Assembly: GCA_965231095.1 (NCBI GenBank)
Contig: OZ246416.1
Span: 436,380-500,379, forward strand
Source of the DNA: an uncultured Gammaproteobacteria bacterium
GTDB taxonomy: Bacteria > Patescibacteriota > Patescibacteriia > XYB2-FULL-38-15
DNA: 64,000 bases
Direction of reading: 5' to 3'
In this document: positions 1 to 64,000 of the stretch, piece by piece
How the letters are laid out: the number at the start of each line of letters is the position of its first letter
Position numbering within the stretch: position 1 is the stretch's first letter
Position numbers and translations under genes: made by a program
The notes under the pieces: model-generated
Told to the model about the DNA's origin: nothing
The model's input: the letters and a program-made list of their open reading frames with translations, nothing else
The model's database searches: none

Positions 1-1199
1 ATTCCTTTTTCATAATATTCTTTTTCCACTTTGTATTGCAAAACTTCCATTAAATTTTCCGGCGTAAAAATTTCTCCGTTAAATTCAATGTTCCCGATTT
101 GGCGTAAAATATTTTCCATAAACGTCGGCGTAACCGCGATCACTGCGTCAATTTTCTTCTCGCGCCCGCCCTCTGCCCGATAAAACCATTGGGCTTGCGC
201 CGCCGCGGTCGGAAAATCTGGAGACCAGTTGGAATCCCGCAAAAACCAAGCGCCAACTCTTAAATATTTTCCAATCGGCGCCGGAGGGCTAACCCTAAGA
301 TATCTTTCCGCCGCGCCATCCAAGGCATAAACATTATCAGTATCAAATGTTTCCACATTTCCGTCTTTCACTTTTACAATTCCGTAGGTGCCGATAAATC
401 CGCCGGTCGGCCGGAGTTCATCACTGTTTTGTAAAAGAAAAAGATAAGTTTTTTCCGTAGGATAACCGGCAATCTTTGGCAAAATTTCCGCGGCGGGAAT
501 CGCTTTGGCAAGCACTCCTTGAATTTTTAATAACGCTTCTCGGACCGGCGCTAAAACTTTCAAAAGCTGCCCGGCGACTTCCCTCTCATCAATCTGATCC
601 AGGGCAAGCAGCGCCAAATCTATTTTTGCTTTCGCTCCGGTAAGGCGCGGCGGCGACTCAAAAAGTTTTTGTAAAAGTTCGCGTTTTTTCTCCGGACTGA
701 TTTCCGCGAAACTTGTCTCGCCGGAAATTGCCGGGATTCCTTTGACCACCGCTTCCGCGTCTCCCGTCACGCTGATAATTTCTTCGGCCACGCCGACAAG
801 ATCGCGCAAGGCCGACGAAGTTTGAACCCCAGACTGAAGCAGGCCCGCCGCGACGTCATACTGATTCCCAAGCCAGGGAATTTTACTTAAAAATTTTAAT
901 CTGCCAAAATTATTTGCCGCGGCGCTAAAATTATCTTCCGCCTCTTCCAAATACGCGCCGGCTTTTTCCAAATTCAACGCAGAAATTTCATTTGCCGCCG
1001 CTTCCAAATTTTGTTTTCCGCTTTCTGAAAGGCTATAAACTTTTCGGGCGGTTCCAAAATAAACTCCAACTAAAATCAAGCTCACGCCCACCACCGCGAC
1101 AAAAGCGTAAAGTAAAATTTTAACAAACAAAACCGCTCTTCGCTTTTCCGCTCTCGCGGGCCGGATAATATCTAAAAAATTTGTCCCCCTAAATTTCAT
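1..1199 (-). CDS. DUF4012-domain protein, N-terminal part (C-terminus lies beyond window start); N-terminal signal anchor
   Basis: Hand translation of the minus strand from ATG at 1197-1199 gives MKFRGTNFLDIIRPARAEKRRAVLFVKILLYAFVAVVGVSLIL... The ORF stays open to position 1. It contains an NSDELRPTGGFIGTYG motif typical of DUF4012 proteins, which sit near glycosyltransferase loci. It is absent from the ORF track because it is truncated. Confidence 0.55.
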   Translation of the reverse strand, partial: MKFRGTNFLDIIRPARAEKRRAVLFVKILLYAFVAVVGVSLILVGVYFGTARKVYSLSESGKQNLEAAANEISALNLEKAGAYLEEAEDNFSAAANNFGRLKFLSKIPWLGNQYDVAAGLLQSGVQTSSALRDLVGVAEEIISVTGDAEAVVKGIPAISGETSFAEISPEKKRELLQKLFESPPRLTGAKAKIDLALLALDQIDEREVAGQLLKVLAPVREALLKIQGVLAKAIPAAEILPKIAGYPTEKTYLFLLQNSDELRPTGGFIGTYGIVKVKDGNVETFDTDNVYALDGAAERYLRVSPPAPIGKYLRVGAWFLRDSNWSPDFPTAAAQAQWFYRAEGGREKKIDAVIAVTPTFMENILRQIGNIEFNGEIFTPENLMEVLQYKVEKEYYEKG

Positions 1200-1220
1200 A
1201 AATTTATATAATGATTTATA

Positions 1221-2042
1221 TTATCTGCCGGTTGATTTTGTTTCCCTTCCCCATTTTTTAAAATATTTTAACCAGCTCGCCAAATGAATTCTTGTTACTT
1301 TTTTAAAAATTGCGCCCGACCAATGCCCCTCGGCCGATTCGCGGCGATGAAAATGAACCACGGAAACTTCCGGATCATAAACCACTTTCCATTTTTTCTC
1401 CCACATGCTCCGGCATAAATCAACATCATCAAAATACGCAAAATACCTTTCATCCAAAAATCCGACATCATCCAAAGATTTTCGCCTGATCAAAAGACAC
1501 CCGCCCAAAAGCCAATCAACTTCCCGGACAGAGTTATGATCAAAGTCTTTCATTAGATAATGATCTAATTTCTTTTTAGCAAAGTCAAATCGGCCAAGCG
1601 GCGTTCGGCGATAAGCCGGTTCCCAAAAATCCGGAAAACGATAACAAGAATATTGCAAAGATTTATCCGGATTCAAAAGTTTCGGTCCGACAATTCCCAC
1701 GTCCTGTCTTACATCCAAAAATTGAACTAATTTTTCAAGCGCTCCGGGAAAAACAATAATATCGGGATTCATAATCATCACATACTTCCCGCCCGCCGCT
1801 TTTATTCCCAAATTATTACCCTTGGCATAACCCAAATTTTTATCCGAAGCGATAAATTTAATTTCCGGAAAATTCTCCCGCATCATCGCAGAGGTTCCGT
1901 CGCCCGAGGCGTTATCAACCACGATAATTTCATAATCCAATTTCGGCTGGACCATTTTTATTCCCCTCAAACATTCTTTTAGCAACCCGCGCGCCTTATA
2001 ATTTAAGATAATTATTGATAAATCCATATTTAAGAAAACCAC
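1221..2042 (-). CDS. Family 2 glycosyltransferase
   Basis: 273 aa; MDLSIIILNYKARGLL...VVDNASGDGT is an N-terminal GT-A/GT2 signature, and DxD-like FDDVD is present. Confidence 0.75.
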   Translation of the reverse strand: MVFLNMDLSIIILNYKARGLLKECLRGIKMVQPKLDYEIIVVDNASGDGTSAMMRENFPEIKFIASDKNLGYAKGNNLGIKAAGGKYVMIMNPDIIVFPGALEKLVQFLDVRQDVGIVGPKLLNPDKSLQYSCYRFPDFWEPAYRRTPLGRFDFAKKKLDHYLMKDFDHNSVREVDWLLGGCLLIRRKSLDDVGFLDERYFAYFDDVDLCRSMWEKKWKVVYDPEVSVVHFHRRESAEGHWSGAIFKKVTRIHLASWLKYFKKWGRETKSTGR

Positions 2043-3049
2043 TTTTTCATTTCCGCCATATTAACTTTTTTATTTTTCATAATCAACTTTCTTTTTTTCC
2101 ACATCTTAACAAATTTTTTAAAAAATTCTCCGAGACCGCGCAATGTCCTCGTTTCAAAAATCAAAAGATAAATTAATTTTTTAAATTCATACCATTTTAT
2201 CCGATAACCGTACCGCCACCAAACCCCCGCGGAAACATTTTTCAACAAAATAAATAAATGATTTTTATAAGAATGATAATTAACAAAGGCTGATTTGTTT
2301 TTCCGCGCCCTGGCCGAGGCCGAATCACTTTTGGCCACGCTTCTTGCCGTCCTGTCATGATAACCCTTTGCTGTCGGTACCAACCACGCCTTAAATCCGG
2401 CGAGCCGCAGACGATAAGCTAAATCCAAATCTTCTTTATAGCTAAAAAAATCTTCGTCAAAAAATTCTCCGTTAATCGCGACTTCGTTTAGAGCCGACCG
2501 CCGATAAACCGCCGCTGCCCCGGATACCCCAAATACTTCCCGCGGCGCGCCCCCTTCTTCCAAATCCATCTCCCCCGCTCCAAGTTCAATCGCCCGATGA
2601 TTTTTAAAAACTTTTATCCCGACTGAATCAATCAAGTCTGTTTTTTGGTTATTGACAAAATCCCAATACAAAAGTTTTCCCGTCACGGCCGCCGCCTCCG
2701 CGCGGCTATCTAAAAATTTTATAATCTCGTCCAAAAAATTCGGCTCTAAAATTATGTCCTGATTCAAAATTAAAACATATTCACTTTCCGTAACGCGAAG
2801 CGCCCGATTGTGCCCGGCGGCAAACCCGACATTTTTTTCATTAAATTCCACTCGGCAATCTAAAACCGGCAGCAGAGAATTTTTTAAATATTCCACCGTG
2901 CCGTCAGTTGAACCATTATCCAAAATAAAAAGGGAAAAATCGCGAAAAGTTTGTTTAGCAATTGAATCCAAACAATATGGCAAATATTTTTTCCCGTTCC
3001 AAGTTACTAAATTTATGGAAACTTTCATTTCGCACGATACAACAATCAA
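2030..3049 (-). CDS. Family 2 glycosyltransferase
   Basis: 339 aa; VSINLVTWNGKKYLPYCLDSIAKQT...ILDNGSTDGT GT2 signature. Overlaps the downstream GT2 by 13 nt, consistent with an operon. Confidence 0.75.
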   Translation of the reverse strand: MIVVSCEMKVSINLVTWNGKKYLPYCLDSIAKQTFRDFSLFILDNGSTDGTVEYLKNSLLPVLDCRVEFNEKNVGFAAGHNRALRVTESEYVLILNQDIILEPNFLDEIIKFLDSRAEAAAVTGKLLYWDFVNNQKTDLIDSVGIKVFKNHRAIELGAGEMDLEEGGAPREVFGVSGAAAVYRRSALNEVAINGEFFDEDFFSYKEDLDLAYRLRLAGFKAWLVPTAKGYHDRTARSVAKSDSASARARKNKSAFVNYHSYKNHLFILLKNVSAGVWWRYGYRIKWYEFKKLIYLLIFETRTLRGLGEFFKKFVKMWKKRKLIMKNKKVNMAEMKKWFS

Positions 3050-3051
3050 CC

Positions 3052-3086
3052 GTTAATTGTTAACTGTTAATTGTCAATTGTTAATT
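3052..3086. repeat. Tandem 7-bp repeat GTTAAYTG x5 filling the entire spacer between two GT genes
   Basis: Sequence gttaattg ttaactg ttaattg tcaattg ttaatt, lying between the stop at 3088 and the start at 3049. Confidence 0.6.
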
Positions 3087-3087
3087 A

Positions 3088-4629
3088 TTATTTCCTCGCC
3101 TTCTCCGTCACCCAAAACCCTAAATATTTTCCAAGCATCAGTCTTGTTTGCGCTTCCACGGCTGGGATTGAACCAAATAAAATCAAAGAAATCGGAAGCA
3201 ACGCCCATTGGGCAAGCATGATAATAAATTTAAACGGACTCTGATTTTTTGGCCGCGGAGGAAGTAAAAATAAAAATAAAATCGCGGAAACAACCATCCC
3301 AAGCATGGCGGCGGTCAGGAGCCACTGCAGGACAAGCGGCGCGGTCTGAAAAAACGCCGTTGTTCCAATCTTATCTTTTCCAACCCAAAGCGGCAATTTG
3401 CTCAAAACAAACATCAGGATCGGCGCGGTTGCCCAAGAATACATCCCCTCTCCCAGATTCCAAAGATATTTAATTTTTTTCCAAAAAGGAATTTTTGGCA
3501 CGGCGATTTCTCCGCTATCAGTCTTCAATGTCCCGCGAGAAAAATGCCAAACCATATATGGAAAATGCTCCACTCCCCAAGCCCAACGCCGCTGTTGTTT
3601 ATAAAGATTAACCAAGCTTTTCCAGGGGGTCTCGGCCATTACCGTATCCATGGAAACCGGAACATACATTGGCACAACTTCAAACTCCCCGCCATAACGG
3701 ATAAAACATTGTAAAAAAATTCTTGAATCATCAGTGACAATATCTTTCTGCCAAAAATCAACATCAACTAACGCCTTGAAAGCGATGCTGTGCGAAGAAA
3801 AAGTAAAAAGCCGATCGGGTTTTGCAAGTTCTGTTAGCAACCAAAAAGTTGTGCCAAAGGCCGCGACGCGCATCAGGGACATTGAATCCCAGATATTATT
3901 ATTGTAGAGCGCCACCGGCTGAAAGGCCGCCCGCTCCCGCCCGGGATGCGTGATATATTTATATGCCAGGCACGAAAAATATTCCGGATGCACGCAAGTA
4001 TCGCTATCGAAATAAGAAACAATAATTTTTTCATAAGAAATTTTAAGTTCGTCAATCAATTCTTTGGCGCGAAAACCGGCCCAGTGCGCGTTTGCCCCCT
4101 TGCCCTTAATTTCTCCAACCAAATTATCCGGATGCACAGTAGTAAGCAACCGAAAAAAATTATTACCGAATTCCTTTTTAATTTCCTCCACATTTTTTAA
4201 AAAATTTTCTTTATTTCTTTCTTCGCCGGACAAAACCACTATCATCTTATCTTTTGAATAATTTGAAGCTATCAAACTTTTAAACGTGCAACGCAAAACT
4301 TCAAGTGGTTCTTTGGAGGTCGGCAAAATTATCAAATGATAATAATTCTGCCAATCCGGCAATTCTTGAACTTTTTTCCACCAATCTGTCTTTACATCTT
4401 TTTTAAAACGCCGCCAAGAAATTGCCATGTAAAAAACGAAATACAGCACGCGGAAAAGCCAATAAATACAAAAAATTATCACGAAATAAATTACCCAAAG
4501 CGGTTTCCAAAAAGAAAGCAAAATAGCCAAAATAAAAGTAACCCAGACGAGCGCGCCTGGAATAATTTCTAACATTCTATATTTTGTCCTGTCGGTAATC
4601 TTCATAAGGTTGATTACGGCAAAATTCAA
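3088..4629 (-). CDS. Integral-membrane processive GT2 (cellulose-synthase-like, QxxRW motif)
   Basis: 513 aa with multiple N- and C-terminal TM helices. Central GT2 domain with D,D,D residues and a QQRRWAWG motif (QxxRW of processive beta-glycosyltransferases). Confidence 0.6.
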   Translation of the reverse strand: MNFAVINLMKITDRTKYRMLEIIPGALVWVTFILAILLSFWKPLWVIYFVIIFCIYWLFRVLYFVFYMAISWRRFKKDVKTDWWKKVQELPDWQNYYHLIILPTSKEPLEVLRCTFKSLIASNYSKDKMIVVLSGEERNKENFLKNVEEIKKEFGNNFFRLLTTVHPDNLVGEIKGKGANAHWAGFRAKELIDELKISYEKIIVSYFDSDTCVHPEYFSCLAYKYITHPGRERAAFQPVALYNNNIWDSMSLMRVAAFGTTFWLLTELAKPDRLFTFSSHSIAFKALVDVDFWQKDIVTDDSRIFLQCFIRYGGEFEVVPMYVPVSMDTVMAETPWKSLVNLYKQQRRWAWGVEHFPYMVWHFSRGTLKTDSGEIAVPKIPFWKKIKYLWNLGEGMYSWATAPILMFVLSKLPLWVGKDKIGTTAFFQTAPLVLQWLLTAAMLGMVVSAILFLFLLPPRPKNQSPFKFIIMLAQWALLPISLILFGSIPAVEAQTRLMLGKYLGFWVTEKARK

Positions 4630-4750
4630 AATAAAGCTCTCTTTTTAGCTCTAATTTCTGTTTAAATCATAATTCATTTAAGCGATTTTGTCAACCCTCA
4701 CCAAAGTCAAGGGGTATTATTTTATCCGAAATAAACCTCTAAATTTAAAT

Positions 4751-4782
4751 AAAAAAACCGGCCAGTATTTAAAACCAGCCGG
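4751..4782 (-). terminator. Rho-independent terminator downstream of the GC-rich ORF 4796-5377
   Basis: Minus strand reads CCGGCUGG-uuuuaaaua-CUGGCCGG (8-bp stem with 2 G-U pairs) followed by UUUUUUU. Confidence 0.45.
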
Positions 4783-4795
4783 GACGGGACCTTCC

Positions 4796-5377
4796 TCACT
4801 TACTGCCACCGTTCTTACGCTCTTCTCCGCGAAGCCTCCGCAAAAGCCGCCAGGCGATCCAGTGGTAGGTTTTAATAAGGGCAAGACGTGTCTTGCCGAT
4901 TGTGTCAACGCCCTCGCTTGTTACGGGGCGAAGCGGCTTATCCTTACTACAAGATACCTTGAAGGAAATCTGGACATGATGGCTCCGGTCGAACTCTGAC
5001 TCGAAGGCGCAGTAACCGACTACGCGTACCTCTTCAAGATATTGCTCGATCTCTGGCCAGCGCCGCCGAACCGCCTCGTGCAGAGCGCATCTGACAACGT
5101 CGACAGAACCAAGCTCGCCATCGTAGGCATGCCCATTCTTCTCTCGATCCTTAATTACCCTCTCGTCGACGATTTCGACAAGTTGATCGTCAAGAGACAA
5201 AACGAGATGGACCTTCACCCAGCTACTACACTCATCTATCCAGTGGTTATCTACCTTGAACGTGACCACATGAAACTGCGGCGCCCTACCCGCGGCGATT
5301 GCCCCCGCCAACTCCTTCTCAATCGTGTTGTTTGTCTCGGACTCCTCCCCCTCGGGCCCTTCCTCGCACTCTGTCAC
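4796..5377 (-). CDS. Hypothetical protein, GC-rich islet 1 (193 aa, GTG start, acidic N-terminus)
   Basis: A ~53% GC block in a ~40% GC background, with no A/T homopolymer runs, unlike its flanks. GTG start is preceded by GAAAGAAGG about 6 nt upstream, and the ORF has its own terminator. No family recognised by eye. Confidence 0.4.
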   Translation of the reverse strand: MTECEEGPEGEESETNNTIEKELAGAIAAGRAPQFHVVTFKVDNHWIDECSSWVKVHLVLSLDDQLVEIVDERVIKDREKNGHAYDGELGSVDVVRCALHEAVRRRWPEIEQYLEEVRVVGYCAFESEFDRSHHVQISFKVSCSKDKPLRPVTSEGVDTIGKTRLALIKTYHWIAWRLLRRLRGEERKNGGSK

Positions 5378-5499
5378 GCCCGACCTTCTTTCTACCCCTC
5401 CCCATTTAGAAAAACGGATCCGTCAATCCGCTCAAAAACAAATTTATCACAAATAAAAAAACAAGTCCAGTTTTTGCCCGGACTTATTTTTTCTAAAAA

Positions 5500-5811
5500 T
5501 TATTTTATGTGTTTTTTGACATCACTCCATTTTGTTTTCAAATCTTCCACAACCGCCTCAACCTGCGTTTTGGCCATATTTTTTCTTTTACCATACTCCT
5601 TCACCACTTTTTCCACGACCTCATCGTATTTTTCTTTGCTTATCACTTTCATCTTCCCAACCGCTTCCAAAATTTTGGCAGTGAGCTCCGGATACTTCAT
5701 TTTAAATTCTTCTTGCCGCGTCTTGCCGGTCTTTTTTGTGGTGAAAAGCGCGACGGCCGTACCAATCAAGGCTCCAAGAAGAGCGCCCTTCATAAATGTG
5801 TTTTTACCCAT
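5500..5811 (-). CDS. YtxH-like (DUF948) small membrane protein
   Basis: 103 aa. N-terminal glycine-zipper TM helix KGALLGALIGTAVALFTTKKTGK followed by a charged coiled-coil tail. A terminator hairpin AAGTCC...GGACTT plus T-run lies downstream at ~5447-5480. Confidence 0.45.
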   Translation of the reverse strand: MGKNTFMKGALLGALIGTAVALFTTKKTGKTRQEEFKMKYPELTAKILEAVGKMKVISKEKYDEVVEKVVKEYGKRKNMAKTQVEAVVEDLKTKWSDVKKHIK

Positions 5812-5821
5812 AAATTTTAAA

Positions 5822-6292
5822 TTATTTATAAATTACTATTATGCGCCTAACAATTAAATCCTTTTTTCTTCTTAAGTATCCTCCTCGAAAATCAAACCAA
5901 ACTCTTTTAAACATTTTCTTTTCCATTTTTTTAATTTTTCCAAACTCGGGATCGGCTAAATAAATATTTTTTTGAGCCAGGCCAACCGCGACCGAATAAT
6001 GGCCGCCATCCACCGAAAACCAATCTATAATAACCGGTATGTTTTTTTTCAAATAAAAATTTATATCGGAAAAATCGGAAAAATCTTTTACTAAAATTTT
6101 AAAACCAAAATATTTCGCGGCTCGCTTAAATCCTTCCAGGCCCGTCCCCTTGCTTTTTGTGGTCCGGCAAATTTTTACCAATTTTTTTTCACTCTCTTTT
6201 ACGCCATAAAGATCTAAAATCATTTTTAGGGAAGCTGGCCCGCAGGAACTCCACCCCGCTGTTTGTTCATAAGGTTTTACTTTAAGCATCAT
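5822..6292 (-). CDS. Papain-like cysteine peptidase, C39-like (Peptidase_C39_2/BtrH-like) domain protein
   Basis: 156 aa. Q...GWSSCGPASLKMIL active-site Cys context and downstream GGHYSVAVG His, typical of the C39-like family. No adjacent ABC transporter. Confidence 0.5.
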   Translation of the reverse strand: MMLKVKPYEQTAGWSSCGPASLKMILDLYGVKESEKKLVKICRTTKSKGTGLEGFKRAAKYFGFKILVKDFSDFSDINFYLKKNIPVIIDWFSVDGGHYSVAVGLAQKNIYLADPEFGKIKKMEKKMFKRVWFDFRGGYLRRKKDLIVRRIIVIYK

Positions 6293-6440
6293 ATTATTTA
6301 ATTAGTTTACCATAAAAATATAAAATAAAAAAGAACCACTAGATTTTCCGAGCTTTCCACCATTTTTTCTATCACAAATAAAAAAGCAACAAATAAAAAT
6401 ACCCGCCAAAAAGACGGATATTTTAGTCGCGACTAAAAAT

Positions 6441-6815
6441 TTACGCTTGCGGCCCCATTGGCGGCGGAGTCATTGCCGTCGCTTTCTTAACTCTAAGAAG
6501 CGGCGCTAAAAGAACCAAGCCGTAGCCCAGCCACAATTCCCAAGCCATAAAAATTTCCGAATTAAACCGCATTGTCACAATCCCATCCAAGATCACGCCA
6601 ACCACAACCCATGAAGCGCCGTAGCCCAACGCCATGCCTAAATTTTTTGGTTTAGCATAACCCGCCAAAACAAAAGAAATCACACCGGAAATAACAGCAA
6701 AACTAATATTCAACCAAAGTGATTCGGGAATCTTAAAACCGATAGCAATGGAAACAATCACAAACATCAGCACCCAAAGCAGAGCGCCAAAACCCAACAT
6801 TTTTTTCCAATTCAT
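6441..6815 (-). CDS. Hypothetical membrane protein (3-4 TM)
   Basis: 124 aa, hydrophobic throughout. A perfect 16-bp palindrome TTTAGTCGCGACTAAA lies just downstream (6422-6437). Confidence 0.4.
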   Translation of the reverse strand: MNWKKMLGFGALLWVLMFVIVSIAIGFKIPESLWLNISFAVISGVISFVLAGYAKPKNLGMALGYGASWVVVGVILDGIVTMRFNSEIFMAWELWLGYGLVLLAPLLRVKKATAMTPPPMGPQA

Positions 6816-6834
6816 AAATTCACCTCCCTTCCGT

Positions 6835-8073
6835 TTAAGGATGATAAATTATTCTATAAATCACGCCGGCTTTATCGTCGGAAACATAAGCCGCGCCATC
6901 AAAAAATAAAATTCCCGCCGGACGGCCAAGAACTTCTCCCTCTGCCGTGAGCCAACCGGAAATAAAATCTTCCTCGCCCAAATAATTTCCATCGGCATCC
7001 AATCTATAACGCGCAATTTTATATCCGGTCGGCGCGCTTCTATTCCAGGAACCATGATATGCCACCAATAAATTATTTTGAAAATCCGCCGGCCAACCAC
7101 TCTCTGCCGGAATAAAATCTAAACCCAGCGGCGCCGAGTGCGCCGGAATATCAATGTACGACGCCGTTTCAAATGGCTCCGTGCACGGATTTCTAATATA
7201 AACATTTTTATCAAAATTTGTGTCATGAACATTTTTACCATAACAGGTCGGCCAACCATAATTTTTCCCCTCGTGAATTATATTAATTTCATCGGGCGGT
7301 AAATTATCACCCAAAAAATCTCGTCCCATTTCTGTCGCCCAAATTTCCCCGGTCACCGGATGCCGAGCCATAAAAACAGAATTGCGCAACCCGGAGGAAA
7401 AAGTTCCCAGAGCTCCGGTTTTTACATCAGCCATCAAAATTTTTGCCCGCCGCGCGTCGCTCTCATTACAAACATCGCAAGACGAACCGACCGCAATTAA
7501 AATTTTCTGCGGATCGCTCGGCAAAAACTGCAACGTCCGAGTAAAATGCCGGCCGCCGCCGGGCAAATCTAAAATTTTTCTGCCATTGGTCGCGGCAGCA
7601 GTTTTTTTATCATAATCATAAACCAATAATTTATCTGATTCCGCAACATACAAATTACAACTTTCCCCATCACATTTCACCGCCAAGCCATGCGGACTAT
7701 TGAGGCCGCTAAGTACGGTGGCATTTTCGTCAGCCACGCCGTCTCTATTTTTATCAGGTAACGTCAAAACTTTCCCGGCGCCCGTCACGCTAACAAGCAA
7801 CCGTCCGGCCCCGTCGGAAAGAATAACCCGCGGTGTTCCTAAATTTTTGGCAAAAATTGAGATGGAAAAACCGTCTGGCAAGGCCAGTGGAAATTCCGGC
7901 GGAATTATTTTTTGGGGAACACTATTTTGATTTTCTAAAGAATTTACGATATTAACCGATGGCTCGCTAACATTTCTCCAAAATCCACCAAAATTTTTCC
8001 AAAAATAAAATATTCCCCACCCGACGGTGGCCAAAAAAATCACGGCAACCGCGCCCAAAATTATTTTTTTCAT
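6835..8073 (-). CDS. PQQ-dependent soluble sugar (glucose/sorbosone) dehydrogenase-like beta-propeller protein
   Basis: 412 aa with N-terminal signal/TM. GKNYGWPTCYG (the NYGWP hallmark) and a C-terminal ...VSDDKAGVIYRIIY typical of YliI/SGDH family. Confidence 0.65.
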   Translation of the reverse strand: MKKIILGAVAVIFLATVGWGIFYFWKNFGGFWRNVSEPSVNIVNSLENQNSVPQKIIPPEFPLALPDGFSISIFAKNLGTPRVILSDGAGRLLVSVTGAGKVLTLPDKNRDGVADENATVLSGLNSPHGLAVKCDGESCNLYVAESDKLLVYDYDKKTAAATNGRKILDLPGGGRHFTRTLQFLPSDPQKILIAVGSSCDVCNESDARRAKILMADVKTGALGTFSSGLRNSVFMARHPVTGEIWATEMGRDFLGDNLPPDEINIIHEGKNYGWPTCYGKNVHDTNFDKNVYIRNPCTEPFETASYIDIPAHSAPLGLDFIPAESGWPADFQNNLLVAYHGSWNRSAPTGYKIARYRLDADGNYLGEEDFISGWLTAEGEVLGRPAGILFFDGAAYVSDDKAGVIYRIIYHP

Positions 8074-8115
8074 ATTTTAAACTAAAACCCCGGAAATAAA
8101 TCCGGGGTATAATTT

Positions 8116-8847
8116 TTATTCTGCTAAAGGAAGCGCCGTCAGATTCGTGTTGCTAATTCCCAAACCCAGCTCTCTCATAATCCTGAAGGCGTCATCCGGC
8201 CGGCCAAGATAATATTTTTTTCTGTCTTTTGGATAAATGTAATACGCTTCGCCGTGCGCCTCCACATCAAGTAAAATTCTTCCGACAACATGCGAAGGAA
8301 AATAAGTTGTGTTTGTTATAAAATCATGAGTCGCGCCGAGCCCGAGCGTCCGCATCACGCTAAACGCGTCTGCCGGCCTCCCCAAATAATAACCTTTTTG
8401 ATTCACCGGATAATAGTAATACGCCTCACCATGTTTTTCTACCGCCAAAAAAATGTAACCAATGTATTTTGCCAAACTTGCCGTAGAGGCTGAGCTGCCC
8501 GAACTTCCACTTGTTGTCCCGGAAGTATTTGTCAAAGCCTTGTCAGTGAGCTGCATTAAAACTTGCCCAACCCAACCAACCGTCCCATCAGCCAACTCCA
8601 CTTTATACCAACCGTCGGTTTCACCGATAACTTTAATAACCGATCCCTTGACCACGGTTTTTAAAATCGTGGAATTTACCGTGCATGGCTCGTTTCGAAC
8701 GTAAGCACTAATTACGACTTCGCCGCGCAAATCGCGCTCATAAATCGGATCACAGCCGCAACATTCCCCGGCCCCTACCTCGCCGCTTGGCCAAAAAATG
8801 AAAACCAAGACAGCCAAAACTACAATGGAAAATGCCTGTTTTTTCAT
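8116..8847 (-). CDS. Secreted protein with SH3b domain and two ~50-aa internal repeats
   Basis: 243 aa; signal peptide. SH3_3-like segment ...VKGSVIKVIGETDGWYKVELADGTVGWV. Duplicated motif HGEAYYYYP...YYLGRPADAF..MR.LGLG appears twice. Confidence 0.45.
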   Translation of the reverse strand: MKKQAFSIVVLAVLVFIFWPSGEVGAGECCGCDPIYERDLRGEVVISAYVRNEPCTVNSTILKTVVKGSVIKVIGETDGWYKVELADGTVGWVGQVLMQLTDKALTNTSGTTSGSSGSSASTASLAKYIGYIFLAVEKHGEAYYYYPVNQKGYYLGRPADAFSVMRTLGLGATHDFITNTTYFPSHVVGRILLDVEAHGEAYYIYPKDRKKYYLGRPDDAFRIMRELGLGISNTNLTALPLAE

Positions 8848-8926
8848 AATTTTAAGATTATGATTTAGCCGGACGCTGATTAAATTTTACCATATTTTAA
8901 AATCAACGTCCATTTCCATTATAACG

Positions 8927-9310
8927 TTAATACACCCTCTTAAATTTCACGACAAAAACCGGTTCGTATTTATTTTCATATTCGTCCGTCACTTGAACCG
9001 TCTCGCCTTTTACGAAAGTATTTAAAGCCAAATCGGAAAGCATTTCCGCATCGGTTTCCGTGTCCGCCTTTAAAGTTTCAAGTTCAGAAAACTCGGAAGA
9101 AAAATCTCCTCGCACGTCCATTTCAATTTTTTTCTTTTTCTCGCGCAAAGTTTTTAGATCCTCCACAATTTTTCCGTAGTCAGCGCTCCCGGCTAACGCC
9201 TCTTTATACGCCGATCTGATTTCCTTTTGTTTCTTTTTTGTTTTTTGCATGCGAAGCCAAACTTCTTGAAGATTTGCCATACGAAATTTTAATATTAATT
9301 TTTTAATCAA
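8927..9310 (-). CDS. Hypothetical coiled-coil protein
   Basis: 127 aa; likely start at MANLQEVW. Lys/Glu-rich. Confidence 0.3.
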   Translation of the reverse strand: MIKKLILKFRMANLQEVWLRMQKTKKKQKEIRSAYKEALAGSADYGKIVEDLKTLREKKKKIEMDVRGDFSSEFSELETLKADTETDAEMLSDLALNTFVKGETVQVTDEYENKYEPVFVVKFKRVY

Positions 9311-9370
9311 AAAACCGGTTATCCACCTCCGTTTAACCGGATTAATTTATTTTACTACAAATCTTAAACT

Positions 9371-10063
9371 TTACAAATATTTTTCCCAAACTTTCGGCCA
9401 AGGAAGTTCAACCGTTTCCGATTTTTCACCAGTAGCGGAAGTAAAAGAGAGCGAGGCGGAAAAAAGCGCGATGGATTTATCGGCAAGCGGTTCGGGTGCG
9501 CCGTATTTTATGTCTCCCAAAATCGGGTGGTTGGCTGAAGCAAGTTGTGCCCGAATTTGATGCGCCCGGCCTGTTCCCAATTTTATTTTTAACAAAGAAT
9601 TTTTGTCTCCAACTTTTTCCACTTCCCAAAAAAGTTCTGCCCGCTTTGTCCCCGGCATTTCCCGATTAAAAACCTCCACTAGATTTTTCTTCTCATCTTT
9701 TTTCAAAAAACTCACGATCTCACCTTCCGCTTTTTCCATTTTTCCGGCCACAACCGCGTAATAATATTTTTCCACGCTTCGTTCGCGCCATTGCGCCGAA
9801 AGCCGTGAAGCGCCCTTGCTTGTTTTTGCGAAAAGCACCACGCCGCCGACCGGACGATCAAGCCGATGGACGAGCCCCAAAAAAACATTTCCCGGCTTTT
9901 TATATTTTTCTTTCAAATATTTTTTTACTTCATCCATCAAATTCGGATCACCGGTTTTATCTCCTTGCACCAGCATTCCCGCTGATTTTTCCACTACGAT
10001 TAAATGATTGTCCTCGTATAAAACATTCAACTTCATATGTTCCACCGAGCAAAAATTCCGCAA
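9371..10063 (-). CDS. RluA-family 23S/tRNA pseudouridine synthase
   Basis: HRLDRPVGGVVLFAKT (the HRLD catalytic Asp motif) and GRAHQIRAQL. True start is probably MKLNVLYEDNH at 10036, which avoids overlap with the upstream gene. Confidence 0.75.
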   Translation of the reverse strand: MRNFCSVEHMKLNVLYEDNHLIVVEKSAGMLVQGDKTGDPNLMDEVKKYLKEKYKKPGNVFLGLVHRLDRPVGGVVLFAKTSKGASRLSAQWRERSVEKYYYAVVAGKMEKAEGEIVSFLKKDEKKNLVEVFNREMPGTKRAELFWEVEKVGDKNSLLKIKLGTGRAHQIRAQLASANHPILGDIKYGAPEPLADKSIALFSASLSFTSATGEKSETVELPWPKVWEKYL

Positions 10064-10899
10064 GGCAAAAGCCGGCCACCTGCCTCGAGAATCGTCAATT
10101 CCCCGGCTTCAAGCGTTCCGCCATATTTTTCTACCAGTGGCAATAAATTATTTTTGTAAGCCATAGCGGAATATCCCGAAGCGTAACCGTTGATTAAAAA
10201 AAATAACGGCTTGTCGGAAAGTAATTTAAAACATAAATCAATCAATTCTAAAAAATTATCTTCAATTTTCCAAAGTTCGCCGCCCGGACCATGGCCAAAG
10301 GCCGGCGGATCCAAAACAATTCCGTCGTAGCGATGGCCGCGTTTTATTTCTCGTTTTACGAATTTCACCGCGTCTTCCAAAATCCAGCGGATTGGTTTTT
10401 TATCAAGCTTTGATAATGTCGCATTATCCCGCGCCCAAGTAATCGCGACTTTTGATCCGTCCAGGTGGCAAACTTCCGCCCCGGCCGACGCCGCCGCGAG
10501 CGTTGCCCCACCCGTGTAGCCAAAAAGATTAATCACGGAAACTTTTCTTTTTTCCTTGCCGACTAAATTTTTAATCCACTCCCAATTTCCAACTTGCTCC
10601 GGAAAAATTCCCAAATGTTTAAAGGTTGTGGGCTTTATCCAAAAATCCAAACCTGCCAAATTTATCTTCCAGCGGCCGGGCACTTCACGCCCAATTTTCC
10701 ATTCTGCTGACTCCGCGCTTCGCTTAAATTCTCCATCAATTTTTTTCCACGCCGCCACATTTAATTTCGGCCAAAGCGCCTGCGGATCCGGGCGCGAAAA
10801 AACAAACCGCCCGTAGCGTTCCAATTTCTCTCCCTCCCCGGAATCAATAAGTTCGTAATCAGTTGAGGGTTTGGTTTTTAGGATTATATAGTCGGACAT
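10033..10899 (-). CDS. Class I SAM-dependent rRNA methyltransferase, RlmI/YwbD-like
   Basis: 288 aa. SAM-binding LFGYTGGATLAAASAGA...DGSK and a VLDPPAFG (DPP(A/F)) catalytic motif. Confidence 0.6.
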   Translation of the reverse strand: MSDYIILKTKPSTDYELIDSGEGEKLERYGRFVFSRPDPQALWPKLNVAAWKKIDGEFKRSAESAEWKIGREVPGRWKINLAGLDFWIKPTTFKHLGIFPEQVGNWEWIKNLVGKEKRKVSVINLFGYTGGATLAAASAGAEVCHLDGSKVAITWARDNATLSKLDKKPIRWILEDAVKFVKREIKRGHRYDGIVLDPPAFGHGPGGELWKIEDNFLELIDLCFKLLSDKPLFFLINGYASGYSAMAYKNNLLPLVEKYGGTLEAGELTILEAGGRLLPCGIFARWNI

Positions 10900-11029
10900 G
10901 TTAATTGCGTAACTTTAATTTGAAGACTTCTCGGTGCCGGAGCGGCCGCAACGGACGGAACGGGGACTAGGCCAAATCTTCGCCCGCGAGTTCAAGGGAA
11001 AGGTTGGGTATAAAACCCAAACCTTCCCT

Positions 11030-11103
11030 TGGCTCCGGGACTTGGATTCGAACCAAGATAAGCAGCTTCAAAGGCTGCTGTCCTGCCATTAGACGATCCC
11101 GGA
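11030..11103 (-). tRNA. tRNA-Gln (TTG), CCA encoded
   Basis: Hand-folded: acceptor TCCGGGA/TCCCGGA, anticodon stem GCAGC/GCTGC with loop CTTTGAA (anticodon TTG), T-arm CTTGG-TTCGAATC-CCAAG, 3' GCCA. Confidence 0.8.
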
Positions 11104-11159
11104 ATAATTGAATAAAAAAACACAGACTTTTGACTTGTCTGTATTTTATCTTTTTTCTT

Positions 11160-12074
11160 TTAAACTTTCAAGTACCGGCCAACCGCCAGGGTACTGGTCA
11201 CCATATTTAGAAGCACGACGCCGACAAACTGCCACCCGAAAATCTGTAAAAAATTATTTGAAAAATACCCGAGCAAGTTGAATTCCGAGCCGCCGAAAAA
11301 TCCGGCGAGGTATGGCTCGGCAAAACCGATCGCGGGGTATGTAATTAAAACCGTGAAAAGCACGGCGAAAATTCCGTAAAAAATTCCGCTCGCGACGTAA
11401 GGCGCCCGGACAAACCAATTGGCCGCGCCGACAAGTTTCATTACCCCGATTTCCTCGCGATGCGTGTAAATTGTCATCCGGACCGTATTAAACCCAATCA
11501 AAACCGCAATCACGGCAAAAAGTCCGGCTACGCCAAAACCGGTTGTCTTAGCTTTTTCCGAAATAGAATCGATTTTTTTAATCACCGCTTCGTGGTCTTC
11601 AAAATTTTTCTCTTGAATAATGCTCTCGTATTGCGCGTCGTCAAAAACTTCCAAAATTTCCGGGTAGTCGGCGGTGTCATGTGCCCGAATTACGAGCGTC
11701 GCGCCCAAAGGATTCTCCCCCACCTCTTCAAGCGATTCTTTAATCACCGCGTCGTTGGCATGTTTTTTTTCAAATTCCCGAAGCGCCTCTTCCGGCGAAA
11801 CGTAAACCACGTCTTTCACCTCGGACAAACTCAAAAGATATGATTTAATATTTCCAATCTCGCTTTCCGCCACTCCCGGCTTGAAATAAATACTGACATC
11901 AATTTTATTTTCCACTTCCGCCACCGCGGTTTTCGTCAAAAAATTCAAAGTGATCAAAAAATTTATGGAAACTAAAGTCAAAACTAAAACCACGATCGTG
12001 GCCGTGGAAAGCCAAAAATTTCTCCAAAAATCCTGCGAAGAGAATTTTAAAATTTTGAGTAACGCGGAAAACAT
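11160..12074 (-). CDS. ftsX: Cell division permease FtsX
   Basis: 304 aa. N-terminal TM, large periplasmic loop, three C-terminal TM helices. Immediately downstream of ftsE. Confidence 0.75.
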   Translation of the reverse strand: MFSALLKILKFSSQDFWRNFWLSTATIVVLVLTLVSINFLITLNFLTKTAVAEVENKIDVSIYFKPGVAESEIGNIKSYLLSLSEVKDVVYVSPEEALREFEKKHANDAVIKESLEEVGENPLGATLVIRAHDTADYPEILEVFDDAQYESIIQEKNFEDHEAVIKKIDSISEKAKTTGFGVAGLFAVIAVLIGFNTVRMTIYTHREEIGVMKLVGAANWFVRAPYVASGIFYGIFAVLFTVLITYPAIGFAEPYLAGFFGGSEFNLLGYFSNNFLQIFGWQFVGVVLLNMVTSTLAVGRYLKV

Positions 12075-12077
12075 AAT

Positions 12078-12758
12078 TTACAATACATATTTTCCCACTT
12101 CCTGATCGCTGATAACTATCCCCTGCTCAAGCGTGACAACTCGGCGCCGCAGAGAATTTACCAGCTCGCGATTATGGGAAACTAAAATAACGGTCGTGCC
12201 AAACTCATTTATTTTTAAAAGCAAGTCGGCGATTTCTCTTGTGTTTATGGAATCCAAATTCCCTGTCGGCTCATCAGCCACTAAAATTTTCGGCCGGTGA
12301 ATAAGAGCGCGGGCAATGGCGACTCTTTGCTGTTCGCCGCCGGAAACTTGCCGCGGATAGCGTTCAGATTTTTGATCCAAGCCAACAATCCTTAAAACCT
12401 GCGGAACGATTGTTTTTATTCTGTGCGACGGCGTGCCGCAAACTTCCAGAGCAAAAGCGACATTTTCAAAAATAGTTTTCTTCGGCAAAAGTTTAAAATC
12501 CTGAAAAATAACTCCTATCTGCCGCCGAAGTGTCGGCATTTCCGAACGCCTAATTTTCGTAATATCCCAATCCCCAACTAAAATTTTCCCGCGGGTCGGG
12601 CGCTCTTCCGCGGTCAAAAGTTTTATAAGCGTCGTTTTCCCGGTTCCGGATTGGCCGACAATGGAAACAAACTCTCCGGCGTCAATTTTTAAATTAACAT
12701 CCGCAAGAGCCGTAATGTTTGGAGGATAAATTTTTTCTATGCCTCGAAACTCAATCAT
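12078..12758 (-). CDS. ftsE: Cell division ABC ATPase FtsE
   Basis: 226 aa. Walker A GQSGTGKTT, ABC signature VSGGEQQRVAIARAL, Walker B ILVADEPT. TATAAT lies 9 nt upstream of the ATG, suggesting a leaderless transcript. Confidence 0.85.
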   Translation of the reverse strand: MIEFRGIEKIYPPNITALADVNLKIDAGEFVSIVGQSGTGKTTLIKLLTAEERPTRGKILVGDWDITKIRRSEMPTLRRQIGVIFQDFKLLPKKTIFENVAFALEVCGTPSHRIKTIVPQVLRIVGLDQKSERYPRQVSGGEQQRVAIARALIHRPKILVADEPTGNLDSINTREIADLLLKINEFGTTVILVSHNRELVNSLRRRVVTLEQGIVISDQEVGKYVL

Positions 12759-12861
12759 ATTAAATCATTATACGCAATTCCTTGAAAAATGCCAAATATA
12801 AAACTGGCATTGATTTTTATTCTAAAATATCTTAGAATTAGATTAATATTTACAAACAGAC

Positions 12862-12932
12862 GCGGGATTAGTATAGTGGCAGTATGCGACCTTCCCAAGG
12901 TTGAGGCGCCGGTTCGATTCCGGTATCCCGCT
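12862..12932 (+). tRNA. tRNA-Gly (CCC)
   Basis: Acceptor GCGGGAT/ATCCCGC, anticodon stem CGACC/GGTTG with loop TTCCCAA, T-arm GCCGG-TTCGATT-CCGGT. D-arm pairing is atypical (9-nt loop). Confidence 0.7.
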
Positions 12933-12954
12933 TTTGAAACTTGGCGCAATCTTC

Positions 12955-13027
12955 GCCGACGTAGCTCAGCTAGCAGAGCAATGCTTTCGTAAAGCAGAGG
13001 TCGTGGGTGCAAATCCCACCGTCGGCT
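12955..13027 (+). tRNA. tRNA-Thr (CGT)
   Basis: Acceptor GCCGACG/CGTCGGC, D-arm GCTC...GAGC, anticodon loop TTCGTAA, T-arm GTGGG-TGCAAAT-CCCAC. Confidence 0.75.
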
Positions 13028-13033
13028 TTTCTA

Positions 13034-13066
13034 AAAAGATCTTCACCTATCGAAGGTCTTTTTTGA
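13034..13066 (+). terminator. Rho-independent terminator after the tRNA-Gly/tRNA-Thr pair
   Basis: AGATCTTC-acctatc-GAAGGTCT followed by TTTTTT. Confidence 0.5.
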
Positions 13067-13068
13067 TT

Positions 13069-14094
13069 TTAAATTTTAACCAATTGCCAAATTTTCGCCT
13101 TTTCTTTTTCTTCCTTCAAAAAATCTTCCAAACTTTTTGTCTTAATTAAAATATGGCTGGCCCGCACCTGGCTCACTTCGCCGTTATCATCTTTTATCTC
13201 ACCCGTCACTTTTATAATATGATAACCATAATCCGTTAAAACCAAACCGCTCACTCCCCCGGCTCCAAGAGAAAACGCGGCCGCCTCAAACTCCGGAACC
13301 ATAACTCCTCTTCCAAAATAATTCAGATCACCGCCATCCGCCGCGGACGTATCTTCACTATATTCTTTTGCCAAATCTTCAAAACTTTTTTCTCCTTTTC
13401 GAACTTCCGCCAAAACACCTTCCGCTTTTTTCTTCGCCTCCTGATTCAACGTCTCGTCTTTAGAAATAGCCTCCTGTAATTTTTGCTGGATAAGATATGG
13501 TTTTAAAACTTTTTCTTTAAATTCTTCAATTCCCCAGCCGTATTGATCTCTTAGAGCTTTTTCAACATTCTCTATGGATTCGCCTTGGTCCACAATATTT
13601 TGAACTTCTTTTTTCAAATCTTCATCGGAAATTTTTATGCCATATTTTTTTGCCAACTGATCTGAAAGTTCATTGTTTACGAGCCGATCCAAAACTTGTT
13701 TCTTCATTTCTTTTTCGTCCGGAATCGCCGCGCCCAAATCCTCGCCTTGGCTCGCAAAAAAAGTCTTTAAAGTTTCCACGTCATCAATATAATCTGAATA
13801 TCTAACCATCCGCCAATTCACCAGCGCCGCCGGGTATGGCGCGACTTTGGTAATTTTTTCTACCACCTCACCCTTCCAACCAAAACGATAAATCCCCACG
13901 CCAAAAATAACCGCGGCTAAAATTATTACTCCGAGCACGCCAATAAGAAGACCGAGAAAAAATCTTTTTAAGCCTCCTCTTTTCTCCCCAACCGGCATCT
14001 CCCCACTTCCCGCAACTTCCGGATTAGTTTCAAAAATTTCCGTTTCGTCGATTTCCATTTCTTTCTCCTGATTTTCGTTTAAGGTTGAATCCAT
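13069..14094 (-). CDS. Membrane-anchored parvulin-type peptidyl-prolyl isomerase (PrsA/SurA-like foldase)
   Basis: 341 aa. N-terminal TM, central coiled region, C-terminal rotamase motif GGDLNYFGRGVMVPEFEAAAF...GYHIIKV. Confidence 0.65.
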   Translation of the reverse strand: MDSTLNENQEKEMEIDETEIFETNPEVAGSGEMPVGEKRGGLKRFFLGLLIGVLGVIILAAVIFGVGIYRFGWKGEVVEKITKVAPYPAALVNWRMVRYSDYIDDVETLKTFFASQGEDLGAAIPDEKEMKKQVLDRLVNNELSDQLAKKYGIKISDEDLKKEVQNIVDQGESIENVEKALRDQYGWGIEEFKEKVLKPYLIQQKLQEAISKDETLNQEAKKKAEGVLAEVRKGEKSFEDLAKEYSEDTSAADGGDLNYFGRGVMVPEFEAAAFSLGAGGVSGLVLTDYGYHIIKVTGEIKDDNGEVSQVRASHILIKTKSLEDFLKEEKEKAKIWQLVKI

Positions 14095-14110
14095 AAAATA
14101 AATTTATTAT

Positions 14111-14530
14111 TTAACTTTTAAAAAAATAATTCCACCACTTTTGGGGATTGCTAAGATTCTTATCCTCGGAGGCGGCGGCGTTTTTCCCCTCACCATTTTC
14201 CCGAGCCGCATTCGCCCCGGGAACAATCACAACCGACTCTCCGGGTTTTTGTAGATTAAATTTCAACCGAGCTTCTTGCTCCAAAAAATCATCCGTGCTT
14301 AAAAAATCCAAAAAATTTTCCAGTTCACCGTCTTTTGCCTCAAGTCGCGCGATCTCGTCTCCCGCTTCCCTGATTTCATTATCAATTTCCCGGCTTTCCA
14401 AAAATTTCTTTCCAAAAGAAAAAATCAAGAATCCCAAAACAATCACACCTAAAAACAAAAAAAGCTTTGAAGAGACAATTCGCTTGACACTTAATTCTTT
14501 CCTCATAATCGGAAATGATTTACTCTCCAA
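14111..14530 (-). CDS. Septum formation initiator family protein (FtsB/DivIC-like)
   Basis: 139 aa. Single TM followed by a coiled-coil EIDNEIREAGDEIARLEAKDGELENF. Confidence 0.5.
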   Translation of the reverse strand: MESKSFPIMRKELSVKRIVSSKLFLFLGVIVLGFLIFSFGKKFLESREIDNEIREAGDEIARLEAKDGELENFLDFLSTDDFLEQEARLKFNLQKPGESVVIVPGANAARENGEGKNAAASEDKNLSNPQKWWNYFFKS

Positions 14531-15248
14531 TTATACCATTTTTGGAAATTCGGGTCGAGCGCTCCTCGGTTTGGCCAATATTTTTTATTTCTTCAAGCCT
14601 TTTGAGTTTCATCTCACGCATTTTGTTTCTAATCAAGATGTCAATTTCTTCAAGCTGCCTTTCGTCAAGATCAGTGATGTTTTCCTTAATAATTTTAAAT
14701 TCTTCTTTATCGGGCGGCGCGATAGACAAGTCCGGCGTGCCATCCGGTTTCCGCCGCGCGGGATGGAGCAGGTCGGAAATCAACTGCTGCGTCTCTTCGG
14801 GCGCGCGAACATTTTTTATTTCAAGGCCAATATCCGTGTCGGCAATTTGAATTCTGACATCTCCATAGCGAAAAATTGTCTGCCAAATTCCTTTGCGGCG
14901 ATGGGACACATCTTTAATTTCTGAAAAATCCGCCTCGGAAACAACACGCGAAAATATTCCCCGCTGATCAATATCAATCACTCTGCGATTTGTGATAATA
15001 AAACAATTATAATACCAAAGTACAAAAATTCTCGCGGCATAAAATACGCCGAGCAAAATCAGCAGAAGAAAAAGCCCCACGCCCCAGGAGCCCCACTTAA
15101 AAAGCGGGAAAATAAAAAAGAACGGCGCAACAATTAAAAATATCGCCGCCAAAATTTTCGGCCAAAGTGTCAGCCCAAAATGCCGGACCACGGCGACAAT
15201 TTCCTCGCCGGCCTTAAGACTTACTCTTCTTACGATAGACTCGTCCAT
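14520..15248 (-). CDS. Membrane protein with bacterial PH (bPH_2, YdbS/YdbT-like) domain
   Basis: 242 aa. Two TM helices, then ITNRRVIDIDQRGIFSRVVSEADFSEIKDVSHRRKGIWQTIFRYGDVRIQ, a typical bPH_2 layout. Confidence 0.45.
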   Translation of the reverse strand: MDESIVRRVSLKAGEEIVAVVRHFGLTLWPKILAAIFLIVAPFFFIFPLFKWGSWGVGLFLLLILLGVFYAARIFVLWYYNCFIITNRRVIDIDQRGIFSRVVSEADFSEIKDVSHRRKGIWQTIFRYGDVRIQIADTDIGLEIKNVRAPEETQQLISDLLHPARRKPDGTPDLSIAPPDKEEFKIIKENITDLDERQLEEIDILIRNKMREMKLKRLEEIKNIGQTEERSTRISKNGIIGE

Positions 15249-15314
15249 ATTTTATAATTTTATCACCACGCAGTCCATTGCAACATTCGCAAATTATTAG
15301 CAAGCATTCGTATA

Positions 15315-16688
15315 CTAATTCGCATGTTTATTTATTTCCACCATTGTTTTCAGAATATCCCGCACTTTTTCCCGGTCGTCCCAGGGAATTTTTTTGTTGT
15401 TGGCCACACAAATCGCCTGCTCCGATCCTTTGCCGGTAATAATCACCAGATCACCTTCGCGCGCGAGACTTAAAGCTTTGGCGATTGCTTCGCCACGATC
15501 TAAAATTTTAAATAAATTTATATTTTCCACCTTGCCTGTTGCCCCAACGGCTACCTGTTTTATAATTTCTTCCGGATTTTCATCGTATGGATCTTCATTC
15601 GTAATAATTATAATGTCAGCATTTTCCGCGGCAATCTTTCCTAAAATCGGTCGGCGAGATTTATCGCGCCCGCCGCCGGCTGAACCTAACACATGAATAA
15701 TCTTGGAATTAGGAATTATAAATTTTGAATTATGAATTGTTTCATATAGTTGCCTCATGGATTCTGGCTCGGGAGCATAGTCCACGAGCACCTTAAAATT
15801 CTGCCCTTCGTTAATAAATTCCATCCGGCCAGGAACTCCGGAAACTTTTTCCAATGCGCCAGAAATCACCTCAAGTGACAAACCTTGCGATAAACCGACC
15901 GCCGCAGCCGCTAACGCGTTATAAACATTAAACTCGCCAAGAAGATGAATTATGAACCGTGAACCGTGAACTGCAAACAGTGAACCAGCCGAGTTCAACT
16001 CTACATTTTCCGCTTCCACAATTTTAGAAGTTGGGGTTTGGAATTTATTTGGGATTTGCAATTTTGAATTTGTAATTTTATAACCGTATTTTTCGTCCGC
16101 CGAAAAACTCGCAAAATATTCCGCATACTCATCATCCAAATTTACCACACTCACCTTCGGCACAACCTTTCCATCAATCACTTTCTCCGATTTTGCCGTC
16201 AAATGTCGGAAAAATTTTCCCTTGGCTTTTTTATAATTTTCAAATCCCCCGTGGGCTTCAATATGCTCCGGAGTTAAATTGGTAAAAACCGCCACGTCAT
16301 AATTCACACCCAAGTGGCGGAATTGTTCCACGCCCTGCGATGAAGTCTCAATCACCGCATATTTACACCCGACGCGTACCATCTCGCGCAACATTTTTTG
16401 CAAAGCAAACCGGCCGAGCATGGTCATCTTTTTTTTATTCAAATATTCCTCGCCGGCGATTTTAAAACCAACCGTGGAAGTCGCGCCGACTTTAAATCCC
16501 GCGCCCTCAAACATTTTGGCGATCAAATGCACGGTCGTTGATTTTCCGTTCGTGCCCGTCACGCCGATCACCACCATTTTATTTGACGGAAAACCATAAA
16601 AAATATTCGCCGCCAGCGCGAGCGTCTTATGATACCATCGAAGCAAAAATCCGGGAATAAATTTTTTGATTAATTCTTTTATATTCAT
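15315..16688 (-). CDS. murE: UDP-N-acetylmuramoyl-L-alanyl-D-glutamate--2,6-diaminopimelate (or L-Lys) ligase MurE
   Basis: Recalled alignment to E. coli MurE. GVTGTNGKSTT P-loop; IETSSQGVEQ...VFTNLTPEHIEAHGGFENYKKAK matches VSSHGL...[23 protein letters not shown]; C-terminal GGGRDKSRRPILG...ITGKGSE. Start overlaps the murD stop (ATGA). Confidence 0.85.
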   Translation of the reverse strand: MNIKELIKKFIPGFLLRWYHKTLALAANIFYGFPSNKMVVIGVTGTNGKSTTVHLIAKMFEGAGFKVGATSTVGFKIAGEEYLNKKKMTMLGRFALQKMLREMVRVGCKYAVIETSSQGVEQFRHLGVNYDVAVFTNLTPEHIEAHGGFENYKKAKGKFFRHLTAKSEKVIDGKVVPKVSVVNLDDEYAEYFASFSADEKYGYKITNSKLQIPNKFQTPTSKIVEAENVELNSAGSLFAVHGSRFIIHLLGEFNVYNALAAAAVGLSQGLSLEVISGALEKVSGVPGRMEFINEGQNFKVLVDYAPEPESMRQLYETIHNSKFIIPNSKIIHVLGSAGGGRDKSRRPILGKIAAENADIIIITNEDPYDENPEEIIKQVAVGATGKVENINLFKILDRGEAIAKALSLAREGDLVIITGKGSEQAICVANNKKIPWDDREKVRDILKTMVEINKHAN

Positions 16689-18055
16689 TTTATCTTTTTT
16701 ATTTCTTTCAAAAACTGATCCCCTCGGTCAAATTCGTTTTTAAACATTCCAAAACTCGCGGCAGACGGTGATAAAAGCACTACATCACCGCGCGTGGCAA
16801 ATTTATGCGCGATTTCCACGGCTTCACGCATGCTGCGGACGACGGTAATTGGTAATTGGCCCGCCTCGCCTCGACGGCGAGTCGAGGCTGGGTAATTAGT
16901 AATTAGTAGTTGTTTTTGAAGTTTGGGTGTCGCAGTGCCAGATAGAAGTATAACTACTTTAGTATATTTTTTAATCACTGGCGCCAAATTTTTAAAATTC
17001 AAATTTTTATCGGCTCCGCCGCAAATCAAAATAATTTTTTTCTCACCAAGGGCATGGAGCGCGGCAATTGTCGCTTCGGGCATGGTCGCGGTTGTATCGT
17101 TATAAAATTTTACCCCGCGAACCTCGCGCACAAATTCCAACCGGCCGGGCGCCCCACGGAAATTCTCTACGGCTTTTTTAATCCGCGCCATGGACAATCC
17201 TAAAATCTTCCCCACTGCCACGGCCGCGGCAACATTTTCCAAATTATGTTCTCCTAAAATTTTTAAATTCCACCCGCGCGGGACATCACTCGCCGAAAAC
17301 CAAATAACTTTTCCCGCGGCACGCTTAGCCATTTTTTTACACCACGCACAATTTTTATTCAAAACCAAAAAATCATTTTTTGTCTGATTGGCAAAAATCG
17401 CTTCTTTATCGCGAACATATTTTGCCATGTTGTTTTTGTAATAATTTTGATGATCGGGAAAAATATTTGTCACTACAGAAATTTCTGGACTGATTTTTAA
17501 ATCTCGCCAACCCTGGAGTTGCCAACTTGATAATTCCAAAACCGCCAAATCATTTTTTTTTACTTTATCCAAAAGCGGGAGCGTCGCCATACCCCGGACG
17601 TTGCCGGCAAAGTATGTTTTTTTACCAGTCGCCCGCGCAATTTCATAAATTAAATTTGAAGTTGTGGTTTTCCCTCGCGTTCCCGTAATACCAATTATTT
17701 TACAACCCGCCTCACGGCCAAACAACGCATCATCCATAAAAATCTGCACACCATTTTTTTTGGCTTCAGCGATAAACGGCGAGTCAAGCGGCACGCCCGC
17801 GGCCTTGAAAACTATATCAACATTTTTAAAATCTTCCAGTTGATGTTTCCCCAAAATAAACTTCACCGGACGCGCCCCCTTTTTATTTTTCAAAAAATTT
17901 TTTATTTCCAAAACTGACGGCGCCAAATCTTTCGCGCTTTTTAAATCGGTCACGGTCACCCTTGCACCTTTTCCCACTAAAAATTTTACAACCCCAACTC
18001 CTCGGCCCAAAAGGCCAAGTCCCATCACGGTTATTTTTTTATCTTTAAAATCCAT
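16685..18055 (-). CDS. murD: UDP-N-acetylmuramoylalanine--D-glutamate ligase MurD
   Basis: VMGLGLLGRGVGVVKFLVGKG N-terminus, LELSSWQL, GEHNLENVAAA, DVVLLSPSAASFGMFKNEFDRGDQF all parallel recalled E. coli MurD. Carries an extra ~14-aa insert encoded by a palindromic micro-repeat (see findings). Confidence 0.9.
   Translation of the reverse strand: MDFKDKKITVMGLGLLGRGVGVVKFLVGKGARVTVTDLKSAKDLAPSVLEIKNFLKNKKGARPVKFILGKHQLEDFKNVDIVFKAAGVPLDSPFIAEAKKNGVQIFMDDALFGREAGCKIIGITGTRGKTTTSNLIYEIARATGKKTYFAGNVRGMATLPLLDKVKKNDLAVLELSSWQLQGWRDLKISPEISVVTNIFPDHQNYYKNNMAKYVRDKEAIFANQTKNDFLVLNKNCAWCKKMAKRAAGKVIWFSASDVPRGWNLKILGEHNLENVAAAVAVGKILGLSMARIKKAVENFRGAPGRLEFVREVRGVKFYNDTTATMPEATIAALHALGEKKIILICGGADKNLNFKNLAPVIKKYTKVVILLSGTATPKLQKQLLITNYPASTRRRGEAGQLPITVVRSMREAVEIAHKFATRGDVVLLSPSAASFGMFKNEFDRGDQFLKEIKKIK
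16844..16906. repeat. Palindromic micro-repeat element inserted in-frame in murD
   Basis: GGTAATTGGTAATTGG - GCCTCGAC ggcga GTCGAGGC - GGGTAATTAGTAATTAG: direct GTAATTRG flanks around an 8-bp-stem palindrome. Encodes an extra ~14-aa loop (ITNYPASTRRRGEAGQLPI). Confidence 0.5.
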
Positions 18056-18058
18056 ATT

Positions 18059-18559
18059 TTATCCAAAAATATACGCTCCTCCGCCGGTTAAAAGCCCAAC
18101 AATAATTCCCGCTATTATAACGCCAATTGTAATTAAAATCAAGGCCCGCCGCGGCGGAATGCCAAATAGATATGCGGCCACCGCTCCGGACCAGGCCCCG
18201 GTCAACGGCAAGGGAATCGCCACAAAAATCACCAGCGCTAAATTAATTCCGTATTTTAAAATTCCCCCTTCAAATTTTCGACGCACACGAGCGAACCACC
18301 AATCAAAAAATCGCCGGGCCAAGCTCCAGTGCTTCATCAAAAAATCTGCCGCCGGCCGTAAAAGAAAAACAATAAAAAAAATCGGCGCCATATTTCCAAG
18401 CACCGACCAAAATAAAGCCGGCCAAAAAGACATTTTATAAACCAGCATCGCGACCGGCAAAGCTACGCGAAGTTCGGCAATCGGAATCATGGCAATCAAG
18501 GCCGTCGCCGCCTCCGGAGAAAAATTTTTAAATAATTCCGCGTAATTTATCCCGAACAT
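18059..18559 (-). CDS. Polytopic membrane protein, COG2426-like (putative small multidrug export family); tentative
   Basis: 166 aa, 4 predicted TM; IAELRVALP-type motif. Confidence 0.35.
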   Translation of the reverse strand: MFGINYAELFKNFSPEAATALIAMIPIAELRVALPVAMLVYKMSFWPALFWSVLGNMAPIFFIVFLLRPAADFLMKHWSLARRFFDWWFARVRRKFEGGILKYGINLALVIFVAIPLPLTGAWSGAVAAYLFGIPPRRALILITIGVIIAGIIVGLLTGGGAYIFG

Positions 18560-18566
18560 TTTTTTA

Positions 18567-18992
18567 TTAAATTTTATGTTTCAAAAAAAATTCATTCGCC
18601 TTTTCTAAAACTTTTTTTCCATTTGGAAAAGTAATCTGCTCCATGGCCTCCGCATAAGGCAGCCACTTGAAATCAATGTGTTCGTCCGAAAGCTTAACTT
18701 CTGCCGTTTTTGTTTCTGCCAAATAAAAAATCGCTTCTTTATAAATCGTCTGCCCGTCTTTTTTATAAAACCAAAAAATTTTCTCCCGAAAATTCGGAAG
18801 AAAAATCAAATCAGCAATTCCTGTTTCTTCTTTTGCTTCGCGCACGACCGTTTCTTCTTCTTTTTCCCCAATCTCAATCGCTCCCCGCGGAAAATCCCAG
18901 TGCCCCGACTCGTAGCGCAAAAGCAAATATTTTATTTCGCCGTCTCGCCTAAAAACCACGGCGCCGGCAGATGTCTCTTTTGGCATACCCAA
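18567..18992 (-). CDS. NUDIX hydrolase
   Basis: 141 aa. Nudix box GAIEIGEKEEETVVREAKEETGI (GX5EX7REUXEEXGU). Confidence 0.7.
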   Translation of the reverse strand: MGMPKETSAGAVVFRRDGEIKYLLLRYESGHWDFPRGAIEIGEKEEETVVREAKEETGIADLIFLPNFREKIFWFYKKDGQTIYKEAIFYLAETKTAEVKLSDEHIDFKWLPYAEAMEQITFPNGKKVLEKANEFFLKHKI

Positions 18993-19017
18993 TTACTGGT
19001 TACTAATTACTCAATTT

Positions 19018-19590
19018 CTACTCCCTCATCTTCACGTCGTAGAGAATTTCTTCCGCTCGCCGCAAATTTTGTTTTGCCTGATCATATTTTGTCCGCAAAT
19101 ATCCGGTCAAATTCATTTTAATCAATTCGCCTACAACATCGCGAACGCCGGCGACATATTCTTCAACTTTTTTAAACTTTTTCTCCGTGGCCGCGAGCAC
19201 CGCTTTTCGAACAAGCTCTCCGGTGAAATCACACATCCCGCCCAAATAAGTGTCAGCGTCTATTTCCTGCTCTTTTATAAAATCAATCTTCCCGTCTTCC
19301 AAAAATCTGCCGAAAAATTTTGCTTCCACATACTCTTCAAGCGCCGCGCGATACGCGCCCTCGTAGCGCAACTCCGGCTCTTGTTTAAACTTTTTTTCCA
19401 AATCCTGAAAAATTTTTTCCACTTCGGCGAGCAGCGCATTTCCACCCCTCAGGTCATTCCTATGAAAAGCGAAAATCGCCTGCTTTGCCCTCATCAAGGC
19501 TTCGTTAGAAACGCCGATCAACTTTCTTCTTTCCTCTCCGTAAAACTCAAAATCTTTTTTTAAACCCTGAAACAATTTTTGATTGATCAT
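19018..19590 (-). CDS. All-alpha hypothetical protein, possibly translin-family-like
   Basis: 190 aa, helical and charged; TYLGGMCDFTGELVRKAV resembles the Y..G..D..GEL.R translin motif. Weak call. Confidence 0.3.
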   Translation of the reverse strand: MINQKLFQGLKKDFEFYGEERRKLIGVSNEALMRAKQAIFAFHRNDLRGGNALLAEVEKIFQDLEKKFKQEPELRYEGAYRAALEEYVEAKFFGRFLEDGKIDFIKEQEIDADTYLGGMCDFTGELVRKAVLAATEKKFKKVEEYVAGVRDVVGELIKMNLTGYLRTKYDQAKQNLRRAEEILYDVKMRE

Positions 19591-19594
19591 ATTT

Positions 19595-20704
19595 TTATAT
19601 GCATTTATCGCATTTAACGGCTAAAAGTAAAATGATTGAATTACGCGTGACGAGCCCGACAACTTTATTATTTTCCAAAACCGGTAAACGGCCAAACTCA
19701 TTATTTGCCATTTTTAAAAATGCGTCGTAGGCCGTGTCGGTTGACCGCAAAGTTAGAAGTTTTTCCGCGCCGGTCATTATTTCACCAACTTTTATTTTAG
19801 GCCACTTTGTCCGCGGCGTTCGCCTTAAATCTTCAATCGTAACAATGCCCAAAAGCCGATCATTTTCTTCAACGGGAAATCCTCCCTGCTTATAATCCAA
19901 AAAGGCTTTGGCCAAATCTTTAAGCAAAGTGTCCGGCGCAACACTCCTAAAATCTTTTTCCATAATTTGCCCGATATTGAAACGCGACAAAACTTCTTCC
20001 ATTCTCTGCTGTTTTAAGCTTGATCCCGCGGCTTGGAGCAAAAACCAACTAATTAAAATTATCCATGCCCCGCTCAAAAAATTATTTTCTAAAAGCATTT
20101 TTATTCCCCAAAGAGTAAAAAGAAAGGCGATAAGACGGCTTACGCCAACCGCCCGCCGAGTCGCTCTTTCCATATCTTTGTATTTTGCCCAAAGCGCCGA
20201 ACGAAAAATTCTCCCGCCGTCCAAGGGAAAGGCCGGAACCATATTAAATACCGCTAAAATTCCATTGATCAAAAAAAGATAATTCGCGATGGCCGCACCG
20301 GCGACCCCAATTTCAAAAATCCCAATCCCCCAAAAAATCCCGGCCAAAATTATACTCGCGACCGGACCGGCAATCGCCATATCAAATTCATCAGCCGGCT
20401 TTTTCGGCTCACTTACCATTTCCGCCACGCCGCCAAAAACAAACAAAGTAATGCTTTTCACTATAATATTTTTTCTCTTGCCAATCAATGAATGTGAAAG
20501 TTCATGAAGCAGAACTGAAACAAAAAGCAAAAACGCGGCCACGCCCCCGGAAATCCAATAAGCCGTTTCCGTCCAGCCGGGATAATTTGCCGGAAAATAA
20601 AAATCCGCCAGCGACCAAACAATCAAAAACAAAATCAAAAACCAGGAAAAATGAATTTTTATTTCTATATTTTTAATTCTCCCGAGCGAAAACGCATTGT
20701 GCAT
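19595..20704 (-). CDS. Site-2 protease family (M50) zinc metalloprotease with C-terminal CBS pair
   Basis: 369 aa. HELSHSL (HExxH) within a TM helix, multiple TM segments, second motif region FNMVPAFPLDGGR, and two CBS-like segments (...GRLPVLENNKVVGLVTRNSI). Confidence 0.75.
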   Translation of the reverse strand: MHNAFSLGRIKNIEIKIHFSWFLILFLIVWSLADFYFPANYPGWTETAYWISGGVAAFLLFVSVLLHELSHSLIGKRKNIIVKSITLFVFGGVAEMVSEPKKPADEFDMAIAGPVASIILAGIFWGIGIFEIGVAGAAIANYLFLINGILAVFNMVPAFPLDGGRIFRSALWAKYKDMERATRRAVGVSRLIAFLFTLWGIKMLLENNFLSGAWIILISWFLLQAAGSSLKQQRMEEVLSRFNIGQIMEKDFRSVAPDTLLKDLAKAFLDYKQGGFPVEENDRLLGIVTIEDLRRTPRTKWPKIKVGEIMTGAEKLLTLRSTDTAYDAFLKMANNEFGRLPVLENNKVVGLVTRNSIILLLAVKCDKCI

Positions 20705-20723
20705 AAAATATTTTTAAAAATTC

Positions 20724-21866
20724 TTATTTAGTTTTGTAAACTTTTTCCGTCTCCAGAACAATCTTCTCCCAGTTAAAATTTTTCTCAATAAATCCCTTCC
20801 CCCGCTCGCCGCGGCCGGAGGCAATTTCCGGAACATTCAAAAGATAAACTATTTTTTCGTAAAGATCGTCAACGTTTTTTGTTTCAAAAGAAAATCCGGA
20901 GTGGTCAATTGTTTCCAAATTTTCCGGGATGTCGCTAATTAAGACACAGGTGCCGTAAGACATCGCTTCCAAAATCGTAATGGAAAGGCCTTCGGCTTCA
21001 GAGGGGTGAACATAAAGATAGGCATTCGCAAAAAGTTGTTTTAATGTATCACCCGCCTGGAATCCGGCAAAAATAATATTTGGACTCTGCTCGGCAAGCT
21101 TGTTTAAATAAGCGTAGTAATCATCAGTAAAACTTGGCGCGCCGACAATTACCAATTTTTTTATTTTCCCCCCTGGCCAATTTTTTGGGTCATCCCCAAA
21201 AATTTTTTCCATTTTCCGATAGGCTTGAATCAAATAGTGAATTCCTTTGTGCCGAATTAGCCGCGCCACTGTTAAAATATATGAATCTTTTTTCAAACCA
21301 AATTTTTCTAATTCGCCCTCTCCCTTGATCTCTTCCGCGCGAACGCCGTTTGGAATATAAACAACATCTTTCTTAAATTTTTCTTTGCAATATTTTTTTA
21401 TGGACTCTGAAACGGCAATAGTTTTGTGCGCGAAGTGGCACGCCGTCCATTCTCCAAAACCAAGATACCATCTCGCGAACCATCCCCATTTTTTATGAAA
21501 GCGGTCAATGCTGTGGAAAGTGACGACAACTTTTGCCCGCGGTTTAAAGATTCTTGGAATCCAAGCAAGGGTGGAGGGGCCGACGCCGTGATAATGAATG
21601 ATGTCCACCTTTTTAAAAAGAACATGGATCGTTGAGAAAATTGTATGGGTAATTGTGTCTAAATTTTTTGTGAGGATAGACGGTAAGGAAATCAATTTGA
21701 CGCCTTTATAAATTTTCTGGCCATTTATAATAAACCTAGGGCGGACGTAAGCAAAAACCTCGTGGCCGCTTGCGGCAAGCCGAACAGATAATTCCTCCAC
21801 ATGGCGTTCCACTCCCCCGTCCCGAATAAAGGGAATGCCCTTTGGGCCAATCATGGCAATGCGCAT
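20724..21866 (-). CDS. Family 4 glycosyltransferase (GT-B, retaining)
   Basis: 380 aa. C-terminal EAEGLSITILEAMSYGTCVLISD (E-X7-E motif of GT4). Confidence 0.7.
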   Translation of the reverse strand: MRIAMIGPKGIPFIRDGGVERHVEELSVRLAASGHEVFAYVRPRFIINGQKIYKGVKLISLPSILTKNLDTITHTIFSTIHVLFKKVDIIHYHGVGPSTLAWIPRIFKPRAKVVVTFHSIDRFHKKWGWFARWYLGFGEWTACHFAHKTIAVSESIKKYCKEKFKKDVVYIPNGVRAEEIKGEGELEKFGLKKDSYILTVARLIRHKGIHYLIQAYRKMEKIFGDDPKNWPGGKIKKLVIVGAPSFTDDYYAYLNKLAEQSPNIIFAGFQAGDTLKQLFANAYLYVHPSEAEGLSITILEAMSYGTCVLISDIPENLETIDHSGFSFETKNVDDLYEKIVYLLNVPEIASGRGERGKGFIEKNFNWEKIVLETEKVYKTK

Positions 21867-21995
21867 ATCACAACCACAAAAGTAATAAAAAAACTAAAGG
21901 CCTTGTCAAACTTAAATAACCTTGTTATCATTATATCAAAATCAGGCATATATAGCTATAATTTTACATTTTGCATTTTTAATTTCTAATTTTTT

Positions 21996-22068
21996 GACCC
22001 GGTAGCTCAGCTGGTAGAGCATCTGCCTTTTAAGCAGAGGGTCCTGGGTTCGAGCCCCAGCCGGGTCA
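21996..22068 (+). tRNA. tRNA-Lys (TTT)
   Basis: GACCCGG/CCGGGTC acceptor, D-arm GCTCAGCTGGTAGAGC, anticodon stem TCTGC/GCAGA with loop CTTTTAA, T-arm CTGGG-TTCGAGC-CCCAG. Confidence 0.85.
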
Positions 22069-22334
22069 TTTTTTATTTTTCTATAGTTTTATTAAAACCT
22101 TCAAACGGAGGTTTTTTTGTTTGTCTTGCCCCGTAGTAGAATTTTGGAATTTAAATACTCTTTCGCCGGTAATCGATTGCATTTATCTTTATCGCAAAAT
22201 ATTAAAACCAAGTTCTTTGTCCGCCCCTGGCGGATATCCAAAATTTCACTACGGGGTTGACAAAATCGGCGTATTATTCTAAAATCCAAGGTCGCGATAG
22301 ACAACAACTCTCCGAATCGGAGAAGGAGGCACCC

Positions 22335-22988
22335 ATGGTGGAGGAACGTGATTTCGAGAGACTGCGGGAGCTTACCCCACGGCAATTGTGGATGGAGCTC
22401 GCGGCGGCCTACGAGGCGCTCGCGGCGCAAGAAGTGGAGATCAGGGGTCTCCGCAGCTCGCTGGCGGAACTTTGGAACGAGGGGGAACAATACATGGCCG
22501 AGGGGCGGATCGATCACCTGACGGGCGCGCTGAACCGCAGGGGCGTCGAGATCGCTCTTACTGACGAAATGTCCTTCGCCCGACGCTTCGAGTCCCCTCT
22601 CAGCGTGATCGCGATCGACGTCGACCACTTCAAGGAAACGAACGACACGTACGGACACCCTGCCGGGGACACCGTCCTGCAGGAAATCGTCAGGCGTGCT
22701 CGCAAGGTTCTCCGCCCCTATGACTCAATCGGACGAATAGGAGGAGACGAACTCACCATCATTCTCCGAGGGGCAACTTTGAAAAACGCAACTTTGGTCG
22801 CCGAACGTATCTGCGCGGCCATAGCGCTAAATGTCTTTTCCTACGGCGAAGCAACCTTCCGTGTAACAATCAGCGTCGGTGTGGCCGTGGCCGAGAGAGA
22901 GGCAAAACAAACCCTCGAAGCGGCAGACGAGGCTCTCTATGAGGCCAAACGTAGCGGTCGCAACCGCGTAGTTGCGATCAATCGATAG
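22335..22988 (+). CDS. GGDEF-domain diguanylate-cyclase-like protein (GGDEL variant) with short N-terminal coiled coil; GC-rich islet 2
   Basis: ~60% GC. AAGGAGG lies 7 nt upstream of ATG MVEERDF (this ATG was chosen over the longer track ORF starting at 22257). GGDEF-domain hallmarks: LTGALNRRG, IDVDHFKETNDTYGHPAGD, RIGGDELTIIL. No sensor or TM domain. Confidence 0.75.
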   Translation: MVEERDFERLRELTPRQLWMELAAAYEALAAQEVEIRGLRSSLAELWNEGEQYMAEGRIDHLTGALNRRGVEIALTDEMSFARRFESPLSVIAIDVDHFKETNDTYGHPAGDTVLQEIVRRARKVLRPYDSIGRIGGDELTIILRGATLKNATLVAERICAAIALNVFSYGEATFRVTISVGVAVAEREAKQTLEAADEALYEAKRSGRNRVVAINR

Positions 22989-22996
22989 ACGGCCCA

Positions 22997-23054
22997 CAAG
23001 GACAGAAAATCCCGCAACCAGGAGGCGCGGGAAAAACTCTGTCCTTGTTTTTTT
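22997..23054 (+). terminator. Rho-independent terminator after the GGDEF gene
   Basis: CAAGGACAG...CTGTCCTTG outer stem with inner TCCCGC/GCGGGA stem, followed by TTTTTTT. Confidence 0.55.
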
Positions 23055-23056
23055 AT

Positions 23057-24136
23057 CTATCTCAAAATCTCGTCAACGATTTTTTGCGCCGCGTTGGCAG
23101 ACATTATTTCTTTAATATTTCTGCCCAAATTTTCCAATTCCACTTTGTTATTTAGCAATTCCCGAACAGCCGCGGAAAAATTTTCCGGCGTTATATTTTT
23201 TTCATCCCAAAACATAACCGCATTTTGTTTTTTAAAATAATAAGCATTGTCTTCTTGATGACTTTCGGGAATTGGGATTAAAACCGTTGGCTTGCCAAGC
23301 ACGGCGAGTTCGGTTAGCGTCGCCATGCCGGCGCGGGAAATTACAAGATCAGAGGCGGCAAAAATATCCGGCAAATCTTTTCCCAAAAATTCCGCGGAAT
23401 GATACCGCGCTGTTTCCCTTTTTATATTTTCAATTTCATTTTTCATCGCCTCATCAATTCTTCCACCAGTCATATGAATTACCTGGCAAAATTTTACAAG
23501 CTCGCGCGAGGCCGCGACAATAATTTTATTTAAACTCATTGCCCCCGTCCCCCCGCCTAAAATAAAAATTGTTGGCAAATCTTTTTCTAAATTAAAATTC
23601 TGCGCGGCGCGCATTTTATCCCCGGAAAAAATTTCTTGCCGCACCGGATTTCCAACAACTACTCCTCGCGGAAAATATTTTAAAGATTCTAAAAATGTGA
23701 CAGTTATAATTTTTGCAAACTTCGCCGTAAGTTTATTTGCTAAACCCGGCCGCAAATCTTCTTGATGAACCAAACTTGGCACGCGCAAAATCCAACCCGC
23801 CCAAATTACCGGCACAGCCACAAACCCTCCGGCCGACAAAATCATTTGTGGTTTAAATTTAAAAATCAACCAAAACGATTTTAAAAATCCCGCCGCAATA
23901 TAAAATGGCGCCAAAAAATTCCAGCCGGAAAAATACCGACGCAATTTCCCCGCCGACACACTCGTAAATTTAATCCCAAACGACTCCACAAACTTTTTTT
24001 CAGGTCCATTCTTTGTTCCAATCCACAAAAAATCCGCGCCAGACTCGCGCTTTTTTATTTCTTCGGCCACGGCCAGTAGCGGCGTCACCGATCCCATTGT
24101 CCCCCCACCTGTCAAAATTATTTTCATATCAGCCAC
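23057..24136 (-). CDS. murG: Undecaprenyl-PP-MurNAc-pentapeptide-UDPGlcNAc GlcNAc transferase MurG
   Basis: 359 aa. N-terminal ILTGGGTMGSVTPLLAV GT28 motif, C-terminal ...GGGTGAMSLN..., and ending ISRAGMATLTEL. Confidence 0.85.
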   Translation of the reverse strand: MADMKIILTGGGTMGSVTPLLAVAEEIKKRESGADFLWIGTKNGPEKKFVESFGIKFTSVSAGKLRRYFSGWNFLAPFYIAAGFLKSFWLIFKFKPQMILSAGGFVAVPVIWAGWILRVPSLVHQEDLRPGLANKLTAKFAKIITVTFLESLKYFPRGVVVGNPVRQEIFSGDKMRAAQNFNLEKDLPTIFILGGGTGAMSLNKIIVAASRELVKFCQVIHMTGGRIDEAMKNEIENIKRETARYHSAEFLGKDLPDIFAASDLVISRAGMATLTELAVLGKPTVLIPIPESHQEDNAYYFKKQNAVMFWDEKNITPENFSAAVRELLNNKVELENLGRNIKEIMSANAAQKIVDEILR

Positions 24137-24677
24137 AACGATTCAAATAATTATTTACTTTTAAAATCAAAACACAACTCGGCCCGTGAGTGATTTTGCT
24201 CTCCATTACCATCTTCACTGCTTTATCAAATTTAATTTTTATCATTTTAATTATTTCCGTACCTTCAGGATTTTTCCGGGTGAACGCCAAATCTCTGGCA
24301 AGAAAAAGCTGGGCTCGGGATTTTACAACCGTCGTAAATGGATCAACGGTTCCAAAATTAGTCCACTTATTCGCTCTAATACCCAATTCTTCAAGAAGTT
24401 CTCTTTTAGCTGTCTCGAGCGGTTTTTCCCCGCGCTCCAGCGCTCCGCTTACCGTTTCAACTGTCTTTCGTTCAACGGCATAATGATATTCGTAAGTTAG
24501 ATAAACATAACCTTTGCCGTCCATCGGAAGAACCGAAACTCCCGACTTCATATTCACGGTGCCAAAAATTCCCGGCTTGCCATCGGGTCTTATCACTTGG
24601 TCTTCATTAACTTCGATCCAAGGATTTTTATATTTTAAAATTGTTTTTTTAATTTTCCACGGACCTCTTTTTTTCAT
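24129..24677 (-). CDS. NUDIX hydrolase (ADP-ribose pyrophosphatase-like)
   Basis: 182 aa. Nudix box GALERGEKPLETAKRELLEELGI. Inserted between ftsW and murG; its stop overlaps the murG start by 8 nt. Confidence 0.7.
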   Translation of the reverse strand: MKKRGPWKIKKTILKYKNPWIEVNEDQVIRPDGKPGIFGTVNMKSGVSVLPMDGKGYVYLTYEYHYAVERKTVETVSGALERGEKPLETAKRELLEELGIRANKWTNFGTVDPFTTVVKSRAQLFLARDLAFTRKNPEGTEIIKMIKIKFDKAVKMVMESKITHGPSCVLILKVNNYLNRCG

Positions 24678-24681
24678 AAAA

Positions 24682-25779
24682 TTATTCCCTAGAATATTTT
24701 GAAATATTCGCCATAATCCCCGCGGCGGCGAGACATACTGTCAGTGCCGTTCCGCCATAACTTACAAAAGGCAAAGGAATTCCGGTTAGGGGCAAAATCC
24801 CGAGCATGGCTCCAACGTTTATAAATGACTGTAGGACAAACCAACTTGTAATGCCAACCGCGAGCAATCGGCCAAAACCATCCGGCGCGTTTTTAGCGAT
24901 TTTAAATCCGCGAATGGCCAAAAAAACCAAGGCCGCGACAAACAAAATCATAAAAATAAATCCCAACTCTTCGGCCATCACGGCAAAAATTGAATCGCCG
25001 GCGACTTCTGGCAAGTATTGAAATTTTTGTCGCGAGAGTCCCAAGCCCAATCCGAAAAATCCGCCTGAACCGATCGCGAGCAACGCTTGATTGATGTGGT
25101 ATCCAACTCCTTGCGGATCAAGTTCCGGATGCAGGAAAGTCATCAGTCGCGCCGTCCGATACGGAGCAAACTTTACCAAAAGCAAAAATAGAAAAGCGCC
25201 GACTCCGGAAATCCAAGCAAGATGCGAGAGGGGCGCTCCAGCGGAAAAATAAACAATAATGGAAATCATCGCGATAATGGAAAGCGTCCCGATGTCCGGC
25301 TGTAAAACCATTAAAATCGCAATGATACCGAAAACCACGACAAAAGGAATAAAACTTGCGCCCATTTCCTTCATGTCACGCCCACCTCGTTTTGGCCCAA
25401 GCCAAGCCGCGAGATAAATTAAAAAAGTCAGTTTAACAATTTCCGACGGCTGGAGCGACATGCCAAAAATATTTATCCAACTTTTAGAAGTTCCGTAATT
25501 GGCCGCCACTCCGGGGATAAAAACCAAAAGCAGAAGGACGACGGAAACCGCCAAAAACGGCAGGGCGTATTTTTTCCATTTTTTGTAATCTATGCGCGAC
25601 ATTAAAAAAAACGCGGCGAGACCGGGCAGTACGCCAAACAAAATTTGATGCTTTAAATACCAATAATTATCGCCGAATTTTTCATAAGCTGCCGGTGAAC
25701 TGGCTGAAGAAAGCATCATCAATCCAAAAACCAAAAGCGCCCCGACAATCCCGATAAAAACAAAATCTGGTTTTTTCAT
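24682..25779 (-). CDS. ftsW: SEDS-family peptidoglycan glycosyltransferase FtsW/RodA
   Basis: 365 aa, ~10 TM. Gene order mraY-ftsW-murG. Confidence 0.8.
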   Translation of the reverse strand: MKKPDFVFIGIVGALLVFGLMMLSSASSPAAYEKFGDNYWYLKHQILFGVLPGLAAFFLMSRIDYKKWKKYALPFLAVSVVLLLLVFIPGVAANYGTSKSWINIFGMSLQPSEIVKLTFLIYLAAWLGPKRGGRDMKEMGASFIPFVVVFGIIAILMVLQPDIGTLSIIAMISIIVYFSAGAPLSHLAWISGVGAFLFLLLVKFAPYRTARLMTFLHPELDPQGVGYHINQALLAIGSGGFFGLGLGLSRQKFQYLPEVAGDSIFAVMAEELGFIFMILFVAALVFLAIRGFKIAKNAPDGFGRLLAVGITSWFVLQSFINVGAMLGILPLTGIPLPFVSYGGTALTVCLAAAGIMANISKYSRE

Positions 25780-25806
25780 AATTGATACAAAACGTAAATC
25801 AATCTT

Positions 25807-26862
25807 TTACCCTAAACTCGAATCCATCAAAGAAATAATCACGCCCACCACCGCCGTCACTCCGGCAATAACCCAAAAACGCATCACAATTTTCGGTTCC
25901 GGCCAGCCGATTGCTTCAAGATGGTGGTGAATGGGAGCTGAAAGAAAAACTTTTTTCCTCCTGATTTTTTTGGAAATAATTTGAATAATCACGGAAACCG
26001 ATTCCACGGCGAATAAAAACCCAATGATCGGCAAAAGCAAAACCGAATTTGTAAGCATAGCCACAATACCCAGCGTCACGCCCAGCGACATCGCACCCGT
26101 GTCACCCATAAAAAATCTCGCCGGATTGATATTAAACCAAAGAAACGCCAAGAGCGCGCCGGCAATCACGCCGCAAAAAGCCGCCAATTCCATTTTCCCT
26201 TGCGAAAAAGCAATTGCCCCATAAGCGGCGAAAGCGGCCAAGAGCAGTCCCCCGGCCAAACCGTCCAAACCATCGCTTTCGTTTACCGAAAAAGATGTCG
26301 AGACAATTATAAAAATAAAAATCGGCAGATACCAAAAACCTATATCAAAATTTCCCAAAAAGGGCACGTGGATTGTGTGCCAATCAAGTTTAAAATAAAA
26401 CCACCACGCACCAACCGCCGCAATTATGGTGTACATCAAAAGTCTATGGCGTACCCTAAACCCTCCGCCATTCGGCCCAATTTTGCGCGCATTTAAATAA
26501 TCATCAACCAAACCGACGATTGCTGAAGCGACAAGCGCCCCAAGCGGCAAAAGAGTTTGCGGCCGCGTTAAAAAATTAAATTTTTTCAAAAATTCCCAAC
26601 CAGTCCACTCTCCGAGATAAAAAACCAACAGCGCCAAAAATAAAACCGTCACCCAAATCAAAACTCCGCCCATTGTCGGCGTACCGGATTTTTCCTTATG
26701 AAGTTTCGACATTATTGGCGCCGTTTTTTCATCCCTGATCTGTTTGCCCAATTTATATTTAAATAAAAAATAAGTCAGGGCCGGCGTCCAAGACATGGCA
26801 ATAATGAATGAAAGAGTTGTGAGAATAAAAATTTTAATGATGGAAAAATTGTCCATAATCAA
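25807..26862 (-). CDS. mraY: Phospho-N-acetylmuramoyl-pentapeptide transferase MraY
   Basis: 351 aa polytopic. NESDGLDGLAGG and MGDTGAMSLG motifs, ending HHHLE. Confidence 0.9.
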   Translation of the reverse strand: MIMDNFSIIKIFILTTLSFIIAMSWTPALTYFLFKYKLGKQIRDEKTAPIMSKLHKEKSGTPTMGGVLIWVTVLFLALLVFYLGEWTGWEFLKKFNFLTRPQTLLPLGALVASAIVGLVDDYLNARKIGPNGGGFRVRHRLLMYTIIAAVGAWWFYFKLDWHTIHVPFLGNFDIGFWYLPIFIFIIVSTSFSVNESDGLDGLAGGLLLAAFAAYGAIAFSQGKMELAAFCGVIAGALLAFLWFNINPARFFMGDTGAMSLGVTLGIVAMLTNSVLLLPIIGFLFAVESVSVIIQIISKKIRRKKVFLSAPIHHHLEAIGWPEPKIVMRFWVIAGVTAVVGVIISLMDSSLG

Positions 26863-26865
26863 TAA

Positions 26866-27258
26866 TTACTGATTAATCATAACGACCGAATAGGCCGTAA
26901 GAAAAAGTAAAATTTGAATAAAAGCCGCCGCCCCGGTTAAAAAATAACTTGTCACCTTGTCGCGCAAATAAATTATGTCCGCCAAAATGAAATTTATAAT
27001 AATAAAGAAAGACCCCGCGAGCGGCATAATAAATATTTCATACCACCTGCCGACAAAATCAACTCCGAAATAAATATTATAGTGCAAAGGGAAAAGTCCT
27101 TCCGTCGACCGAAGAGGAAAAAATTTTAAATAAAGAAAACCCCAGATAAGCAAATTCAGGGCCAAAGAAGAAATAAATAAAATTCTAAAAAATCCATCTT
27201 TAAAAATCAGGGCGGTAAAAAGTCTCGTAAAATTTTTGATAGCGCTTAAAAATTTCAT
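26866..27258 (-). CDS. Hypothetical membrane protein
   Basis: Start trimmed to MKFLSAIK to avoid overlap with iscS. Hydrophobic, 3-4 TM. Confidence 0.3.
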   Translation of the reverse strand: MKFLSAIKNFTRLFTALIFKDGFFRILFISSLALNLLIWGFLYLKFFPLRSTEGLFPLHYNIYFGVDFVGRWYEIFIMPLAGSFFIIINFILADIIYLRDKVTSYFLTGAAAFIQILLFLTAYSVVMINQ

Positions 27259-27262
27259 CTTG

Positions 27263-28462
27263 CTAATTTTTAATGGGTGACATCTTGCGTAATTTTTCCA
27301 CAATGCCCGGCAACACTTTTATTAAACGACTCACTTCTTCTTCATTATTATTTTTTCCCAAAGTAACGCGCAAACTCCCGTGGGAAACAATCGGAGAAAT
27401 TCCCATCGCCGAAAGAACGTGTGATGGCTCAAGCGACCCGGAGGAACAGGCCGAGCCGGTAGAGATGGCGATTCCTTCCATATCAAGCATCAATAAAATA
27501 CTTTCCCCCTCAACATTTTTGAAACAAAAACTCGCATTTCCGGGAACGCGTTTTTCCGGATCGCCGGATAAAATCGCGGCGGGAATTTTTTGCAGCACGC
27601 TCTTGATTAATTTATCGCGTAATTTTTTTATTCTTAAATTTTGACTTTTGGCTTTTGGCTTTTGACTTAACAACTCTATCGCCTTTCCCATTCCAACAAT
27701 TCCCGCAACATTCTCCGTTCCCGAACGGATTCCTTGTTCCTGATGTCCGCCAAAAACAATCGGCAAAAGCGGCGTCCCACTCCGTAAAAACAAAACCCCT
27801 ACGCCCTTTGGCCCATAAATTTTATGCGCCGAAAGCGAAAGCATATCTACTCCCAAAAAATCCACCCGGCAATCGCAAAAATTTGCCGCCTGAACCGCGT
27901 CGGTATGAAAATAAATTTTTTCCTGCTTCCCCCGGCCGGCATTAATTTTTTTAATCAATTCTCCAATCTCCCGAATGGGCTGGATTGTGCCGACTTCATT
28001 GTTGACGTACATCACGGAAACTAAAATTGTTTCCGGCCGAATCGCTTTTTCCACCTCACTCACTTTGACTAAGCCGGTCTTGGTCACCGGCAAATACGAC
28101 ACTTCGACTTCTTCCTTTTTTAATTCGCGGCAAACTTCAAGAACGGCCGGATGTTCAATCGCCGAAGTAATAACATGTATTTTTCTTTTGGGGTCAAGCG
28201 CCCGTGCCCGCCGGAGAAATCCTAAAATCGCGAGGTTGTTGCTCTCGGTCGCCCCAGAAGTAAAAATAATTTCTTTTGGCGCGCAGTCCAAAAATTTCGC
28301 TACCGCCTCGCGCGCCCCCTCTACTCCCGCCCGCGCCGCCTGCCCAAAACTATGGAGCGACGAAGCATTGCCAAAATCATTTTTTAAATACGGCAACATC
28401 GCCCGCAAAACCTCGGGATCTATCGGAGTAGTTGCTGAATGGTCAAAATATATTCGCTTCAT
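27263..28462 (-). CDS. iscS: Cysteine desulfurase (IscS/NifS, class V aminotransferase)
   Basis: 399 aa. MKRIYFDHSATTP N-terminus, PLP-Lys context SLSAHKIYGPKGVG, catalytic loop SSGSACSSGSLEPSHVL. Confidence 0.85.
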   Translation of the reverse strand: MKRIYFDHSATTPIDPEVLRAMLPYLKNDFGNASSLHSFGQAARAGVEGAREAVAKFLDCAPKEIIFTSGATESNNLAILGFLRRARALDPKRKIHVITSAIEHPAVLEVCRELKKEEVEVSYLPVTKTGLVKVSEVEKAIRPETILVSVMYVNNEVGTIQPIREIGELIKKINAGRGKQEKIYFHTDAVQAANFCDCRVDFLGVDMLSLSAHKIYGPKGVGVLFLRSGTPLLPIVFGGHQEQGIRSGTENVAGIVGMGKAIELLSQKPKAKSQNLRIKKLRDKLIKSVLQKIPAAILSGDPEKRVPGNASFCFKNVEGESILLMLDMEGIAISTGSACSSGSLEPSHVLSAMGISPIVSHGSLRVTLGKNNNEEEVSRLIKVLPGIVEKLRKMSPIKN

Positions 28463-28468
28463 AATATA

Positions 28469-28693
28469 TTAAACTGCCACCACTTCTTTTACTCCATCCA
28501 CTTTTGTTTTCAAAGCTCTCGCGATTCCCTGCTCTAGGGTCATCGCCGCCATTGGACAATGATGGCAAGCGCCGGTAAGTTTTACTTTTACCACACCGAT
28601 TTTTTCATCAACATCAACAAGTTCAACATCACCGCCGTCGGCCTGAAGCGCCGGTCTTATTTCGTCTAAAATTTTCTTGATTTTATCTTTCAT
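28469..28693 (-). CDS. NifU C-terminal-domain (Nfu-type) Fe-S assembly protein
   Basis: 74 aa. [13 protein letters not shown]...[11 protein letters not shown] CxxC motif. Confidence 0.7.
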
Positions 28694-28697
28694 AAAA

Positions 28698-29093
28698 TTA
28701 TTTATTTAATTTTTTAATCGCGTCGTGCAACGCTTCAATCGCGAGCACTGAACAATGTAATTTAATCGGCGGAAGACCGCCTAATGAATCAGCAATATTT
28801 GCTTTTGTCACCTTGGCCGCAACCTCCAATGGCTTGCCTTTTACCAAATCCGTAATCATGGACGATGTCGCAATCGCCGCAGCGCAACCAAGCGTCTCAA
28901 ATTTAATATCTTTAACGTAATCAACCGTTTCCCCGTCAATTTTTTTCTTATCAATCTTTAAATACAACTTCATCATGTCGCCGCACAGGGGATTTCCCGC
29001 CTCCCCCACCGAGGTAGGATTTTTTATCACCCCTTGATTATGCGGATTTTTAAAATGCTCTAGCACTTCTTTTGAATATATAATTTGGCTCAT
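28698..29093 (-). CDS. iscU: Fe-S cluster scaffold IscU/NifU-N
   Basis: 131 aa. [23 protein letters not shown], and LHCSVLA (three conserved Cys). Confidence 0.8.
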
Positions 29094-29108
29094 ATATAAA
29101 ATTTAAAA

Positions 29109-29480
29109 TTAAGCCGCTATTTTTGTCTCTCTTAATTTATTTAAACGACGACGATAATATCTAACTTCTTCCGCCCCGCTATTGTCCTCTCTTACTATAA
29201 CTTCTTCATTTTCATCTAAAAATTTTTCAATTTCCAAAATAATCCTTTCCTGGGTTTCAAGTTCAGTCTCAGCTTCCAGTCGATCAAAAAGTTTATCAAG
29301 CTCAACAACCGCCTGCAGTCTCTTCCGATTTTCAGCTATAAATTCTTTTGATAGTTCTTCCTCCTCCTCTTCCGAAGATCGCCGTACGTCTTTTTTCTCC
29401 TCCGAAGCTCCTTCCGGCGTTTCATGCTCGGCCTCTATCTTTCTCAAAAGACTATCAAAGGAAATTTCTGAATCTTTCAT
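29109..29480 (-). CDS. Acidic coiled-coil hypothetical protein
   Basis: 123 aa, Glu/Ser-rich. Confidence 0.3.
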   Translation of the reverse strand: MKDSEISFDSLLRKIEAEHETPEGASEEKKDVRRSSEEEEEELSKEFIAENRKRLQAVVELDKLFDRLEAETELETQERIILEIEKFLDENEEVIVREDNSGAEEVRYYRRRLNKLRETKIAA

Positions 29481-29539
29481 AAATAAATCTATAAACTTGC
29501 GAACTTAATACCCGCTAGCTTGAAACTTATAAACTAGAA

Positions 29540-29800
29540 TCAAGCCGCCGGTTTTGCCAAAATTTTTTCTAACCTATCATAATAACCGCCAAGCAACTCC
29601 CTGGCTCCCTCTTCTTTGTGGAATAACTGATTATACCTTTCAAGTGTTTGTCTGATATCCCCCGCCAATTCTTCCCGTCGGTCTCCATTAACTCCATCAG
29701 CCTCCAACTGCCGGAATAACCTCTCCAGTTCCTGCATTATTTCCACTTCTGCCGCGGCTTCGGCAGACATTGTTTCTCTGACATTTTTAGGCATGACCAT
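29540..29800 (-). CDS. Small hypothetical protein
   Basis: 86 aa, helical and charged. Confidence 0.3.
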   Translation of the reverse strand: MVMPKNVRETMSAEAAAEVEIMQELERLFRQLEADGVNGDRREELAGDIRQTLERYNQLFHKEEGARELLGGYYDRLEKILAKPAA

Positions 29801-29885
29801 ATAAATTATCCTTAAAAATTTAAACCTCCATTTTCCAATTATATCTAATTCTCACTTAAATTTCAAGTATCCGCCCAAAATGGGG

Positions 29886-29914
29886 TTGACAACCCAAAGC
29901 CTATTTGATAATAT
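29886..29914 (+). promoter_or_regulatory. Sigma-70-like promoter for rpmA
   Basis: TTGACA-N17-TAATAT. Followed by an 8-bp tandem repeat AACTTATT AACTTATT AGCTTATT GGCTTATC (29929-29962) in the leader. Confidence 0.45.
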
Positions 29915-29970
29915 TTAAAACATCAGAACTTATTAACTTATTAGCTTATTGGCTTATCAGCTAAACGAAT

Positions 29971-30255
29971 ATGGCTCATAAAAAAGCAGGCGGTTCTACT
30001 AGTTTAGGCCGCGATTCACGTTCCCAAAGATTAGGCGTAAAAATGACCGAAGGCCAGATGGCCCATCCCGGCAGAATTTTAGTCCGCCAGCGCGGAACAA
30101 AAGTTCATCCCGGAAAAAATGTCCGGCGCGGGACTGACGATACTTTGTACGCCGTGGCCGACGGAATTGTAAAATTCACCACCAGAAAAAAGATGAAATT
30201 TGACGGAAATTTACGGATGACGAAAATCGTAAACGTCCTACCTAAAGAAGTTTAA
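29971..30255 (+). CDS. rpmA: 50S ribosomal protein L27
   Basis: [24 protein letters not shown]...[16 protein letters not shown] is canonical L27. Confidence 0.9.
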
Positions 30256-30267
30256 AAAATCATCCAT

Positions 30268-30300
30268 TAAAAAGAAGGCCAATCTCGGCCTTCTTTTGTT
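30268..30300. terminator. Bidirectional terminator between convergent rpmA and the lipoprotein gene
   Basis: AAGAAGGCC-aatctc-GGCCTTCTT with T-runs on both strands. Confidence 0.5.
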
Positions 30301-30309
30301 TTTATATTT

Positions 30310-31146
30310 TTATGATTTTTCCACGACAACCATTACTCGCGCGCCCGTCCGCATATCCGGCTCCGGCCGCGGATCTTGAAATTCGCGGTCTCCCCCAACC
30401 CAATCGTGCACTGCCCAAAGTAAATCGCCATATCTATAACGGTAGGCCTCTCCCCGTTTTGTCCCCGGATCGTTTGTGATAAAATTTTCTTCATCATACC
30501 CGCGGATCAAAAGCATGTGATAGAGCGGCCCGGGCTGATGGTAATATGGATTGCCAATGTCTCGACCGGCGAGCGGCACAATAATCAAATTTCCCGCCGC
30601 CAAATTTTTCTTTATTTCCGGTTCTGAAACCATTTTATTTAAAGACGCCTTAAGGCCAAAATATTTTTCTAAAACCTCGACGGTTTGCCCGGCAGTCAAG
30701 TCAATGGGATAACCATTTTTTTCCTCCCACTCCACCAACTTTAAAATTTCTTCCGCCATTATATTATTATCCAATTTTTCATTTTTAAAATATCTCGCCG
30801 CCATAATCATTGACGCCTCTTCACAGGCCTCTTGATACGGCATACTCCAATCTCCCTGCGGCGCCTGCGAAGCGAAAGCAACTTTGATGTCAAATTTATC
30901 CGGCAGGACTGATGGTTCCGCTTTTTCGGTATTTACATTTATGTTGGCGTTGGCAGTCTCTTCTTCCTGATTATTTTCCTGATTTACATTTGCGGCATTG
31001 ACCGGCGGCAGAACATTTCCTTCAGCTTGGCTGTTTTGATTTTCCTGATTATTCGGCGTATTTTGATTATCTAAAAAACCCGACCGCGTTTCGCAGCCCG
31101 CGCCGACAAGAAATAAAATTGCGATAATAAAAAATATACGTTTCAT
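30310..31146 (-). CDS. Lipoprotein with papain-like (C39-like/BtrH-like) cysteine peptidase domain
   Basis: 278 aa. Lipobox LVGAGC, N/Q-rich low-complexity linker, then Cys (QEACEEAS), His (YHMLLIRGYDE) and NDP Asp, suggesting a Cys-His-Asp triad. Tentative. Confidence 0.4.
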   Translation of the reverse strand: MKRIFFIIAILFLVGAGCETRSGFLDNQNTPNNQENQNSQAEGNVLPPVNAANVNQENNQEEETANANINVNTEKAEPSVLPDKFDIKVAFASQAPQGDWSMPYQEACEEASMIMAARYFKNEKLDNNIMAEEILKLVEWEEKNGYPIDLTAGQTVEVLEKYFGLKASLNKMVSEPEIKKNLAAGNLIIVPLAGRDIGNPYYHQPGPLYHMLLIRGYDEENFITNDPGTKRGEAYRYRYGDLLWAVHDWVGGDREFQDPRPEPDMRTGARVMVVVEKS

Positions 31147-31195
31147 AGATTTTTATCTCACCATATTTCTATAACGAAGTCAAGACTGATATATT

Positions 31196-32833
31196 TCATC
31201 CCCGATTTTTAAGGCACGCCGAAATGAATTCTTTAAAAAGTGGATGTGGGTTTAACGGCCTACTCTTAAACTCGGGGTGAAATTGCGCGCCGACAAAGAA
31301 CGGGTGATCTTTAATTTCAATAATTTCTACTAAACTATTATCCGGCGAGGTACCGGCAATCACAAGTCCCGCTTTTTCAAATTGTTCGCGATAAGCATTG
31401 TTAAATTCATAACGATGGCGATGCCGTTCAGAAATATTTTTCTGACCGTAAGCTTTATAACTCAAAGATTTTTTGTTTAAAACGCAGGGATACGCCCCAA
31501 GCCTCATTGTCCCACCATACTTTTTATTTTTTACCAAATCGCTTTGACTTTCCATAATATGGATAATCGGATTTGATGTTTTGGGATTAATTTCCGCCGT
31601 GTTGGCATCCGCCAGTCCGCAGATATTTCGCGCGAATTCCACCACCGCTATCTGCATTCCGTAACACAAACCAAAATATGGAATTTTATTTTCCCGGCAA
31701 TATTGAATCGCTTTTATTTTTCCTTCCACCCCGCGCGCCCCAAAACCGCCCGGAACAATTATGCCGTCAAGCTGTTTTAACTCTTTTAATTTGGCCGGAT
31801 TTTTTTCATATTCTTCCGAATTCAACCAAGTTAAAACCGGCTTGCGATTTTGCGCCCAGGCCGCATGTTTTACCGCCTCAATCACGGAGATATAAACATC
31901 AGACAAAACAAAATTTCCCGTGGTAAAATATTTTCCCACTATGCCCACGCGCACTTCACCCTTCGCCGTTTTAATTGTCTTAATAAGTTTCCGCCACTCC
32001 ACCAAATCTTTTTGGCGCGCTCGCATGTTAAATTTTGAAAGAATTCTTTGTCCCAACTGTTCTTTTTCAAAATTTATCGGCACATCATAAATTGAATCAA
32101 CGTCCGGCGCGGAAATAACGTCTCGTTTGTCCACATTGCAAAAAACGGATAATTTTCTTTTTCTTGGTTCATCAAGCGGCTGTTCGGCTCGGCATAAAAT
32201 AAAATCTGGCTGAATCCCCGCGGCGTTCAAAAGTTGCGCCGCTTGCTGGGTCGGTTTGGTTTTCATCTCTCCGATTTTTGACGGAATTGGCAAATAACTT
32301 ACTAAAACAAAAAGGACGTCGTCCGGACGCCGCTGATGTAACATTCTCGCCGCTTCCAAAAATAAAACATTTTGATATTCGCCGACCGTGCCGCCGACTT
32401 CAACAATAGTGAAATCTGCTTTGGCGATTTTTGCCGCGCGGCGGATGCGGCGAATTACTTCTTCCGGAACATGAGGAACAACTTCAACACATTTTCCGCC
32501 GTATTCCAAATTTCTTTCTTTCTGAATAACTGTCTGATAAACCCGGCCGGTGGTCATGTAGTTGTCTGAATAAATATTTGTGTCCAAAAATCTTTCGTAG
32601 TTCCCAATATCCTGATCTGTCTCATCACCATCTTCTGTGACAAAAACTTCTCCGTGCTCAACCGGATTCATGGTTCCGGCGTCAACATTAATATAAGGAT
32701 CAATTTTCACGGCTGTCACGCGAAAACCTTTTCCTTGTAAAATTTTTCCGATGGAGGCCGAAGCTGTCCCTTTCCCCACTCCGGACATCACACCGCCCAC
32801 GACAAAAATAAATTTGGTTGCCATAAATATCAA
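31196..32833 (-). CDS. pyrG: CTP synthase
   Basis: 545 aa. FIFVVGGVMSGVGKG N-terminus (true start probably MATKF at 32824). C-terminal glutamine amidotransferase GLCYGMQ (Cys) and H-E motifs. Confidence 0.9.
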   Translation of the reverse strand: MIFMATKFIFVVGGVMSGVGKGTASASIGKILQGKGFRVTAVKIDPYINVDAGTMNPVEHGEVFVTEDGDETDQDIGNYERFLDTNIYSDNYMTTGRVYQTVIQKERNLEYGGKCVEVVPHVPEEVIRRIRRAAKIAKADFTIVEVGGTVGEYQNVLFLEAARMLHQRRPDDVLFVLVSYLPIPSKIGEMKTKPTQQAAQLLNAAGIQPDFILCRAEQPLDEPRKRKLSVFCNVDKRDVISAPDVDSIYDVPINFEKEQLGQRILSKFNMRARQKDLVEWRKLIKTIKTAKGEVRVGIVGKYFTTGNFVLSDVYISVIEAVKHAAWAQNRKPVLTWLNSEEYEKNPAKLKELKQLDGIIVPGGFGARGVEGKIKAIQYCRENKIPYFGLCYGMQIAVVEFARNICGLADANTAEINPKTSNPIIHIMESQSDLVKNKKYGGTMRLGAYPCVLNKKSLSYKAYGQKNISERHRHRYEFNNAYREQFEKAGLVIAGTSPDNSLVEIIEIKDHPFFVGAQFHPEFKSRPLNPHPLFKEFISACLKNRG

Positions 32834-32849
32834 AACAATTAATTACCTA

Positions 32850-33296
32850 TTATTTCTCCTCCACCACTCTCACTAAAATCTTCGCTTCCAGCCCTCCTTT
32901 CAATTTTACCACAATTTCGTGTCCACCGACATCTTTGATCGGTTTATCCAATTTTATTTTCCCACCCTCCATTTCAAAACCCTTTCTTTTGAGTTCCGCG
33001 GCAATTTCTTCCACACCAACCGAACCGTAAAGTTTTCCTCCCTCGCCGACCTTGGCCGCGATTTTAATTTCCGCCCCGGAGATTTCTTTGGCCAATTTTT
33101 TCAGCCGTTTTTCTTCGTGCGCCGCCTTCTCCACCGCCGCCTGTTTTTGCGCTTCAACTTTTGCCACAAAACCCGAGGTCGCCAACCGCGCCAAACCTTT
33201 TGGAATCAAAAAATTCCGGGCAAAACCCTCGGCCACCTCTTTTGTCTCCCCCGCCCGCCCGACTTTATCCACATTTTTTAGTAAAATAACTTTCAT
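32850..33296 (-). CDS. rplI: 50S ribosomal protein L9
   Basis: [36 protein letters not shown] is a canonical L9 N-terminus. TATAAT lies 14 nt upstream of the ATG. Confidence 0.85.
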
Positions 33297-33492
33297 ATAT
33301 ATCAGTATATTATACCAAAAAAAATTTAAAAATCAAAAACTAACTATACATTTAACATATACCACTGACCCTTAATAAGATGATGACTAACGCCCGTTAA
33401 ATATATATTAAATTAACTATACCCCCCTCTCTTCATCTTTCCATCATAAAAAAAGAATATACTATAAAGTGGGAAATTTAAAGATTAAATTT

Positions 33493-33768
33493 ATGGATCA
33501 GGACTTGTGCTATTGCGGAGAACGAGCCACTCGCGGTGAGGGGTTGCTTCGAAACACCATGTCCTGCCAGTCTTGCGGCAGCGAATGGGAAATCACCCAT
33601 TGCTGGAATTGCGGCGAACAAATTGACGGAAGATTTTCTTCAACCTGCCGCGCCTGCGACTGGTATCTCTGCGCCAAATGCGGGGCGCACGAACCGGACT
33701 GCACTAACACTCTAAACGCAAAAGCGCGCGTCGGGAATGCGGCTACTTTCGGCAGTACGGCAGTTTAA
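33493..33768 (+). CDS. Small Cys-rich (zinc-ribbon-like) protein; moderately GC-rich islet 5
   Basis: ~92 aa with five CxxC/CxC pairs (CYC, CQSC, CWNC, CRAC, CAKC...C). ~52% GC against AT-rich flanks. Start at ATG 33493 chosen (the track ORF begins at GTG 33469). Terminator follows. Confidence 0.4.
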   Translation: MDQDLCYCGERATRGEGLLRNTMSCQSCGSEWEITHCWNCGEQIDGRFSSTCRACDWYLCAKCGAHEPDCTNTLNAKARVGNAATFGSTAV

Positions 33769-33785
33769 TTTTTTCAAAAATGAAA

Positions 33786-33812
33786 AAGAGGCACTGAAGC
33801 CTCTTTTTGTAT
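33786..33812. terminator. Bidirectional terminator between the Cys-rich ORF and ctpA
   Basis: AAGAGGC-actga-GCCTCTT followed by TTTGTATTTT; A-run on the other side. Confidence 0.5.
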
Positions 33813-33813
33813 T

Positions 33814-35061
33814 TTATTCCGTCTGATTTATAATTTCTATTGCTTTGTCCATTTGCGGATCGCGGCTGGCGTTGTAATCCTCTTCAGTCAATTCTATTTC
33901 TACGTCCGGCGCTATTCCCTCTTTATCAATATGCCTGCCTTTTGGCGTCAGCCATTCGGCCACGGTAATTTTTACGGCTGAACCGTCCGTGAGCGGCTCC
34001 AGAGTTTGCACCGACCCTTTCCCAAAAGTTTTTTCTCCGACAAGCGTTGCCTTGCCATAATCTTGGAGCGCGCCGGCCACAATTTCCGAAGCTGAAGCTG
34101 AGCCTTGGTTTACTAAAACCACGGTTTTTAAATTCGCAAACCGCGCGAGGCCACTGGAACGGCCCTCACTTTTATTTCCGTCATCCATCTGCTCAATCAC
34201 AACAATATCATTTTCTATCCATTCCCCGGCCACTTCCACGGCTGTGTTCAAAAATCCGCCCGGATTATTTCTTAAGTCCAAAATCAAGCCCTTGGGATTT
34301 TTCGCGAGAAGTTCAATCGCGGCCTGATTAAATCTTCTTTCCGTATCTTCATTAAAATGATTTATTTCAATGTAGGCAATATCATTTTTCATTTCCCATT
34401 TTACGCTCGCCACTTCAATCGTATCACGCGTGATTTTAATATCTTTTGTTTTGTCCCAGCTTTCGCGCCAAACTGTTAAAGTGACATCTGTCCCTTTTTC
34501 TCCGCGAATAATACTTACGGCATAATCAAGCGCCATGTCAAGAGTATCTTGCCCATCAATCGCCAAAATTTTATCGCCGGCCATAAGTCCGGCCCGCATT
34601 GCCGGGGTATCAGGCAGCGGTGCAACAATTGTCAGCTGATTATTTTTTATGCCAAGCTCGGCGCCTATCCCGGAAAAAGTTCCTTCCAACTCTTGTTTAA
34701 AATCCGCTGCGGTTTTGGGATCAAAAAAAACCGAATAAGGATCCTTAAGGGAAGAGACAATCCCCGTCAGCGCTCCGTAGAAAAGTTGAGTGTCGGTTAC
34801 CGGCTGATGAACATAATTATTTTTTGCCAAATTCCAAACTTCCCAAAAAAGATTAAAATCAACATCTTTGGACAAATATTCCGGTAGCGCCTCCTTGTTT
34901 TGAATTTCTCCGCCGTAAATTTCTTTTTCTGCCGCGACTCTCCCCTGCCGCGCTCCGAGCGCCATGCCTCCTAAAAATCCGCCAAGCACCAAAACCAAAA
35001 TTATATAAACTGAGGTATATTTAAAAATAAATTTATATTTTTCGGTGATTTTTAAATCCAT
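33814..35061 (-). CDS. Carboxyl-terminal processing protease (S41 family, CtpA-like) with PDZ
   Basis: 415 aa. N-terminal TM, PDZ (GDKILAIDG), S41 catalytic region GSASASEIVAGALQD...K dyad. Confidence 0.8.
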   Translation of the reverse strand: MDLKITEKYKFIFKYTSVYIILVLVLGGFLGGMALGARQGRVAAEKEIYGGEIQNKEALPEYLSKDVDFNLFWEVWNLAKNNYVHQPVTDTQLFYGALTGIVSSLKDPYSVFFDPKTAADFKQELEGTFSGIGAELGIKNNQLTIVAPLPDTPAMRAGLMAGDKILAIDGQDTLDMALDYAVSIIRGEKGTDVTLTVWRESWDKTKDIKITRDTIEVASVKWEMKNDIAYIEINHFNEDTERRFNQAAIELLAKNPKGLILDLRNNPGGFLNTAVEVAGEWIENDIVVIEQMDDGNKSEGRSSGLARFANLKTVVLVNQGSASASEIVAGALQDYGKATLVGEKTFGKGSVQTLEPLTDGSAVKITVAEWLTPKGRHIDKEGIAPDVEIELTEEDYNASRDPQMDKAIEIINQTE

Positions 35062-35075
35062 AAATATTTTAATTT

Positions 35076-36329
35076 TTAAATTCTCTTAATGTCCGCGCCG
35101 AGTTTCCGCAATCGTTCATCAATTCTTTCGTAACCGCGATCCACAATTTCCGCTTCGTTGATAATTGTTTCACCGGAGGCGATTAAACCGGCAATTATCA
35201 AAGTCGCGCCGGCGCGCAAATCAAAACTTTTTATTTCCTGGCCAGCAAGCGGAGTTGGTCCAGTAATAATGACGCGATGCGGATCAGCCACAATCGCATT
35301 TGCTCCCATTTTTACAAGTTCTCCAACATATCCCATTCGCCCTTCAAAAAGCGGATCGGCAATCAGGGTCGTACCGTCGCACTGCGTCGCGAGCACGCCG
35401 AACGGCGCCTGAAGATCGGTCGGGAAACCGGGATATGGCAATGTCTGCAAACGGAAAGCGCGTAAATTTTCCGACGGTTTGATTTTCAAAAAATCTTTGC
35501 CCACTTCAAAGTTCACGCCCGCCTCTTTTAATTTCAATAAAATTATTTCAAGATGATCCGGAATAATATTTTCAATAGTCACCTCTCCCCCGGAAACCGC
35601 CGCGGCCACGGCCAAAGTCCCAATTTCAATTTGATCGGGAATCAAAGTATGGCGCGCCCCGTGCAATTTTTCCACGCCGGAAATTTTTAGAGTGTGCGTA
35701 CCCGCGCCGGAAATTTTCGCCCCCATTTCCCCCAAAAATTTTATCAAATCCTGGACGTGCGGCTCGGCGGCGGCCAAATGAACTTCTGTTTCGCCTTTGG
35801 CCAGAGAAGCGGCCATTAAAAGATTCTCTGTTGCCGTAACGGAAAATTCTGGTAAAATGATAAGTGTACCGCGAAGACCGTCTGTTTCCAGATTAAAATG
35901 TCCATTCGTACGCGTAACTTTCGCCCCCAATTTTTCCAGGGCGTAAAAATGCGTGTCCGGCGGACGATTGCCGATGATACAGCCGCCCGGCTCGGGAATC
36001 GTCACCTTCTTAAAACGGGCGAGCATCGGTCCCAAAAATAAAATTGACGAACGCATGCTTTTCACGGCTTTTTCATCAAGCAGTTTTATGTCGGCGTCTT
36101 TGGCGCAAAGCGTCACTTCGTGATCTCCTGTCCATTCCACCTTCGCTCCCAAACTTTTTAAAATATCAAGCATCCGCATCACGTCAGAAATTTTTGGAAC
36201 ATTAGAAATTACGCATTCTTCGGAGGTCAAAAGAGTCGCCGCGATAATTGGCGTCGCCGCGTTCTTCATTCCGCTCGCCCGAATTTTCCCGTTTAATGGC
36301 TTGCCTCCACTAATGATAAATTTAGACAT
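35076..36329 (-). CDS. murA: UDP-N-acetylglucosamine 1-carboxyvinyltransferase MurA
   Basis: 417 aa. MSKFIISGGKPLNGKIRASGMKNA N-terminus; active-site region with Cys (PGGCIIGNRP). Confidence 0.9.
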   Translation of the reverse strand: MSKFIISGGKPLNGKIRASGMKNAATPIIAATLLTSEECVISNVPKISDVMRMLDILKSLGAKVEWTGDHEVTLCAKDADIKLLDEKAVKSMRSSILFLGPMLARFKKVTIPEPGGCIIGNRPPDTHFYALEKLGAKVTRTNGHFNLETDGLRGTLIILPEFSVTATENLLMAASLAKGETEVHLAAAEPHVQDLIKFLGEMGAKISGAGTHTLKISGVEKLHGARHTLIPDQIEIGTLAVAAAVSGGEVTIENIIPDHLEIILLKLKEAGVNFEVGKDFLKIKPSENLRAFRLQTLPYPGFPTDLQAPFGVLATQCDGTTLIADPLFEGRMGYVGELVKMGANAIVADPHRVIITGPTPLAGQEIKSFDLRAGATLIIAGLIASGETIINEAEIVDRGYERIDERLRKLGADIKRI

Positions 36330-36483
36330 ACAATCAATTATTTAACAATTATTACAGTTTAGCCGTTTTTTTAAAAAAATACAAGAAATGCCTCATTTAT
36401 TATAAAAAAATAAATTACCAATTTCCAATTACTAATTTCCAATAAATTTTCCATGGCCAAAATTGATAATTGAAAATTGATAA

Positions 36484-37653
36484 TTGAAAATTAAAAATAT
36501 GACTCTTCCCTACCGCCGCCTCGTTTACATCTCATTTATCGTAATTTTTCTCATCATCACTCCGATTGTGATCTTATACACTACCGGATATCGTTATAAT
36601 TTTCAAACAAACAAAATTCAAAAAACAGGAATTCTTATTTTAAAATCAAACCCGACGGGAGCAAAAATTTATCTGAACGGAAAATTAAGAACGGAAACCA
36701 CTCCGGCCAGAATCGCGAATCTCCTGCCCGACGACTACGACATAAAAATTGAAAAAGAAAATTTCCACCCCTGGCAAAAAAAACTCCCCGTCCAAAGCAG
36801 CCTGACCATCTTCGCGGAAAACATCTCTCTTTTCGAAAAACTTCTGCCCGCCAAAATAGTTGAAACAAACTCTGAATTATTTAGCCTCGCGCCTAATAAA
36901 GAAAAAATTATTTATCTTGACAAAAAAGAAACTGGCGGAGAAGTCTGGCTTCTAAATTTTAGAAATAATAAAAACAATTTAATTTATAGAATTTCCGAAG
37001 ACAAAAATGAGATTGTTAATTTGGAGTGGAGCAACGACAATCAAAAAGTTCTGATTACCGTTAATTTCTCCGGCGCGGCGGAATCTCGTAAATATATTAT
37101 GGTAAACACTGGGAATGGCGAAGTCTCTGTTTACCAAAAGCTCTCTGATTTTTATTTTACTTTCCGGGGCGTTCCCATAAATTCAGCAGATGCCCATCTG
37201 CTCCCGGATCTGGATGTTGCCGCGGGATACTCTGGGGTGGTTGCCATTCTCGACAAGAATACAAAAAAACTTTCCGTGGTTCGACCGCCGGCGATGGATG
37301 TTCTTTTTGAAACGGGAGCTGACCGAATGGTTTGGTCGTCTGACGGAAAAAAACTTCTCTACACCATTGATTTTGAAATTTGGATTTATGATTTTTCCGC
37401 TGAGGAAAAAAAATTTATCAGCCGCTACGGCCAAGAGATAAAAAAAATAGATTGGGTTAACGAAAACTATATTGCCGCGCTTCTGGGCGGAGCTGTAAAA
37501 ATTATGGAACTCGATGAACGCGATCAACGAAACGTTATAGACATTATAACCCCGGAAGAAATTAGTAATTTTTTTATTGATCCCGCCAAACAAAGCATTT
37601 ATTTTTCCGGCGTGATTGGAAACAAAAAAGGAGTTTTTGAACTCCCATATTAA
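36484..37653 (+). CDS. Membrane-anchored PEGA-domain protein with TolB-like beta-propeller
   Basis: 389 aa. N-terminal TM, PEGA-like ILKSNPTGAKIYLNGKLRTETTPARIANLLPDDYDIKIEKENFHP, then WD40-like repeats (MVWSSDGKKLLYT). Confidence 0.45.
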   Translation: MKIKNMTLPYRRLVYISFIVIFLIITPIVILYTTGYRYNFQTNKIQKTGILILKSNPTGAKIYLNGKLRTETTPARIANLLPDDYDIKIEKENFHPWQKKLPVQSSLTIFAENISLFEKLLPAKIVETNSELFSLAPNKEKIIYLDKKETGGEVWLLNFRNNKNNLIYRISEDKNEIVNLEWSNDNQKVLITVNFSGAAESRKYIMVNTGNGEVSVYQKLSDFYFTFRGVPINSADAHLLPDLDVAAGYSGVVAILDKNTKKLSVVRPPAMDVLFETGADRMVWSSDGKKLLYTIDFEIWIYDFSAEEKKFISRYGQEIKKIDWVNENYIAALLGGAVKIMELDERDQRNVIDIITPEEISNFFIDPAKQSIYFSGVIGNKKGVFELPY

Positions 37654-37669
37654 ATTAATAAGTTACCCT

Positions 37670-38740
37670 CTATAACTCCACTGCTGAATTATCTCCGATT
37701 ATCATTTTATGGCCGAGCGGCAAACTGTCGGAACATGAAGCAATGACCGCGTTATGGCCAATCAAGCTGTCAACAATTCTTTTGCCGCATTTTATTTCCG
37801 CGTTATCAAAAATAATCGAATGTTCAATTTCCGTGTTGGTGATTTTAGTGTTATTGCCGATTGAAGTGTAGGGGCCGATATAGCTATCCTGGATCACGCA
37901 ATTTTGCCCAATCACAACCGGACCGCGAATTAGAGATTTTCCTCCGACAAAAGTTCCCTTTTCAATTTTTACTCTTCCTTGAATAACGACTCCCGGGGCC
38001 ACATTGGCCTCATTTTTTGTATCAGACAAATCGTGCAAAATTAATTGGTTTCCCTCAAGCAAATCTTCCGGCTTTCCCGTATCTTTCCACCAACCGGTAA
38101 TTTCTTCATATCCAACATTAAAACCTTTTTCAATTAAATAAGTATTGGCGTCGGAGATTTCATATTCGCCGCGCGGCGAGGGCAAAATATTTTCCACCGC
38201 GTCAAAAATGTGCGGGTCATAAATATAAATTCCCGTCTGGGCAAAATTGCTTTGGGGTTTAGCCGGTTTTTCCTCAACGCGAAGAACTTTTCCGTCTTGT
38301 ATAACCGGCACGCCAAATCTTTCCGGGTCGGAGACGCGGGCAAAAGCTAAAAGGACATTAAGCCGGTCGTTTACAAATTTATCCACGAACCTTTTAATGC
38401 TTCCCAAAATAATATTGTCGCCAAGATAAAAAATAAACGGTTCATTGCCCAAAAAATCTTTGGCATTTTTAACGATATGAGCCAAGCCTTTCGGCCCGCC
38501 GGATTGTTCAATGTAGGAAATTTTTAAACCCCAGCGGCTGCCGTCGCCAAGCGCGGGCTGAATTTCTTTTTCTCCGGGATTGATATTGATGCCAACTTCC
38601 TTCACGCCCGTCTCGGCGATTTTTTCCAACGCGTAAAACAACATCGGTTTGTTAGCAATGGGAATCAGGTGTTTATTGGTTGTATAAGTAATCGGCCGCA
38701 ATCTTGTCGCTCTTCCTCCGGCCGTAATCAAAGCTTTCAT
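37670..38740 (-). CDS. Glucose-1-phosphate thymidylyltransferase-like sugar nucleotidyltransferase, long form with C-terminal left-handed beta-helix
   Basis: MKALITAGGRATRLRPITYTTNKHLIPI... parallels recalled RmlA (GGSGTRLYP..., YLGDNI, ERFGV). The C-terminal ~110 aa is hexapeptide-repeat rich. Confidence 0.7.
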   Translation of the reverse strand: MKALITAGGRATRLRPITYTTNKHLIPIANKPMLFYALEKIAETGVKEVGININPGEKEIQPALGDGSRWGLKISYIEQSGGPKGLAHIVKNAKDFLGNEPFIFYLGDNIILGSIKRFVDKFVNDRLNVLLAFARVSDPERFGVPVIQDGKVLRVEEKPAKPQSNFAQTGIYIYDPHIFDAVENILPSPRGEYEISDANTYLIEKGFNVGYEEITGWWKDTGKPEDLLEGNQLILHDLSDTKNEANVAPGVVIQGRVKIEKGTFVGGKSLIRGPVVIGQNCVIQDSYIGPYTSIGNNTKITNTEIEHSIIFDNAEIKCGKRIVDSLIGHNAVIASCSDSLPLGHKMIIGDNSAVEL

Positions 38741-38763
38741 AAAATATATAAATTACAAATACT

Positions 38764-39603
38764 TTATACTCTCAAATACTCAGCGAGCGCTTCTTCCCAC
38801 TTCCGCATTGGCGGAAGTTTGGTATTTAATAAAACTGAATATTTTGGTCTTTTGGCGGGACGAGGAAATCTTTCCGCGCCTACCGGTATTAACTTAACAC
38901 TTTTCCCGGATAATTCAAATATTTTCTTGGCCCAACCGTACCAAGTGCAAGACCCCTCATTTGTCACATGATAAATTCCAAACGGTTTTTTCCATTCAAT
39001 AATCTCTCTTGTCCGACGCGCTAAATCGCAAGCATAAGTCGGGGAACTTAATTCTTCGTCAACCAATTCCAAACAATCCCTTTCTTCGGCACACTTTAAC
39101 ATCACATCAACAAAACTTTTTTTCGCGCCCTCGCTTACCGCCGCTTTTCCAAACAGCCGCGACGTTCTTATCAAATAATATTTTTCATTTTTAATTTGTT
39201 GCTCACCTATCAATTTAGAATTGGCGTATACGCTCTGCGGATTTGGCGTCGCGTCTTCCTTGTATCCATCAATCTCTTTCCCATCAAAAACATAATCAGT
39301 GCTGTAATGAACTAAAATCGCGCCGACCGCCTCGGCCGCTTCGGATAAATTTCCCACCGCGTAACCATTAATTTCTTCACCCAATTCTTTGTCGCTTTCT
39401 TCAATTTTGTCCACCGCATTATAAGCCGCGGCGTTAATAATAATTTCCGGTTTTAAATCGGAGATTTTTTTATTAACCTCTTCTTTTTTTGTAATATCAA
39501 TCTCTTCTTTATCCCAAGAGCTAACTTCATATCCATTTTCCCCGAATTCCCCTGCCAAAACCTGCCCCAACATTCCCTTTGATCCAATGATTAAAACCTT
39601 CAT
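38764..39603 (-). CDS. rmlD: dTDP-4-dehydrorhamnose reductase RmlD
   Basis: MKVLIIGSKGMLG, NAAAYNAVDK, VHYSTDYVF, SVYANSKL(I)GE all match recalled E. coli RmlD. Confidence 0.8.
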   Translation of the reverse strand: MKVLIIGSKGMLGQVLAGEFGENGYEVSSWDKEEIDITKKEEVNKKISDLKPEIIINAAAYNAVDKIEESDKELGEEINGYAVGNLSEAAEAVGAILVHYSTDYVFDGKEIDGYKEDATPNPQSVYANSKLIGEQQIKNEKYYLIRTSRLFGKAAVSEGAKKSFVDVMLKCAEERDCLELVDEELSSPTYACDLARRTREIIEWKKPFGIYHVTNEGSCTWYGWAKKIFELSGKSVKLIPVGAERFPRPAKRPKYSVLLNTKLPPMRKWEEALAEYLRV

Positions 39604-39683
39604 AAATAGACTAAATTTAAATATTTCTCACTCTATTTACTTTACTAAAATACCCGTTTTTCGTCAATCCTTAGCCCGCAGAT

Positions 39684-39725
39684 AAAAAAACGCCGTCTGG
39701 GTAGCTGCGTGCTGCCAGACGGCGT
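39684..39725 (-). terminator. Rho-independent terminator of GC-rich islet 3 ORF
   Basis: Perfect 11-bp stem ACGCCGTCTGG/CCAGACGGCGT with a 14-nt loop, followed on the minus strand by TTTTTTT. Confidence 0.55.
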
Positions 39726-39763
39726 AAAGTCAATCCTCCTTACTCGGATCAGGCCGCGGCCGA

Positions 39764-40345
39764 TTACCACCACAAAACCTTGGCCAGGGCGGCAAGCGAC
39801 CGACCGTCGGTGGACTGCTTCCGGAACTCGGCCGGGGTCATGAGCTCGGCTTCCGGGATGGCGTTGACCTCCACGGAATAGACCGCGATCATGCCCACGA
39901 TGCGCTGGGGATTGGATTCGATGTAGCCCACAGGCTCGAGTCCCTTCTCGGCCAGTTCGCCTTTGGAGATGCTCGAGGGTTTCAGCTCCAGCATCTCGCC
40001 GTTCAGGCCCTTGGCCTTGCGGACGCGCACCTTGATCTGCCCGTGCTGGTGGTTCCACTCCACGATGACGTGACCCACGACGCGCGAGCTGCCGTCCTCG
40101 GGCTGCGAGAGGTTGGGCTCTTCGTAGAGCACGAGCTGGCCCCAGCCGCCGCGATCCACGTAGCGCCCGTCGAAGAACTTGCCATCGCCCCGACCACTCC
40201 GACCCGTCGCCGGATCGAAGCACCAGAGCTCGGCCTCCTTGCCATCCTCAACCTTCTTCGTGAGGATCGGATCGAGCTCGAGGCAAACGACGACATCTTC
40301 GCCCAAACGCCTTCGCGCCTCTTCCAAAACGATGATCTGTACCAT
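39764..40345 (-). CDS. Hypothetical protein, GC-rich islet 3 (194 aa)
   Basis: ~60% GC. Start trimmed to ATG (MVQIIVLEEARRRLGEDVVV) preceded by AAGGAAGGAAAG. Strong terminator downstream. Sits inside the rml cluster. No family recognised. Confidence 0.45.
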   Translation of the reverse strand: MVQIIVLEEARRRLGEDVVVCLELDPILTKKVEDGKEAELWCFDPATGRSGRGDGKFFDGRYVDRGGWGQLVLYEEPNLSQPEDGSSRVVGHVIVEWNHQHGQIKVRVRKAKGLNGEMLELKPSSISKGELAEKGLEPVGYIESNPQRIVGMIAVYSVEVNAIPEAELMTPAEFRKQSTDGRSLAALAKVLWW

Positions 40346-40470
40346 CTCTTTCTTTCCTTCCTTGAAGCCCCCTTGGCTTCTTGTTGATATTGATAACTTA
40401 AAACAAAAAACGAATAATGTCAAGAACAGCAAAGCGGCCTTTCGGCCGCTTAATTTTTATTTAATAACCC

Positions 40471-40653
40471 CTATTTTTCTTCTTCCCCGCGCAAAAGTTT
40501 ATGCAATTTTCGTAACGCGTGCGTTCTCTGCTCCGGCGTTCCTCTTTGCGCCAATTTTTCCAGTTCGGCAATTCTCCGTTGTTTTTCTGCGAGCGCTTCG
40601 AAAGACTTTTTTTTATCTGCAAATGCTTCAGCCGAACTCATTCCTTCTCTCAT
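40471..40653 (-). CDS. Small basic coiled-coil hypothetical protein
   Basis: 60 aa, KR-rich helical. Palindrome AAGCGGCC-tttc-GGCCGCTT lies downstream. Confidence 0.25.
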   Translation of the reverse strand: MREGMSSAEAFADKKKSFEALAEKQRRIAELEKLAQRGTPEQRTHALRKLHKLLRGEEEK

Positions 40654-40672
40654 ATTTTTATAATTATATTTT

Positions 40673-41089
40673 TTATGATTTTATATAATTTTTACTCACT
40701 TTTTTAAATTCTTCATAATCTTCAATATAGTCGCTCCGGTCTGGATTATAGTTTGTTGACGAAAGCGCGAAGAGCACGGCATCCGGTGAAAAATCTTTAA
40801 AATGATGCCAAACAAAATTCGGGACGTAAAGGGCGCCCGTTGGACCAACAAGCGGAATTTCTTCTAGGCCATTTCCTTTATCAATTACCGCCGTACAAGT
40901 TCCTTGGATTAAAACAAAAAACTCTTCTTCAATTTTGTGGCAATGGGCGCCGGTCGGAGCTTGGGGTTTCGTAATAAAATAAACTCGCTTCACGGGAAAA
41001 TCAATATAATCTTTAAGTTCCACCGGATTCATCACAAATTTCGGCGTTTCTATTTTTTTAAGTTCAAAAACCTTAAATTCTTTTGCCAT
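40673..41089 (-). CDS. Cupin-fold dTDP-sugar isomerase, FdtA/WxcM-like (dTDP-4-keto-6-deoxyglucose 3,4-ketoisomerase-like)
   Basis: 138 aa. VKRVYFITKPQAPTGAHCHK resembles the R.YF...RG.HAHK motif of FdtA-type isomerases. Too short for a typical RmlC (~185 aa). Confidence 0.5.
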   Translation of the reverse strand: MAKEFKVFELKKIETPKFVMNPVELKDYIDFPVKRVYFITKPQAPTGAHCHKIEEEFFVLIQGTCTAVIDKGNGLEEIPLVGPTGALYVPNFVWHHFKDFSPDAVLFALSSTNYNPDRSDYIEDYEEFKKVSKNYIKS

Positions 41090-41090
41090 A

Positions 41091-42104
41091 TTATTTGATA
41101 TGCGGGTTTAACTCTTCTTTTCTCTTTTGTATCTTTTCTACCCATTCTTTATTTGCCAGATACCATTCTACTGTCTCGCGCATACCCTGCTCAAATTTAT
41201 CTCGGCCATATTCCGGCGCCCACCCTAAAGCCATAATCTTTGACGCGTCAATCGCATAACGCCGGTCATGGCCTGGACGGTCAACGACATGCTCAATCAT
41301 TTCTTCTCCCTTACCCATAATTTTTAACATCATCTTTGTAATTTCCATATTGCTCCGTTCGTTATCAACGCCGATATTATAAACCTCTCCCACCGCGCCT
41401 TTGTGGAGTAATAGATCTAACGCCGCGGTGTGATCAGTTACATAAATCCAGTCGCGGACATAAAGCCCGTCGCCGTAAACCGGAACTTTTTGATCGCTAA
41501 GCAAACGAAAAATAAAAAAGGGAATTATTTTTTCCGGAAACTGGTATGGGCCATAATTGTTGGAGCAATGCGTGACGACCACCGGAACTTTGTGCGTCAC
41601 AAAATAAGCGTTGCACATCAGATCTCCGCCGGCTTTAGCCGCGGCATAAGGCATGTTAGGCCAGATCGGAGTTGACTCAATAAATTTTTTATCCTCATCA
41701 AGTCCAAGCGCGCCATAAACCTCGTCAGTTGAAACATTTACAAATTTTTCTAAATTATTTACGCGCACCGCGTCCAAAATCATCTGCACGCCCAAGGTAT
41801 TGGTCATAACAAAATCCTTGCAGCCGCCGTGGATTGAACGGTCAACATGAGTTTCCGCGGCAAAGTTTATCACGTGCGTGATGCCATGATCTTTTATCAC
41901 CTGATTTAATTTTTCCAAATCACAAATATCACCCTGAACAAAAGTGTAGTTCAAATTATTTTCCACATCGCGTAAATTATCTAAATTCCCCGCGTAAGTC
42001 AGCTTATCGTAATTTACGATTTTGTAGTCCGGATATTTTTTTAGCATTTGCCGGACAAAATTTGATCCGATAAATCCGGCCCCTCCACAAACCAATAAAT
42101 TCAT
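41091..42104 (-). CDS. rmlB: dTDP-glucose 4,6-dehydratase RmlB
   Basis: 337 aa. MNLLVCGGAGFIGSNF Rossmann motif, YAAAKAG (YxxxK), and NNYGPYQFPEK. Confidence 0.85.
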   Translation of the reverse strand: MNLLVCGGAGFIGSNFVRQMLKKYPDYKIVNYDKLTYAGNLDNLRDVENNLNYTFVQGDICDLEKLNQVIKDHGITHVINFAAETHVDRSIHGGCKDFVMTNTLGVQMILDAVRVNNLEKFVNVSTDEVYGALGLDEDKKFIESTPIWPNMPYAAAKAGGDLMCNAYFVTHKVPVVVTHCSNNYGPYQFPEKIIPFFIFRLLSDQKVPVYGDGLYVRDWIYVTDHTAALDLLLHKGAVGEVYNIGVDNERSNMEITKMMLKIMGKGEEMIEHVVDRPGHDRRYAIDASKIMALGWAPEYGRDKFEQGMRETVEWYLANKEWVEKIQKRKEELNPHIK

Positions 42105-42114
42105 ATTTTTACTC

Positions 42115-42645
42115 TTAATTTTTAAAATATTTTCTTACCATTGCCCAAGCGGCCATGGTTTCTCCGTCCCAAATTTCATTTGTTTCAATCATCTTATCAA
42201 TTTCTTCCGGCGTTTTATATAAAACTTCAATTTCTTCCGACTCTTCAGGGTGGCTTTCCCCCTTTTTCAAATTTTTTGCCAAAAAAACTCTCACTAATTC
42301 TTTCGAAAAACCTCGCGACGGAGCAAACTCACCAATAAATTTTAAATCTCCCTGATAACCGGTTTCTTCTTCAAGTTCAGTTTGGGCTGCCCTCTCGGGA
42401 GTTTGTCCATCTTTAATACAACCCGAACAAAGTTCTATACAATCTCTATCAAAAAGATAACGATACTGCTTTACTAAAACAATCCGCCCGTCGTCCAAAA
42501 TTGGCACGACCATACTCCCACCAGGATTATCAAAATAATAATAATCCCCTTCCTTACCATTTGGCAACTTAAATTTATCGTGCTTATAAGTCCACCACGG
42601 ATTTTTATGTAAAACTTCTTCGCTTAATTTTTTGTATCTTTTCAT
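42115..42645 (-). CDS. NUDIX hydrolase
   Basis: 176 aa. Nudix box GCIKDGQTPERAAQTELEEETGY. Confidence 0.7.
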   Translation of the reverse strand: MKRYKKLSEEVLHKNPWWTYKHDKFKLPNGKEGDYYYFDNPGGSMVVPILDDGRIVLVKQYRYLFDRDCIELCSGCIKDGQTPERAAQTELEEETGYQGDLKFIGEFAPSRGFSKELVRVFLAKNLKKGESHPEESEEIEVLYKTPEEIDKMIETNEIWDGETMAAWAMVRKYFKN

Positions 42646-43052
42646 ACAATTTCTTTTCTAATTTTTTCTCCGATCTCCGCCATCTCCCCTTCTTTATACG
42701 GCTTTGTTCTTGACCACGGATGCAAGCCGTCGCCTTCAAAACGCGGAATGATATGCCAATGCAAATGCGGCACAACTTGGCCGGCAATCGCGCCGTTATT
42801 TTGTCCAACATTAAAACCCTTGAGGTTAAACGCCTTCGTCATTCCCCAAGCCACCTTTTTGATCGTAATCATTATTTCTTTTAAAATTCCCTCGTCGCCG
42901 TCCAGTAAATTTTCAAAATGTTCTTTCGGAACAACGAGCGTATGGCCGGGATTAACCGGATTAATATCCAAAAATGCCACGGTTTTATCATTTTCATAAA
43001 CTTTAACCGAGGGAAGTTCGCCCTTGATAATTTTACAAAAAATGCAATCCAT
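42642..43052 (-). CDS. HIT-family nucleotide hydrolase
   Basis: 136 aa. GHTLVVPKEHF and the histidine triad VVPHLHWHIIPR. Stop overlaps the NUDIX start (ATGA). Confidence 0.8.
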   Translation of the reverse strand: MDCIFCKIIKGELPSVKVYENDKTVAFLDINPVNPGHTLVVPKEHFENLLDGDEGILKEIMITIKKVAWGMTKAFNLKGFNVGQNNGAIAGQVVPHLHWHIIPRFEGDGLHPWSRTKPYKEGEMAEIGEKIRKEIV

Positions 43053-43056
43053 ATTT

Positions 43057-43257
43057 TTATTCTTTAATTTTTTGTTTCTCCAATAGTATTGTCAGGATAC
43101 CAGAAACTAAAGGAATCATCAAGAGCAAATTAAAACTAATATAAAAACTTACAAAGCCGGGCTGGAACCATTCCAAAAGTCCAAAAATAATAAAAGAAAC
43201 AAAAGAAATCGCAAATGCGTCCCGGAAAATTTTATAGAAAAATTCTTTTATTGTCAT
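43057..43257 (-). CDS. Small membrane protein (2 TM)
   Basis: 66 aa, hydrophobic. Overlaps upstream gene by 4 nt. Confidence 0.25.
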   Translation of the reverse strand: MTIKEFFYKIFRDAFAISFVSFIIFGLLEWFQPGFVSFYISFNLLLMIPLVSGILTILLEKQKIKE

Positions 43258-43847
43258 AAAATTTTGTTTAACCGATCAATTATCTCTTCCAAAACTTTGT
43301 TGGCCACTTCTTTTTCCGTCATCGGCTTCCGAAGGAAAAGCGCCCTAATTTTATAAATCACAATGTCCCCAACTTGCAGCTCCGGCGCGGAAAATCCAAA
43401 TCTGAATTTTTTCCCTTCGGGCGCGAGCTTTCCCAATTCAAAAATTTCCGTTTTTGTCTGAAGGGCTCCTTCGGTCGGCGGCAGTTCACGGAAATCAAAC
43501 GCCCAATCGTCTTTATTTGCGAGGCCGCCGAACTTTATCGGCACGCCGGATAAATTTTTATATTTTATCGTCACAGCTACTTGGGAAAAATTACTATTTG
43601 GACTCAAGTCAAAATAAACCGGCTCGTCTTTAAAAACACGATAAGCTTCCTGGTCGGCGTCTCGTTTAATTTCCGAGACTCTATCCTTGGGATAAAGCTT
43701 GGAAATAAACGGCGTCTCGCGAGCCATGTCGTAAGTTGCCTCCATTCTTCCGCCCGGCGTAATCGCTTTCGCGGTAAGCCAGCCCAAAATAATAATGGGA
43801 ATAAAAATTAAAATTACGCGGATAAATTTATGCCAAAAAGAAAGCAT
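43254..43847 (-). CDS. Hypothetical protein with N-terminal signal anchor
   Basis: 197 aa. Single N-terminal TM, then a soluble domain. Confidence 0.35.
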   Translation of the reverse strand: MLSFWHKFIRVILIFIPIIILGWLTAKAITPGGRMEATYDMARETPFISKLYPKDRVSEIKRDADQEAYRVFKDEPVYFDLSPNSNFSQVAVTIKYKNLSGVPIKFGGLANKDDWAFDFRELPPTEGALQTKTEIFELGKLAPEGKKFRFGFSAPELQVGDIVIYKIRALFLRKPMTEKEVANKVLEEIIDRLNKIL

Positions 43848-43864
43848 ACTTAAAAACTCATTTC

Positions 43865-45496
43865 TTAATTCTCATTTTTCAATTCTAACTTATAAAGCGT
43901 CTCTGCTCCAAAATTCTTTACTTCGGTTATCTCAATCTCTTCGCGATTGATTCTGCCATCATAAAGATAATTCATTTCTCGCTCAACGAGCGGTAATCCA
44001 TAATAATAAAGCGGAAAAGTTTTCGCGAGTTCGGGAATCGCGGTATAAGTGCTCTCTTCGCGAAGCGGCACAATCACCCGATGATCCGGAAAAAATATTT
44101 TGTCGGCGCGGTCAACAATAATTATCGCTTCGGCAGGAATCATCTCGTTCACCGTTTTGGCAATCGCGGCGTAATCCCAAACATTTTTATAAATATAAGC
44201 TAACCCGTCATTTTTATCAAAAAATACAAGATTCACTCCAAAAAGAATAAATATCAAACAAAGTACGCCGGCAAAAAGTTTTTCTTTCCAAGGGCGAATA
44301 AAATCAATTAATTTCGCGAGAGTAAACGCGACAAGCGGCAGCGACAAAATATAAATCGGCAACCAATAGCGCGTGTAAGAAGTTCCGATTGACGCAACCT
44401 TCGCCGGATTGTCATAAAAAACCCAGCTGCCGTAATACAAAAATAAAAATAAAGAAATAAATCCGCCAAGAGACAGATAAGATATAATTTTTTTATCTAA
44501 CTTTCCGGCGATTAATCTTCTGATAAAAACTACCGCGCCAAAAGCTGCGGGAAGGGCAAACCACCAAAACATTCCCGCAAAATACGTGGAGAAATTTTTC
44601 AAAATATTTTTAATCTGGAGACCAAAAGGAAAAATAAATTTTACGGCCGGCGTAAACCACCCCACTCCGGAAACCGCCGTGCTCCCCTCTCCTAAATTAT
44701 AAGCTGTTGTGAGCGGCTCGCCATAGATTGTCTGATTGTAAAAAATAACTGGAATGAAAGCCAGCCCCGCGGGAAGTAAAAAGACAATCACTTCAAGCCA
44801 TTTTAAATTTTTTCTATAAATTAAAAATAATAAAAAGAGCGCCGCGCCGACCCAAATTATTTCTGACAGCCGAACAGTTAAGGCTAAACCAAAAAATAAA
44901 CCAGCAAAAATATAATCGAGATAATTTAAAACCGGATTCTTTGGTTTTCCGCGCCCAACCAAAAAATAAAATCCCGCGAGTATCAGTGAGATAAATAAAA
45001 TATTCGGGAAAAATCCGCGGCTCGCGTAATACCAAAAAGCCGGATGAACTAAGAGTAAAAAAGCTGACCAAAGAGCGATTCTCCGATCAAAAATATTTTT
45101 TACAATTTTGTAAAGAAAAAAAACAGCGGCAATGGCAAAAAAGGGGGTAAGCCACCAAACTATTCCCAGGGTAAAAATTTTTGCCAACCACCCATAAATT
45201 AAAATCAATCCCAAAAAACTTCCCGGGATAAGATTTCCGCCCGAGGTCGTGATGCTCCGCGGATGAACTATTCCGCCAGTCGTAAGATTCAACGGTTCAA
45301 AAACTTTAAGCGTTCCCTCCACAACGTAATTTTTTATAAAAAAATAATTGGCCGCCTCATCTGGCGAATTAAATTTCGCTGTCGCGGCCGCTGTTCCCAA
45401 ATAAAACCATGAATAAATAAAGAAAAAAACGAGCGCTAAAAAAATCAACGCGGTTTCCGCCCTATTTCCCTTTATCCATTTTATGATAGAATACAT
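43865..45496 (-). CDS. Polytopic GT-C-fold membrane glycosyltransferase (ArnT/PMT/GT39-83-like)
   Basis: 543 aa, ~12 TM, with Arg/Asp-containing loops near the N-terminus. Architecture typical of polyprenyl-phosphate-sugar-dependent GT-C enzymes. Inference from topology only. Confidence 0.4.
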   Translation of the reverse strand: MYSIIKWIKGNRAETALIFLALVFFFIYSWFYLGTAAATAKFNSPDEAANYFFIKNYVVEGTLKVFEPLNLTTGGIVHPRSITTSGGNLIPGSFLGLILIYGWLAKIFTLGIVWWLTPFFAIAAVFFLYKIVKNIFDRRIALWSAFLLLVHPAFWYYASRGFFPNILFISLILAGFYFLVGRGKPKNPVLNYLDYIFAGLFFGLALTVRLSEIIWVGAALFLLFLIYRKNLKWLEVIVFLLPAGLAFIPVIFYNQTIYGEPLTTAYNLGEGSTAVSGVGWFTPAVKFIFPFGLQIKNILKNFSTYFAGMFWWFALPAAFGAVVFIRRLIAGKLDKKIISYLSLGGFISLFLFLYYGSWVFYDNPAKVASIGTSYTRYWLPIYILSLPLVAFTLAKLIDFIRPWKEKLFAGVLCLIFILFGVNLVFFDKNDGLAYIYKNVWDYAAIAKTVNEMIPAEAIIIVDRADKIFFPDHRVIVPLREESTYTAIPELAKTFPLYYYGLPLVEREMNYLYDGRINREEIEITEVKNFGAETLYKLELKNEN

Positions 45497-45505
45497 AAAT
45501 CAATT

Positions 45506-47638
45506 ATGACCCTCAGATTACCTTATTGTATCATCATTTCTTTGATTTTAATAGTCGGCTTGCTCGGCAATTTTTTCCTTTGGGAAAGCCCGCTGGTCGG
45601 CCTAACTTTCGGTCCGGCCTACCTTATTTTCTTCGGTTTTCTTTTGGGTTTTATTCTCTTCCGCGGCCGCCCCGATCTTTTCAAATTTCTCTACGGCCTT
45701 CTCTTTCTTTTAGCCGGCCTCTCTCTTTTCGGCGCCCTGATTTATTTTTTTTATAAATTGAATACTCTGGCACTAGGGACACTTGTTCTTCTGCCGCCTT
45801 TTGTTTTGCTTCCATTCCTGCGTTTCGGCAATCATCCTGAATCAGAAAAACATTTTAATCCTGTCCAAATCAACCCCCATATTTTGCGAACAACGTTTCT
45901 TCTGGCGGCGTTTATCTTTTTAACAGTTTTAAACGTACGCCATCTTTTGGCTCTGGGCACTGTTGAAGCTATCCGCAGCCCTTGGAAAATTTTGCCCTTT
46001 GATTTTTTTCTGACTTATGGCGCGGCAACCATTGTCCTTTTATATTTTGTTTTAAAAAGCCAAAAAGAAGGGCTGAATTTAATTTTAATTTCCGCGCATA
46101 CTTTTTTAACCGTGGCGCTTGCCCTTTTTGTTTATCGTATCGGCTACGGTTTTGATCCGTTCATTCACCAAGCCACGGAGAAAATTATTCTGGCGCAAGG
46201 TTTTATTTTGCCAAAACCATTTTATTACCTCGGCCAATATTCTCTTGTCGTTTTCTTGGCAAAAATTTTCCACACTTCGGTTGTTTGGGTTGACCGGCTC
46301 CTTCTTCCAATTTTAATTTCCACTTTTTTGCCGGCCACGGCCTATTTTTCCATCCGGCCATACACCGATCGAACCAAAACTCCCGGCGCAAGCTTAGCGG
46401 CCCTTCTTCTTTTTCTCCTACCTTTCACCTCTTTTCTCGCCACCACTCCGCAAGGCCTGGCCAATTTTTTTCTTTTGATAATAATTTTCTTTGCTGTCCT
46501 CGCCCTACGACGAGAATTTTCTATTTCCGCCCTTTGGTTTTTGGGTTTTACCGCGCTCCTCATCCATCCTCTGGCCGGCCTGCCCGCGCTTATATTTTTA
46601 TTTCTCCTCACGGTTTTTACTTTTTTTAAAAAACAACAAGGCATTTTTGAATTTGTCCGCCACGTTGTTTTTATAATGAGCACTCTTCTTGCCGCCGTTG
46701 CCATCCCCTTGGTATTTCTCGCGGCGATTTTATTTTTCAAGGGACCCTCCGCGATAATTTCTATCAAAACAATTGAGGGCGCGGATAATTTTCTCTCGGC
46801 TCTCGGCTGGTCTGTACCGTTTTTAGTTGATCACTTCCGGCCGCTCTTTGACTTGGCTTACACTTACGGACAAAATATTCCTTTTCTTCTCTTGCTCGTC
46901 GGCTTTGGCGGATATTTTATTCTCCGAAAAAATTTACCGTCTATTTTAGTTTACATCACCGCTTTTTTTGCCTTAATCACCAATTACGTTTTAATAAAAC
47001 TCTTTGCCGATTTTCCCTCGCTCATAAAATACGAGCAAGGAATTTTTCCCGGCCGCATTTTAGAAATCAGTTTTTATTTTTTAATTCCTCTTTTTCTCTT
47101 CGCTCTCTACAAATTTTTTGAAAAATTAATGGAAGGCAAAAGCCGCGGGCTGAAATTATTTTTCATTTTAATTTTTTCCATATTTTTAACTTTTTCATTT
47201 TACTATTCTTATCCCAAAGACGACGGCGAAGATTATCCGATTGACCGCGGCTATTCTGTTTCCCTTTTTGATTTAAACGCGGTCAAGAAAATTGACTCTG
47301 ACGCCGCCGGCGCGGACTATATTGTTTTAGCCAATCAAAGTGTTTCCGCCGCGGCAGTCAAAGAATTTGGATTTAATAAATATTTTGGCCCATACTTTTA
47401 TTATCCAATTCCCACCGGTGATCCGCTTTACCAATATTATCTGAAGATGGTTTACGCGCCGCCAACTCGCGCCACTGTCGCTGAAGCAACAAAATTGACC
47501 GGCGTTCGCCTTGTCTACTTTGTCTTAAATAAATATTGGACCGATTCGGAAAAAATTTTAGAAGCCGCCCGCCCCACCGCCGACGAAATTTTGGAAATTG
47601 GGAATGGAAGGATTTGGATTTTCAAATATCAGTTTTAA
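45506..47638 (+). CDS. Large polytopic membrane protein with C-terminal extracytoplasmic domain (possible GT-C/DUF2079-like)
   Basis: 710 aa, more than 14 TM, C-terminal ~150-aa soluble domain. Divergent from the previous gene, with 9 bp between start codons. Confidence 0.4.
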   Translation: MTLRLPYCIIISLILIVGLLGNFFLWESPLVGLTFGPAYLIFFGFLLGFILFRGRPDLFKFLYGLLFLLAGLSLFGALIYFFYKLNTLALGTLVLLPPFVLLPFLRFGNHPESEKHFNPVQINPHILRTTFLLAAFIFLTVLNVRHLLALGTVEAIRSPWKILPFDFFLTYGAATIVLLYFVLKSQKEGLNLILISAHTFLTVALALFVYRIGYGFDPFIHQATEKIILAQGFILPKPFYYLGQYSLVVFLAKIFHTSVVWVDRLLLPILISTFLPATAYFSIRPYTDRTKTPGASLAALLLFLLPFTSFLATTPQGLANFFLLIIIFFAVLALRREFSISALWFLGFTALLIHPLAGLPALIFLFLLTVFTFFKKQQGIFEFVRHVVFIMSTLLAAVAIPLVFLAAILFFKGPSAIISIKTIEGADNFLSALGWSVPFLVDHFRPLFDLAYTYGQNIPFLLLLVGFGGYFILRKNLPSILVYITAFFALITNYVLIKLFADFPSLIKYEQGIFPGRILEISFYFLIPLFLFALYKFFEKLMEGKSRGLKLFFILIFSIFLTFSFYYSYPKDDGEDYPIDRGYSVSLFDLNAVKKIDSDAAGADYIVLANQSVSAAAVKEFGFNKYFGPYFYYPIPTGDPLYQYYLKMVYAPPTRATVAEATKLTGVRLVYFVLNKYWTDSEKILEAARPTADEILEIGNGRIWIFKYQF

Positions 47639-47738
47639 AAAAAATAATAAAACGCCAGAAAATAATCACCGGCGTTTTTTTATTGACAAAAAATAAAATA
47701 AATGATTAAATAATGAGTCACCAACAAAGGAGGGCTTG

Positions 47739-48038
47739 ATGACCAACAAAGAGAAGGCCAAGATGGAAGACATTCTGATGCGGCACTTGGAGGAAGACGA
47801 CCGTCTTTGCCCGATCGCCGAAGCAATGCCCGGCGACTACGTCACCGTAGTGCTTCCCTACAAGCTTTTGTGGGCTTTCCGCGTGAACATCGCTCGCCAC
47901 GCGATCGTGCGCAAGCGCGACTTGTCTCGGCCCGACGACGGAGTGGAGATCGAACTTCTGAACGACCGGGCCGAAACCGATCAGCTTCCCCTGGACTATC
48001 CGTGTTTCGTGACGCCGCCTGCGACCGACGAGGAATAA
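47739..48038 (+). CDS. Small hypothetical protein, GC-rich islet 4 (~99 aa)
   Basis: ~58% GC. AAGGAGG lies 5 nt upstream of ATG (MTNKEKAKMEDIL...). Followed by a terminator. No family recognised. Confidence 0.45.
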   Translation: MTNKEKAKMEDILMRHLEEDDRLCPIAEAMPGDYVTVVLPYKLLWAFRVNIARHAIVRKRDLSRPDDGVEIELLNDRAETDQLPLDYPCFVTPPATDEE

Positions 48039-48073
48039 CAACAAAAAACCGCCGGAAAATCCGACGGCCGCCC

Positions 48074-48100
48074 GCCACCAGCTCAATGGTGGCTTTTTTT
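48074..48100 (+). terminator. Rho-independent terminator after islet 4 ORF
   Basis: GCCACCA-gctcaa-TGGTGGC followed by TTTTTTT. Confidence 0.55.
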
Positions 48101-49283
48101 ATAATCCTACAATTTTTTCAATATAATTTTCAATTTTAAAATTTTCCACCGACTTTACGGCGGCTGGCCGAATTTTTTGTAATTCATCGCGCGAAGTGGC
48201 GGCGTGTTTTAAGGCGCGCGACAAATCTTCCGCATTTCCGACATTAAATGTAAAACCATTTTCACCATCTTTTACAAGTTCCGCCACTCCCCCGATTTTT
48301 GCGGCCAAGACCGGCACGCCGGCGGCTAAACTTTCGTAAATCACGGCTGGTGAGTTTTCGTAGCAAAGTGAGGGAACAACAGTCAAATCAACCTGATTAA
48401 AATTTTCCGCTACTTCTTTGCCGATTAATTTTCCGTGAATCACGAATCGCGGATCATCACCGACCATTTTTTTTAACTCTTCCATTTTAGATCCGTCACC
48501 GGCGATATGAAGTTTAAAATCAAAATCACATTTTTTCAAAACTTCTACCAAAAGAAAAATTCCTTTGTGTTCCTCTATTAAACCAAGGTAAAGAAGTTTT
48601 AAAATACTGTTGTCCATCGGCATTCCCGCCGGATAAATCCGCTCTACCGGATTTGGCAGTACCACCTTTTTTGATTTTTTAAAAAATCCTTTGGACGCGT
48701 AAAAATCCAAAAGCCATTTTGATGGCGAAACAACAACGTCGGGCGAAGCAAAAAGGCGTCGGCACGCCGCTTCATAGAGTTTACGAAGCCATGTTCGCTG
48801 CTCCCAATTTTTTTCTCGGCCGGAAATAATCAAGCCGCTCGGCACGGCGAGTTGCACGTCGTGGAGCGTGTGAATATGTTTAATGCCGAGTTTGCAAATC
48901 GCGCGCGGAATTTCAAATCCTATACCCATCAAATTATGTGTCAAAACTAAATCCGGCTTTTCGGACCGCAAAATATTTTTCACTGATCTTCGGCTCTGGC
49001 AATTGAACATATCAAAAAAGTGCCAGACAAGCCGCGCTAACGCATTATGTTTGTGACCATTTAAATAATAAAAAATATTTGCCGGATAAAATCGATAAGT
49101 TTTTAAGCCATTTTCTTCGGCGGCAACCGGTTTTAACGACGCCCACCCGCCCCAGGGTTTTGTAGAAATAACAAAAACTTCATGGCCAGCAGATTTTAAA
49201 CCCCGCGCCACGCGTTCAGCCACTCTTTCCGCTCCCCCGCGAAAAATCGGCGGAAATAAATTTGAAATTATGCAAATTTTCAT
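48099..49283 (-). CDS. Family 4 glycosyltransferase
   Basis: 394 aa. MKICIISNLFPPIFRGGAERVA N-terminus and C-terminal E-X7-E-like region (YENSPAVIYESLAAGVPVL). Confidence 0.7.
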   Translation of the reverse strand: MKICIISNLFPPIFRGGAERVAERVARGLKSAGHEVFVISTKPWGGWASLKPVAAEENGLKTYRFYPANIFYYLNGHKHNALARLVWHFFDMFNCQSRRSVKNILRSEKPDLVLTHNLMGIGFEIPRAICKLGIKHIHTLHDVQLAVPSGLIISGREKNWEQRTWLRKLYEAACRRLFASPDVVVSPSKWLLDFYASKGFFKKSKKVVLPNPVERIYPAGMPMDNSILKLLYLGLIEEHKGIFLLVEVLKKCDFDFKLHIAGDGSKMEELKKMVGDDPRFVIHGKLIGKEVAENFNQVDLTVVPSLCYENSPAVIYESLAAGVPVLAAKIGGVAELVKDGENGFTFNVGNAEDLSRALKHAATSRDELQKIRPAAVKSVENFKIENYIEKIVGL

Positions 49284-49284
49284 T

Positions 49285-50397
49285 TTATTTCTGAAAATAT
49301 TTTTTCAACTCTTCCCCCACTTTTTTCAAATCATATTTTTCCAAAACTATTTCTCGGCCGTGCCTGCCAAAATCTTTGGCCGCCTCAGGATTATCCAAAA
49401 AGTAATTTATTTTTTCCGCCAGTTCCTTGGCATTGCCCGGAGAAAAAGTAAAACCACTTACCCCATATTCAATAACACTTCTCACGCCCGGCAAATTTGA
49501 AGCGATAATCGGCTTGGCGCAAGAGGCCGCTTCAATCAAAACTATGCCAAATGCTTCAGACCCGTCAAGCGACGGCAAAACCACAACATCAGCCAAATTA
49601 TAATAGTTTGGCAAGTCTTCCCCGCCGACCACTCCGGCAAAAATTATTTGATCTTTTAAATTTAATTCTTCTGCCATTTTTTCGTAATGCGCACGAAGAT
49701 CTCCATCGCCCACCACCAAAATTTTGGCGGCCGGAACCATGGCCTTGGCTTTAATCAAAACTTCTAAGCCCTTAAAATAATGCGCTCGATCCAACCCGCC
49801 GACAAATAAAATAGTTCGGCCGGCGGTAAGGTTAAATTTTTTAATAAGTTCTGCTCGCGGCTCGGCGGGGGAAAATTTTTCCGCATCTACGCCAAAAGGA
49901 ATTTCAACAAATTTCTCCGAATTTTTTTCTAAAATATCTTTAACATTGGAGTTTTTCGCATAGTCCAGAGATGAAACAATAATTTTATCTGCTCGCCCTA
50001 AAATTTTTGGCATCCAGTTTTTTGTATGCCAGCGGAATAATTTTCCAAGCCAACCGCTCCCCACGACGTCGTGATGATAAGTTATTATCAATTTAAATTT
50101 TCCTTTCACCACTTCCGCACCTCCAAAAAATGGATAGTGCAGATGAACCGCGTCGAAACTTTTTAATTTCCACCAAAGCTGCGGCAAAAAAGCCGCGTTA
50201 CCATATCTAAAAAACGGCCTCAAACGAAAGAGGCGAAAATTATTTTCCTTTTCTTCTTTTTTCTCTTCCGGACGGCGCGGAACAAAAACCGTCACCTCGT
50301 GGCCGCGGCGCGCCAATTCTCTGGCCTCGGTGTACGCCGCCGTTCCGATCCCGCCGCGATACGGCGGAAAAACCGGTGAGACAATCGCAATTTTCAT
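49285..50397 (-). CDS. Family 4 glycosyltransferase
   Basis: 370 aa. MKIAIVSPVFPPYRGGIGTAA, and EAFGIVLIEAASCAKPIIAS (E-X7-E). Confidence 0.75.
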   Translation of the reverse strand: MKIAIVSPVFPPYRGGIGTAAYTEARELARRGHEVTVFVPRRPEEKKEEKENNFRLFRLRPFFRYGNAAFLPQLWWKLKSFDAVHLHYPFFGGAEVVKGKFKLIITYHHDVVGSGWLGKLFRWHTKNWMPKILGRADKIIVSSLDYAKNSNVKDILEKNSEKFVEIPFGVDAEKFSPAEPRAELIKKFNLTAGRTILFVGGLDRAHYFKGLEVLIKAKAMVPAAKILVVGDGDLRAHYEKMAEELNLKDQIIFAGVVGGEDLPNYYNLADVVVLPSLDGSEAFGIVLIEAASCAKPIIASNLPGVRSVIEYGVSGFTFSPGNAKELAEKINYFLDNPEAAKDFGRHGREIVLEKYDLKKVGEELKKYFQK

Positions 50398-50400
50398 AAC

Positions 50401-51459
50401 TTACCAAAAAATTAACTGACGAACTATTTTCCAATAAACATTCAAAATCGGATTAACAATATATTTTAAAATCGGATTGGCAATCTCCTGAAATTCTAAT
50501 TTACCGACGATCAATTTTGCCAACTGCCTGTCCGACACCTTCTTTATCTTTGCCTTAGCATTTTTATTTTTAATCATTCGCTGCCAATTTCTCCAATGAA
50601 AAAAATATCCGTAGACTTTTAGTTTTGTCACAAATAGTCCGCGAAGCGCCGCATAAAAAAGCATTCCCAATTCCATAACTAAAAATGGCAAAAAAATCAA
50701 AATCAAAGTACCGATTCTAAAATTTTCAAATAACATAATCAGCCGATTCCGTTCCATATAATAAAACTGTAAAATGCTCCGAGAAAACTGATATTTATGA
50801 AACATCAATGATTTTTCCGCCAAAATTATTTTGTATCCCGCTTGCCGGATGCGCCATGACAAATCAGTATCCTCGTGATACATGAAAAATTCCCGGTCAA
50901 AAATTCCGACCTCGCGTAAAACTCGCGCGGGATATAAAACTGACGCGCCCGAAGCGTAAAAGAAATCGTTGGCTACCGGATATTTTATGTTGGATGCCAC
51001 CTCTCCATATCCACGGCAAAATCCAAAACCCAAAAAATGCAGCTCGTTCCCGAGCGAATTAATTTTATCTTTTTCCGGATAAAGGCGGATCAAAGATTGC
51101 ACCGCGCCGACATTTTTATCCGCCTCGGCCGCCTCAACCAATTCGCGAAGCCAATCGGGATCGGCAATCGTGTCCATATTAAAAAGAACTATATAATCAT
51201 AGTTCGCACCAAGCGCCGCCTCCATCGCTAAATTATTTCCTAAAGCAAAACCTGAGTTTTTTTCTTCCAAAATAATTTCCGCTTCCGGCGCAGTTTCGCG
51301 TAAATATTTTTCCGTCTCCGGCGTCGTCGCGTTATCAACTATAAAAATCTTAAAGCTATCCTTGGGATAGCTTTGTGCTCGTAGGCTCGCGATGCATTCC
51401 GGCAGATATTTTTTCGCGTAGTCTTTATAATTTATGAGAATTACGGCAACTTTTGGCAT
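50401..51459 (-). CDS. Family 2 glycosyltransferase
   Basis: 352 aa. VAVILINYKDYAKKYLPECIASLRAQSY...IVDNATT, DxD (DTD), with C-terminal TM helices. Confidence 0.7.
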   Translation of the reverse strand: MPKVAVILINYKDYAKKYLPECIASLRAQSYPKDSFKIFIVDNATTPETEKYLRETAPEAEIILEEKNSGFALGNNLAMEAALGANYDYIVLFNMDTIADPDWLRELVEAAEADKNVGAVQSLIRLYPEKDKINSLGNELHFLGFGFCRGYGEVASNIKYPVANDFFYASGASVLYPARVLREVGIFDREFFMYHEDTDLSWRIRQAGYKIILAEKSLMFHKYQFSRSILQFYYMERNRLIMLFENFRIGTLILIFLPFLVMELGMLFYAALRGLFVTKLKVYGYFFHWRNWQRMIKNKNAKAKIKKVSDRQLAKLIVGKLEFQEIANPILKYIVNPILNVYWKIVRQLIFW

Positions 51460-51473
51460 AAACCAACTTAAAT

Positions 51474-51833
51474 CTAAGTTTTTTCCTTAATCACATTCCG
51501 CTTATTATTTTCCACCTCATCTTTCATCGCCACGGTTCTGACGACTTTGGTAATATTTCTTTCAATTTTTTCGATTTTAATCGTCATCTGAAAAATAATG
51601 TAAAAAATCAAAACGATGGAGAGATAAACAATCAAATCGGCGCCGCGGCCCACCCCGACAAGCTCGGCCAAAAAACTTGTTGTGTCGGGCAACAAAATTA
51701 TTAATCCCACCACAAACCAAAAGCCAATCCAAAAAACGACATCCTTTGAAGCTAAAATCCCTTGCTTCCATTTTATCACCACTCGATAAATGATGAGCAA
51801 AATCAAAAAACTCAAAAAATACTGAATAAGCAT
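51474..51833 (-). CDS. Small membrane protein, DUF2304-like (often partnered with DPM1-like GT2; possible lipid-linked sugar flippase subunit)
   Basis: 119 aa, 3-4 TM, charged C-terminal tail. Immediately downstream of the DPM1-like GT2. Confidence 0.4.
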   Translation of the reverse strand: MLIQYFLSFLILLIIYRVVIKWKQGILASKDVVFWIGFWFVVGLIILLPDTTSFLAELVGVGRGADLIVYLSIVLIFYIIFQMTIKIEKIERNITKVVRTVAMKDEVENNKRNVIKEKT

Positions 51834-51872
51834 AACATTAACTTTTAACAGTTAACAATTAACATTTAACTT

Positions 51873-52538
51873 TTATTTTATTGATCTTCCTAAAAATAAA
51901 TCAAATAAAATTTTTAAATAATCAGGCAGGCGCTGGCCGCGGCGAATTTGCGGGGAAAAATATTTTACTGTCACCGGAACTTCCTCGTAGCGCAAACAAT
52001 GGTGGCCGATTTTTTCTAAAATTTCCGAGGCGTGCGCCATGCGGTTTTGTTCAATTGTAATTTTCTCCGCCGCTTCGCGCGAAAAAGCCCGGAAACCATT
52101 ATGAGTGTCAGACAAATTCAGTCCGGAAGTTAACCGGGTAAAAATTGTTGCGCCTTTCAAAAAAAATTTCTTAACCAAAGGAATTTCCGATTTCATAAAA
52201 CGCGCTCCCAAAACAACATCAGCTCGACCTTCCGCCACCGGCCGAACAACATTGTTAATTTCTTCCGCGACAAATTGCCCATCCGCGTCGTAAGTCACAA
52301 TAACATCGGCCTGGCGCAAAAGCGCAATTTTTTTCCCGGTTTCGAGCGCCGCTCCCTGGCCGCGATTTAGAAAATGGGAATAAACAATCGCGCCCGCCCT
52401 TTTGGCGTGCTCCATTGTGTGATCCGCCGAACCATCATCAACCACTACAACTTCCGTCACATACTTTTGCACCTCCATCACAACGTCGGCGATTGTTCTT
52501 TCCTCGTTGTAAGCGGGAATTATCGCAATTGTTTTCAT
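51873..52538 (-). CDS. Polyprenyl-phosphate glycosyltransferase (GT2, DPM1/ArnC-like)
   Basis: Start trimmed to MKTIAIIPAYNEERTI...VVVVDDGSADHT. DAD motif (YDADGQ) and C-terminal amphipathic region. Confidence 0.75.
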   Translation of the reverse strand: MKTIAIIPAYNEERTIADVVMEVQKYVTEVVVVDDGSADHTMEHAKRAGAIVYSHFLNRGQGAALETGKKIALLRQADVIVTYDADGQFVAEEINNVVRPVAEGRADVVLGARFMKSEIPLVKKFFLKGATIFTRLTSGLNLSDTHNGFRAFSREAAEKITIEQNRMAHASEILEKIGHHCLRYEEVPVTVKYFSPQIRRGQRLPDYLKILFDLFLGRSIK

Positions 52539-52557
52539 ACCAAAATTACTCAATTTT

Positions 52558-53583
52558 TTATCTCTCGTCAACCATCCCCTGCTGGCGAAGAAGCGGTTTA
52601 TAGGCTTGCGTGTAATCAATTGTTTTTTTCAAACCGTCCTCAAGCCGAACGAGCGGCACCCAACCAAGCATCTCTTTCGCCCGGCTTGTATCGGGCAAAC
52701 CAAGCGCCGTCATAAAAAGCAATGGTTTTTCAAAAACTATTTTTGCTTCAGAACCGGTCATGGAAATAATTTTATTTGCCACCTCAACCAATTTCAAATC
52801 TTCATTGCTGCCCAAATTAACCGGCCCAATATCGGCCGGCGCGGCCATAAGCTTCACTAACCCGGAGATGACATCATCAACATAGCAAAGCGAAGTGGAA
52901 AAATTTTCGTCGCCGTAAATAATTAAATCCTTATTATCCAGAGCGTCAATAATAAAATCCGGAACCATTTCTCCGTCAAACAATCTTTCTCGCGGGCCAT
53001 AGGTTCTAAAAATTCTCGCGATTTTTGCGTCCAAATCATGCATCTGGCGGTAGGTTTCCACCATCGTTTCGGCGAATCTTTTCCCCTCGTCATAAGAACC
53101 TCGCGGCGTGAGATGATTTACGCAACCAAGCGTGTCTTCCTTAAAAAATTCCTTATCCTCTTGCCGCGGACCATAAACCACAGATGATGAAGCATGCACC
53201 ACTTTTGCCTTATATTTAACCGCCAAATCCAAAATATTTTTCATTCCTATGGAATTGGCCGCGAGCGTGGCCGCCCTAAATTCATCAAAATTTTTCGCCG
53301 AAGTTGGACAAGCTAAATGATAAATCTCCGCCACTCCTTCAAATTTTACTTTAAAGCGCTCCAATTCCGGAAAAGTTTCCAGATCAATGGACTCCGAAAT
53401 GTCATGTTTAATAAAAACAAAATCCGGATGTTGAAGCAGAAAATCAATGTTTGAAACATTACCGGTGGAAAAATTATCTAAACAAATTACCCGGCTGGTT
53501 TTAATTAATTTTTCACAAAGATGCGAGCCGATAAATCCGGCGCCGCCCGTAACCAAAACATTTTTTTTCTCAAGGTTTTCCAT
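52558..53583 (-). CDS. NAD-dependent UDP-glucuronate decarboxylase-like epimerase/dehydratase (UXS/ArnA-C-terminal-like)
   Basis: Start trimmed to MENLEKKNVLVTGGAGFIGSHL. YDEGKR (YxxxK) and RIFRTYGPRE match the UXS family's RIFNTYGPRM. Confidence 0.7.
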   Translation of the reverse strand: MENLEKKNVLVTGGAGFIGSHLCEKLIKTSRVICLDNFSTGNVSNIDFLLQHPDFVFIKHDISESIDLETFPELERFKVKFEGVAEIYHLACPTSAKNFDEFRAATLAANSIGMKNILDLAVKYKAKVVHASSSVVYGPRQEDKEFFKEDTLGCVNHLTPRGSYDEGKRFAETMVETYRQMHDLDAKIARIFRTYGPRERLFDGEMVPDFIIDALDNKDLIIYGDENFSTSLCYVDDVISGLVKLMAAPADIGPVNLGSNEDLKLVEVANKIISMTGSEAKIVFEKPLLFMTALGLPDTSRAKEMLGWVPLVRLEDGLKKTIDYTQAYKPLLRQQGMVDER

Positions 53584-53665
53584 ATTTTCACGAGAACAAG
53601 ATAACAAGATAACACGAAAACGATTTTGTTATTTTGTTATTTTGCCGTTTTGTTATTTTGATAAA

Positions 53666-55885
53666 TTATCTTATCACTCCAACATTTATTCCTCCCTTAA
53701 AATCTTGGCCAAAAGCAAAAAATTCTTTACGCAAAAATCCCTTATTATTATATACCTTAACATGCGGCCCGCCGCCCGCTCCGGCGCCAACAATAATTTC
53801 CGAAACTTTATCTCCATCCAAATCACCCAAAGCCAATGTCACTCCTCCGACTAAATTAACAAACGGAGAAAATTTTAATTTCAAAGTCATATACTGGCCG
53901 TAAACCCTAACCTCGCCGCTCCCGCTCATCTTGCTTACCGCCAGCTCGGAAATTTTATCCCCGTCAATGTCGCCGACAGAAATTCGAACGCCGCTTCTGT
54001 GTTCTTTTTCGAAAGCTAAAAATTGAGTATTTAAATTTCCTTTGGAATCAAAAACTTTAATCATGGACTCCAGCCCATTGCCCGGCGCCGTAACTATGTC
54101 TGCTCGCCCGTCACTATCAATATCGCCAACCGCAACATTTACTCCCCCGCGAAAAGTTGTGGCATAGGCCATAAATCCGCCGACGGCCGTTCCGTCCTGG
54201 CGAAAAATTCTAACATGCGGCCCGCCGCCCGGCCCCGCGCCGGTAATAATTTCGCTTTTCCCGTCACTATCAATATCGCCAACCGCAACATTTACTCCCC
54301 CGCGAAAAGTTGTGGCATAGGCCATAAATCCGCCGACGGCCGTTCCGTCCTGGCGAAAAATTCTAACATGCGGCCCGCCGCCCGGCCCCGCGCCGGTCAC
54401 GATTTCACCAACTCCGTCCCCGTTTAAATCACCCGAAGACAAACTCACACCGCCTAAAAATTTTTCCGGATAAACCAAAAAACTTTTTATAAAAGTGGAA
54501 TCTTCTTTAAAAATTTTTACTTCTGGTTTTAAACCAGCGAGTGGGCTAACAATTATATTCCCCTTTTGAAGTGCAAAAGGAGAACTCTCCGTTGTCAAAT
54601 ATGCCGCCTCAATTGTCCGGCCAATATTTAATCTCCCCTTTCCCAACTTGCCAACATAATCGGGATTTTGAGCGTCAATATTATCAGCATTCACTGTTAG
54701 AAGATTTCTAATCTCCGGCACGCCAAGACTTGGATTTAAAGATTTTATAAGCGCCGCGGTTCCGGCAACAATCGGCGCGGCTACCGATGATCCTGACCAT
54801 CCGCCACTGTAATATTCCGTAAATTGCGGCATACCGGGATTGTACGCAACCGTGCCCCAAATATCAATTCCCGGCGCGGCCACATCAACGCACTTTGTTC
54901 CGTAATTTGAAAATTCTGCTTTTTTGTCGTCTTTATCCGTCGCGGCCACCCCGATCACAATATTTTCTCCGTCGCCCCCGTAATAACAAACCGGGTAAAG
55001 CGGCTCCTCATCCAAATTTTTTCCCGAGCTGCCATAATTCCCCACTGCGGCCACAACTACAATGCCGGCTTTGTATGCCCTCTCCAATGCCAAAAATAAA
55101 CTTTTACTAAAACCTGATCCAATAAAACTTAAATTGATAACGTCCACTCCTTTTTCCACCGCGTAATCAATTCCTTCAATCACCGTTAAAACATCACCCG
55201 AGCCGGAAGAATCTAAAACGCGGATTGGCATAATTTTTGCCTCCCAAGCCACGCCGGCCGTCCCTCGCGAATTGTTCCCCACCGAAGCGGCTACTCCAGC
55301 GACGATTGTTCCATGATCAATTCCTTCTTTGGTAAACCACCACTCTTTAAAATCCGGTCTGGCGTTATTGTCGCCCGCGACAAAATCCCAACCATTCACA
55401 TCGTCAACATAAATATTTCCATCATTATCCACTCCATCGTTTTTGACTTCTCCTGGATTAACCCAAATATTATCCGCGAGATCAGGATGATCGATATCCA
55501 CCCCAGAATCCAAAACGGCGATTACCGTATCTTTGTTGCCCGAAGTTTTTTCCCAGCCACTCCACACATGGACTTTATCCAAGTACCATTGCTTGGAAAT
55601 AAAGGGGTCGTTTGAAGCAATTGTCTCGGCTGTCATTTTATAATTCGGTTCGGCAAATTCCACCTCCGGCCTATTTTTATATTTTAAAATTGCCTCCGAC
55701 ACGCTCTCGCCTGAATCTAAAACTATTTTTTCCACCCGTTCCTGATTTTTGAATTTAACCAAAATCTCGTCCGCTTTGTATGGCAGAATATTTTTTTCCA
55801 AAGCCAAAACCCCGGGACCAAAAATCGTGAAAATTAAACTAAAAATTGTCGCCAAAATGATATTTTTGCGCATAGATTTATTCAT
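53666..55885 (-). CDS. Secreted subtilisin-like serine protease (S8) with C-terminal FG-GAP/VCBS-type repeats
   Basis: 739 aa. Catalytic D (VAVLDSGVDIDHPDL), H (HGTIVAGVAAS) and S (GTSVAAPIVAGTAALIKS). Then at least five GDxDGDG...GAGPGGGPHV repeats, including a near-identical 153-bp tandem duplication. Confidence 0.8.
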   Translation of the reverse strand: MNKSMRKNIILATIFSLIFTIFGPGVLALEKNILPYKADEILVKFKNQERVEKIVLDSGESVSEAILKYKNRPEVEFAEPNYKMTAETIASNDPFISKQWYLDKVHVWSGWEKTSGNKDTVIAVLDSGVDIDHPDLADNIWVNPGEVKNDGVDNDGNIYVDDVNGWDFVAGDNNARPDFKEWWFTKEGIDHGTIVAGVAASVGNNSRGTAGVAWEAKIMPIRVLDSSGSGDVLTVIEGIDYAVEKGVDVINLSFIGSGFSKSLFLALERAYKAGIVVVAAVGNYGSSGKNLDEEPLYPVCYYGGDGENIVIGVAATDKDDKKAEFSNYGTKCVDVAAPGIDIWGTVAYNPGMPQFTEYYSGGWSGSSVAAPIVAGTAALIKSLNPSLGVPEIRNLLTVNADNIDAQNPDYVGKLGKGRLNIGRTIEAAYLTTESSPFALQKGNIIVSPLAGLKPEVKIFKEDSTFIKSFLVYPEKFLGGVSLSSGDLNGDGVGEIVTGAGPGGGPHVRIFRQDGTAVGGFMAYATTFRGGVNVAVGDIDSDGKSEIITGAGPGGGPHVRIFRQDGTAVGGFMAYATTFRGGVNVAVGDIDSDGRADIVTAPGNGLESMIKVFDSKGNLNTQFLAFEKEHRSGVRISVGDIDGDKISELAVSKMSGSGEVRVYGQYMTLKLKFSPFVNLVGGVTLALGDLDGDKVSEIIVGAGAGGGPHVKVYNNKGFLRKEFFAFGQDFKGGINVGVIR
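54107..54396. repeat. Near-identical ~153-bp tandem duplication inside the S8 protease gene (one FG-GAP repeat unit duplicated)
   Basis: Two copies of a ~135-bp identical core (cgtcactatcaatatcgccaaccgcaacatttactcccccgcgaaaag...gcccgccgcccggccccgcgccggt) starting at ~54108 and ~54261. Confidence 0.7.
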
Positions 55886-55975
55886 TTATTATATCACCCC
55901 TCATTTCAAAAAACAAGCCAGGTACTACAAAGGGCCGCCCCGCCAAGGACAGCCCCTTATTTCCTCTAAACTAAC

Positions 55976-57868
55976 CTAAAACAGATCGCTTATTGTCCTT
56001 GCGGCAGCCTCAACCGAGGCCTTATTATAATCCGATGTTCCGTTAACGTCTACTCCCGCGATAGCGTTCCCATAATTTGTTTTGTAAACTTCCGGCACAG
56101 CGATAATTTTCTTTTCCCAGTCCGCGCCGTAAAGCGAAGACGCCGTACTCGCCGAAGTAATCCATCTCAATTGTCCGGTCGCAGTCAGAACGTAAACTTT
56201 TGGATCAAGGACGCGGAAGGGGGTATCCATACTGACAAATTGAACCAAATATGTCCCGGGTTTTGCGAGAACATTTCCGCCGAGCGATACTGATGTTACG
56301 GTGCTGTGAGCCACAGTTTTAATGGTAGAAAAATCTGAATACCAAGAAAAGTAAATTGCTTGGGTCGGGAAAACATGCCTTTTCCCATCATCGCCGTAAT
56401 AATATACGGCGGTGCTTCCGGATTCTTTAAATAAATCTCCGTAATTCAAGTCCCCGGCAGTTGGGGTTGTAAAGGTAACCATCACTGTTTGGGATATAGT
56501 TACACCCCCAGCTACAGCTGTAAAATTTACTATTCCGGCGGTACCTGATTTAACATTAAAATAGGCTCTGCCCAAACTATCGGTGATCCCTCCGCCAGCG
56601 CCAAATGTAATTACATCCGCTACTCCAGTGCGACTAGAATACAGAGCAACCGTTTTCCCATTTAAAGGATTACTATCTGAATCACAGACCGTTACCGTGA
56701 CGAGAGAAAAATCCGCCCCGTTCGCTATCACCGAAGTCGGAGAAGCAGAAACACTTGATCTTGAAGCGGAAACCGAACCTGTTGTCACGGCCGTAAATGT
56801 CACGGTTGCTGTCTGGCTGATTGTCGTGCCGTCCGCCACGGCGGTCAAAGTCGCGCTACCAGTCGTACTTGAACGAACTTGAAAAAACGCGTTTCCGTCC
56901 ATGTTGGTTACGCCATTAACCACGGCGATTGTATCAATCGCCCCGCGACTGGAAGATAGCGTCACGGTTTTTCCGGAGAGGACGCTCCCTGAAGAATTTT
57001 TTGCCGTCACAATAATGCCGGAGAAAGAAGATCCGTTTGCCGTGACTGAAGTTGGCGACGCGGAAACCAGGGATTGACTCGCCGAAACAACTAAAGGAAC
57101 ATCCGCGGCAGTTCTAAAGCTCCATGGATTTGCCGCAGCCGGCGAACTTCCGAAAGACACCAAATATCCGGATTTATCCTCGCCGCTTGCCGTAACTGTA
57201 ATATTTGTATCATAAGGAAGCGTTGATATCCTTGATCGAGTAACAGCCGTATTGTCACCGTTCCAAGAAGCCGCACCCCAACTTCCCTCGCTGATAGAAA
57301 GAGAAACCGTACCGGTCATCATTGGCTCGGAAAAAGTTACGACAACAGACGGCGTCGTAACACTAACTCCGGTTGCCCCGGAAGCCGGCACAGTAGAAAC
57401 AATAACCGGCGAAGCGTTGTCATCAATATTAATAAGAGACTGATCCGGCGCAAAAACACTAAGAACCGCGACACTTCCCAAATTTTCTTGATTTATATAA
57501 TCAAGATCTGCCGGGAAAAAAATTCCTGGATAACCCGTTTTATTGGCGGCTCCCCCCACCAAAAGATAAAAATAATTTGTACTGCCGTCGCAGTTTGCGT
57601 CAACTCCCGCGCCGTTTAATATCCCCGTTGGACCGGTCAGACCAACACTTCCTCCACCAAGCGCCCAATCCCCCGCTTCAAATTTACAATTTGTGACATT
57701 ACCATTCCAAACCACTTTTACGCGGTCAATCGTACCATTATGATTAAAATCACTAAAAGCGGCCGAATCCATGGTCGGCGTCCAGGCGTTTGCCGCTTGC
57801 GGAAAAAAACTTACTCCACTCGCGGTCAAAGCTATGGCAACAACAAGAAAAATTCTTAATGTTTTCAT
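55976..57868 (-). CDS. Secreted Ig-like (Big) repeat surface protein with conserved C-terminal ~190-aa domain (paralog 1)
   Basis: 630 aa. Signal peptide and repeated Big-like segments (...SGSVLSGKTVTLSSSRG...ATLTAVADGTTISQTATVTF). The C-terminal domain YYYGDDGKRHVFPTQAIYFSWY... is shared with the next two genes. Confidence 0.5.
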   Translation of the reverse strand: MKTLRIFLVVAIALTASGVSFFPQAANAWTPTMDSAAFSDFNHNGTIDRVKVVWNGNVTNCKFEAGDWALGGGSVGLTGPTGILNGAGVDANCDGSTNYFYLLVGGAANKTGYPGIFFPADLDYINQENLGSVAVLSVFAPDQSLINIDDNASPVIVSTVPASGATGVSVTTPSVVVTFSEPMMTGTVSLSISEGSWGAASWNGDNTAVTRSRISTLPYDTNITVTASGEDKSGYLVSFGSSPAAANPWSFRTAADVPLVVSASQSLVSASPTSVTANGSSFSGIIVTAKNSSGSVLSGKTVTLSSSRGAIDTIAVVNGVTNMDGNAFFQVRSSTTGSATLTAVADGTTISQTATVTFTAVTTGSVSASRSSVSASPTSVIANGADFSLVTVTVCDSDSNPLNGKTVALYSSRTGVADVITFGAGGGITDSLGRAYFNVKSGTAGIVNFTAVAGGVTISQTVMVTFTTPTAGDLNYGDLFKESGSTAVYYYGDDGKRHVFPTQAIYFSWYSDFSTIKTVAHSTVTSVSLGGNVLAKPGTYLVQFVSMDTPFRVLDPKVYVLTATGQLRWITSASTASSLYGADWEKKIIAVPEVYKTNYGNAIAGVDVNGTSDYNKASVEAAARTISDLF

Positions 57869-58042
57869 AAATTTTGATTAAAATTAAATTAAGATTAGAA
57901 GGCCGCTTTTTGACCCTCTGATTATAAGACGAATAACGCACCTAAATATTTCAACTTTCATTAAAAAATTATATCACAAAAATGGATGAAACAAAATGAA
58001 GCGAGCCAAAAAGCCCGCCCCATCTTCGATTCATCAAATTCA

Positions 58043-61000
58043 TTAATAAATTGACGTCAAGGCACTCTCCCCACCAATAATGTCCGCGCCCGGGGCGTAG
58101 TAAAGAGTTGTAGGGATTGCAAAAACGTACTCACTGCGGAAATTATTGGCGGCAAATCCAGCGGTAGTAATTTTTCTTTTTTCCGCGCCCTGGATGTAAT
58201 AGATTTCAGTTGTGCCGGAATATTGGACTAACGCGCCGGTGGGGTGAGCGTCGGTTGAAATATCTGAACCAAAGGAATAGTCGCCCCAAAAAGCCAGCGG
58301 CACATCAATTATTTTTTTTGCCCAATCCGCGCCGTAAAGAGTTTTGATTCTTACCTCGGTTGGAATCCAACGGAGAAGGCCGTTCGGTTCAACCGCGTAA
58401 ACTTTTGAATCAGTATCAATTTTTACAAGCACGGTTCCCGGGCGAACCGTAACGTTTTTGCCCAAAGGAATGGCCTGGAGTTCTGCCGCCGTGACGCTTC
58501 TGACGTTGCTCCAATCCGGATACCACGTCTTGTAAGTTTTTTCATTTGGAAAAATGTGGCGTTTATTGTCCGAGCCGTAATAGTAAACAGTCGTGCTCAT
58601 TGGACTCTTCAGAAGATCGCCTGCTACAAGCCCGGCCGAACTTCCCGCTCCCGGCGGGGTCTCTGCTCCCGGCGGCGGAGGCGTGGTATAAGTGATGGTG
58701 AAATCTGCGTCGGAAATATCAGAAGCAACAAAAACATTACTTGCATCATACCCCTCAACTTTAACTTTCACCGTGCCGCTCGGAATATTAGGAACTGTCC
58801 AAGAATAGGTGCCGTCACTATTTTCATCGGTGGCAATTGTGTACGGAAAATTTACGCCCCGATCAAGAGAATAAAATAATTTAACTTTTGTGATTGCCGA
58901 ACTGGTGGAAGACCAAGTAATATTTTTATTTGAACTGCCAGCCCAAACTTCGCCGCCGTTTGGAGATAAAACTGTAACAGAAGCCGGCAGCCCCGCTCCC
59001 CCGCCTCCGCTGCCTCCGCTTGTCGCCGCGACAGTCGTAAAGGTGTAAGGATCGGCAACGACGACGGAGCTAACATCAAGAGTTCCGTCTCCTGTAGCCG
59101 CCGAATTAATTGACCCTTGGACTAAATCAATTGAGTATATTTGTAAACCAGCCCAAGGATCATGAGAGGCAAAAGTCACAACTGTATCGCTGGCCGTCCA
59201 AGTACCATTAACGCTGCCGAGAGTAAAGGTTGGAGTTCTGCCAAGAGTGGTTGTTGTAATATCAGTCGTGGTCATGGCTTCAGAAAAAGTGATGGAGAAG
59301 CTGGCGTCCAGGGCAACACCTGTCGCAGCATCAGCCGGAGAGGTGGACATCACGATCGGATCTGCTTCATCGTTTTCCGTACCCACGGCGTCAGCAAGAG
59401 CCATCTGGTTTAAAGCCGGTGAAGCATCTGTCAGACCCAAGGTGTTGTGGTGCAAGTAAACAAGTTCCGTACCGGTAATGCCGGTTGTGACGGTCAGACG
59501 ATAATATTGATCATTGGCATCCGCGTCGGCTCCGGGGTAGACAACGGTCGTGCTCTCGCCAGAGACCGCTTCTTCGCCAGTGGCATTATCAGTTGAATCG
59601 TTATCAAGTTCAAAGTTAGCGGCGACGACAGAGGTGTCCGTGATATTTTCACTGAAAGTTATATCAACGGCGTTTACGTCGCCGTCACCGTCGGTGTCTA
59701 CTGAGTAGGTGTTTAAGACAACCGGGGCAGCCCCGTCAATACCGGTAGGACTTACCTCACCGTTCGCCATCTCAAGAGGAGTTAAGGCCTCATCATCAAT
59801 ATCCATGAGAACTCCGGCCAGGACGTATGTCGCTTCAACCGTGATTGACGTACTACCCGCGGTACAACCAGTTAAGTCGGAAAGGGTCATGGTGCTTACG
59901 CTGTTTGCGGTATAGTCATTAGTTGCGTCAACAACGCAAGAATCGGAAAGGGTGATTCCATCAAAACCATCAGCCGCTCCGTTTGTGTCTGTGATATCTA
60001 CTGTCTCTGAGAAAGTAAGAACAACTCGGTCTACTGTTCCATCTCCGGTTTGGTCTGAAGATGTTGAAGTGAGAATGGCAGGTGTGGCGGCGTCAGCGGC
60101 CGTAACGGGCGCGGCAAAAGAAGGAGCTTGATTTAAATTACCGGCATCAATCACGCTCCCCTTGGGAGCGATATTGGAATAATTAATCGTTGGGTCCGTT
60201 CCGCCGCCGGTTACATCAGAAGTGGCCGCGACTGTCACTTGGATATCATTTCCCGAAACCGCGCAAGCAGATGGCGTGTTTGCCCCCACCACTGTGCCAG
60301 CGGTGGGAATTGACCAATCAGCCGCTTGGAAAGTACAGGATAAACTCGCTTCGGCAGTCATTGTCACGTCGATTCTGTCAACCGTGCCATCGCCGTTCGC
60401 GTCTTTGTAGGCGGCCGAAACCGGACGCGGCGCGGCGCCGTCAGTTAGAGTTTGTGGCCCGGTAGTTCCGGCTGGATTTAGAGCGGTATCTTTAACGCTG
60501 CCATTGGCATCACCATTATCATAAGAAATAGTCGGAGCGCTTGTCGCGCCAGTTCGGTTTGGATCGGCAGTTACCGTCACATTGATAACCTGATTTCCCC
60601 CTGCGTCATCCGCCGCCGCAGAAAACGATGCGTTCAAATCTCCGCCAACAATTGTCCAATCATCCGTCGTGCTTCCTGTCATTGTTACATTTTCCGACCA
60701 CCAAGTTTGAAATGTCTCGACTGAACCATCCGAACTGTTATCGAGATACATCTGAATTCCCCCATCACCGCCCAAAACCGGCGCCGCGCCATCAGCAACA
60801 GTTGCCTGAGTTTGGCTACCCTGCAGGAGAGTTGTGTTCGCGCTTCCATCCACCAGAGAAAAAGCGTTTTGAGTGGAAATCGCCAAAAGAGTAGTAGCGT
60901 CGTAGGTAGCGATAACACTTGATTCCGTACCAAGATTAATATTGGTAAAAGTGACTGAACCAGTAACTAGGTCCGTGGCATCAACGCCGAAAACCGCACC

Positions 61001-62869
61001 AGTAAAACTACCAACATTGTCAAAAACCAAGTCATTGGCCGAGACAACTGAACCGATCGTAACAGTTTCCGTGTAGGTAAGCATTATCCTGTCAATTTTT
61101 CCGTCGCCATCCTCGTCTTTATAAGTAATAGTTCCAATGGTTGGAATGGCGCCGTCAGTTGACGCAACCGGCGCGCCGTCCACGGCAATGTTATTGGTAT
61201 ATGCATCGCCCAACGAAGAATTTACCGTAATTTGCGTATCCGGAGTAGCTCCAGTATCGAACGTTCCACCCTCGGTAAAAATGACTAAAAAGATATTGTC
61301 ATTAGCCGACCCGCCGGTAGAATAGCTTTCTACAATATATCCGTTAACCGTAATCGTCAAGCCTGTAAAATCATCATCAAGGTTTTCGTTTGTGGTAAAA
61401 GTGATTCTATCAATGTGCCCGTCATTATCGTTATCAGATGTCACGCGCGAAGAGATAGTTGGGCTGGCCGAATCAATAGTTTGAGTATTGGCATTTAGGA
61501 CAACTGCGTTTGTTGGGCCGTCATTTGTTGATTCCATAAACACACCAACATCGTCATCTGCTGTAGCAACCCCATCGGCACCCGCGTCATTATAAACTGG
61601 AATTTGAAATTTTAAAGTTCGGGCAGTGGTTGGCGTGGCAGTCAAATCAACTGTCACAAAAATTCTTTGGCCGACAGTCGCCGCGACTGCTTGAGCCAAA
61701 CCACCCAACCTCCACTCTTTAGTATCCCCTGAATTTACGGTCATCACTCCAAGAGAAGTGTCTGTGCCAAGCCCCTGAAATCCGGCTGCTCCGGCGTCGA
61801 CCCAAACTCTAACTTGAGAAATATCTGTTACGTTAACCGCCGTTCCGGTATTTTGAACTCCAATCCCAGTAAAAAGATCGTCCTGCCGATCAACCACGCT
61901 ATTTGGCGTCGCGCCTCCGGCTGTTCCACCGTCAATATAAATATTGGAATTTCCGTCAAAAGCCCCCGCTCCGGTATATTTACAGGCCTCTGATCCCGCG
62001 CCCGCGCCGTTGCAATCCGCCGGAAAATTGCTTATGACAGATCCCGCTCCCGCACCAACGATATAAGTCCCATCGGCTCCGGCGGAATAAGTTAATTCTC
62101 CAACATTATTTTCATAAAAAATATCTTCACCATCATCGTAGTCGCCGTCATTATTGCCGCCCATCGTCACCGCATCGCCAAAAGCCCAAGTGCCATTTGT
62201 TTCCGTCCCCGCAGCTGTAGCATTGGTACCGATAATATAGGTGCCGTCATTAGAACCGTTATTACTGCAATCTCCGTCTAAGTCAATTCTAACTGCTGTT
62301 AAGACCCAGGGAAATAAACTATCAGCACAGACGGCCACGGCGCCGTGGCCAATATCGTTACCCATGGTTAAAAGCGGATCGCCCGCGGCGGCCGCGGGAT
62401 TAATCGTGCCAATTCCTGTAGACCCTGAACCATCGGCATCAACCAAGTCATCAGCCGCCGAAGTTACAACGCTATCCGCATCCAAGTCGGCTACTACCGC
62501 CTCTGTGGTTTGAAAACCGACGTCAACCAAATCTTCAACATAACCAACGCCAGTAGTTGTCCCTATAGCCGGAAAAGCGTTTAGGGTATCCCCTTGCCAA
62601 TTATCAACTACTCCCGCATCCCAATACAAAGTATCTGCCGTGTATGCCCCGCCGCTCCAGGCGTCGGGAATTGTCACGTCCATTACCAGCCGGTCGGTAT
62701 AACTCGGGCCCCAGGTTGCGGTCGCCGCGCCGTTATTTGTAAAATCGGCCGCGACCGAGGCTTCGGTAAAAAGTAACGGATAAATCAAAAATCCAACCAT
62801 GGAAAGGGCAACAATAAAATATGTCCCCACAAATAAAATTGGAAAACGTTTTTTGATGAATTTGGCCAT
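58043..62869 (-). CDS. Giant (1608 aa) T/G/D-rich surface protein with N-terminal signal anchor, Kre9/KNH-like Ser-Thr-rich domain and the shared C-terminal domain (paralog 2)
   Basis: One continuous ORF. N-terminal TM, long low-complexity G/T/A/D-rich repeats. A VTVLSPNGGEVWAGSSNKNITWSS...YSWTVPNIPSG segment, then a PPPP linker, then C-terminal YYYGSDNKRHIFPNEKTYKTWY... Confidence 0.55.
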   Translation of the reverse strand: MAKFIKKRFPILFVGTYFIVALSMVGFLIYPLLFTEASVAADFTNNGAATATWGPSYTDRLVMDVTIPDAWSGGAYTADTLYWDAGVVDNWQGDTLNAFPAIGTTTGVGYVEDLVDVGFQTTEAVVADLDADSVVTSAADDLVDADGSGSTGIGTINPAAAAGDPLLTMGNDIGHGAVAVCADSLFPWVLTAVRIDLDGDCSNNGSNDGTYIIGTNATAAGTETNGTWAFGDAVTMGGNNDGDYDDGEDIFYENNVGELTYSAGADGTYIVGAGAGSVISNFPADCNGAGAGSEACKYTGAGAFDGNSNIYIDGGTAGGATPNSVVDRQDDLFTGIGVQNTGTAVNVTDISQVRVWVDAGAAGFQGLGTDTSLGVMTVNSGDTKEWRLGGLAQAVAATVGQRIFVTVDLTATPTTARTLKFQIPVYNDAGADGVATADDDVGVFMESTNDGPTNAVVLNANTQTIDSASPTISSRVTSDNDNDGHIDRITFTTNENLDDDFTGLTITVNGYIVESYSTGGSANDNIFLVIFTEGGTFDTGATPDTQITVNSSLGDAYTNNIAVDGAPVASTDGAIPTIGTITYKDEDGDGKIDRIMLTYTETVTIGSVVSANDLVFDNVGSFTGAVFGVDATDLVTGSVTFTNINLGTESSVIATYDATTLLAISTQNAFSLVDGSANTTLLQGSQTQATVADGAAPVLGGDGGIQMYLDNSSDGSVETFQTWWSENVTMTGSTTDDWTIVGGDLNASFSAAADDAGGNQVINVTVTADPNRTGATSAPTISYDNGDANGSVKDTALNPAGTTGPQTLTDGAAPRPVSAAYKDANGDGTVDRIDVTMTAEASLSCTFQAADWSIPTAGTVVGANTPSACAVSGNDIQVTVAATSDVTGGGTDPTINYSNIAPKGSVIDAGNLNQAPSFAAPVTAADAATPAILTSTSSDQTGDGTVDRVVLTFSETVDITDTNGAADGFDGITLSDSCVVDATNDYTANSVSTMTLSDLTGCTAGSTSITVEATYVLAGVLMDIDDEALTPLEMANGEVSPTGIDGAAPVVLNTYSVDTDGDGDVNAVDITFSENITDTSVVAANFELDNDSTDNATGEEAVSGESTTVVYPGADADANDQYYRLTVTTGITGTELVYLHHNTLGLTDASPALNQMALADAVGTENDEADPIVMSTSPADAATGVALDASFSITFSEAMTTTDITTTTLGRTPTFTLGSVNGTWTASDTVVTFASHDPWAGLQIYSIDLVQGSINSAATGDGTLDVSSVVVADPYTFTTVAATSGGSGGGGAGLPASVTVLSPNGGEVWAGSSNKNITWSSTSSAITKVKLFYSLDRGVNFPYTIATDENSDGTYSWTVPNIPSGTVKVKVEGYDASNVFVASDISDADFTITYTTPPPPGAETPPGAGSSAGLVAGDLLKSPMSTTVYYYGSDNKRHIFPNEKTYKTWYPDWSNVRSVTAAELQAIPLGKNVTVRPGTVLVKIDTDSKVYAVEPNGLLRWIPTEVRIKTLYGADWAKKIIDVPLAFWGDYSFGSDISTDAHPTGALVQYSGTTEIYYIQGAEKRKITTAGFAANNFRSEYVFAIPTTLYYAPGADIIGGESALTSIY

Positions 62870-63040
62870 AAGTTTATAATCTATAAATTAAAATTATTTA
62901 TATAAAATTTAATAAACAACCAAAAATTTTCCTCTTTAAGGAGTTCTTTGTTTCTCTGACTATATTATACCAAAAAAATAACAAAACAAAAAGAGGCAAA
63001 TCTCGCGACTTACCTCTTTTTTATCTATGTCAAGAACAAC

Positions 63041-64000
63041 TTAGTAAATTCTCGTCAAGACAGTTTCTTCGGCAACAAGCGGCGTGCCCAAAGTATAAGT
63101 GATGCTCGTTGGCACAGAAAGAACATTGGATAACTGGAATTTATTGGCGGTGAAACCGGCCGTAGAAATCAAGCGCTTCTCTGCCCCCTCTACATAATAT
63201 TTATCAGTCGTGCCGGTGTATTGAATCACGGCGCCGGTCGGATGTTTGTCGGTTGTGATATCGCTCCCAAAAGTATAATCAACCCAGAAAACCAGCGGCA
63301 CATCAATTATCTTTGTCGCCCAAGCAGAGCCGTAAAGTGTAGAGGCGCGAGCTTCGGTCGGAACCCAGCGAAGCAAACCACCCGGCTCAACCGCGTAGAC
63401 CTTGGGATCTGTTTGGATTTTTAAAAGTACTGTGCCCGGCCGGACAGTGACGTTATGGCCCAAAGTAATTCCCTGCAATTGCGAGGCGGGAATATTTTTT
63501 ATGCCAGAAAAATCAACATACCAACTCTTGTAGGTTTTTTCATTTGGGAAAAGATGTCGCTTGCCGTCAGAACCGTAATAGTAAACTGAAGTGGAAAGCG
63601 AACTCTTAATCAAATCTCCCACGCTCAAAGAAACCGGAGTTTCCCCAACTGGCGGAGTTTCGCCCGGAGCCGAGAAAACAACGGAAACTGTTTGACTCAA
63701 AACCACGCCCGCGGCGGTGGCCGTATAAGTTGAAGTTCCGGCCGTGCTTGATTTAACTTCAAAAGTGGCTACGCCGTTTGCCCCGGTTGTGCCGGTCACG
63801 GTTGTAATTGTGTCAGAAGATCCGCGAGAAGAAGCAAGAGTTACAACTTTTCCGGAGAGAAGATTGGAACTCGCGTCTTTAACGGTTACTGTAACAGTTG
63901 ATTTGGAGGTGCCATTGGCCACGACCGAGGTTGGCGTAGCGGAAACCGTTGAATTTGCGGTGGAGACAGCCGAGGCGGAATAAGTAATGGAAAAATTCGC
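63041..64000 (-). CDS. Ig-like repeat surface protein with the shared C-terminal domain (paralog 3); N-terminus beyond window end
   Basis: The reading frame stays open from 63922 to 64000 (checked codon by codon, no stop). Big-like segments plus C-terminal YYYGSDGKRHLFPNEKTYKSWY..., ~60% aa identity to paralog 2's C-terminus. Confidence 0.5.
   Translation of the reverse strand, partial: ANFSITYSASAVSTANSTVSATPTSVVANGTSKSTVTVTVKDASSNLLSGKVVTLASSRGSSDTITTVTGTTGANGVATFEVKSSTAGTSTYTATAAGVVLSQTVSVVFSAPGETPPVGETPVSLSVGDLIKSSLSTSVYYYGSDGKRHLFPNEKTYKSWYVDFSGIKNIPASQLQGITLGHNVTVRPGTVLLKIQTDPKVYAVEPGGLLRWVPTEARASTLYGSAWATKIIDVPLVFWVDYTFGSDITTDKHPTGAVIQYTGTTDKYYVEGAEKRLISTAGFTANKFQLSNVLSVPTSITYTLGTPLVAEETVLTRIY

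Follow-up and report, generated by a model that had tools for sequence, protein, structure and literature searches.

A stand-alone GGDEF gene between tRNA-Lys and murG in Patescibacteria: a likely diguanylate cyclase and old resident with exchanged alleles

Among solved structures, the closest by sequence to the protein described here are a Marinobacter aquaeolei GGDEF protein (PDB 3IGN), Dcsbis (4ZMM), PleD (1W25) and WspR (3BRE), all of them active and canonical product-inhibited cyclases. Of these, PleD, WspR and the full-length form of Dcsbis have sensor or receiver domains in addition. DgcB from Caulobacter crescentus (6TTR/6TTS), a free-living proteobacterium whose c-di-GMP network is complete, consists of a coiled coil plus GGDEF. 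SiaD from Pseudomonas aeruginosa (7E6G) is likewise small, with a dimerising stalk helix, and requires SiaC and the SiaA/SiaB switch, as stated in PMC8457831. Hypr enzymes such as GacA (5VS9/6D9M) combine a Ser or Thr at the specificity position with the signature GGDE[F/Y] (PMC6456294). Diguanylate cyclase genes have also been reported in metagenome-assembled genomes of Patescibacteria (PMC9938205), contrary to a preliminary description of the present locus, in which CPR genomes were expected to lack c-di-GMP machinery. Here we analysed a GGDEF gene in a window of 64 kb, i.e. the whole stretch of 64,000 nucleotides, and compared its locus with those of relatives (designated L001, L003 and so on).

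The protein matched the Pfam GGDEF domain (PF00990) over residues 59-211 with E=3.5e-40 and 137.8 bits (cut-off 23.8), and TIGR00254 with 152.6 bits (cut-off 37.4). The solved cyclases named above were matched with E-values from 7e-30 (3IGN) to 5e-23, and they share the catalytic residues and the RxxD spacing with the window protein. All the hallmarks listed in the preliminary description (LTGALNRRG, DVDHFKETND and RIGGDEL) were found. Residues D95, N103, D112, D130, G136, G137, E139, K205 and R209 were invariant columns in an alignment of 30 sequences and are all present in the window protein; together with R127/D130 they were retained in nearly all of 15 alleles, R127 and D130 themselves in 15 of 15. 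From the spacing we take D95, N103, D112, K205 and R209 to be the counterparts of PleD D327, N335, D344, K442 and R446, the metal, guanine and phosphate ligands, and the RxxD site presumably corresponds to PleD R359-D362. When the active site was checked for degeneration, i.e. for loss of the metal-binding Asp or Glu, these acids were intact. In the AlphaFold2 model (pLDDT 96.5) a helix from residue 15 to 56 is followed by the GGDEF fold. The proposal that nothing but an N-terminus accompanies the GGDEF domain held in so far as the protein is stand-alone with a single helix; the extension is about 58 residues long and not about 70. The top Foldseek matches were SiaD (7E6G), DgcB (6TTR) and GCN4-WspR, all with stalks, and the GGDEF domain of the model overlaid 3IGN, 4ZMM and PleD at 1.2-1.4 Å rmsd. 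Sequence and model together point to a small stand-alone diguanylate cyclase of the ordinary stalk-plus-GGDEF type, which forms part of the explanation favoured below.

The position of tRNA-Lys(TTT) directly upstream of the gene was borne out by ARAGORN and Rfam (Table 1), and the same tRNA-Lys lies upstream of the cyclase in related loci. The right flank, also conserved, is a murG-ftsW-mraY block, of which murG is the first gene. The ATG is located at 22335, 265 nt past the tRNA, and the TAG at 22986-22988. Upstream, 13 of the 14 spacers read have CTTGACAAAAT and a -10-like box, and L096 has ATTGACAAAAT instead. A GGAGG-type site preceded the start in 13 of 14 alleles (AAGGAGA in L007). The strong Shine-Dalgarno sequence of the preliminary description is indeed present in the window, at a shorter distance from the ATG than the 7 nt given there. 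Hairpins equivalent to the one that ends the tRNA transcript were also seen in the spacers of relatives. The strong terminator after the gene was confirmed as a stable hairpin (22996-23048; -28.7 kcal/mol, z = -5.0) followed by a T7 run. Its outer stem, AAGGACAGAA/TTCTGTCCTT, was invariant across all alleles, its loop contains GGAGG, and the hairpin was found solely at the junction of cyclase and murG (9 metagenome contigs, 0 viral contigs). The spacer of the window also holds a 128-nt element with two arm matches (0.02 expected), which folds at -45.1 kcal/mol (z = -5.9). Its insertion point is the -35 box of the promoter, where TTG flanks it on either side, and its right end leaves TTGACA. 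This element was confined to this genome, and the otherwise near-identical spacer of L090 is without it.

Table 1. Coordinates of the features at the cyclase locus, as positions of the window.
Feature	Position	Strand	Basis	Remark
GT4 glycosyltransferase	20724..21866	-	Pfam and synteny	conserved left flank, divergent from tRNA-Lys
tRNA-Lys(UUU)	21995..22069	+	ARAGORN; Rfam RF00005, 73.2 bits	conserved 5'-side anchor of locus
Terminator-like hairpin and T run	22094..22122	+	pattern scan	ends tRNA transcript
128-nt element	22129..22256	+	inverted-repeat search	20-nt terminal inverted repeats
Predicted sigma-70-type cyclase promoter, TTGACA-17-TAAAAT	22257..22285	+	11/12 matches to consensus	promoter-like site
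Shine-Dalgarno AAGGAGG	22323..22329	+	sequence read	5 nt from ATG
Cyclase gene	22335..22988	+	Pfam, NCBIfam, PDB sequence matches, AlphaFold2, Foldseek	217 aa
Codons 15-56, presumed dimerising stalk	22377..22502	+	AlphaFold2 secondary structure	single long helix
RPYD (R127-D130), RxxD product-inhibition site	22713..22724	+	sequence read	five residues ahead of signature
GGDEL signature (G136-L140)	22740..22754	+	sequence read, allele table	both acids kept, Phe to Leu
Terminator hairpin	22996..23055	+	folding and allele comparison	between convergent cyclase and murG
murG (glycosyltransferase family 28)	23057..24136	-	Pfam and synteny	convergent with cyclase

A homologue was found in the corresponding position, with tRNA-Lys and convergent murG on its two sides, in every Falkowbacteria-type relative examined whose FtsW was at least 77% identical. 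About 30 distinct alleles occur at this site, all GC-rich and with intact frames. The cyclase was absent only where FtsW was at most 68% identical, in more distant Patescibacteria (e.g. L014 and L075), in which the site is empty and tRNA-Lys lies between GT4 and murG. Relatives were also checked for a copy away from the tRNA with host-like composition and none was detected; the cyclase was always GC-rich and always at the tRNA-Lys locus. In a neighbour-joining tree the cyclase family grouped together, weakly, in 88 of 200 bootstraps (44%), and in a reciprocal search a class B1 allele ranked class A over all generic GGDEF proteins. These comparisons lend weak support to a single origin of the cyclase at this locus. 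With the same site occupied in all close relatives, about 30 alleles, no bracketing tRNA repeat and no integrase (see below), we infer an old gain and not a genome-specific insertion, so that the orphan, recently inserted gene of the preliminary description was not upheld.

The rate of evolution of the cyclase is several times that of the adjacent genes. Between lineages it was 37-71% identical, compared with 79-93% for the neighbouring proteins (63-85% for murG), and its dN/dS was 0.24-0.5 as against 0.04-0.18 for the flanks, values that are rough because pS is near saturation. Between L001 and L006 the flanks were 99.5-99.9% identical (pS 0.01-0.02), whereas the cassette was only 72% identical in DNA and 64% in protein, with a pS of 0.56. 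The edges of this cassette were sharp, one just past the -35 box and the other about 50 nt ahead of the stop. A similar comparison of L103 with L089/L104 gave 98.3% identity over a 3.5-kb flank and 79% in the cassette. Variation and reshuffling were greatest in the stalk helix region of the cyclase; N-terminal identity between alleles ranged from 9 to 64%, and N-terminal groups crossed catalytic groups. A combination of near-identical backgrounds, very different alleles and clean edges is usual among surface or conflict genes but would not be expected of a signalling enzyme in the cytoplasm. An integron-like cassette was considered and rejected, as the variable block stops inside the gene and does not include the hairpin, and there is no integrase. 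A diversity-generating retroelement was rejected as well, the differences being of every type over ~640 bp and the window being without reverse transcriptase. Nothing else in the window, protein or DNA segment, resembles GGDEF and could be a silent donor copy for gene conversion.

The explanation that we favour, and regard as likely on the whole, joins an ordinary diguanylate cyclase with an old resident locus whose variants are exchanged between strains. Expression would be driven by the near-consensus promoter and the strong ribosome-binding site. The 42-residue N-terminal helix would pair two subunits, like the stalks of DgcB, SiaD, WspR and the GCN4-WspR fusions, and the paired GGDEF domains would then link two GTP into c-di-GMP. 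The product would occupy the RxxD site and limit the output, and the c-di-GMP level may thereby be kept roughly constant, fixed by expression rather than by a sensor domain. The gene was probably acquired a single time, in the ancestor of a Falkowbacteria-type subclade, where it landed in the variable stretch that separates tRNA-Lys from murG, and it has been resident there since. Homologous recombination between lineages swaps whole alleles as well as N-terminal and catalytic modules, with the conserved tRNA and promoter as the 5' exchange arm and, as the 3' arm, the final 45-50 nt of the coding sequence together with the terminator hairpin and murG.

The signature of the window allele gives rise to the most serious alternative, which is that the GGDEL allele is catalytically dead or nearly so, and either binds c-di-GMP at its RxxD site and works as a scaffold or receptor, or is en route to loss. 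The GGDEL sequence is expected to abolish activity according to PMC4331095, where the Phe-to-Leu exchange is said to abolish WspR function, citing mutagenesis by Malone 2007; PMC12900916, in contrast, regards GGDEL as probably active, if weakly. Leu at the fifth position was found in the window and L006 alleles only and Ile in L096, the other alleles having GGDEF or GGEEF; most of the family keeps the Phe, and GGDEL is not the family trait that it might have seemed. Further unusual residues occur in L009 (R68H, D104S, D112S), L011 (N67V) and L087 (R209G), and the dN/dS of the gene speaks for relaxed constraint. On the other hand, the window allele has lost none of its metal, base or phosphate ligands and neither of the two signature acids. 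Of the 120 nearest homologues, 10 have a signature that ends in Leu or Ile; no allele has a broken frame, and dN/dS is well under 1. A receptor would moreover need c-di-GMP from elsewhere, and no second cyclase was seen in the window. We consider a dead enzyme unlikely; a Phe-to-Leu exchange that lowers the activity of the window allele may still apply.

A bolder reading, to which we assign a small probability, makes the locus a long-lived recombining polymorphism, perhaps the sole cyclic-dinucleotide synthase of a reduced episymbiont. The alleles, especially the exchangeable N-terminal helices as docking parts, would be maintained by conflict or partner specificity (towards phage, host bacterium or other strains), and the invariant hairpin arms would perhaps be a sequence-specific exchange or control site in addition to a terminator. 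The receptor would have to be of an undescribed kind, since no EAL, HD-GYP, PilZ, MshEN or riboswitch was seen in the window.

Rapid protein evolution, degenerate positions in some alleles and a window without partner genes would also be expected of a decaying passenger, which has no function now and is kept only because deletion is slow. The frame is nevertheless intact in ~30 alleles, the promoter, ribosome-binding site and terminator are conserved, the catalytic and RxxD residues are nearly invariant amid variation elsewhere, and dN/dS is, again, well under 1. Useless DNA is also unlikely to be retained throughout a clade with genomes of <1 Mb. A passenger gene is thus improbable.

The preliminary description had further likened the protein to hybrid-promiscuous or defence-associated enzymes, i.e. 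to a Hypr-type cyclase that makes another cyclic (di)nucleotide and triggers an effector. The minimal architecture and unusual composition could fit, as could the strong allelic diversity, which resembles that of conflict loci, and a Ser is present at the Hypr position in one relative, L009. However, the specificity position (Ser348 in GacA) is Asp112 in the window protein, and the signature reads GGDEL and not the GGDE[F/Y] that accompanies Ser/Thr in natural enzymes. With Asp in place of Ser/Thr and Leu in place of Phe/Tyr, the window enzyme is predicted to be specific for GTP, and under the same published model the combination of Ser and GGEEF in L009 would be inactive (PMC6456294). The RxxD site, specific for c-di-GMP, is kept in all alleles. 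PADLOC returned a single marginal Cas10-palm match (E=0.0098) and no stretch passed; no effector gene adjoins the cyclase, which has tRNA-Lys on one side and the convergent murG on the other. When viral contigs were scanned at the protein level, only a generic GGDEF at 43% identity came up, with no close phage relative, and three further scans of viral contigs for DNA patterns were without a match. Neither a promiscuous nor a defence enzyme is indicated by these results, and we hold this reading to be hardly tenable.

The GC content of about 60%, stated earlier to be unlike the host, was confirmed: the cyclase has a GC of 0.59 and a GC3 of 0.68 compared with 0.43 and 0.43 for window and host, and the rise is limited to about 22300-23000. 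Under host codon use, the same protein would be expected to have a GC of 0.505 and a GC3 of 0.46. The donor was probably GC-rich, as judged from the composition and a few named outgroups (Chondromyces, Myxococcales, Pirellulales). Translational selection was rejected as a cause of the GC-rich codons, since GC3 is only 0.50 in the L9 gene and only 0.44 in the L27 gene. Polarised synonymous changes in the cyclase numbered 204 toward AT versus 92, and in the flanks 523 versus 672, counts in which triplets overlap and parsimony bias is likely; at four-fold sites GC decay is uninformative because gene and host are alike there. A second GC-rich gene of the window maintains a GC3 of 0.78-0.85 across Falkowbacteria and Uhrbacteria, and high GC alone is therefore no evidence of foreign origin in these genomes. 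This genome has at least two single genes with a promoter of their own that are GC-rich and evolve fast, and their high GC persists in all relatives examined, so that GC content alone should not be taken as a signal of recent transfer.

The 3' flank of tRNA-Lys was rightly suspected to be prone to integration, as it is a variable hot spot in the phylum. In L003, L009 and L096 repeats of the tRNA 3' end, 26-27 nt long, enclose an insert of 147-211 nt upstream of the cyclase promoter, and Rfam gave no match for the insert of L003. In the 64-kb window no second copy of the tRNA-Lys 3' end was detected at up to 3 mismatches, so that the expected att site downstream of the gene was not found, and there was no tRNA-derived repeat family within 21800-23300. 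Integrase, transposase and recombinase families of Pfam likewise had no match in the 63 ORFs (70 aa or longer) of the window. Of the marks of an island only the atypical base composition was observed; a far-boundary repeat, an integrase and presence/absence variation in close relatives were not. The tRNA-adjacent position, the foreign-like GC and codon use and the repeats in three relatives could suggest that the cyclase is cargo of an element recently integrated at the tRNA-Lys 3' end in this genome, but these repeats enclose the upstream insert and not the gene, neither downstream repeat nor integrase or transposase was found in the window, all relatives with FtsW at or above the 77% level have the gene, and its synonymous divergence from L001 matches that of the flanks (pS 0.47 vs 0.51-0.55), so that this reading is already contradicted by the data and next to impossible.

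For the favoured diguanylate cyclase, we looked for the remaining parts of a c-di-GMP pathway. EAL, HD-GYP, PilZ and MshEN had no Pfam match among all 63 window ORFs, in agreement with the earlier remark that no PilZ or EAL partner is present. Rfam searches for c-di-GMP riboswitches and other known RNAs were negative for the spacer and untranslated regions and for the 64-kb window at large. The pathway as seen is therefore incomplete, as no phosphodiesterase, receptor or riboswitch lies within 64 kb. The second GC-rich gene was tried as a receptor and rejected, its model (pLDDT 91) resembling only Nudix and EvaA-type sugar-nucleotide enzymes, weakly. The 'PilZ' of a Saccharibacteria paper was also discarded, being a pilin name and not the receptor domain.

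Nearby genes encode cell envelope, polysaccharide and adhesin-like proteins. Envelope, polysaccharide and adhesin functions are the usual outputs of c-di-GMP, and it is a guess that the c-di-GMP made here is tied to these surrounding genes. A clade of ultra-small Patescibacteria whose largest assembled contigs are 0.57 and 0.89 Mb keeps one highly expressed-looking cyclase beside cell-wall genes, and the small number of proteins would make it feasible to search for c-di-GMP receptors exhaustively.

Compared with the described systems, the window cyclase is similar to Hypr GacA in its GGDEF fold (6D9M, E=3e-26) and in the first four signature residues, GGDE, and differs from it at Asp112, where GacA-type enzymes have Ser/Thr, and at the end of the signature, Leu instead of Phe/Tyr (PMC6456294). 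The canonical cyclases differ in their additional domains, the window protein having only a helix and a signature that ends in Leu. SiaD was the top Foldseek match (E=1.5e-19), and the NCBIfam SiaD model NF038266 aligned at 1e-41 with 143 bits, under its equivalog cut-off of 290 bits; among the window ORFs, Pfam revealed no phosphatase, kinase or partner-switch (siaABC) genes near the cyclase. DgcB is only 26% identical, and neither allele swapping nor a tRNA-linked locus is in evidence for it. In DgcB, as in the window cyclase, the GGDEF domain follows immediately on the N-terminal helix and has a site for c-di-GMP binding, and the similarity of DgcB to the model was the highest among the matches listed (TMq 0.82, TMt 0.91, rmsd 1.8 Å over 194 columns).

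The GGDEF gene behind tRNA-Lys is real. Its product, the cyclase, passed the TIGR00254 cut-off and matched Pfam GGDEF over residues 59-211 (E=3.5e-40). The preliminary description of the gene held overall and was corrected at two points: the Shine-Dalgarno-like AAGGAGG lies 5 nt, not 7, ahead of the ATG, and the N-terminal extension comprises 58 aa, not ~70. Envelope and cell-wall genes were found by Pfam on both flanks, with Translin, an M50 protease and a GT4 glycosyltransferase to the left and murG, a Nudix gene, ftsW and mraY to the right.

Coordinates of the features discussed; positions are those of the window unless preceded by the label (L) of a related locus or contig
Feature	Position	Strand	Remarks
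tRNA-Lys(UUU)	21995-22069		ARAGORN and Rfam
128-nt element	22129-22256		20-nt terminal inverted repeats (18/20 complementary); inserted exactly at cyclase -35 box
Promoter-like site	22257-22285		TTGACA-17-TAAAAT
Cyclase ORF	ATG 22335, TAG 22986-22988	+	654 nt, 217 aa; start 265 nt past tRNA-Lys
Hairpin and T7 run 3' of cyclase	22996-23048		-28.7 kcal/mol, z = -5
Terminator hairpin region	22996-23055		same junction in 14 other loci
99-aa ORF	33469-33768	+	GC 0.53; no Pfam match
Second single-gene GC-rich island	39764-40345	-	GC 0.59, GC3 0.78; between FdtA-like gene and rmlD
122-aa ORF	47718-48086	-	GC 0.58, GC3 0.65; adjoins GT4 gene; no match in Pfam, NCBIfam or PADLOC
tRNA-end-bracketed insert	L003:9632-9870
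tRNA-end-bracketed insert	L009:10708-10871	-
tRNA-end-bracketed insert	L096:1-110
Arm similar to one of the 128-nt element	L003:6043		L003 lineage
Cyclase allele of L009	L009:9890-10570	-
402-aa ORF	L012:3714-4922	-
Two GC-rich ORFs	L098:4603-5338		L003 lineage; after second GC-rich gene, not in window

The cyclase had been regarded as an orphan, but homologues occupy the same site in all relatives with an FtsW identity of at least 77%. The species-level scan placed it there in all loci with FtsW identity of at least 79%, metagenome and Logan loci extended its presence down to 77%, and it was absent from L013 (FtsW 68%) and more distant genomes. With one genome per species, the FtsW scan matched Patescibacteria, the closest titled Candidatus Falkowbacteria or 'Patescibacteria group bacterium'. 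Every context read had the order GT4, tRNA-Lys, cyclase and convergent murG-ftsW-mraY. Because the order GT4, tRNA-Lys, murG is itself widespread in the phylum (e.g. L014, L044, L053, L075, L083) with variable filler, we consider the spacer between tRNA-Lys and murG an old variable spot. In L012 the 402-aa ORF, which looks like a candidate MiaB/RimO-type radical-SAM enzyme, separates tRNA-Lys from the cyclase, so that the two are not directly adjacent. Many metagenome contigs (L005, L090, L096, L102-L105) begin or end inside the tRNA-Lys spacer, 150-430 nt upstream of the cyclase, which fits strain heterogeneity or repeats disrupting assembly.

Full-length relatives returned by the homology search form a small family (203-217 aa, 56-71% identity), whose named members are Patescibacteria. 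When an allele of class B1, one of the groups of cyclase alleles, was used as query, ~15 further 90%-identity clusters were obtained, and class A proteins scored above every generic GGDEF protein. When the catalytic domain was placed in a neighbour-joining tree together with the 114 nearest outgroups, the family formed one group with a weak bootstrap of 88/200, while class A reached 186/200 and class B 176/200. The nearest outgroups were FHA- or receiver-linked GGDEF proteins, few of them named (Chondromyces, Myxococcales, Pirellulales). Since N- and C-terminal motifs, locus and terminator are common to the family, a single ancestral gain is the simplest reading: a Falkowbacteria-type subclade would have gained the cyclase long ago and fixed it beside tRNA-Lys.

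A recent insertion at tRNA-Lys had also been proposed, with a search for an att site as the check. We ran this check over the window, and no second copy of the tRNA-Lys 3' end was found beyond the cyclase, which is itself not bounded by such repeats; nor did Pfam detect integrase or transposase families among the 63 window ORFs. With the cyclase at the same site in relatives, the proposal is not supported. The spacer did reveal smaller insertions. In L003, L009 and L096 an insert of 147-211 nt, upstream of the cyclase promoter, is enclosed by a repeated 26-27-nt stretch of the tRNA-Lys 3' end. These three inserts have a conserved core (GGGTCGGGAAACGGGAGTTTCC...), gave no Rfam match and were absent from the viral contigs; miniature integrative elements, or a small RNA of an undescribed kind targeting tRNA-Lys, are two candidate readings. 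Repeats of the tRNA-Lys 3' end with small inserts between the tRNA and the next gene were also seen in L053, L016 and L070 (126-211 nt overall). The 128-nt element of the window has TTG on both sides, so that TTGACA is kept, and folds at -45 kcal/mol; the spacer of L090 is nearly identical to that of the window and does not contain it. From these inserts and the 128-nt element we concluded that the tRNA-Lys site is a target for small insertions.

High GC (0.55-0.65) was confined to ~22300-23000, with ~0.42 around; the cyclase has GC 0.59 and GC3 0.68 in a window of GC 0.43. About half of the excess is due to amino-acid content (expected GC 0.505 under host codon use) and the remainder to codon choice (GC3 0.46 expected, 0.68 observed), C-ending codons of Phe, Ile, Asn, Tyr, Asp and His making up 68-85% in the cyclase vs 12-35% in host genes. 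GC3 was 0.63-0.73 across all alleles, and polarised synonymous changes leaned towards AT, in a weak test. The second GC-rich gene of the window has a TTGACA promoter, a ribosome-binding site and a terminator of its own, and no Pfam match. Its family of 46 members, all Patescibacteria, is syntenic inside a dTDP-sugar cluster in Falkowbacteria and Uhrbacteria, where the copies have GC3 0.83-0.85 at host GC of 0.41 and 0.51; the modelled product (pLDDT 91) bears a weak likeness to Nudix and EvaA-type dTDP-sugar enzymes. High GC is thus a stable property of certain genes here and therefore alone no proof of recent transfer. The 122-aa and 99-aa ORFs are possible further members of this class. Of the two GC-rich ORFs in L098, one (69 aa) has GC3 0.90 and the other (161 aa) a weak T2SSE ATPase match.

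In lineages with FtsW identity of at least 79%, flank proteins except MurG were 79-93% identical to those of the window, M50 being lower (70-73%) in the two most distant lineages; MurG was 63-85% and the cyclase 37-71% identical. The cyclase had a dN/dS of 0.24-0.5 and the flanks one of 0.04-0.18; pS was near saturation. Synonymous divergence between the window and L001 was 0.47 in the cyclase and 0.51-0.55 in the flanks, which for this pair agrees with vertical descent under relaxed constraint. Vertical descent cannot account for two other comparisons. Between L001 and L006 the flanks are 99.5-99.9% identical (pS of GT4 and M50 0.01-0.02), whereas the cassette has 72% DNA and 64% protein identity at pS 0.56; identity falls just past the -35 box and recovers ~50 nt ahead of the stop. 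Likewise, L103 vs L089/L104 are 98.3% identical over a 3.5-kb flank and 79% over the cassette, with the 3' edge of the swap ~45 nt ahead of the stop. Because the segments shared at the edges offer an assembler too little sequence for joining different strains, we read both as real recombinants. N-terminal types also do not follow the catalytic types: L011, L087 and L089 have a common N-terminus on three different catalytic groups, the L009 allele joins a window-like N-terminus to a class B2 domain, and the related protein P0004 and that of L003 share 93% identity across the domain and 55% across the N-terminus. No silent donor copy of the cyclase was found in the window.

The hairpin at the cyclase/murG junction is present in all alleles. 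Its outer stem (AGGACAGA / TCTGTCCT) is invariant, though neighbouring synonymous sites are near saturation, and GGAGG lies in the loop; the inner stem occurs in two compensating versions, CCCGC/GCGGG and ACCCT/AGGGT. A pattern scan detected the hairpin in 9 metagenome contigs and in no viral contig; the 8 placeable by flanking genes all had it at the cyclase/murG junction, the ninth (L094) being too short for placement. As the outer stem is without covariation, its conservation is at the sequence level, which goes beyond the needs of a terminator. This may simply reflect a role as recombination arm and two-way terminator.

The best solved relatives of the cyclase in a PDB sequence search were the active cyclases 3IGN, Dcsbis, PleD and WspR. 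By spacing, we take D95, N103, D112 and R127/D130 to correspond to PleD D327, N335, D344 and R359/D362, and G136-G137-D138-E139, K205 and R209 to PleD GGEE, K442 and R446. All of these residues fall in invariant or nearly invariant alignment columns, and nearly all of the 15 alleles retain them. The sole departure at active-site positions in the window cyclase is F140L (GGDEL). The signature ends in Leu in the window and L006 alleles, in Ile in L096 and in Phe in all others; among the 120 nearest homologues 10 end in Leu or Ile. The literature is split on GGDEL: PMC4331095 cites WspR mutagenesis in which activity was wholly lost, whereas PMC12900916 takes it as probably weakly active. A Hypr-type or promiscuous enzyme, as suggested in the preliminary description, is not supported, for the Hypr rule demands Ser/Thr at GacA-348 with GGDE[F/Y] (PMC6456294) and the window cyclase has Asp at that position. 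The proposed defence enzyme likewise found no meaningful match among PADLOC models. In the L009 allele the Hypr position is Ser and the signature GGEEF, a combination reported as inactive (PMC6456294); the allele also has R68H and D104S.

No EAL, HD-GYP, PilZ or MshEN domain was detected in the 63 window ORFs, with relaxed thresholds for the unannotated ones, and no c-di-GMP riboswitch by Rfam in the window. Patescibacteria metagenome-assembled genomes with diguanylate cyclase genes have been described, more commonly in sediment-attached populations (PMC9938205); our literature search turned up no study of c-di-GMP receptors for Patescibacteria. Features that deserve further attention are the swapping of alleles where backgrounds are near-identical, the shuffled modules, the hairpin with its invariant outer stem and the lasting GC-rich codon use. 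The AlphaFold2 model (pLDDT 96.5) consists of a helix (15-56) followed by the GGDEF fold. Two subunits would pair through the stalk helix, and the dimer would make c-di-GMP; RxxD feedback would cap the output, which would be governed mainly by expression of the cyclase. The enzyme is a stalk-plus-GGDEF cyclase that is probably active or, in the window allele, weakly active. Foldseek ranked SiaD, 3IGN, Dcsbis, WspR, DgcB and GCN4-WspR for the model; DgcB, a coiled coil plus GGDEF, gave a TMq of 0.82, and the cyclase is a further example of this known stalk-plus-GGDEF kind.

Follow-up and report, generated by a model that had tools for sequence, protein, structure and literature searches.

Replacement-type flexible islands are known in O-antigen or capsule loci, where they are located between conserved genes. 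Among the enzymes of deoxysugar synthesis, the NDP-hexose 2,3-dehydratase EvaA carries its catalytic Glu139 in an EPGN motif and Glu190 in an E-x-G-x-x-F-F motif, and its second sugar-binding domain ('pocket B') is an inactive left-over of a duplication (PMC8987622). The locus described here was compared with both kinds of system. In the window (the whole stretch of 64,000 nucleotides that was analysed), a GC-rich ORF, called the islet below, lies among genes for dTDP-deoxysugar synthesis (rml). With a probability of about 0.6, the islet is a separately transcribed accessory gene of a patescibacterial dTDP-deoxysugar operon and encodes a miniaturised, divergent EvaA/PF03559 relative with a dTDP-sugar role. 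A literature search for GC-rich islets in Patescibacteria or for single-domain 2,3-dehydratases returned nothing relevant.

The islet ORF and its cassette

An earlier note on this DNA had described a GC-rich ORF equipped with a Shine-Dalgarno (SD)-like sequence and a perfect 11-bp-stem terminator, which separates the RmlA-like and RmlD genes from a cupin isomerase gene and RmlB. All these elements were recovered (Table 1), the cupin being of the FdtA type, along with a 60-aa ORF and a second hairpin which are located between FdtA and the cassette and had escaped the note; the genes near the islet are rml, HIT, NUDIX, PEGA and similar ones. The ORF encodes 193 aa followed by a TAA codon, without internal stops. 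It has a GC content of 0.63 (neighbouring genes: 0.37-0.43) and a GC3 of 0.84, versus 0.31-0.45 for the neighbours and about 0.4 for the genome; the three codon positions have GC contents of 0.66/0.39/0.84. It is among only a few GC-rich spots of the window, the GC content of which is 43%.

Long spurious ORFs occur in several frames of GC-rich DNA and the window transcript folds beyond its shuffles (z = -4.0, two hairpins included), two points in favour of a fortuitous ORF within a GC-rich insert that is non-coding or codes for an RNA. This reading is already refuted by the codon-position pattern, by a dN/dS of 0.31, by a confident AlphaFold2 model (pLDDT 92.2, pTM 0.80) and by the protein-like conservation of the family alignment, in which ten residues are invariant (W41, R52, D54, E76, E120, S124, S125, K128, Q147 and R182). 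Moreover, no overlapping frame is open consistently across the loci, Rfam gave no credible match and the transcript of the relative L013 folds no better than shuffles (z = -0.9). The homologues, the dN/dS and the confident model establish the islet ORF as a genuine gene.

Table 1. Coordinates of the islet cassette and of the surrounding genes in the window.
Feature	Position	Strand	Basis
RmlA-like NTP transferase gene	37670-38740
RmlD gene	38764-39603
Downstream border: RmlD promoter-like site TTGACG-N17-TAAAGT, outside the cassette	39639-39667	(-)	promoter scan, 9/12 matches
Cassette intrinsic terminator: perfect 11-bp stem 39715-39725 / 39690-39700, 14-nt loop, then TTTTTTT	39683-39725	(-)	repeat I7
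3' UTR; CGGCCGCGGCCTGA is what remains of a second cassette gene (its 3' end)	39729-39763	(-)	downstream-region alignment, tblastn
Islet CDS: single-domain protein of predicted Nudix fold, remote PF03559 relative	39764-40345	(-)	translation, AlphaFold2, Foldseek, hhalign
Shine-Dalgarno-like AAGGAAGGAAAG	40352-40363	(-)	sequence
5'-UTR hairpin GAAGCC-N5-GGCTTC, directly 5' of the SD	40364-40380	(-)	alignment, MFE folds
Cassette promoter-like site: -35 TTGACA (40423-40418), 17-nt spacer, -10-like TAAGTT (40400-40395)	40395-40423	(-)
Upstream border: hairpin AAGCGGCC-GAAA-GGCCGCTT	40432-40451	(.)	terminator scan, both strands
60-aa small ORF, between FdtA and the islet cassette	40471-40653
FdtA-type cupin ketoisomerase gene	40673-41089
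RmlB gene	41091-42104
Canonical NUDIX gene of the cluster	42115-42645

The islet would occupy a promoter-equipped slot, preceded by the terminator of the FdtA/small-ORF transcript and followed by the promoter of RmlD. The upstream hairpin, T-rich on both sides and picked up by the terminator scan, is read as the end of the FdtA/small-ORF transcript; compensatory changes (GCGGCC/GGCCGC versus ACGGCC/GGCCGT) preserve it whether a site is filled or empty. The TTGACA site behind it probably acts as the cassette promoter: the 8 aligned loci all share TTGAC and, in the -10-like box, the TAA, this box as a whole (TAAGTT) being below the detection of the consensus promoter scanner. In the empty sites, the equivalent promoter-like site would directly drive RmlD. 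The stem of the 5'-UTR hairpin is invariant in the window, in L011-L014 and in L022, a locus with a variant cassette (type B, see below), and it forms in MFE folds, with no covariation among these loci; the AAGGA of the SD-like AAGGAAGGAAAG is also kept in relatives. Downstream of the CDS, a second, GC-rich cassette gene is intact in L012, L013, L014, L022 and L026, where it encodes basic proteins of 71-76 aa beginning with MARLRKK... or MARRHKP..., and deleted in the window and in L011. The stem of the cassette terminator is 100% complementary (inverted repeat I7); the terminator was missed by the scanner, which accepts loops of up to 8 nt, because its loop is 14 nt. At this position, L011, L012 and L014 possess a different hairpin with a T-run. 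A promoter-like site, an SD and a terminator all belong to the cassette, which appears self-contained.

Insertion into a polymorphic slot

More distant relatives, about 25 in number, have RmlD directly after FdtA, with about 7-80 bp between the matches. The close relatives compared (FdtA 80-87% and RmlD 82-88% identical) differ in the content of the slot, which harbors the islet gene (type A) in L021 and L024, a type-B variant of 34-35% identity in L022 and L026, and a different GC-rich gene in L020. Only the small ORF is present in L023 and L025, where the hairpin is directly followed by the RmlD promoter-like site, as is well seen in the empty site of L023. One alternative cassette encodes a homologue of a 228-aa slot protein of L016. 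The alternative cassettes and the empty sites all stand behind one shared hairpin and TTGACA box. Since FdtA and RmlD are adjacent in the distant relatives and the close relatives vary, the islet is regarded as an insertion into a polymorphic slot; on this comparison of loci, the FdtA-RmlD adjacency is ancestral and interrupted by the cassette, in agreement with the operon disruption proposed in the earlier note. The empty sites show that the islet gene is dispensable.

The same note had considered the insertion as recent and foreign. A foreign mobile cassette acquired recently, without relation to sugar metabolism and landed in the rml operon by chance, would be compatible with a GC3 of 0.84 in such a genome, with the self-contained signals, with the empty sites and the direct adjacency in deeper relatives, and with the fast evolution of the protein (62-86% identity versus 83-95% for the neighbours). 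However, orthologues are found at the identical site, 125 nt past the small-ORF stop and behind the same 125-nt leader, in five genomes with a dS of about 0.7, and no decay of GC3 is observed among them. The family occurs within rml clusters of lineages in which RmlA is only about 56% identical, and the pairwise identities of the islet and of RmlA/RmlB correlate (r = 0.81). No outside donor is visible because every named homologue is from Patescibacteria; the negative scan of IMG/VR viral contigs with one narrow peptide pattern is weak evidence in the same direction.

The target-site duplications suggested by the earlier note were sought at the islet borders, where neither these nor terminal inverted repeats were detected beyond chance-level short repeats; by estimate, 1.4 kb should contain about 4 exact repeats of 9 nt, and the pair of the 9-mer AGGATTGAC is specific to the window. 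No transposase, integrase or recombinase was found in or beside the islet. An integron-like attC site was rejected, the 3' hairpins being devoid of RYYYAAC/GTTRRRY cores (by eye) and no integrase being located nearby. Finally, homology links the protein to a superfamily of the sugar pathway (see below). The insertion and its self-contained character were thus retained from the earlier reading, whereas its recency and foreignness were given up: because of the same-site orthologues, the fixed rml linkage and the superfamily homology, the cassette is seen as largely conserved across the lineage and related to a sugar-pathway family, largely the outcome which the note had named as refuting its own reading. 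A foreign origin of the kind described above is therefore unlikely.

Family and genomic context

Among 1.84 billion proteins, the islet family has about 80 representatives at 50% identity; 46 close clusters were found. The statement of the earlier note that the product has no recognised motif was fair: Pfam, NCBIfam, PADLOC and PHROGs gave no match above threshold, the best sub-threshold entry being a PHROG of unknown function (E 0.054). At every locus with enough flank, namely those of the window clade, the Uhrbacteria-type loci and the distant members L010 and L099, the family adjoins rml genes. In Uhrbacteria, its gene is on the strand opposite to the rml genes. Single-domain PF03559 genes (241-245 aa) are adjacent in four of the Uhrbacteria-type loci (L015, L018, L005 and L008), and a PaaX_M regulator-like gene in L016 and L018. 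One distant member showed sigma-70 region 4 / HTH matches; this single fusion could be a gene-calling artefact.

Persistence of a high GC3

The GC3 of the islet family ranges from 0.74 to 0.98 in hosts with a GC3 of 0.26-0.73, and it is 0.81-0.85 in all five same-site orthologues. Between clades, the four-fold sites are 42% identical, the chance identity being roughly 37% (computed by hand from the third-position base counts of the gene), and the synonymous sites are saturated. The GC3 is therefore still high after a divergence that should have let neutral amelioration remove the excess: the family stably keeps a gene-specific value of about 0.8, which is not the trace of a recent transfer. 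With the islet, one can ask in a clean and testable way what holds the base composition of a single gene off the genomic equilibrium of a bacterium. The single-domain PF03559 genes are likewise GC-rich (GC3 0.61-0.79 versus 0.30-0.54 in their hosts).

Several causes of the excess were rejected. Amino-acid composition was discarded because the excess sits at third codon positions. An overlapping or antisense gene is contradicted by antisense stops in several loci, the sense +2 frame being only slightly and inconsistently poor in stops. A structured RNA was dismissed on the Rfam and folding results given above. As for native translational selection, no gene class of the window exceeds a GC3 of 0.6, the islets aside.

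A second islet of the window likewise consists of GC-rich genes that evolve fast and keep a fixed position, as in the rml islet.

As a tentative and rather doubtful extension, Patescibacteria might share a pool of small GC-rich cassettes housed in promoter-equipped slots, with a gene-specific force maintaining their GC3 at about 0.75-0.98. Such slots would lie in otherwise AT-rich, syntenic operons; several cassettes would be Nudix-related (types A and B, single-domain PF03559) and others would have no family match. The force might be a selection on synonymous sites (mRNA stability or escape from AU-specific nucleases, for example), a GC-biased gene conversion at an exchange hotspot, or a continual re-seeding from GC-rich lineages. 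If true, a composition-maintaining mechanism or a swapping of cassettes with no recognisable recombinase would be new.

Predicted fold and remote homology

Structure prediction had been proposed in the earlier note as a check, and the confident model obtained pointed to an EvaA/Nudix-like fold. In a Foldseek search against the PDB, the top match of the AlphaFold2 model was EvaA (4j7h_A, E 3.8e-4, probability 1.00), a modest similarity with a query-normalised TM of 0.46 and an rmsd above 5 A. The PDB matches that followed were of the Nudix fold only, namely Nudix hydrolases and the Nudix-like domains of MutY/MUTYH and NrtR, and those in the viral library BFVD were mostly annotated as Nudix. EvaA has two tandem Nudix-like domains per subunit and itself shows two matched stretches (36-246 and 261-457); the islet protein is made of one domain.

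At the sequence level, no match of the islet protein to PF03559, Nudix or a PDB chain was found: the Pfam search of the window protein left PF03559 and the other families unmatched even at E <= 1, 0/49 diverse members of the islet family matched PF03559 at E <= 0.1, and two family profiles found nothing meaningful among PDB sequences. Profile-to-profile comparison with hhalign aligned two islet alignments (A1/A2) with that of 23 patescibacterial PF03559 proteins (A5) at a probability of 91% (E about 1e-6), over 42-102 columns, which is a part of the domain. The W, RxDGxFF, W.Q(P) and PxxxFSxGxL motifs are common to both groups. The type-B variant, which belongs to the islet family (hhalign E 1e-20), alone matched the PF03559 alignment at 85% (E 6.6e-6), and its sole Pfam match is a sub-threshold one to PF03559 (E 0.02; 14.7 bits versus a cut-off of 25). 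The 228-aa slot protein of L016 gave negative results against both the islet and the PF03559 profiles; it looks Nudix-like by eye. The islet protein is hence remotely related to the NDP-hexose 2,3-dehydratase / Nudix superfamily, with a Nudix-like fold according to the model.

The catalytic machinery was then compared. Glu139 and Glu190 of EvaA map to E94 and E169, which are invariant or near-invariant in the patescibacterial PF03559 proteins. In the hhalign alignment, in which a shift is possible at such a distance, nothing in the islet family corresponds to the EPGN segment, and no evident equivalent of the Glu190 motif was seen when consensus sequences were compared by eye. For these two reasons, a canonical 2,3-dehydratase chemistry of the islet protein is doubtful.

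The structural neighbours, mostly ADP-ribose or GDP-mannose pyrophosphatases, might rather suggest a divergent Nudix-type pyrophosphohydrolase which clears dTDP-sugar intermediates (housecleaning). The loop-helix G113-LN-G116-EML-E120-LKPSSIS-K128-G-E130-LAE, with a helix predicted at residues 128-133, presents E120-x7-K128-x-E130 at what we take to be the position of the Nudix box. Nevertheless, the box itself (GX5EX7REUXEEXGU) is absent and Pfam NUDIX (PF00293) is unmatched, hhalign found nothing between the islet family and the operon's own NUDIX protein, and the cluster already holds that canonical NUDIX gene. Such a hydrolase is highly improbable.

Proposed role

Most likely, the islet product has an accessory role, binding or tailoring a dTDP-sugar and thereby diversifying a surface glycan. 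The protein would bind a dTDP-sugar at the site which matches the Nudix loop-helix, the most likely ligand being the RmlB product dTDP-4-keto-6-deoxyglucose or a derivative; the bound sugar would be tailored, or its flux controlled, and strains with different cassettes would bear different surface glycans. Against this model can be set the absence of the Nudix box, the missing EPGN loop, the modest TM, the partial hhalign coverage, the negative sequence-level searches and the dispensability of the gene, seen from the empty sites. The co-expression of the islet gene with the pathway is only putative, because the cassette has its own promoter-like site and terminator and because the gene is on the opposite strand in Uhrbacteria.

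This independent transcription would also suit a non-catalytic NDP-sugar sensor or partner subunit, a stand-alone equivalent of the inactive 'pocket B' domain of EvaA. In such a role it would control a second protein or form a pair with it; candidates are the single-domain PF03559 protein and the PaaX-like regulator encoded beside it in Uhrbacteria. The loss of the catalytic loop, the precedent of an inactive sugar-binding domain born by duplication in EvaA itself (PMC8987622), the adjacent PF03559 and PaaX_M genes, the regulatory Nudix domain of NrtR among the fold matches and the HTH matches of one distant member are in agreement with this function. On the other hand, the window clade possesses FdtA and no PF03559 partner, three of the ten invariant residues are acidic (D54, E76 and E120), a more active-site-like pattern, and the lone HTH fusion is open to the artefact mentioned above. 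A sensor or partner role is accordingly judged rather unlikely, and the accessory binding or tailoring function is preferred.

With these results, an unannotated, Patescibacteria-only family receives a structural and evolutionary assignment, as a single-domain offshoot of the 2,3-dehydratase / Nudix group without the known catalytic loop, and new chemistry or sensing of dTDP-sugars may be looked for in it. The surface glycans of Patescibacteria probably mediate host attachment. The slot is small, replaceable and located in a dTDP-sugar operon; glycan variation could therefore be studied there.

Comparison with known systems

The EvaA-type NDP-hexose 2,3-dehydratases (PF03559; PDB 4J7G/4J7H) resemble the islet protein most, EvaA being the best structural match to its predicted Nudix-like fold. 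The shared motifs are W, RxDGxFF and W.QP in the N-terminal part and PxxxFSxGxL, and the islet is clustered with the genes of RmlA and RmlB, the enzymes that provide the substrate dTDP-4-keto-6-deoxyglucose. Unlike EvaA, of about 470 aa and two domains, the islet protein has 193 aa and one domain, no Pfam match, no EPGN loop bearing Glu139 and no Glu190 motif recognisable by eye; its family is restricted to Patescibacteria and would be separately transcribed.

The single-domain PF03559 proteins of Uhrbacteria-type Patescibacteria (241-249 aa) are encoded in the same operon slot, often by the adjacent gene, and share with the islet the single domain and a gene that is GC-rich relative to its host. 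In contrast to the islet family, they are clear PF03559 members with intact EPGN and E-DGGRFF motifs, they are about 50 aa longer, and their similarity to the islet is detectable only from profile to profile. With Nudix hydrolases (ADP-ribose pyrophosphatase, the GDP-mannose hydrolase YffH, the Nudix domain of NrtR), the islet protein has in common the predicted alpha/beta/alpha fold, but neither the Nudix box nor a PF00293 match nor a similarity to the NUDIX protein of the cluster.

As in replacement-type flexible islands, one locus receives alternative, barely related or unrelated cassettes between flanks that are conserved in close relatives, the composition is atypical and mobility genes are absent. 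The islet differs from them by its tiny unit of one to three genes (about 0.8 kb here), by its location behind what would be a resident promoter, by being GC-rich instead of AT-rich, and by a compositional offset which persists across a phylum-level group.

A GC-rich gene inside the rml cluster

The GC-rich ORF proposed in the earlier note was borne out. Its GC content is 0.63 (0.66, 0.39 and 0.84 at codon positions 1, 2 and 3) against 0.37-0.43 for the six neighbouring genes (GC3 0.31-0.45), in a window of 43% GC where few stretches, all of them short, rise above 55%. Both signals announced with it, a purine-rich SD-like sequence and a perfect 11-bp-stem terminator with its T-run, were located; the ORF and its own promoter-like site, SD and terminator are called here the islet, or type A cassette. 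The flanking genes code for a long-form RmlA-like nucleotidyltransferase, RmlD, an FdtA-type cupin ketoisomerase and RmlB, past which lie genes for a NUDIX and a HIT protein. A K/E-rich small ORF and a second hairpin had been overlooked. The small ORF accompanies both filled and empty sites within the clade, yet with only 18-68% identity between genomes, and weakly matches DUF349 (E 0.017).

Features of the window and of related loci (L numbers: loci of relatives used for comparison)
Feature	Position	Strand	Remarks
Islet ORF	39764-40345	-	uninterrupted, 193 codons (translation)
SD-like sequence	40352-40363	-	AAGGAAGGAAAG
Islet 3' stem	39690-39700 and 39715-39725		11 bp, 14-nt loop, then 7 T on the coding strand
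Second-gene remnant	39749-39762		CGGCCGCGGCCTGA
Small ORF	40471-40653	-	60 aa, between FdtA and islet
Second hairpin	40432-40451		between FdtA and islet ORF
Second cassette gene	L012 6636-6851; L013 6594-6812; L014 6611-6829; L022 5337-5567; L026 2762-2974		
Other GC-rich slot gene	L020 950-1663; L016 5244-5930; L007 7261-7926		228-237 aa
PF03559-like stretches	L055 5973-6488; L064 2928-3422; L075 3298-3891		GC 0.53-0.66
Second GC-rich islet	47736-48038	+	100 aa, GC 0.59
GGDEF islet	22257-22988	+	up to 65% GC, GC3 0.66-0.68
tRNA-Lys(UUU)	21995-22069		
ORF of raised GC	4796-5377	-	193 aa, GC3 0.63

The order RmlB, FdtA, small ORF, islet gene, RmlD, RmlA is common to the window and four relatives, whose RmlA is 87-95% and islet protein 62-72% identical to those of the window. 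In all five genomes the islet start codon lies exactly 125 nt past the small-ORF stop. The leader conserves an upstream hairpin with compensatory changes, a TTGACA box followed 17 nt downstream by a TAA-containing -10-like box, and a 5'-UTR hairpin (GAAGCC-N5-GGCTTC); the SD and the 3' hairpin plus T-run are conserved too. Genomes of the Uhrbacteria type, with an RmlA about 56% identical, have an islet-family member between RmlA and the PF03559/RmlD genes, mostly on the strand opposite to the rml genes, and the distant members of L010 (32% identity) and L099 (about 30%) adjoin RmlB and an RmlD-like gene.

Downstream of both type A genes and their variant, type B, a second cassette gene codes for a basic protein of 70-76 aa (71-72 aa in L012, L013 and L014), MARLRKK... 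or MARRHKP..., with a GC3 of 0.78-0.89 and no family match. It has been deleted in the window and L011; only a 3' remnant of about 15 nt is left, and the window cassette is thus a reduced version.

A small family of Patescibacteria

A search of 5.8 billion proteins yielded 46 islet-family clusters, none with a Pfam domain, and those that are named all come from Patescibacteria MAGs. Only 80 representatives were detected at E <= 1e-3 by exhaustive profile search of 1.84 billion. Conservation in the family alignment is of a protein-like kind, with ten invariant residues (W41, R52, D54, E76, E120, S124, S125, K128, Q147 and R182), and the dN/dS ratio across five syntenic orthologues is 0.31 versus 0.035-0.10 for RmlA, RmlB, RmlD and FdtA, i.e. 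a protein-level evolution about three to nine times faster than that of the neighbours. No overlapping frame is open throughout the loci, antisense frames carrying stops in several of them; a slight stop shortage in the sense +2 frame is inconsistent across loci. No credible Rfam match was obtained. The islet ORF is a gene of a small family found only in Patescibacteria.

Three observations concern individual members. The orthologue of the Falkowbacteria MAG JACRNW01 (L014 / L003, around 6480-6590) is frameshifted near the C-terminus, the conserved end ...STDGRSLAALAKAGL lying in another frame, as a pseudogene or an assembly error. Two MAGs labelled 'uncultured Gammaproteobacteria' (L006, CAYYFM010000039.1; L007, CAYMBX010000009.1) display the patescibacterial PEGA-RmlA-islet-RmlB-NUDIX synteny; these contigs are probably mis-binned or mislabelled Patescibacteria. 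One member of the distant-family alignment matches sigma-70 region 4 / HTH (E 3e-12) besides the family domain, either a fusion, which would hint at regulation, or an artefact of gene calling.

Fold and remote homology

Sequence-only methods (family libraries and profile searches against the PDB) returned nothing for the islet protein. A confident AlphaFold2 model was obtained from the family alignment (pLDDT 92.2, pTM 0.80) and compared with the PDB by Foldseek. The first match was EvaA (4j7h_A; E 3.8e-4, query-normalised TM 0.46), the dTDP-sugar 2,3-dehydratase of chloroeremomycin biosynthesis. The remaining top matches were all of the Nudix fold (ADP-ribose pyrophosphatases, GDP-mannose hydrolase, the NrtR Nudix domain and the MutY C-terminal domain), and a viral structure library also gave Nudix proteins.

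In some Uhrbacteria-type relatives, a single-domain gene (241-245 aa) of PF03559 (Hexose_dehydrat, NDP-hexose 2,3-dehydratase) directly adjoins the islet-family copy. Profile-profile comparison of the islet family with 23 single-domain patescibacterial PF03559 proteins gave a probability of 91% (E about 1e-6). The two sets have in common an invariant Trp, RxDGxFF, W.Q(P) and PxxxFSxGxL, the last read as LKPSSISKGEL in the islet family. A likeness seen by eye extends to the C-terminus, with D-G-R-S-L-x-A-L in the islet family and G-H-x-R-S-V-x-S-L in PF03559. Type B, a clear family member (hhalign E 1e-20), matched the PF03559 alignment on its own (85%, E 6.6e-6), and its sole Pfam match was a sub-threshold one to PF03559 (E 0.02). 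The Foldseek, profile-profile and type B matches led us to assign the islet protein to the Nudix superfamily, as a remote and miniaturised offshoot of its 2,3-dehydratase branch.

The catalytic residues of EvaA are Glu139 and Glu190 (PMC8987622). They map onto EPGN and E-DGGRFF, both kept in the patescibacterial PF03559 proteins. In the islet family, the profile alignment contains no counterpart of the EPGN loop, and E-DGGRFF was not recognisable by eye. The loop-helix equivalent to the Nudix box (helix 128-133 in the model) reads E120-x7-K128-G-E130. The invariant E120, S124, S125 and K128 cluster exactly there, and this clustering points to the classical Nudix site as the functional one.

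A polymorphic slot

The interval from FdtA/small ORF to RmlD, termed the slot, was surveyed in 80 metagenomic loci fetched via FdtA. In about 25 more distant relatives RmlD directly follows FdtA, and this adjacency is the ancestral arrangement; the earlier note was thus right that the islet splits normally contiguous rml genes. Among close relatives, whose FdtA is 80-87% identical, the slot varies in content. It holds the type A gene in L021 and L024, type B (34-35% identical, GC 0.66-0.67) in L022, with the same leader, and in L026, and in L020 another GC-rich gene, homologous to that of the L016 228-aa protein, plus a 184-aa ORF; in L023 and L025 it is empty, the RmlD promoter standing directly behind the small-ORF hairpin. 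This hairpin and a TTGAC(A/G) box are common to all arrangements.

The 228-237-aa protein replaces or adjoins the islet family. It gave no Pfam or hhalign match; by eye it has an ADP-ribose-pyrophosphatase-like core and a degenerate Nudix box (...ELPRGWIPPEAASDHRATVRAVLTGEIGEEW). If it is Nudix-fold, every GC-rich cassette of the slot would belong to one superfamily.

The target-site duplications that were to be looked for are not there, and neither terminal inverted repeat nor recombinase was found at the islet, so homologous recombination in the conserved flanks would be the simplest mechanism of cassette exchange. L012 and L013 have 82% of RmlD four-fold sites in common, versus about 50% in other pairs, and only 40% in RmlA, the footprint of a recombination tract that stops between the two genes.

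Persistence of the high GC3

In each of the five syntenic orthologues the islet gene has a GC3 of 0.81-0.85, against 0.30-0.47 for the flanking genes. The flanking-gene dS of about 1.0-1.4 corresponds to roughly 0.5 substitutions per synonymous site per lineage, over which we estimate that a neutral excess would decay by about 40%. Across clades, family GC3 is 0.74-0.98 (adjoining host genes 0.26-0.73), while only 42% of four-fold sites are identical versus roughly 37% by chance (hand calculation from third-position base counts), many differences being G<->C swaps. High GC3, kept despite this near-chance identity, is therefore an old, maintained and stationary property of these cassettes and not a signature of recent arrival. 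Of the insertion first proposed, a self-contained, polymorphic cassette in an ancestrally contiguous operon stands; "recent" and "foreign" do not.

Outside the coding sequence and the 3' remnant there is no such excess: promoter and leader are AT-rich. High GC is also seen in neighbouring single-domain PF03559 genes, in the second cassette gene and in the other genes of the slot, but not in FdtA, a PaaX-like gene or the core rml genes. Neither amino-acid composition (codon-position GC), nor an overlapping gene (frame-stop analysis), nor RNA structure (folding tests) explains the excess. The excess could stem from selection at synonymous positions, from GC-biased gene conversion acting at a hotspot of exchange, or from continual re-seeding by GC-rich lineages; hosts of 58-60% GC exist (L017, L099, L100). 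What is truly odd about the islet is this GC3, specific to the gene and persistent.

Other GC-rich stretches were noted. The second islet of the window, just downstream of a 710-aa gene and lacking a Pfam match, has in L003 and L004 a GC-rich (0.57) homologue at the same position, only 34-38% identical (710-aa gene 86-87%); its pattern is that of the studied cassette, GC-rich, fast-evolving and in a fixed slot. The PF03559-like stretches of L055, L064 and L075, which lie in rml clusters with FdtA in genomes of 38-41% GC, extend GC-rich Nudix-fold genes in such clusters to further lineages. The GGDEF islet lies downstream of tRNA-Lys(UUU), at a distance of about 190 nt, and has a hairpin behind it; its product contains a diguanylate cyclase domain (Pfam E 3.5e-40). 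The 193-aa ORF of raised GC has no Pfam match and by eye is unlike the islet protein despite equal length.

Proposed role and comparison with known systems

Fold, remote homology and invariable placement beside RmlA, RmlB and RmlD are shown; they suggest that the islet protein binds a dTDP-sugar at the Nudix-equivalent site, the likeliest ligand being what RmlB makes or a derivative of it. It may tailor this sugar by a chemistry independent of EvaA's glutamates, may sense or sequester it by analogy with the inactive second pocket of EvaA, or may hydrolyse it; tailoring or binding is ranked highest. An accessory role in diversifying the surface glycan would fit a gene that is dispensable, fast-evolving and alternating with other cassettes.

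The islet family belongs to the same superfamily as EvaA and PF03559, from which it departs in Pfam model, domain number (one such domain, versus two in EvaA) and catalytic residues; it is not a canonical 2,3-dehydratase family member. With Nudix hydrolases the islet protein has the fold in common but not the Nudix box. The superfamily is a known one, and the family a new variant within it. At the locus level, the closest likeness is to the replacement-type flexible islands of polysaccharide loci.

Follow-up and report, generated by a model that had tools for sequence, protein, structure and literature searches.

Gene content and conservation of the cluster

The window (the whole 64-kb stretch of DNA that was analysed) carries, between positions 43865 and 53583, two GT-C genes (543 aa and 710 aa), two GT4 genes (GT4a and GT4b), a large and a small GT2 gene (GT2L, 352 aa; GT2S, 221 aa), a DUF2304 gene and an SDR gene (Table 1). 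ORF and family checks found all of the ORFs that a sequence-only reading of this DNA had described in this interval, and its gene positions are thus confirmed. The minus-strand genes from SDR to GT4b are separated by intergenic gaps of 1-39 nt, with the DUF2304 gene 39 nt downstream of the GT2S gene. This spacing fits an operon, as do terminator-like hairpins that a consensus scan placed where the convergent GT4b gene and 710-aa gene meet. The 543-aa gene is divergent from the 710-aa gene, and 9 nt separate their start codons. No family match was obtained for the small ORFs at 47739-48038(+) and 43057-43257(-), nor for a stretch of roughly 1 kb at 39604-40672.

The order GT-C(543 aa)/GT-C(710 aa)/GT4/GT4/GT2/DUF2304/GT2/SDR recurs at 80 Patescibacteria loci from species-level genomes and is kept across Falkow-, Uhr-, Buchanan- and Komeilibacteria, plus others. 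Because this order is repeated in 80 species-level genomes, the grouping of the cluster genes is not due to chance, and the genes that the earlier reading had joined into one module are indeed co-conserved. The two GT-C genes stand together in 54 of 62 loci, and both are syntenic with the lipid-sugar synthase genes in most loci.

The dTDP-6-deoxyhexose genes at 37670..42104 likely supply the donor for one of the transferases, and in many loci a homologue of RmlB is encoded upstream of the two GT-C genes. The 197-aa protein has a homologue of low identity in 26 of the 80 loci. The subtilase/FG-GAP gene is also found upstream in the relative L002. The sequence-only reading had further named giant Thr/Ser-rich surface proteins as plausible acceptors or partners. 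Such Ig-domain proteins are present at 55976-62869 (21-24% Ser+Thr), yet their homologues occur in just 2 and 0 of the 80 loci, and they were dropped as dedicated acceptors for this lack of co-conservation.

Table 1. Features of the cluster and its surroundings, in window coordinates; fractions are the syntenic loci in which the gene occurs
Feature	Position	Strand	Evidence or occurrence
RmlA-like nucleotidyltransferase	37670-38740	-	dTDP-6-deoxyhexose context
RmlD	38764-39603	-	dTDP-6-deoxyhexose context
FdtA-type cupin	40673-41089	-	dTDP-6-deoxyhexose context
RmlB-type 4,6-dehydratase	41091-42104	-	dTDP-6-deoxyhexose context
197-aa protein of no family, with one N-terminal TM segment and a domain outside; may be an accessory or bind the acceptor	43254..43847	-	Often follows the 543-aa GT-C
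543-aa GT-C glycosyltransferase, PMT_2, annotated GT39/ArnT-like	43865..45496	-	PMT_2, 34.1 bits (cutoff 26.1)
710-aa polytopic GT-C-fold protein; predicted extracytoplasmic glycosyltransferase or polymerase using a lipid-linked donor	45506..47638	+	Foldseek
Terminator-like hairpins	48047..48093	both	Consensus scan
GT4b glycosyltransferase, final gene of the putative minus-strand operon	48099..49283	-	Pfam GT4; 35/47
GT4a glycosyltransferase, GT-B, retaining	49285..50397	-	Glycos_transf_1, E 5e-39; 34/47
GT2L, 352 aa, membrane segment at the C-terminus; predicted elongating transferase of the cytoplasmic face	50401..51459	-	28/47
Small membrane protein of the DUF2304 family, 3-4 TM; predicted to activate GT2S and hold it at the membrane in the manner of GacJ/WpsB/Rv3632	51474..51833	-	PF10066, E 9e-23; 25/47
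GT2S, 221 aa, soluble, GacI/WpsA/PpgS type; predicted undecaprenyl-phosphate glycosyltransferase forming sugar-P-Und	51873..52538	-	PpgS model; 28/47
Extended SDR of a clade close to UDP-xylose synthase; predicted nucleotide-sugar modifying enzyme	52558..53583	-	hUXS1 best solved-structure match; 29/47
Secreted subtilase with FG-GAP repeats, directly upstream of the SDR	53666..55885	-	21/47

The small GT2, the adjacent DUF2304 protein and the putative elongating transferases

The 221-aa GT2 matched the PpgS family model with 176 bits over model positions 4-224 of 226, while AglJ gave 97 bits and ArnC 37.7 bits, where the cutoff is 529. The similarity to ArnC is thus marginal, and the earlier description of this enzyme as ArnC-like was not upheld. 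Since 176 bits also lies under the PpgS equivalog cutoff of 370, GT2S belongs to a related family, and the donor sugar of PpgS is not transferable to it. Among solved structures its top match is the DPMS 5mlz (E 1e-11). No TM segment was predicted in GT2S, and its sequence carries a D-A-D-G-Q motif comparable to the DXD..Q motif of WpsA.

The DUF2304 gene adjoins GT2S in 28 of 29 related loci. The characterised DUF2304 proteins GacJ, WpsB and Rv3632 are activator and anchor subunits, which bind and stimulate GT2s making HexNAc-P-Und. The idea that the DUF2304 protein is a flippase partner therefore gives way to that of a GT2 subunit, and the two proteins together are predicted from their sequences to form an undecaprenyl-phosphate sugar synthase of the GacI/GacJ (WpsA/WpsB, PpgS/Rv3632) type. 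The more general logic of a polyprenyl-phosphate GT2 working with GT-C transferases is supported.

The 352-aa GT2 has weak similarity to a rhamnosyltransferase subfamily (TIGR01556, 56.9 bits, under cutoff). Six loci keep GT2L, GT4a and GT4b with the GT-C pair and are devoid of GT2S/DUF2304, so the elongating transferases do not strictly depend on the GT2S primer synthase. Likewise, the SDR is not tied to the undecaprenyl-phosphate step, because in six loci it adjoins the larger GT2 and GT2S/DUF2304 are absent.

The GT-C pair and the UXS-related SDR

The 710-aa protein had no sequence match in Pfam, NCBIfam or the PDB, and a fold prediction was therefore needed. In a Foldseek search with its AlphaFold model (pLDDT 88, pTM 0.91), the top 11 matches were all GT-C enzymes (AftA, STT3, PglB, ArnT), the first nine at probability 1.00, with modest TM-scores of 0.34-0.44. 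A transporter or Wzy-type polymerase was rejected, as transporter matches had TM-scores near 0.1 and low probability. Not one of 409 homologues had a functional name at source, and each named taxon among them was Patescibacteria/CPR; relatives occur in at least 512 Patescibacteria species genomes. Judged by these sequences, the family is one confined to Patescibacteria and lacks an existing Pfam model. Residues D217 and H221 are invariant in the family and E225 is nearly so, and helix order and charge distribution place them in a predicted outside loop.

The 543-aa protein, which shows weak profile similarity to the 710-aa protein, had no match to PDB sequences and is assigned by Pfam to PMT_2, a generic family. 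Its model (pLDDT 90.8) matched ArnT first (TM 0.54-0.56) and then ALG12/9, STT3, AglB, PglB and Pmt4, with nearly the same scores for ALG9/12, STT3 and PglB. In its family P45-D46 is invariant and E47 nearly so, within the predicted first outside loop. The folds are confident in both cases and bear out the GT-C assignment that had been made before, now for two enzymes, and neither membrane protein is a transporter.

Human UXS1 (hUXS1) is the top match of the SDR among solved structures (216.8 bits, E 4e-63), followed by the second-best SDR at 113 bits (E 1e-31), so that UXS is far closer than any other solved SDR. A plain GalE or RmlB-type enzyme was dropped, the UXS similarity being far higher. 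The RmlB-type 4,6-dehydratase of the window is a separate gene by its Pfam assignment. The SDR is ~40% identical to hUXS1 across the full length, with a 14-residue insertion past its first third, and shares the Rossmann motif and the Ser/Thr-Tyr-Lys centre, YDEGKR motif included. Its catalytic Ser-Tyr-Lys is present (Ser119, Tyr147 and Lys151, for a UXS centre of Thr/Ser118-Tyr147-Lys151), and the Tyr and Lys of the catalytic pair are found in 120/120 closest homologues.

Other hUXS1 positions are substituted in the SDR: Glu120 by Val, Asn176 by Arg and Arg277 by Gly. The first two substitutions occur in all of the 120 closest homologues, and Arg277 is replaced by Gly/Cys in 116 of them. In a MAFFT alignment with 150 global representatives, the canonical UXS signature (Glu120, Asn176, Arg277) was present in 101, and the representatives closest to the SDR lack it. 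Residues 120/176/277 also differ between relatives in the same SDR slot. Across the UXS group neither Glu120 nor Arg277 varies, and the two are needed to distort the ring, to protonate C5 and to close the active site (PMC3438964). In hUXS1 the E120A mutation lowers kcat about 100-fold, with UDP-xylose still made slowly, while R277Q lowers it about 1000-fold and stalls the reaction at the 4-keto-pentose.

The SDR is thus UXS-like overall, but its residues do not support decarboxylase activity. Of the earlier assignment of a UXS-like decarboxylase, hence of a pentose, the likeness to UXS holds; the decarboxylase, and with it the pentose, is not supported, since Glu120 and Arg277 are replaced clade-wide and no Ugd-like ORF was found anywhere in the 64-kb window with a short Ugd-like sequence from L002 as the query. 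The automatic 'UDP-glucuronate decarboxylase' labels on these proteins are likely to be mistaken across most of the clade. Short Ugd-like genes lie near the cluster in only 4 of the 80 loci, and Ugd linkage is therefore unusable for assigning the SDR substrate. In the relative L035, the SDR slot holds a full Ugd, a canonical UXS and a GalE-like SDR beside the same GT2/DUF2304 pair, which makes a pentose route plausible in some versions of the locus and keeps a UDP-GlcA-derived sugar in play.

The proposed pathway and its alternatives

The multi-component transmembrane glycosylation systems are a class composed of a cytoplasmic GT-A, a small TM protein, a flippase and a GT-C (Rismondo, Gillis & Gründling 2021, PMC8035078). 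In the present cluster, too, GT-C enzymes are encoded with a predicted lipid-sugar synthase, but scans of the window ORFs found no flippase of the GtrA, Wzx, MATE or SMR type. The relative L004 has a GtrA-family gene near the cluster, and no homologue of that gene was found in the 80 loci. Flippase, phosphoglycosyl-transferase and GtrA candidates from relatives gave 0-3 matches across the 80 loci and so pointed to no conserved flippase.

The polysaccharide pellicle system of Lactococcus (WpsA/WpsB, WpsC-F, flippase WpsG, WpsH, WpsJ) shares with the cluster a soluble GT2 with a DUF2304-type partner, several cytoplasmic transferases next in the operon, two GT-C enzymes and 6-deoxyhexose (Rml) genes nearby. 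In lactococci the downstream cytoplasmic transferases WpsC-F extend the GlcNAc-P-Und primer, and the GT-C enzymes WpsH and WpsJ handle the product. The window differs from the Wps locus in that no Wzx flippase or chain-length regulator was found in it, its GT-C enzymes are unrelated in sequence and one of them belongs to a family that Pfam does not model, the putative operon is headed by an SDR, and the organism is a Patescibacterium. In Mycobacterium tuberculosis, PpgS (Rv3631), Rv3632 and Rv3779 add GalN to arabinogalactan. PpgS, the best family model of GT2S, is stimulated by the DUF2304 homologue Rv3632; Rv3779, a GT-C, finishes the transfer, and close by lies a gene for an epimerase. The differences are the score of GT2S under the PpgS cutoff, the lack of evidence for GalNAc here and the other GT-C families.

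Taken as a whole, the cluster most likely loads a sugar on a membrane lipid carrier and attaches a glycan outside the cell, and it resembles Gram-positive cell-wall glycosylation systems more than the Arn pathway. A Wps/Gac-like multi-component transmembrane glycosylation system is the reading that we hold to be somewhat more probable than its negation. The analysis shows the identity of the genes, the predicted folds of their products, the motifs that are conserved, the synteny and the active-site substitutions, and from these we infer the enzymatic steps, their order, the sugar and the acceptor as follows. With the DUF2304 protein as its activator and membrane anchor, GT2S would move the sugar of a UDP-sugar onto undecaprenyl phosphate to yield sugar-P-Und. 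GT2L, GT4a and GT4b, encoded directly downstream in the same putative operon, would probably extend this monophosphate-linked primer to a short oligosaccharide, which a flippase would carry outward. The 710-aa and 543-aa GT-C pair may then polymerise the glycan, attach it to a wall polymer or surface protein as the acceptor in the envelope, or do both. The SDR would provide a modified UDP-sugar to one of the transferases. As a paralogue derived from UXS, it would have lost the Glu/Arg pair specific to the decarboxylases, which ArnA also keeps, and it more likely performs a redox-neutral C4 reaction, such as 4-epimerisation, than UDP-xylose synthesis.

Alternatively, GT2S/DUF2304 could make only a monosaccharide-P-Und donor with which a GT-C adds side branches, while GT2L and the two GT4 enzymes build a separate polymer on a diphosphate-linked primer and the second GT-C is its polymerase or ligase. 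This arrangement, which we regard as unlikely, matches the GacI/GacJ/GacK/GacL mechanism of Streptococcus pyogenes, where a GacI-type GT2 activated by GacJ (DUF2304) forms the sugar-P-Und donor that a GT-C uses outside the membrane for the GlcNAc side chain of the group A carbohydrate, and the six loci devoid of GT2S/DUF2304 are in line with it. However, Gac adds a single GlcNAc with one GT-C and the Wzx flippase GacK, whereas three more transferases in the operon, two GT-C enzymes and no GacK-like flippase are found here. Besides MraY (Glycos_transf_4 with the MraY signature), the window contains no phosphoglycosyl transferase of the WecA/TagO or Bac_transf type and no ABC/Wzx backbone exporter, and the tight order GT2S-DUF2304-GT2L-GT4-GT4 mirrors wpsA-wpsB-wpsC...; both points speak against this arrangement.

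Another proposal bears on the acceptor alone and can hold together with the Wps/Gac-like system: the glycan could be O-linked to Ser/Thr-rich surface proteins (the Ig-domain proteins or the subtilase) in place of a wall polymer. The pgf operon of Streptococcus mutans, with a GT-A (PgfS), an epimerase of the SDR type (PgfE) plus a pair of GT-C enzymes (PgfM1, PgfM2), modifies Ser/Thr-rich adhesins encoded nearby, and comparable features of the window are the PMT_2/GT39-like group of the 543-aa enzyme, the Ser+Thr content of the downstream proteins and the frequent subtilase/FG-GAP neighbour. The Ig-domain proteins are not co-conserved, though; PgfS is a membrane-anchored GtrB-type enzyme that gave only 40 bits here, PgfM1/M2 are of the YfhO type, unlike both GT-C enzymes of the window, and Pgf has no DUF2304 protein or extra cytoplasmic transferases. 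The latter, three in number here, suggest a polysaccharide together with the dTDP-6-deoxyhexose genes, and we find protein O-glycosylation distinctly unlikely.

In the Arn-like pentose route of the sequence-only reading, UDP-GlcA is decarboxylated by the SDR, with UDP-xylose or a 4-keto-pentose as the product; the pentose is loaded on undecaprenyl phosphate by the GT2, flipped with the help of DUF2304 and transferred to an outside acceptor by a GT-C. This route shares with ArnA/B/C/D/E/F/T the scheme of nucleotide-sugar modification, polyprenyl-phosphate GT2 and GT-C, and can draw on the closeness of the SDR to UXS with its kept Ser119, Tyr147 and Lys151, the residual activity of E120A, the genes of L035 and the fold of the 543-aa GT-C, for which ArnT is the closest match. 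It is nevertheless very improbable, given the consistent replacement of both Glu120 and Arg277, the lack of a Ugd within the 64 kb, a GT2S that falls far short of the ArnC cutoff and has none of its C-terminal TM helices, characterised DUF2304 members that are activators and not flippases, and Pfam scans of the window ORFs that found no ArnB-type aminotransferase (the sole aminotransferase is a class-V NifS-type enzyme beside NifU), ArnA formyltransferase domain, ArnD deformylase or ArnE/F.

The Patescibacteria (CPR) make up a large share of bacterial diversity, are mostly uncultured and host-attached, and have a surface chemistry that is almost unknown; a search of the available literature found no Patescibacteria-specific work on such a glycosylation system. 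Few envelope-glycan gene sets are as widely conserved in these bacteria as this locus, and it offers three concrete handles: a predicted lipid-sugar synthase of the Gac/Wps type, a GT-C family that had not been modelled before, and an offshoot of UXS whose active site has been rewired. As a tentative extension, which we consider possible and rather doubtful, the GT-C pair and the Val/Gly (+Arg176) SDR clade would form a lineage-specific envelope-glycan machine, with the SDR doing a reaction new for its family (e.g., C4 epimerisation, without decarboxylation, of a UDP-uronate, UDP-pentose or UDP-hexose) and residues 120/176/277 setting the type of surface sugar in these episymbionts. The variation of this active site between lineages may underlie surface-glycan diversity.

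Gene order and conservation of the cluster

Eight long ORFs were identified by ORF reading between positions 43865 and 53583 of the window. From the UXS-like SDR gene to the second GT4 gene (GT4b), the minus-strand genes are separated by intergenic gaps of only 1-39 nt. The start codons of the 543-aa and 710-aa membrane proteins (GT-C543 and GT-C710) lie 9 nt apart (45496-45506), so the promoter of each must lie within the coding region of the other. This head-to-head pairing with a near-zero gap is also kept in related loci. An identical SDR protein is already on record, on an 886-kb contig, and the close homologues of the SDR, GT-C710 and GT-C543 all come from Patescibacteria. The ORFs, their identities and this restriction of the homologues show that the sequence-only reading, which had described an Arn-like lipid-carrier glycosylation module, was correct as to the genes that are present.

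Features of the window and the number of related loci carrying them
Feature	Position	Strand	Loci
Run of three further GT2 genes, including one that encodes 513 aa	1221-4629		
Division/cell-wall cluster: FtsX/FtsE, SurA-like PPIase, DivIC, two Mur ligases, MurG, FtsW, MraY	11160-27303		
"Putative small multi-drug export protein" (PF06695), 166 aa, between MurD and a NUDIX gene	18059-18559		
Three interspersed NUDIX genes	18567, 24129, 42115		
Another GT4 gene	20724-21866		
RmlA-like nucleotidyltransferase, RmlD, FdtA-type cupin, RmlB-type 4,6-dehydratase, just outside the cluster	37670-42104		
66-aa two-TM peptide after GT-C543, no family	43057-43257		
197-aa single-pass protein after GT-C543, outside domain, no family	43254-43847	minus	26/80 (weak homologues)
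GT-C543, PMT_2 protein, head to head with GT-C710	43865-45496	minus	54/62 (divergent pair)
GT-C710, polytopic membrane protein, convergent to the minus-strand genes	45506-47638	plus	54/62 (divergent pair)
Terminator-like hairpins after the minus-strand genes	48047-48093	both	
GT4b	48099-49283	minus	35/47
GT4a	49285-50397	minus	34/47
GT2L, 352 aa, membrane segment at C-terminus	50401-51459	minus	28/47
DUF2304 protein	51474-51833	minus	25/47
GT2S, 221 aa	51873-52538	minus	28/47
Extended SDR	52558-53583	minus	29/47
Secreted subtilase with FG-GAP repeats	53666-55885		21/47

A profile scan for GT-C710 with one genome per GTDB species found a relative in at least 512 genomes, and the best 80 loci were examined; where these records state a taxon, it is Falkow-, Uhr-, Buchanan-, Komeili- or Parcubacteria. 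Across the 80 loci, tblastn revealed a recurrent order, RmlB - HIT - 197-aa protein - GT-C543(-) / GT-C710(+) / GT4b - GT4a - GT2L - DUF2304 - GT2S - SDR - subtilase/FG-GAP, so the genes are co-conserved as the proposed module implied. Feature counts were restricted to loci with sufficient flank (62 or 47). The small GT2 (GT2S) adjoins DUF2304 in 28 of the 29 loci having both, and the same core is present in loci retrieved through SDR homologues. Many TPA MAGs with the locus are titled "uncultured Gammaproteobacteria" and one "uncultured archaeon"; the locus is Patescibacteria-specific, and these records are probably mislabelled. The downstream Ser/Thr-rich Ig-domain giants, once suggested as acceptors or partners, have homologues in just 2/80 and 0/80 loci, which does not bear out that role. 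The subtilase, often a syntenic neighbour of the SDR, includes among its FG-GAP repeats two near-identical copies of about 40 residues (GGPHVRIFRQDGTAVGGFMAYATTFRGGVNVAVGDIDSDG).

The predicted lipid-sugar synthase and the two GT-C proteins

GT2S matches the NCBIfam model of PpgS, the polyprenyl-phospho-N-acetylgalactosaminyl synthase, over its full length (176 bits, E 7e-52; the equivalog cutoff of 370 bits is not reached), followed by AglJ (97 bits) and a dolichyl-phosphate hexose transferase, whereas the ArnC model, with its cutoff of 529 bits, gives just 37.7. Among solved structures, GT2S is nearest to an archaeal dolichol-phosphate mannose synthase. The earlier label "DPM1/ArnC-like" therefore describes the type of reaction but not the family. 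No transmembrane segment is predicted in GT2S, and its D-A-D-G-Q motif resembles the DXD..Q site described for WpsA. Among DUF2304 proteins, GacJ stimulates GacI and Rv3632 likewise stimulates PpgS; WpsB stimulates WpsA and also holds that otherwise soluble enzyme at the membrane. Since the characterised members stimulate or anchor their GT2, a role of the DUF2304 protein as candidate flippase partner is not supported. In a review, the set of cytoplasmic GT-A enzyme, separate small membrane protein, flippase and GT-C enzyme is defined as one type of "multi-component transmembrane glycosylation system" (PMC8035078). On these model scores and this literature, GT2S and DUF2304 are predicted to form a GacI/GacJ-type lipid-sugar synthase.

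The expectation of "GT-C transferase(s)" held for both membrane proteins, given the PMT_2 match, the models, the fold matches and the conserved acidic residues. GT-C543 scores above the Pfam PMT_2 threshold, and its homologues carry GT39 or ArnT-like annotation. Its AlphaFold model (pLDDT 90.8) is closest in fold to ArnT (TM 0.54-0.56), followed by ALG12/ALG9, STT3, AglB, PglB and Pmt4. The catalytic acid of GT-C enzymes usually sits in the first loop after TM1, and in GT-C543 this loop contains the invariant P45-D46 and N50 and the nearly invariant E47. GT-C710 has no sequence match in Pfam, NCBIfam or the PDB. Its AlphaFold model (pLDDT 88.3, pTM 0.91) retrieved with Foldseek eleven top matches that are all GT-C (AftA, STT3 of several OST structures, PglB and ArnT), with a probability of 1.00 for the nine best; TM-scores against GT-C enzymes are modest, 0.34-0.44, compared with values near 0.1 against transporters. 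A loop predicted from helix order and charge to face outward holds the invariant D217 and H221 and the nearly invariant E225. Profile-profile comparison gives a weak link between the two proteins (66% probability, E 5.5e-5). GT-C710 represents an unmodelled GT-C family restricted to Patescibacteria.

The UXS-like SDR and its sugar

The best solved match of the SDR is, by a wide margin, human UXS1 (216.8 bits; the second-best solved protein scores 113), and tblastn puts the identity at about 40%. Both the glycine-rich NAD motif and the Tyr/Lys motif YDEGKR are retained. In the alignment, Thr118-Ser119-Glu120 of hUXS1 are replaced by Ser-Ser-Val, Asn176 by Arg and Arg277 by Gly; the numbering was taken from the 2B69 chain and is consistent with Thr118/Tyr147/Lys151 of PMC3438964. 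In UXS, the Glu120/Arg277 pair shuts the active site and forms the carboxylate pocket, Glu120 holds the water that protonates C5, and E120A lowers the kcat of hUXS1 about 100-fold (Eixelsberger et al., PMC3438964). The proposed "UXS-like decarboxylase" is closest to UXS, but it lacks the decarboxylase residues, and no Ugd-like (UDP-glucose dehydrogenase) ORF was found in the 64-kb window. A homologue search was exhaustive over 1.8 billion representatives, and the best 150 were compared: 101 carry canonical Glu120, Asn176 and Arg277, and about 25 of the roughly 30 top-scoring matches, nearest to the window SDR, are non-canonical at these positions. The replacements, the reported roles of Glu120 and Arg277 and this survey place the window SDR in a clade of UXS-like proteins whose sugar pocket is rewired, and the protein is without a defining UXS feature. 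Five proteins near it (P0373, P0374, P0380, P0382 and P0384) are without the catalytic Tyr or Lys, and such members may be non-catalytic or of other chemistry.

Among the syntenic SDRs of relatives, the canonical UXS signature is found in 1/37. At this locus (L035:17438-21246), beside the same GT2/DUF2304 pair, a full-length Ugd (428 aa), a canonical UXS (314 aa, TSE...N...R) and a GalE-like SDR are encoded, which suggests a supply of UDP-xylose, perhaps UDP-arabinose, in that lineage. At another locus (L060), a short Ugd-like gene accompanies an SDR in which Asn176 and Arg277 are kept and position 120 is Asp. These two loci make it plausible that some versions of the cluster use a pentose derived from UDP-GlcA, and the window SDR probably descended from such a canonical UXS-type enzyme. 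The same-slot SDRs of other relatives show further variants at 120/176/277, a pattern suggesting that the sugar produced has diversified. Short Ugd-like proteins of 273-294 aa, with the N-terminal and central domains and without the C-terminal domain, are also encoded near the cluster at L002:3351-4235 and L004:5711-6532, adjoining other epimerases and a Bac_transf gene; in L004 the variant SDR is duplicated in tandem.

For the window SDR, we infer, from the chemistry left to a lone Tyr/Lys SDR, that the simplest reaction would be a redox-neutral one at C4, for example 4-epimerisation. As a precedent, an epimerase is paired with a lipid-sugar synthase in the Pgf operon and likewise at the mycobacterial PpgS locus. 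In six loci the GT2S/DUF2304 pair is missing and the SDR directly adjoins the large GT2 (GT2L), so the SDR product is not necessarily the lipid-loaded sugar.

A putative Wps-like assembly route

As a complete system, the lactococcal Wps pathway is the nearest known counterpart. In this system, WpsA/WpsB produce GlcNAc-P-Und, the product of the next gene (a rhamnosyl- or galactosyltransferase, depending on the strain) and further cytoplasmic GTs elongate it while it stays on the monophosphate carrier, and export by a flippase is followed by polymerisation and attachment to rhamnan by two GT-C enzymes. The window operon is similar in its order of synthase, partner, GT2, GT4 and GT4, its GT-C pair and its nearby 6-deoxyhexose genes. 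GT2L is weakly similar to a rhamnosyltransferase subfamily. The RmlA-like, RmlD, cupin and RmlB-type set forms a dTDP-6-deoxyhexose pathway; the cupin in the expected place of RmlC is of FdtA/WxcM type (E 3e-26), so the pathway need not yield L-rhamnose. No aminotransferase of DegT type, formyltransferase or deacetylase turned up when the window ORFs were scanned with Pfam. Between RmlD and the cupin, a stretch of about 1 kb (39604-40672) holds overlapping ORFs in different frames without a family match.

Because operon order, GT-C pair and 6-deoxyhexose genes fit the Wps scheme, the favoured reading is that a short oligosaccharide would be assembled on Und-P and then transferred extracytoplasmically by the GT-C543/GT-C710 pair. 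A Gac-type arrangement, in which the lipid carrier supplies a single sugar for a side branch while a separate polymer is built by the remaining GTs, is favoured by the loci lacking GT2S/DUF2304 and is a less likely alternative to the oligosaccharide route. By analogy with the Pgf system, a protein acceptor is possible besides a wall polymer. No flippase of GtrA, Wzx, MATE or SMR type was found by Pfam scans of the window ORFs. The PF06695 protein, the sole exporter-annotated one among the small polytopic proteins with a Pfam family in these scans, could be examined as a candidate flippase for the lipid-linked sugar.

The literature searched contained no paper on this locus in Patescibacteria. 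The type of system is already known in Gram-positive bacteria and mycobacteria, and a bacterial lipid-carrier pentose route with different enzymes was described previously (PMC11127046). The rest of the window contains the division and cell-wall cluster together with more GT2 and GT4 genes, and the latter show how densely glycan genes are packed in this small genome. What is new is the lineage, the unmodelled GT-C710 family with its fixed pairing to a PMT_2-type GT-C, and the UXS-derived SDR clade without the decarboxylase pair.
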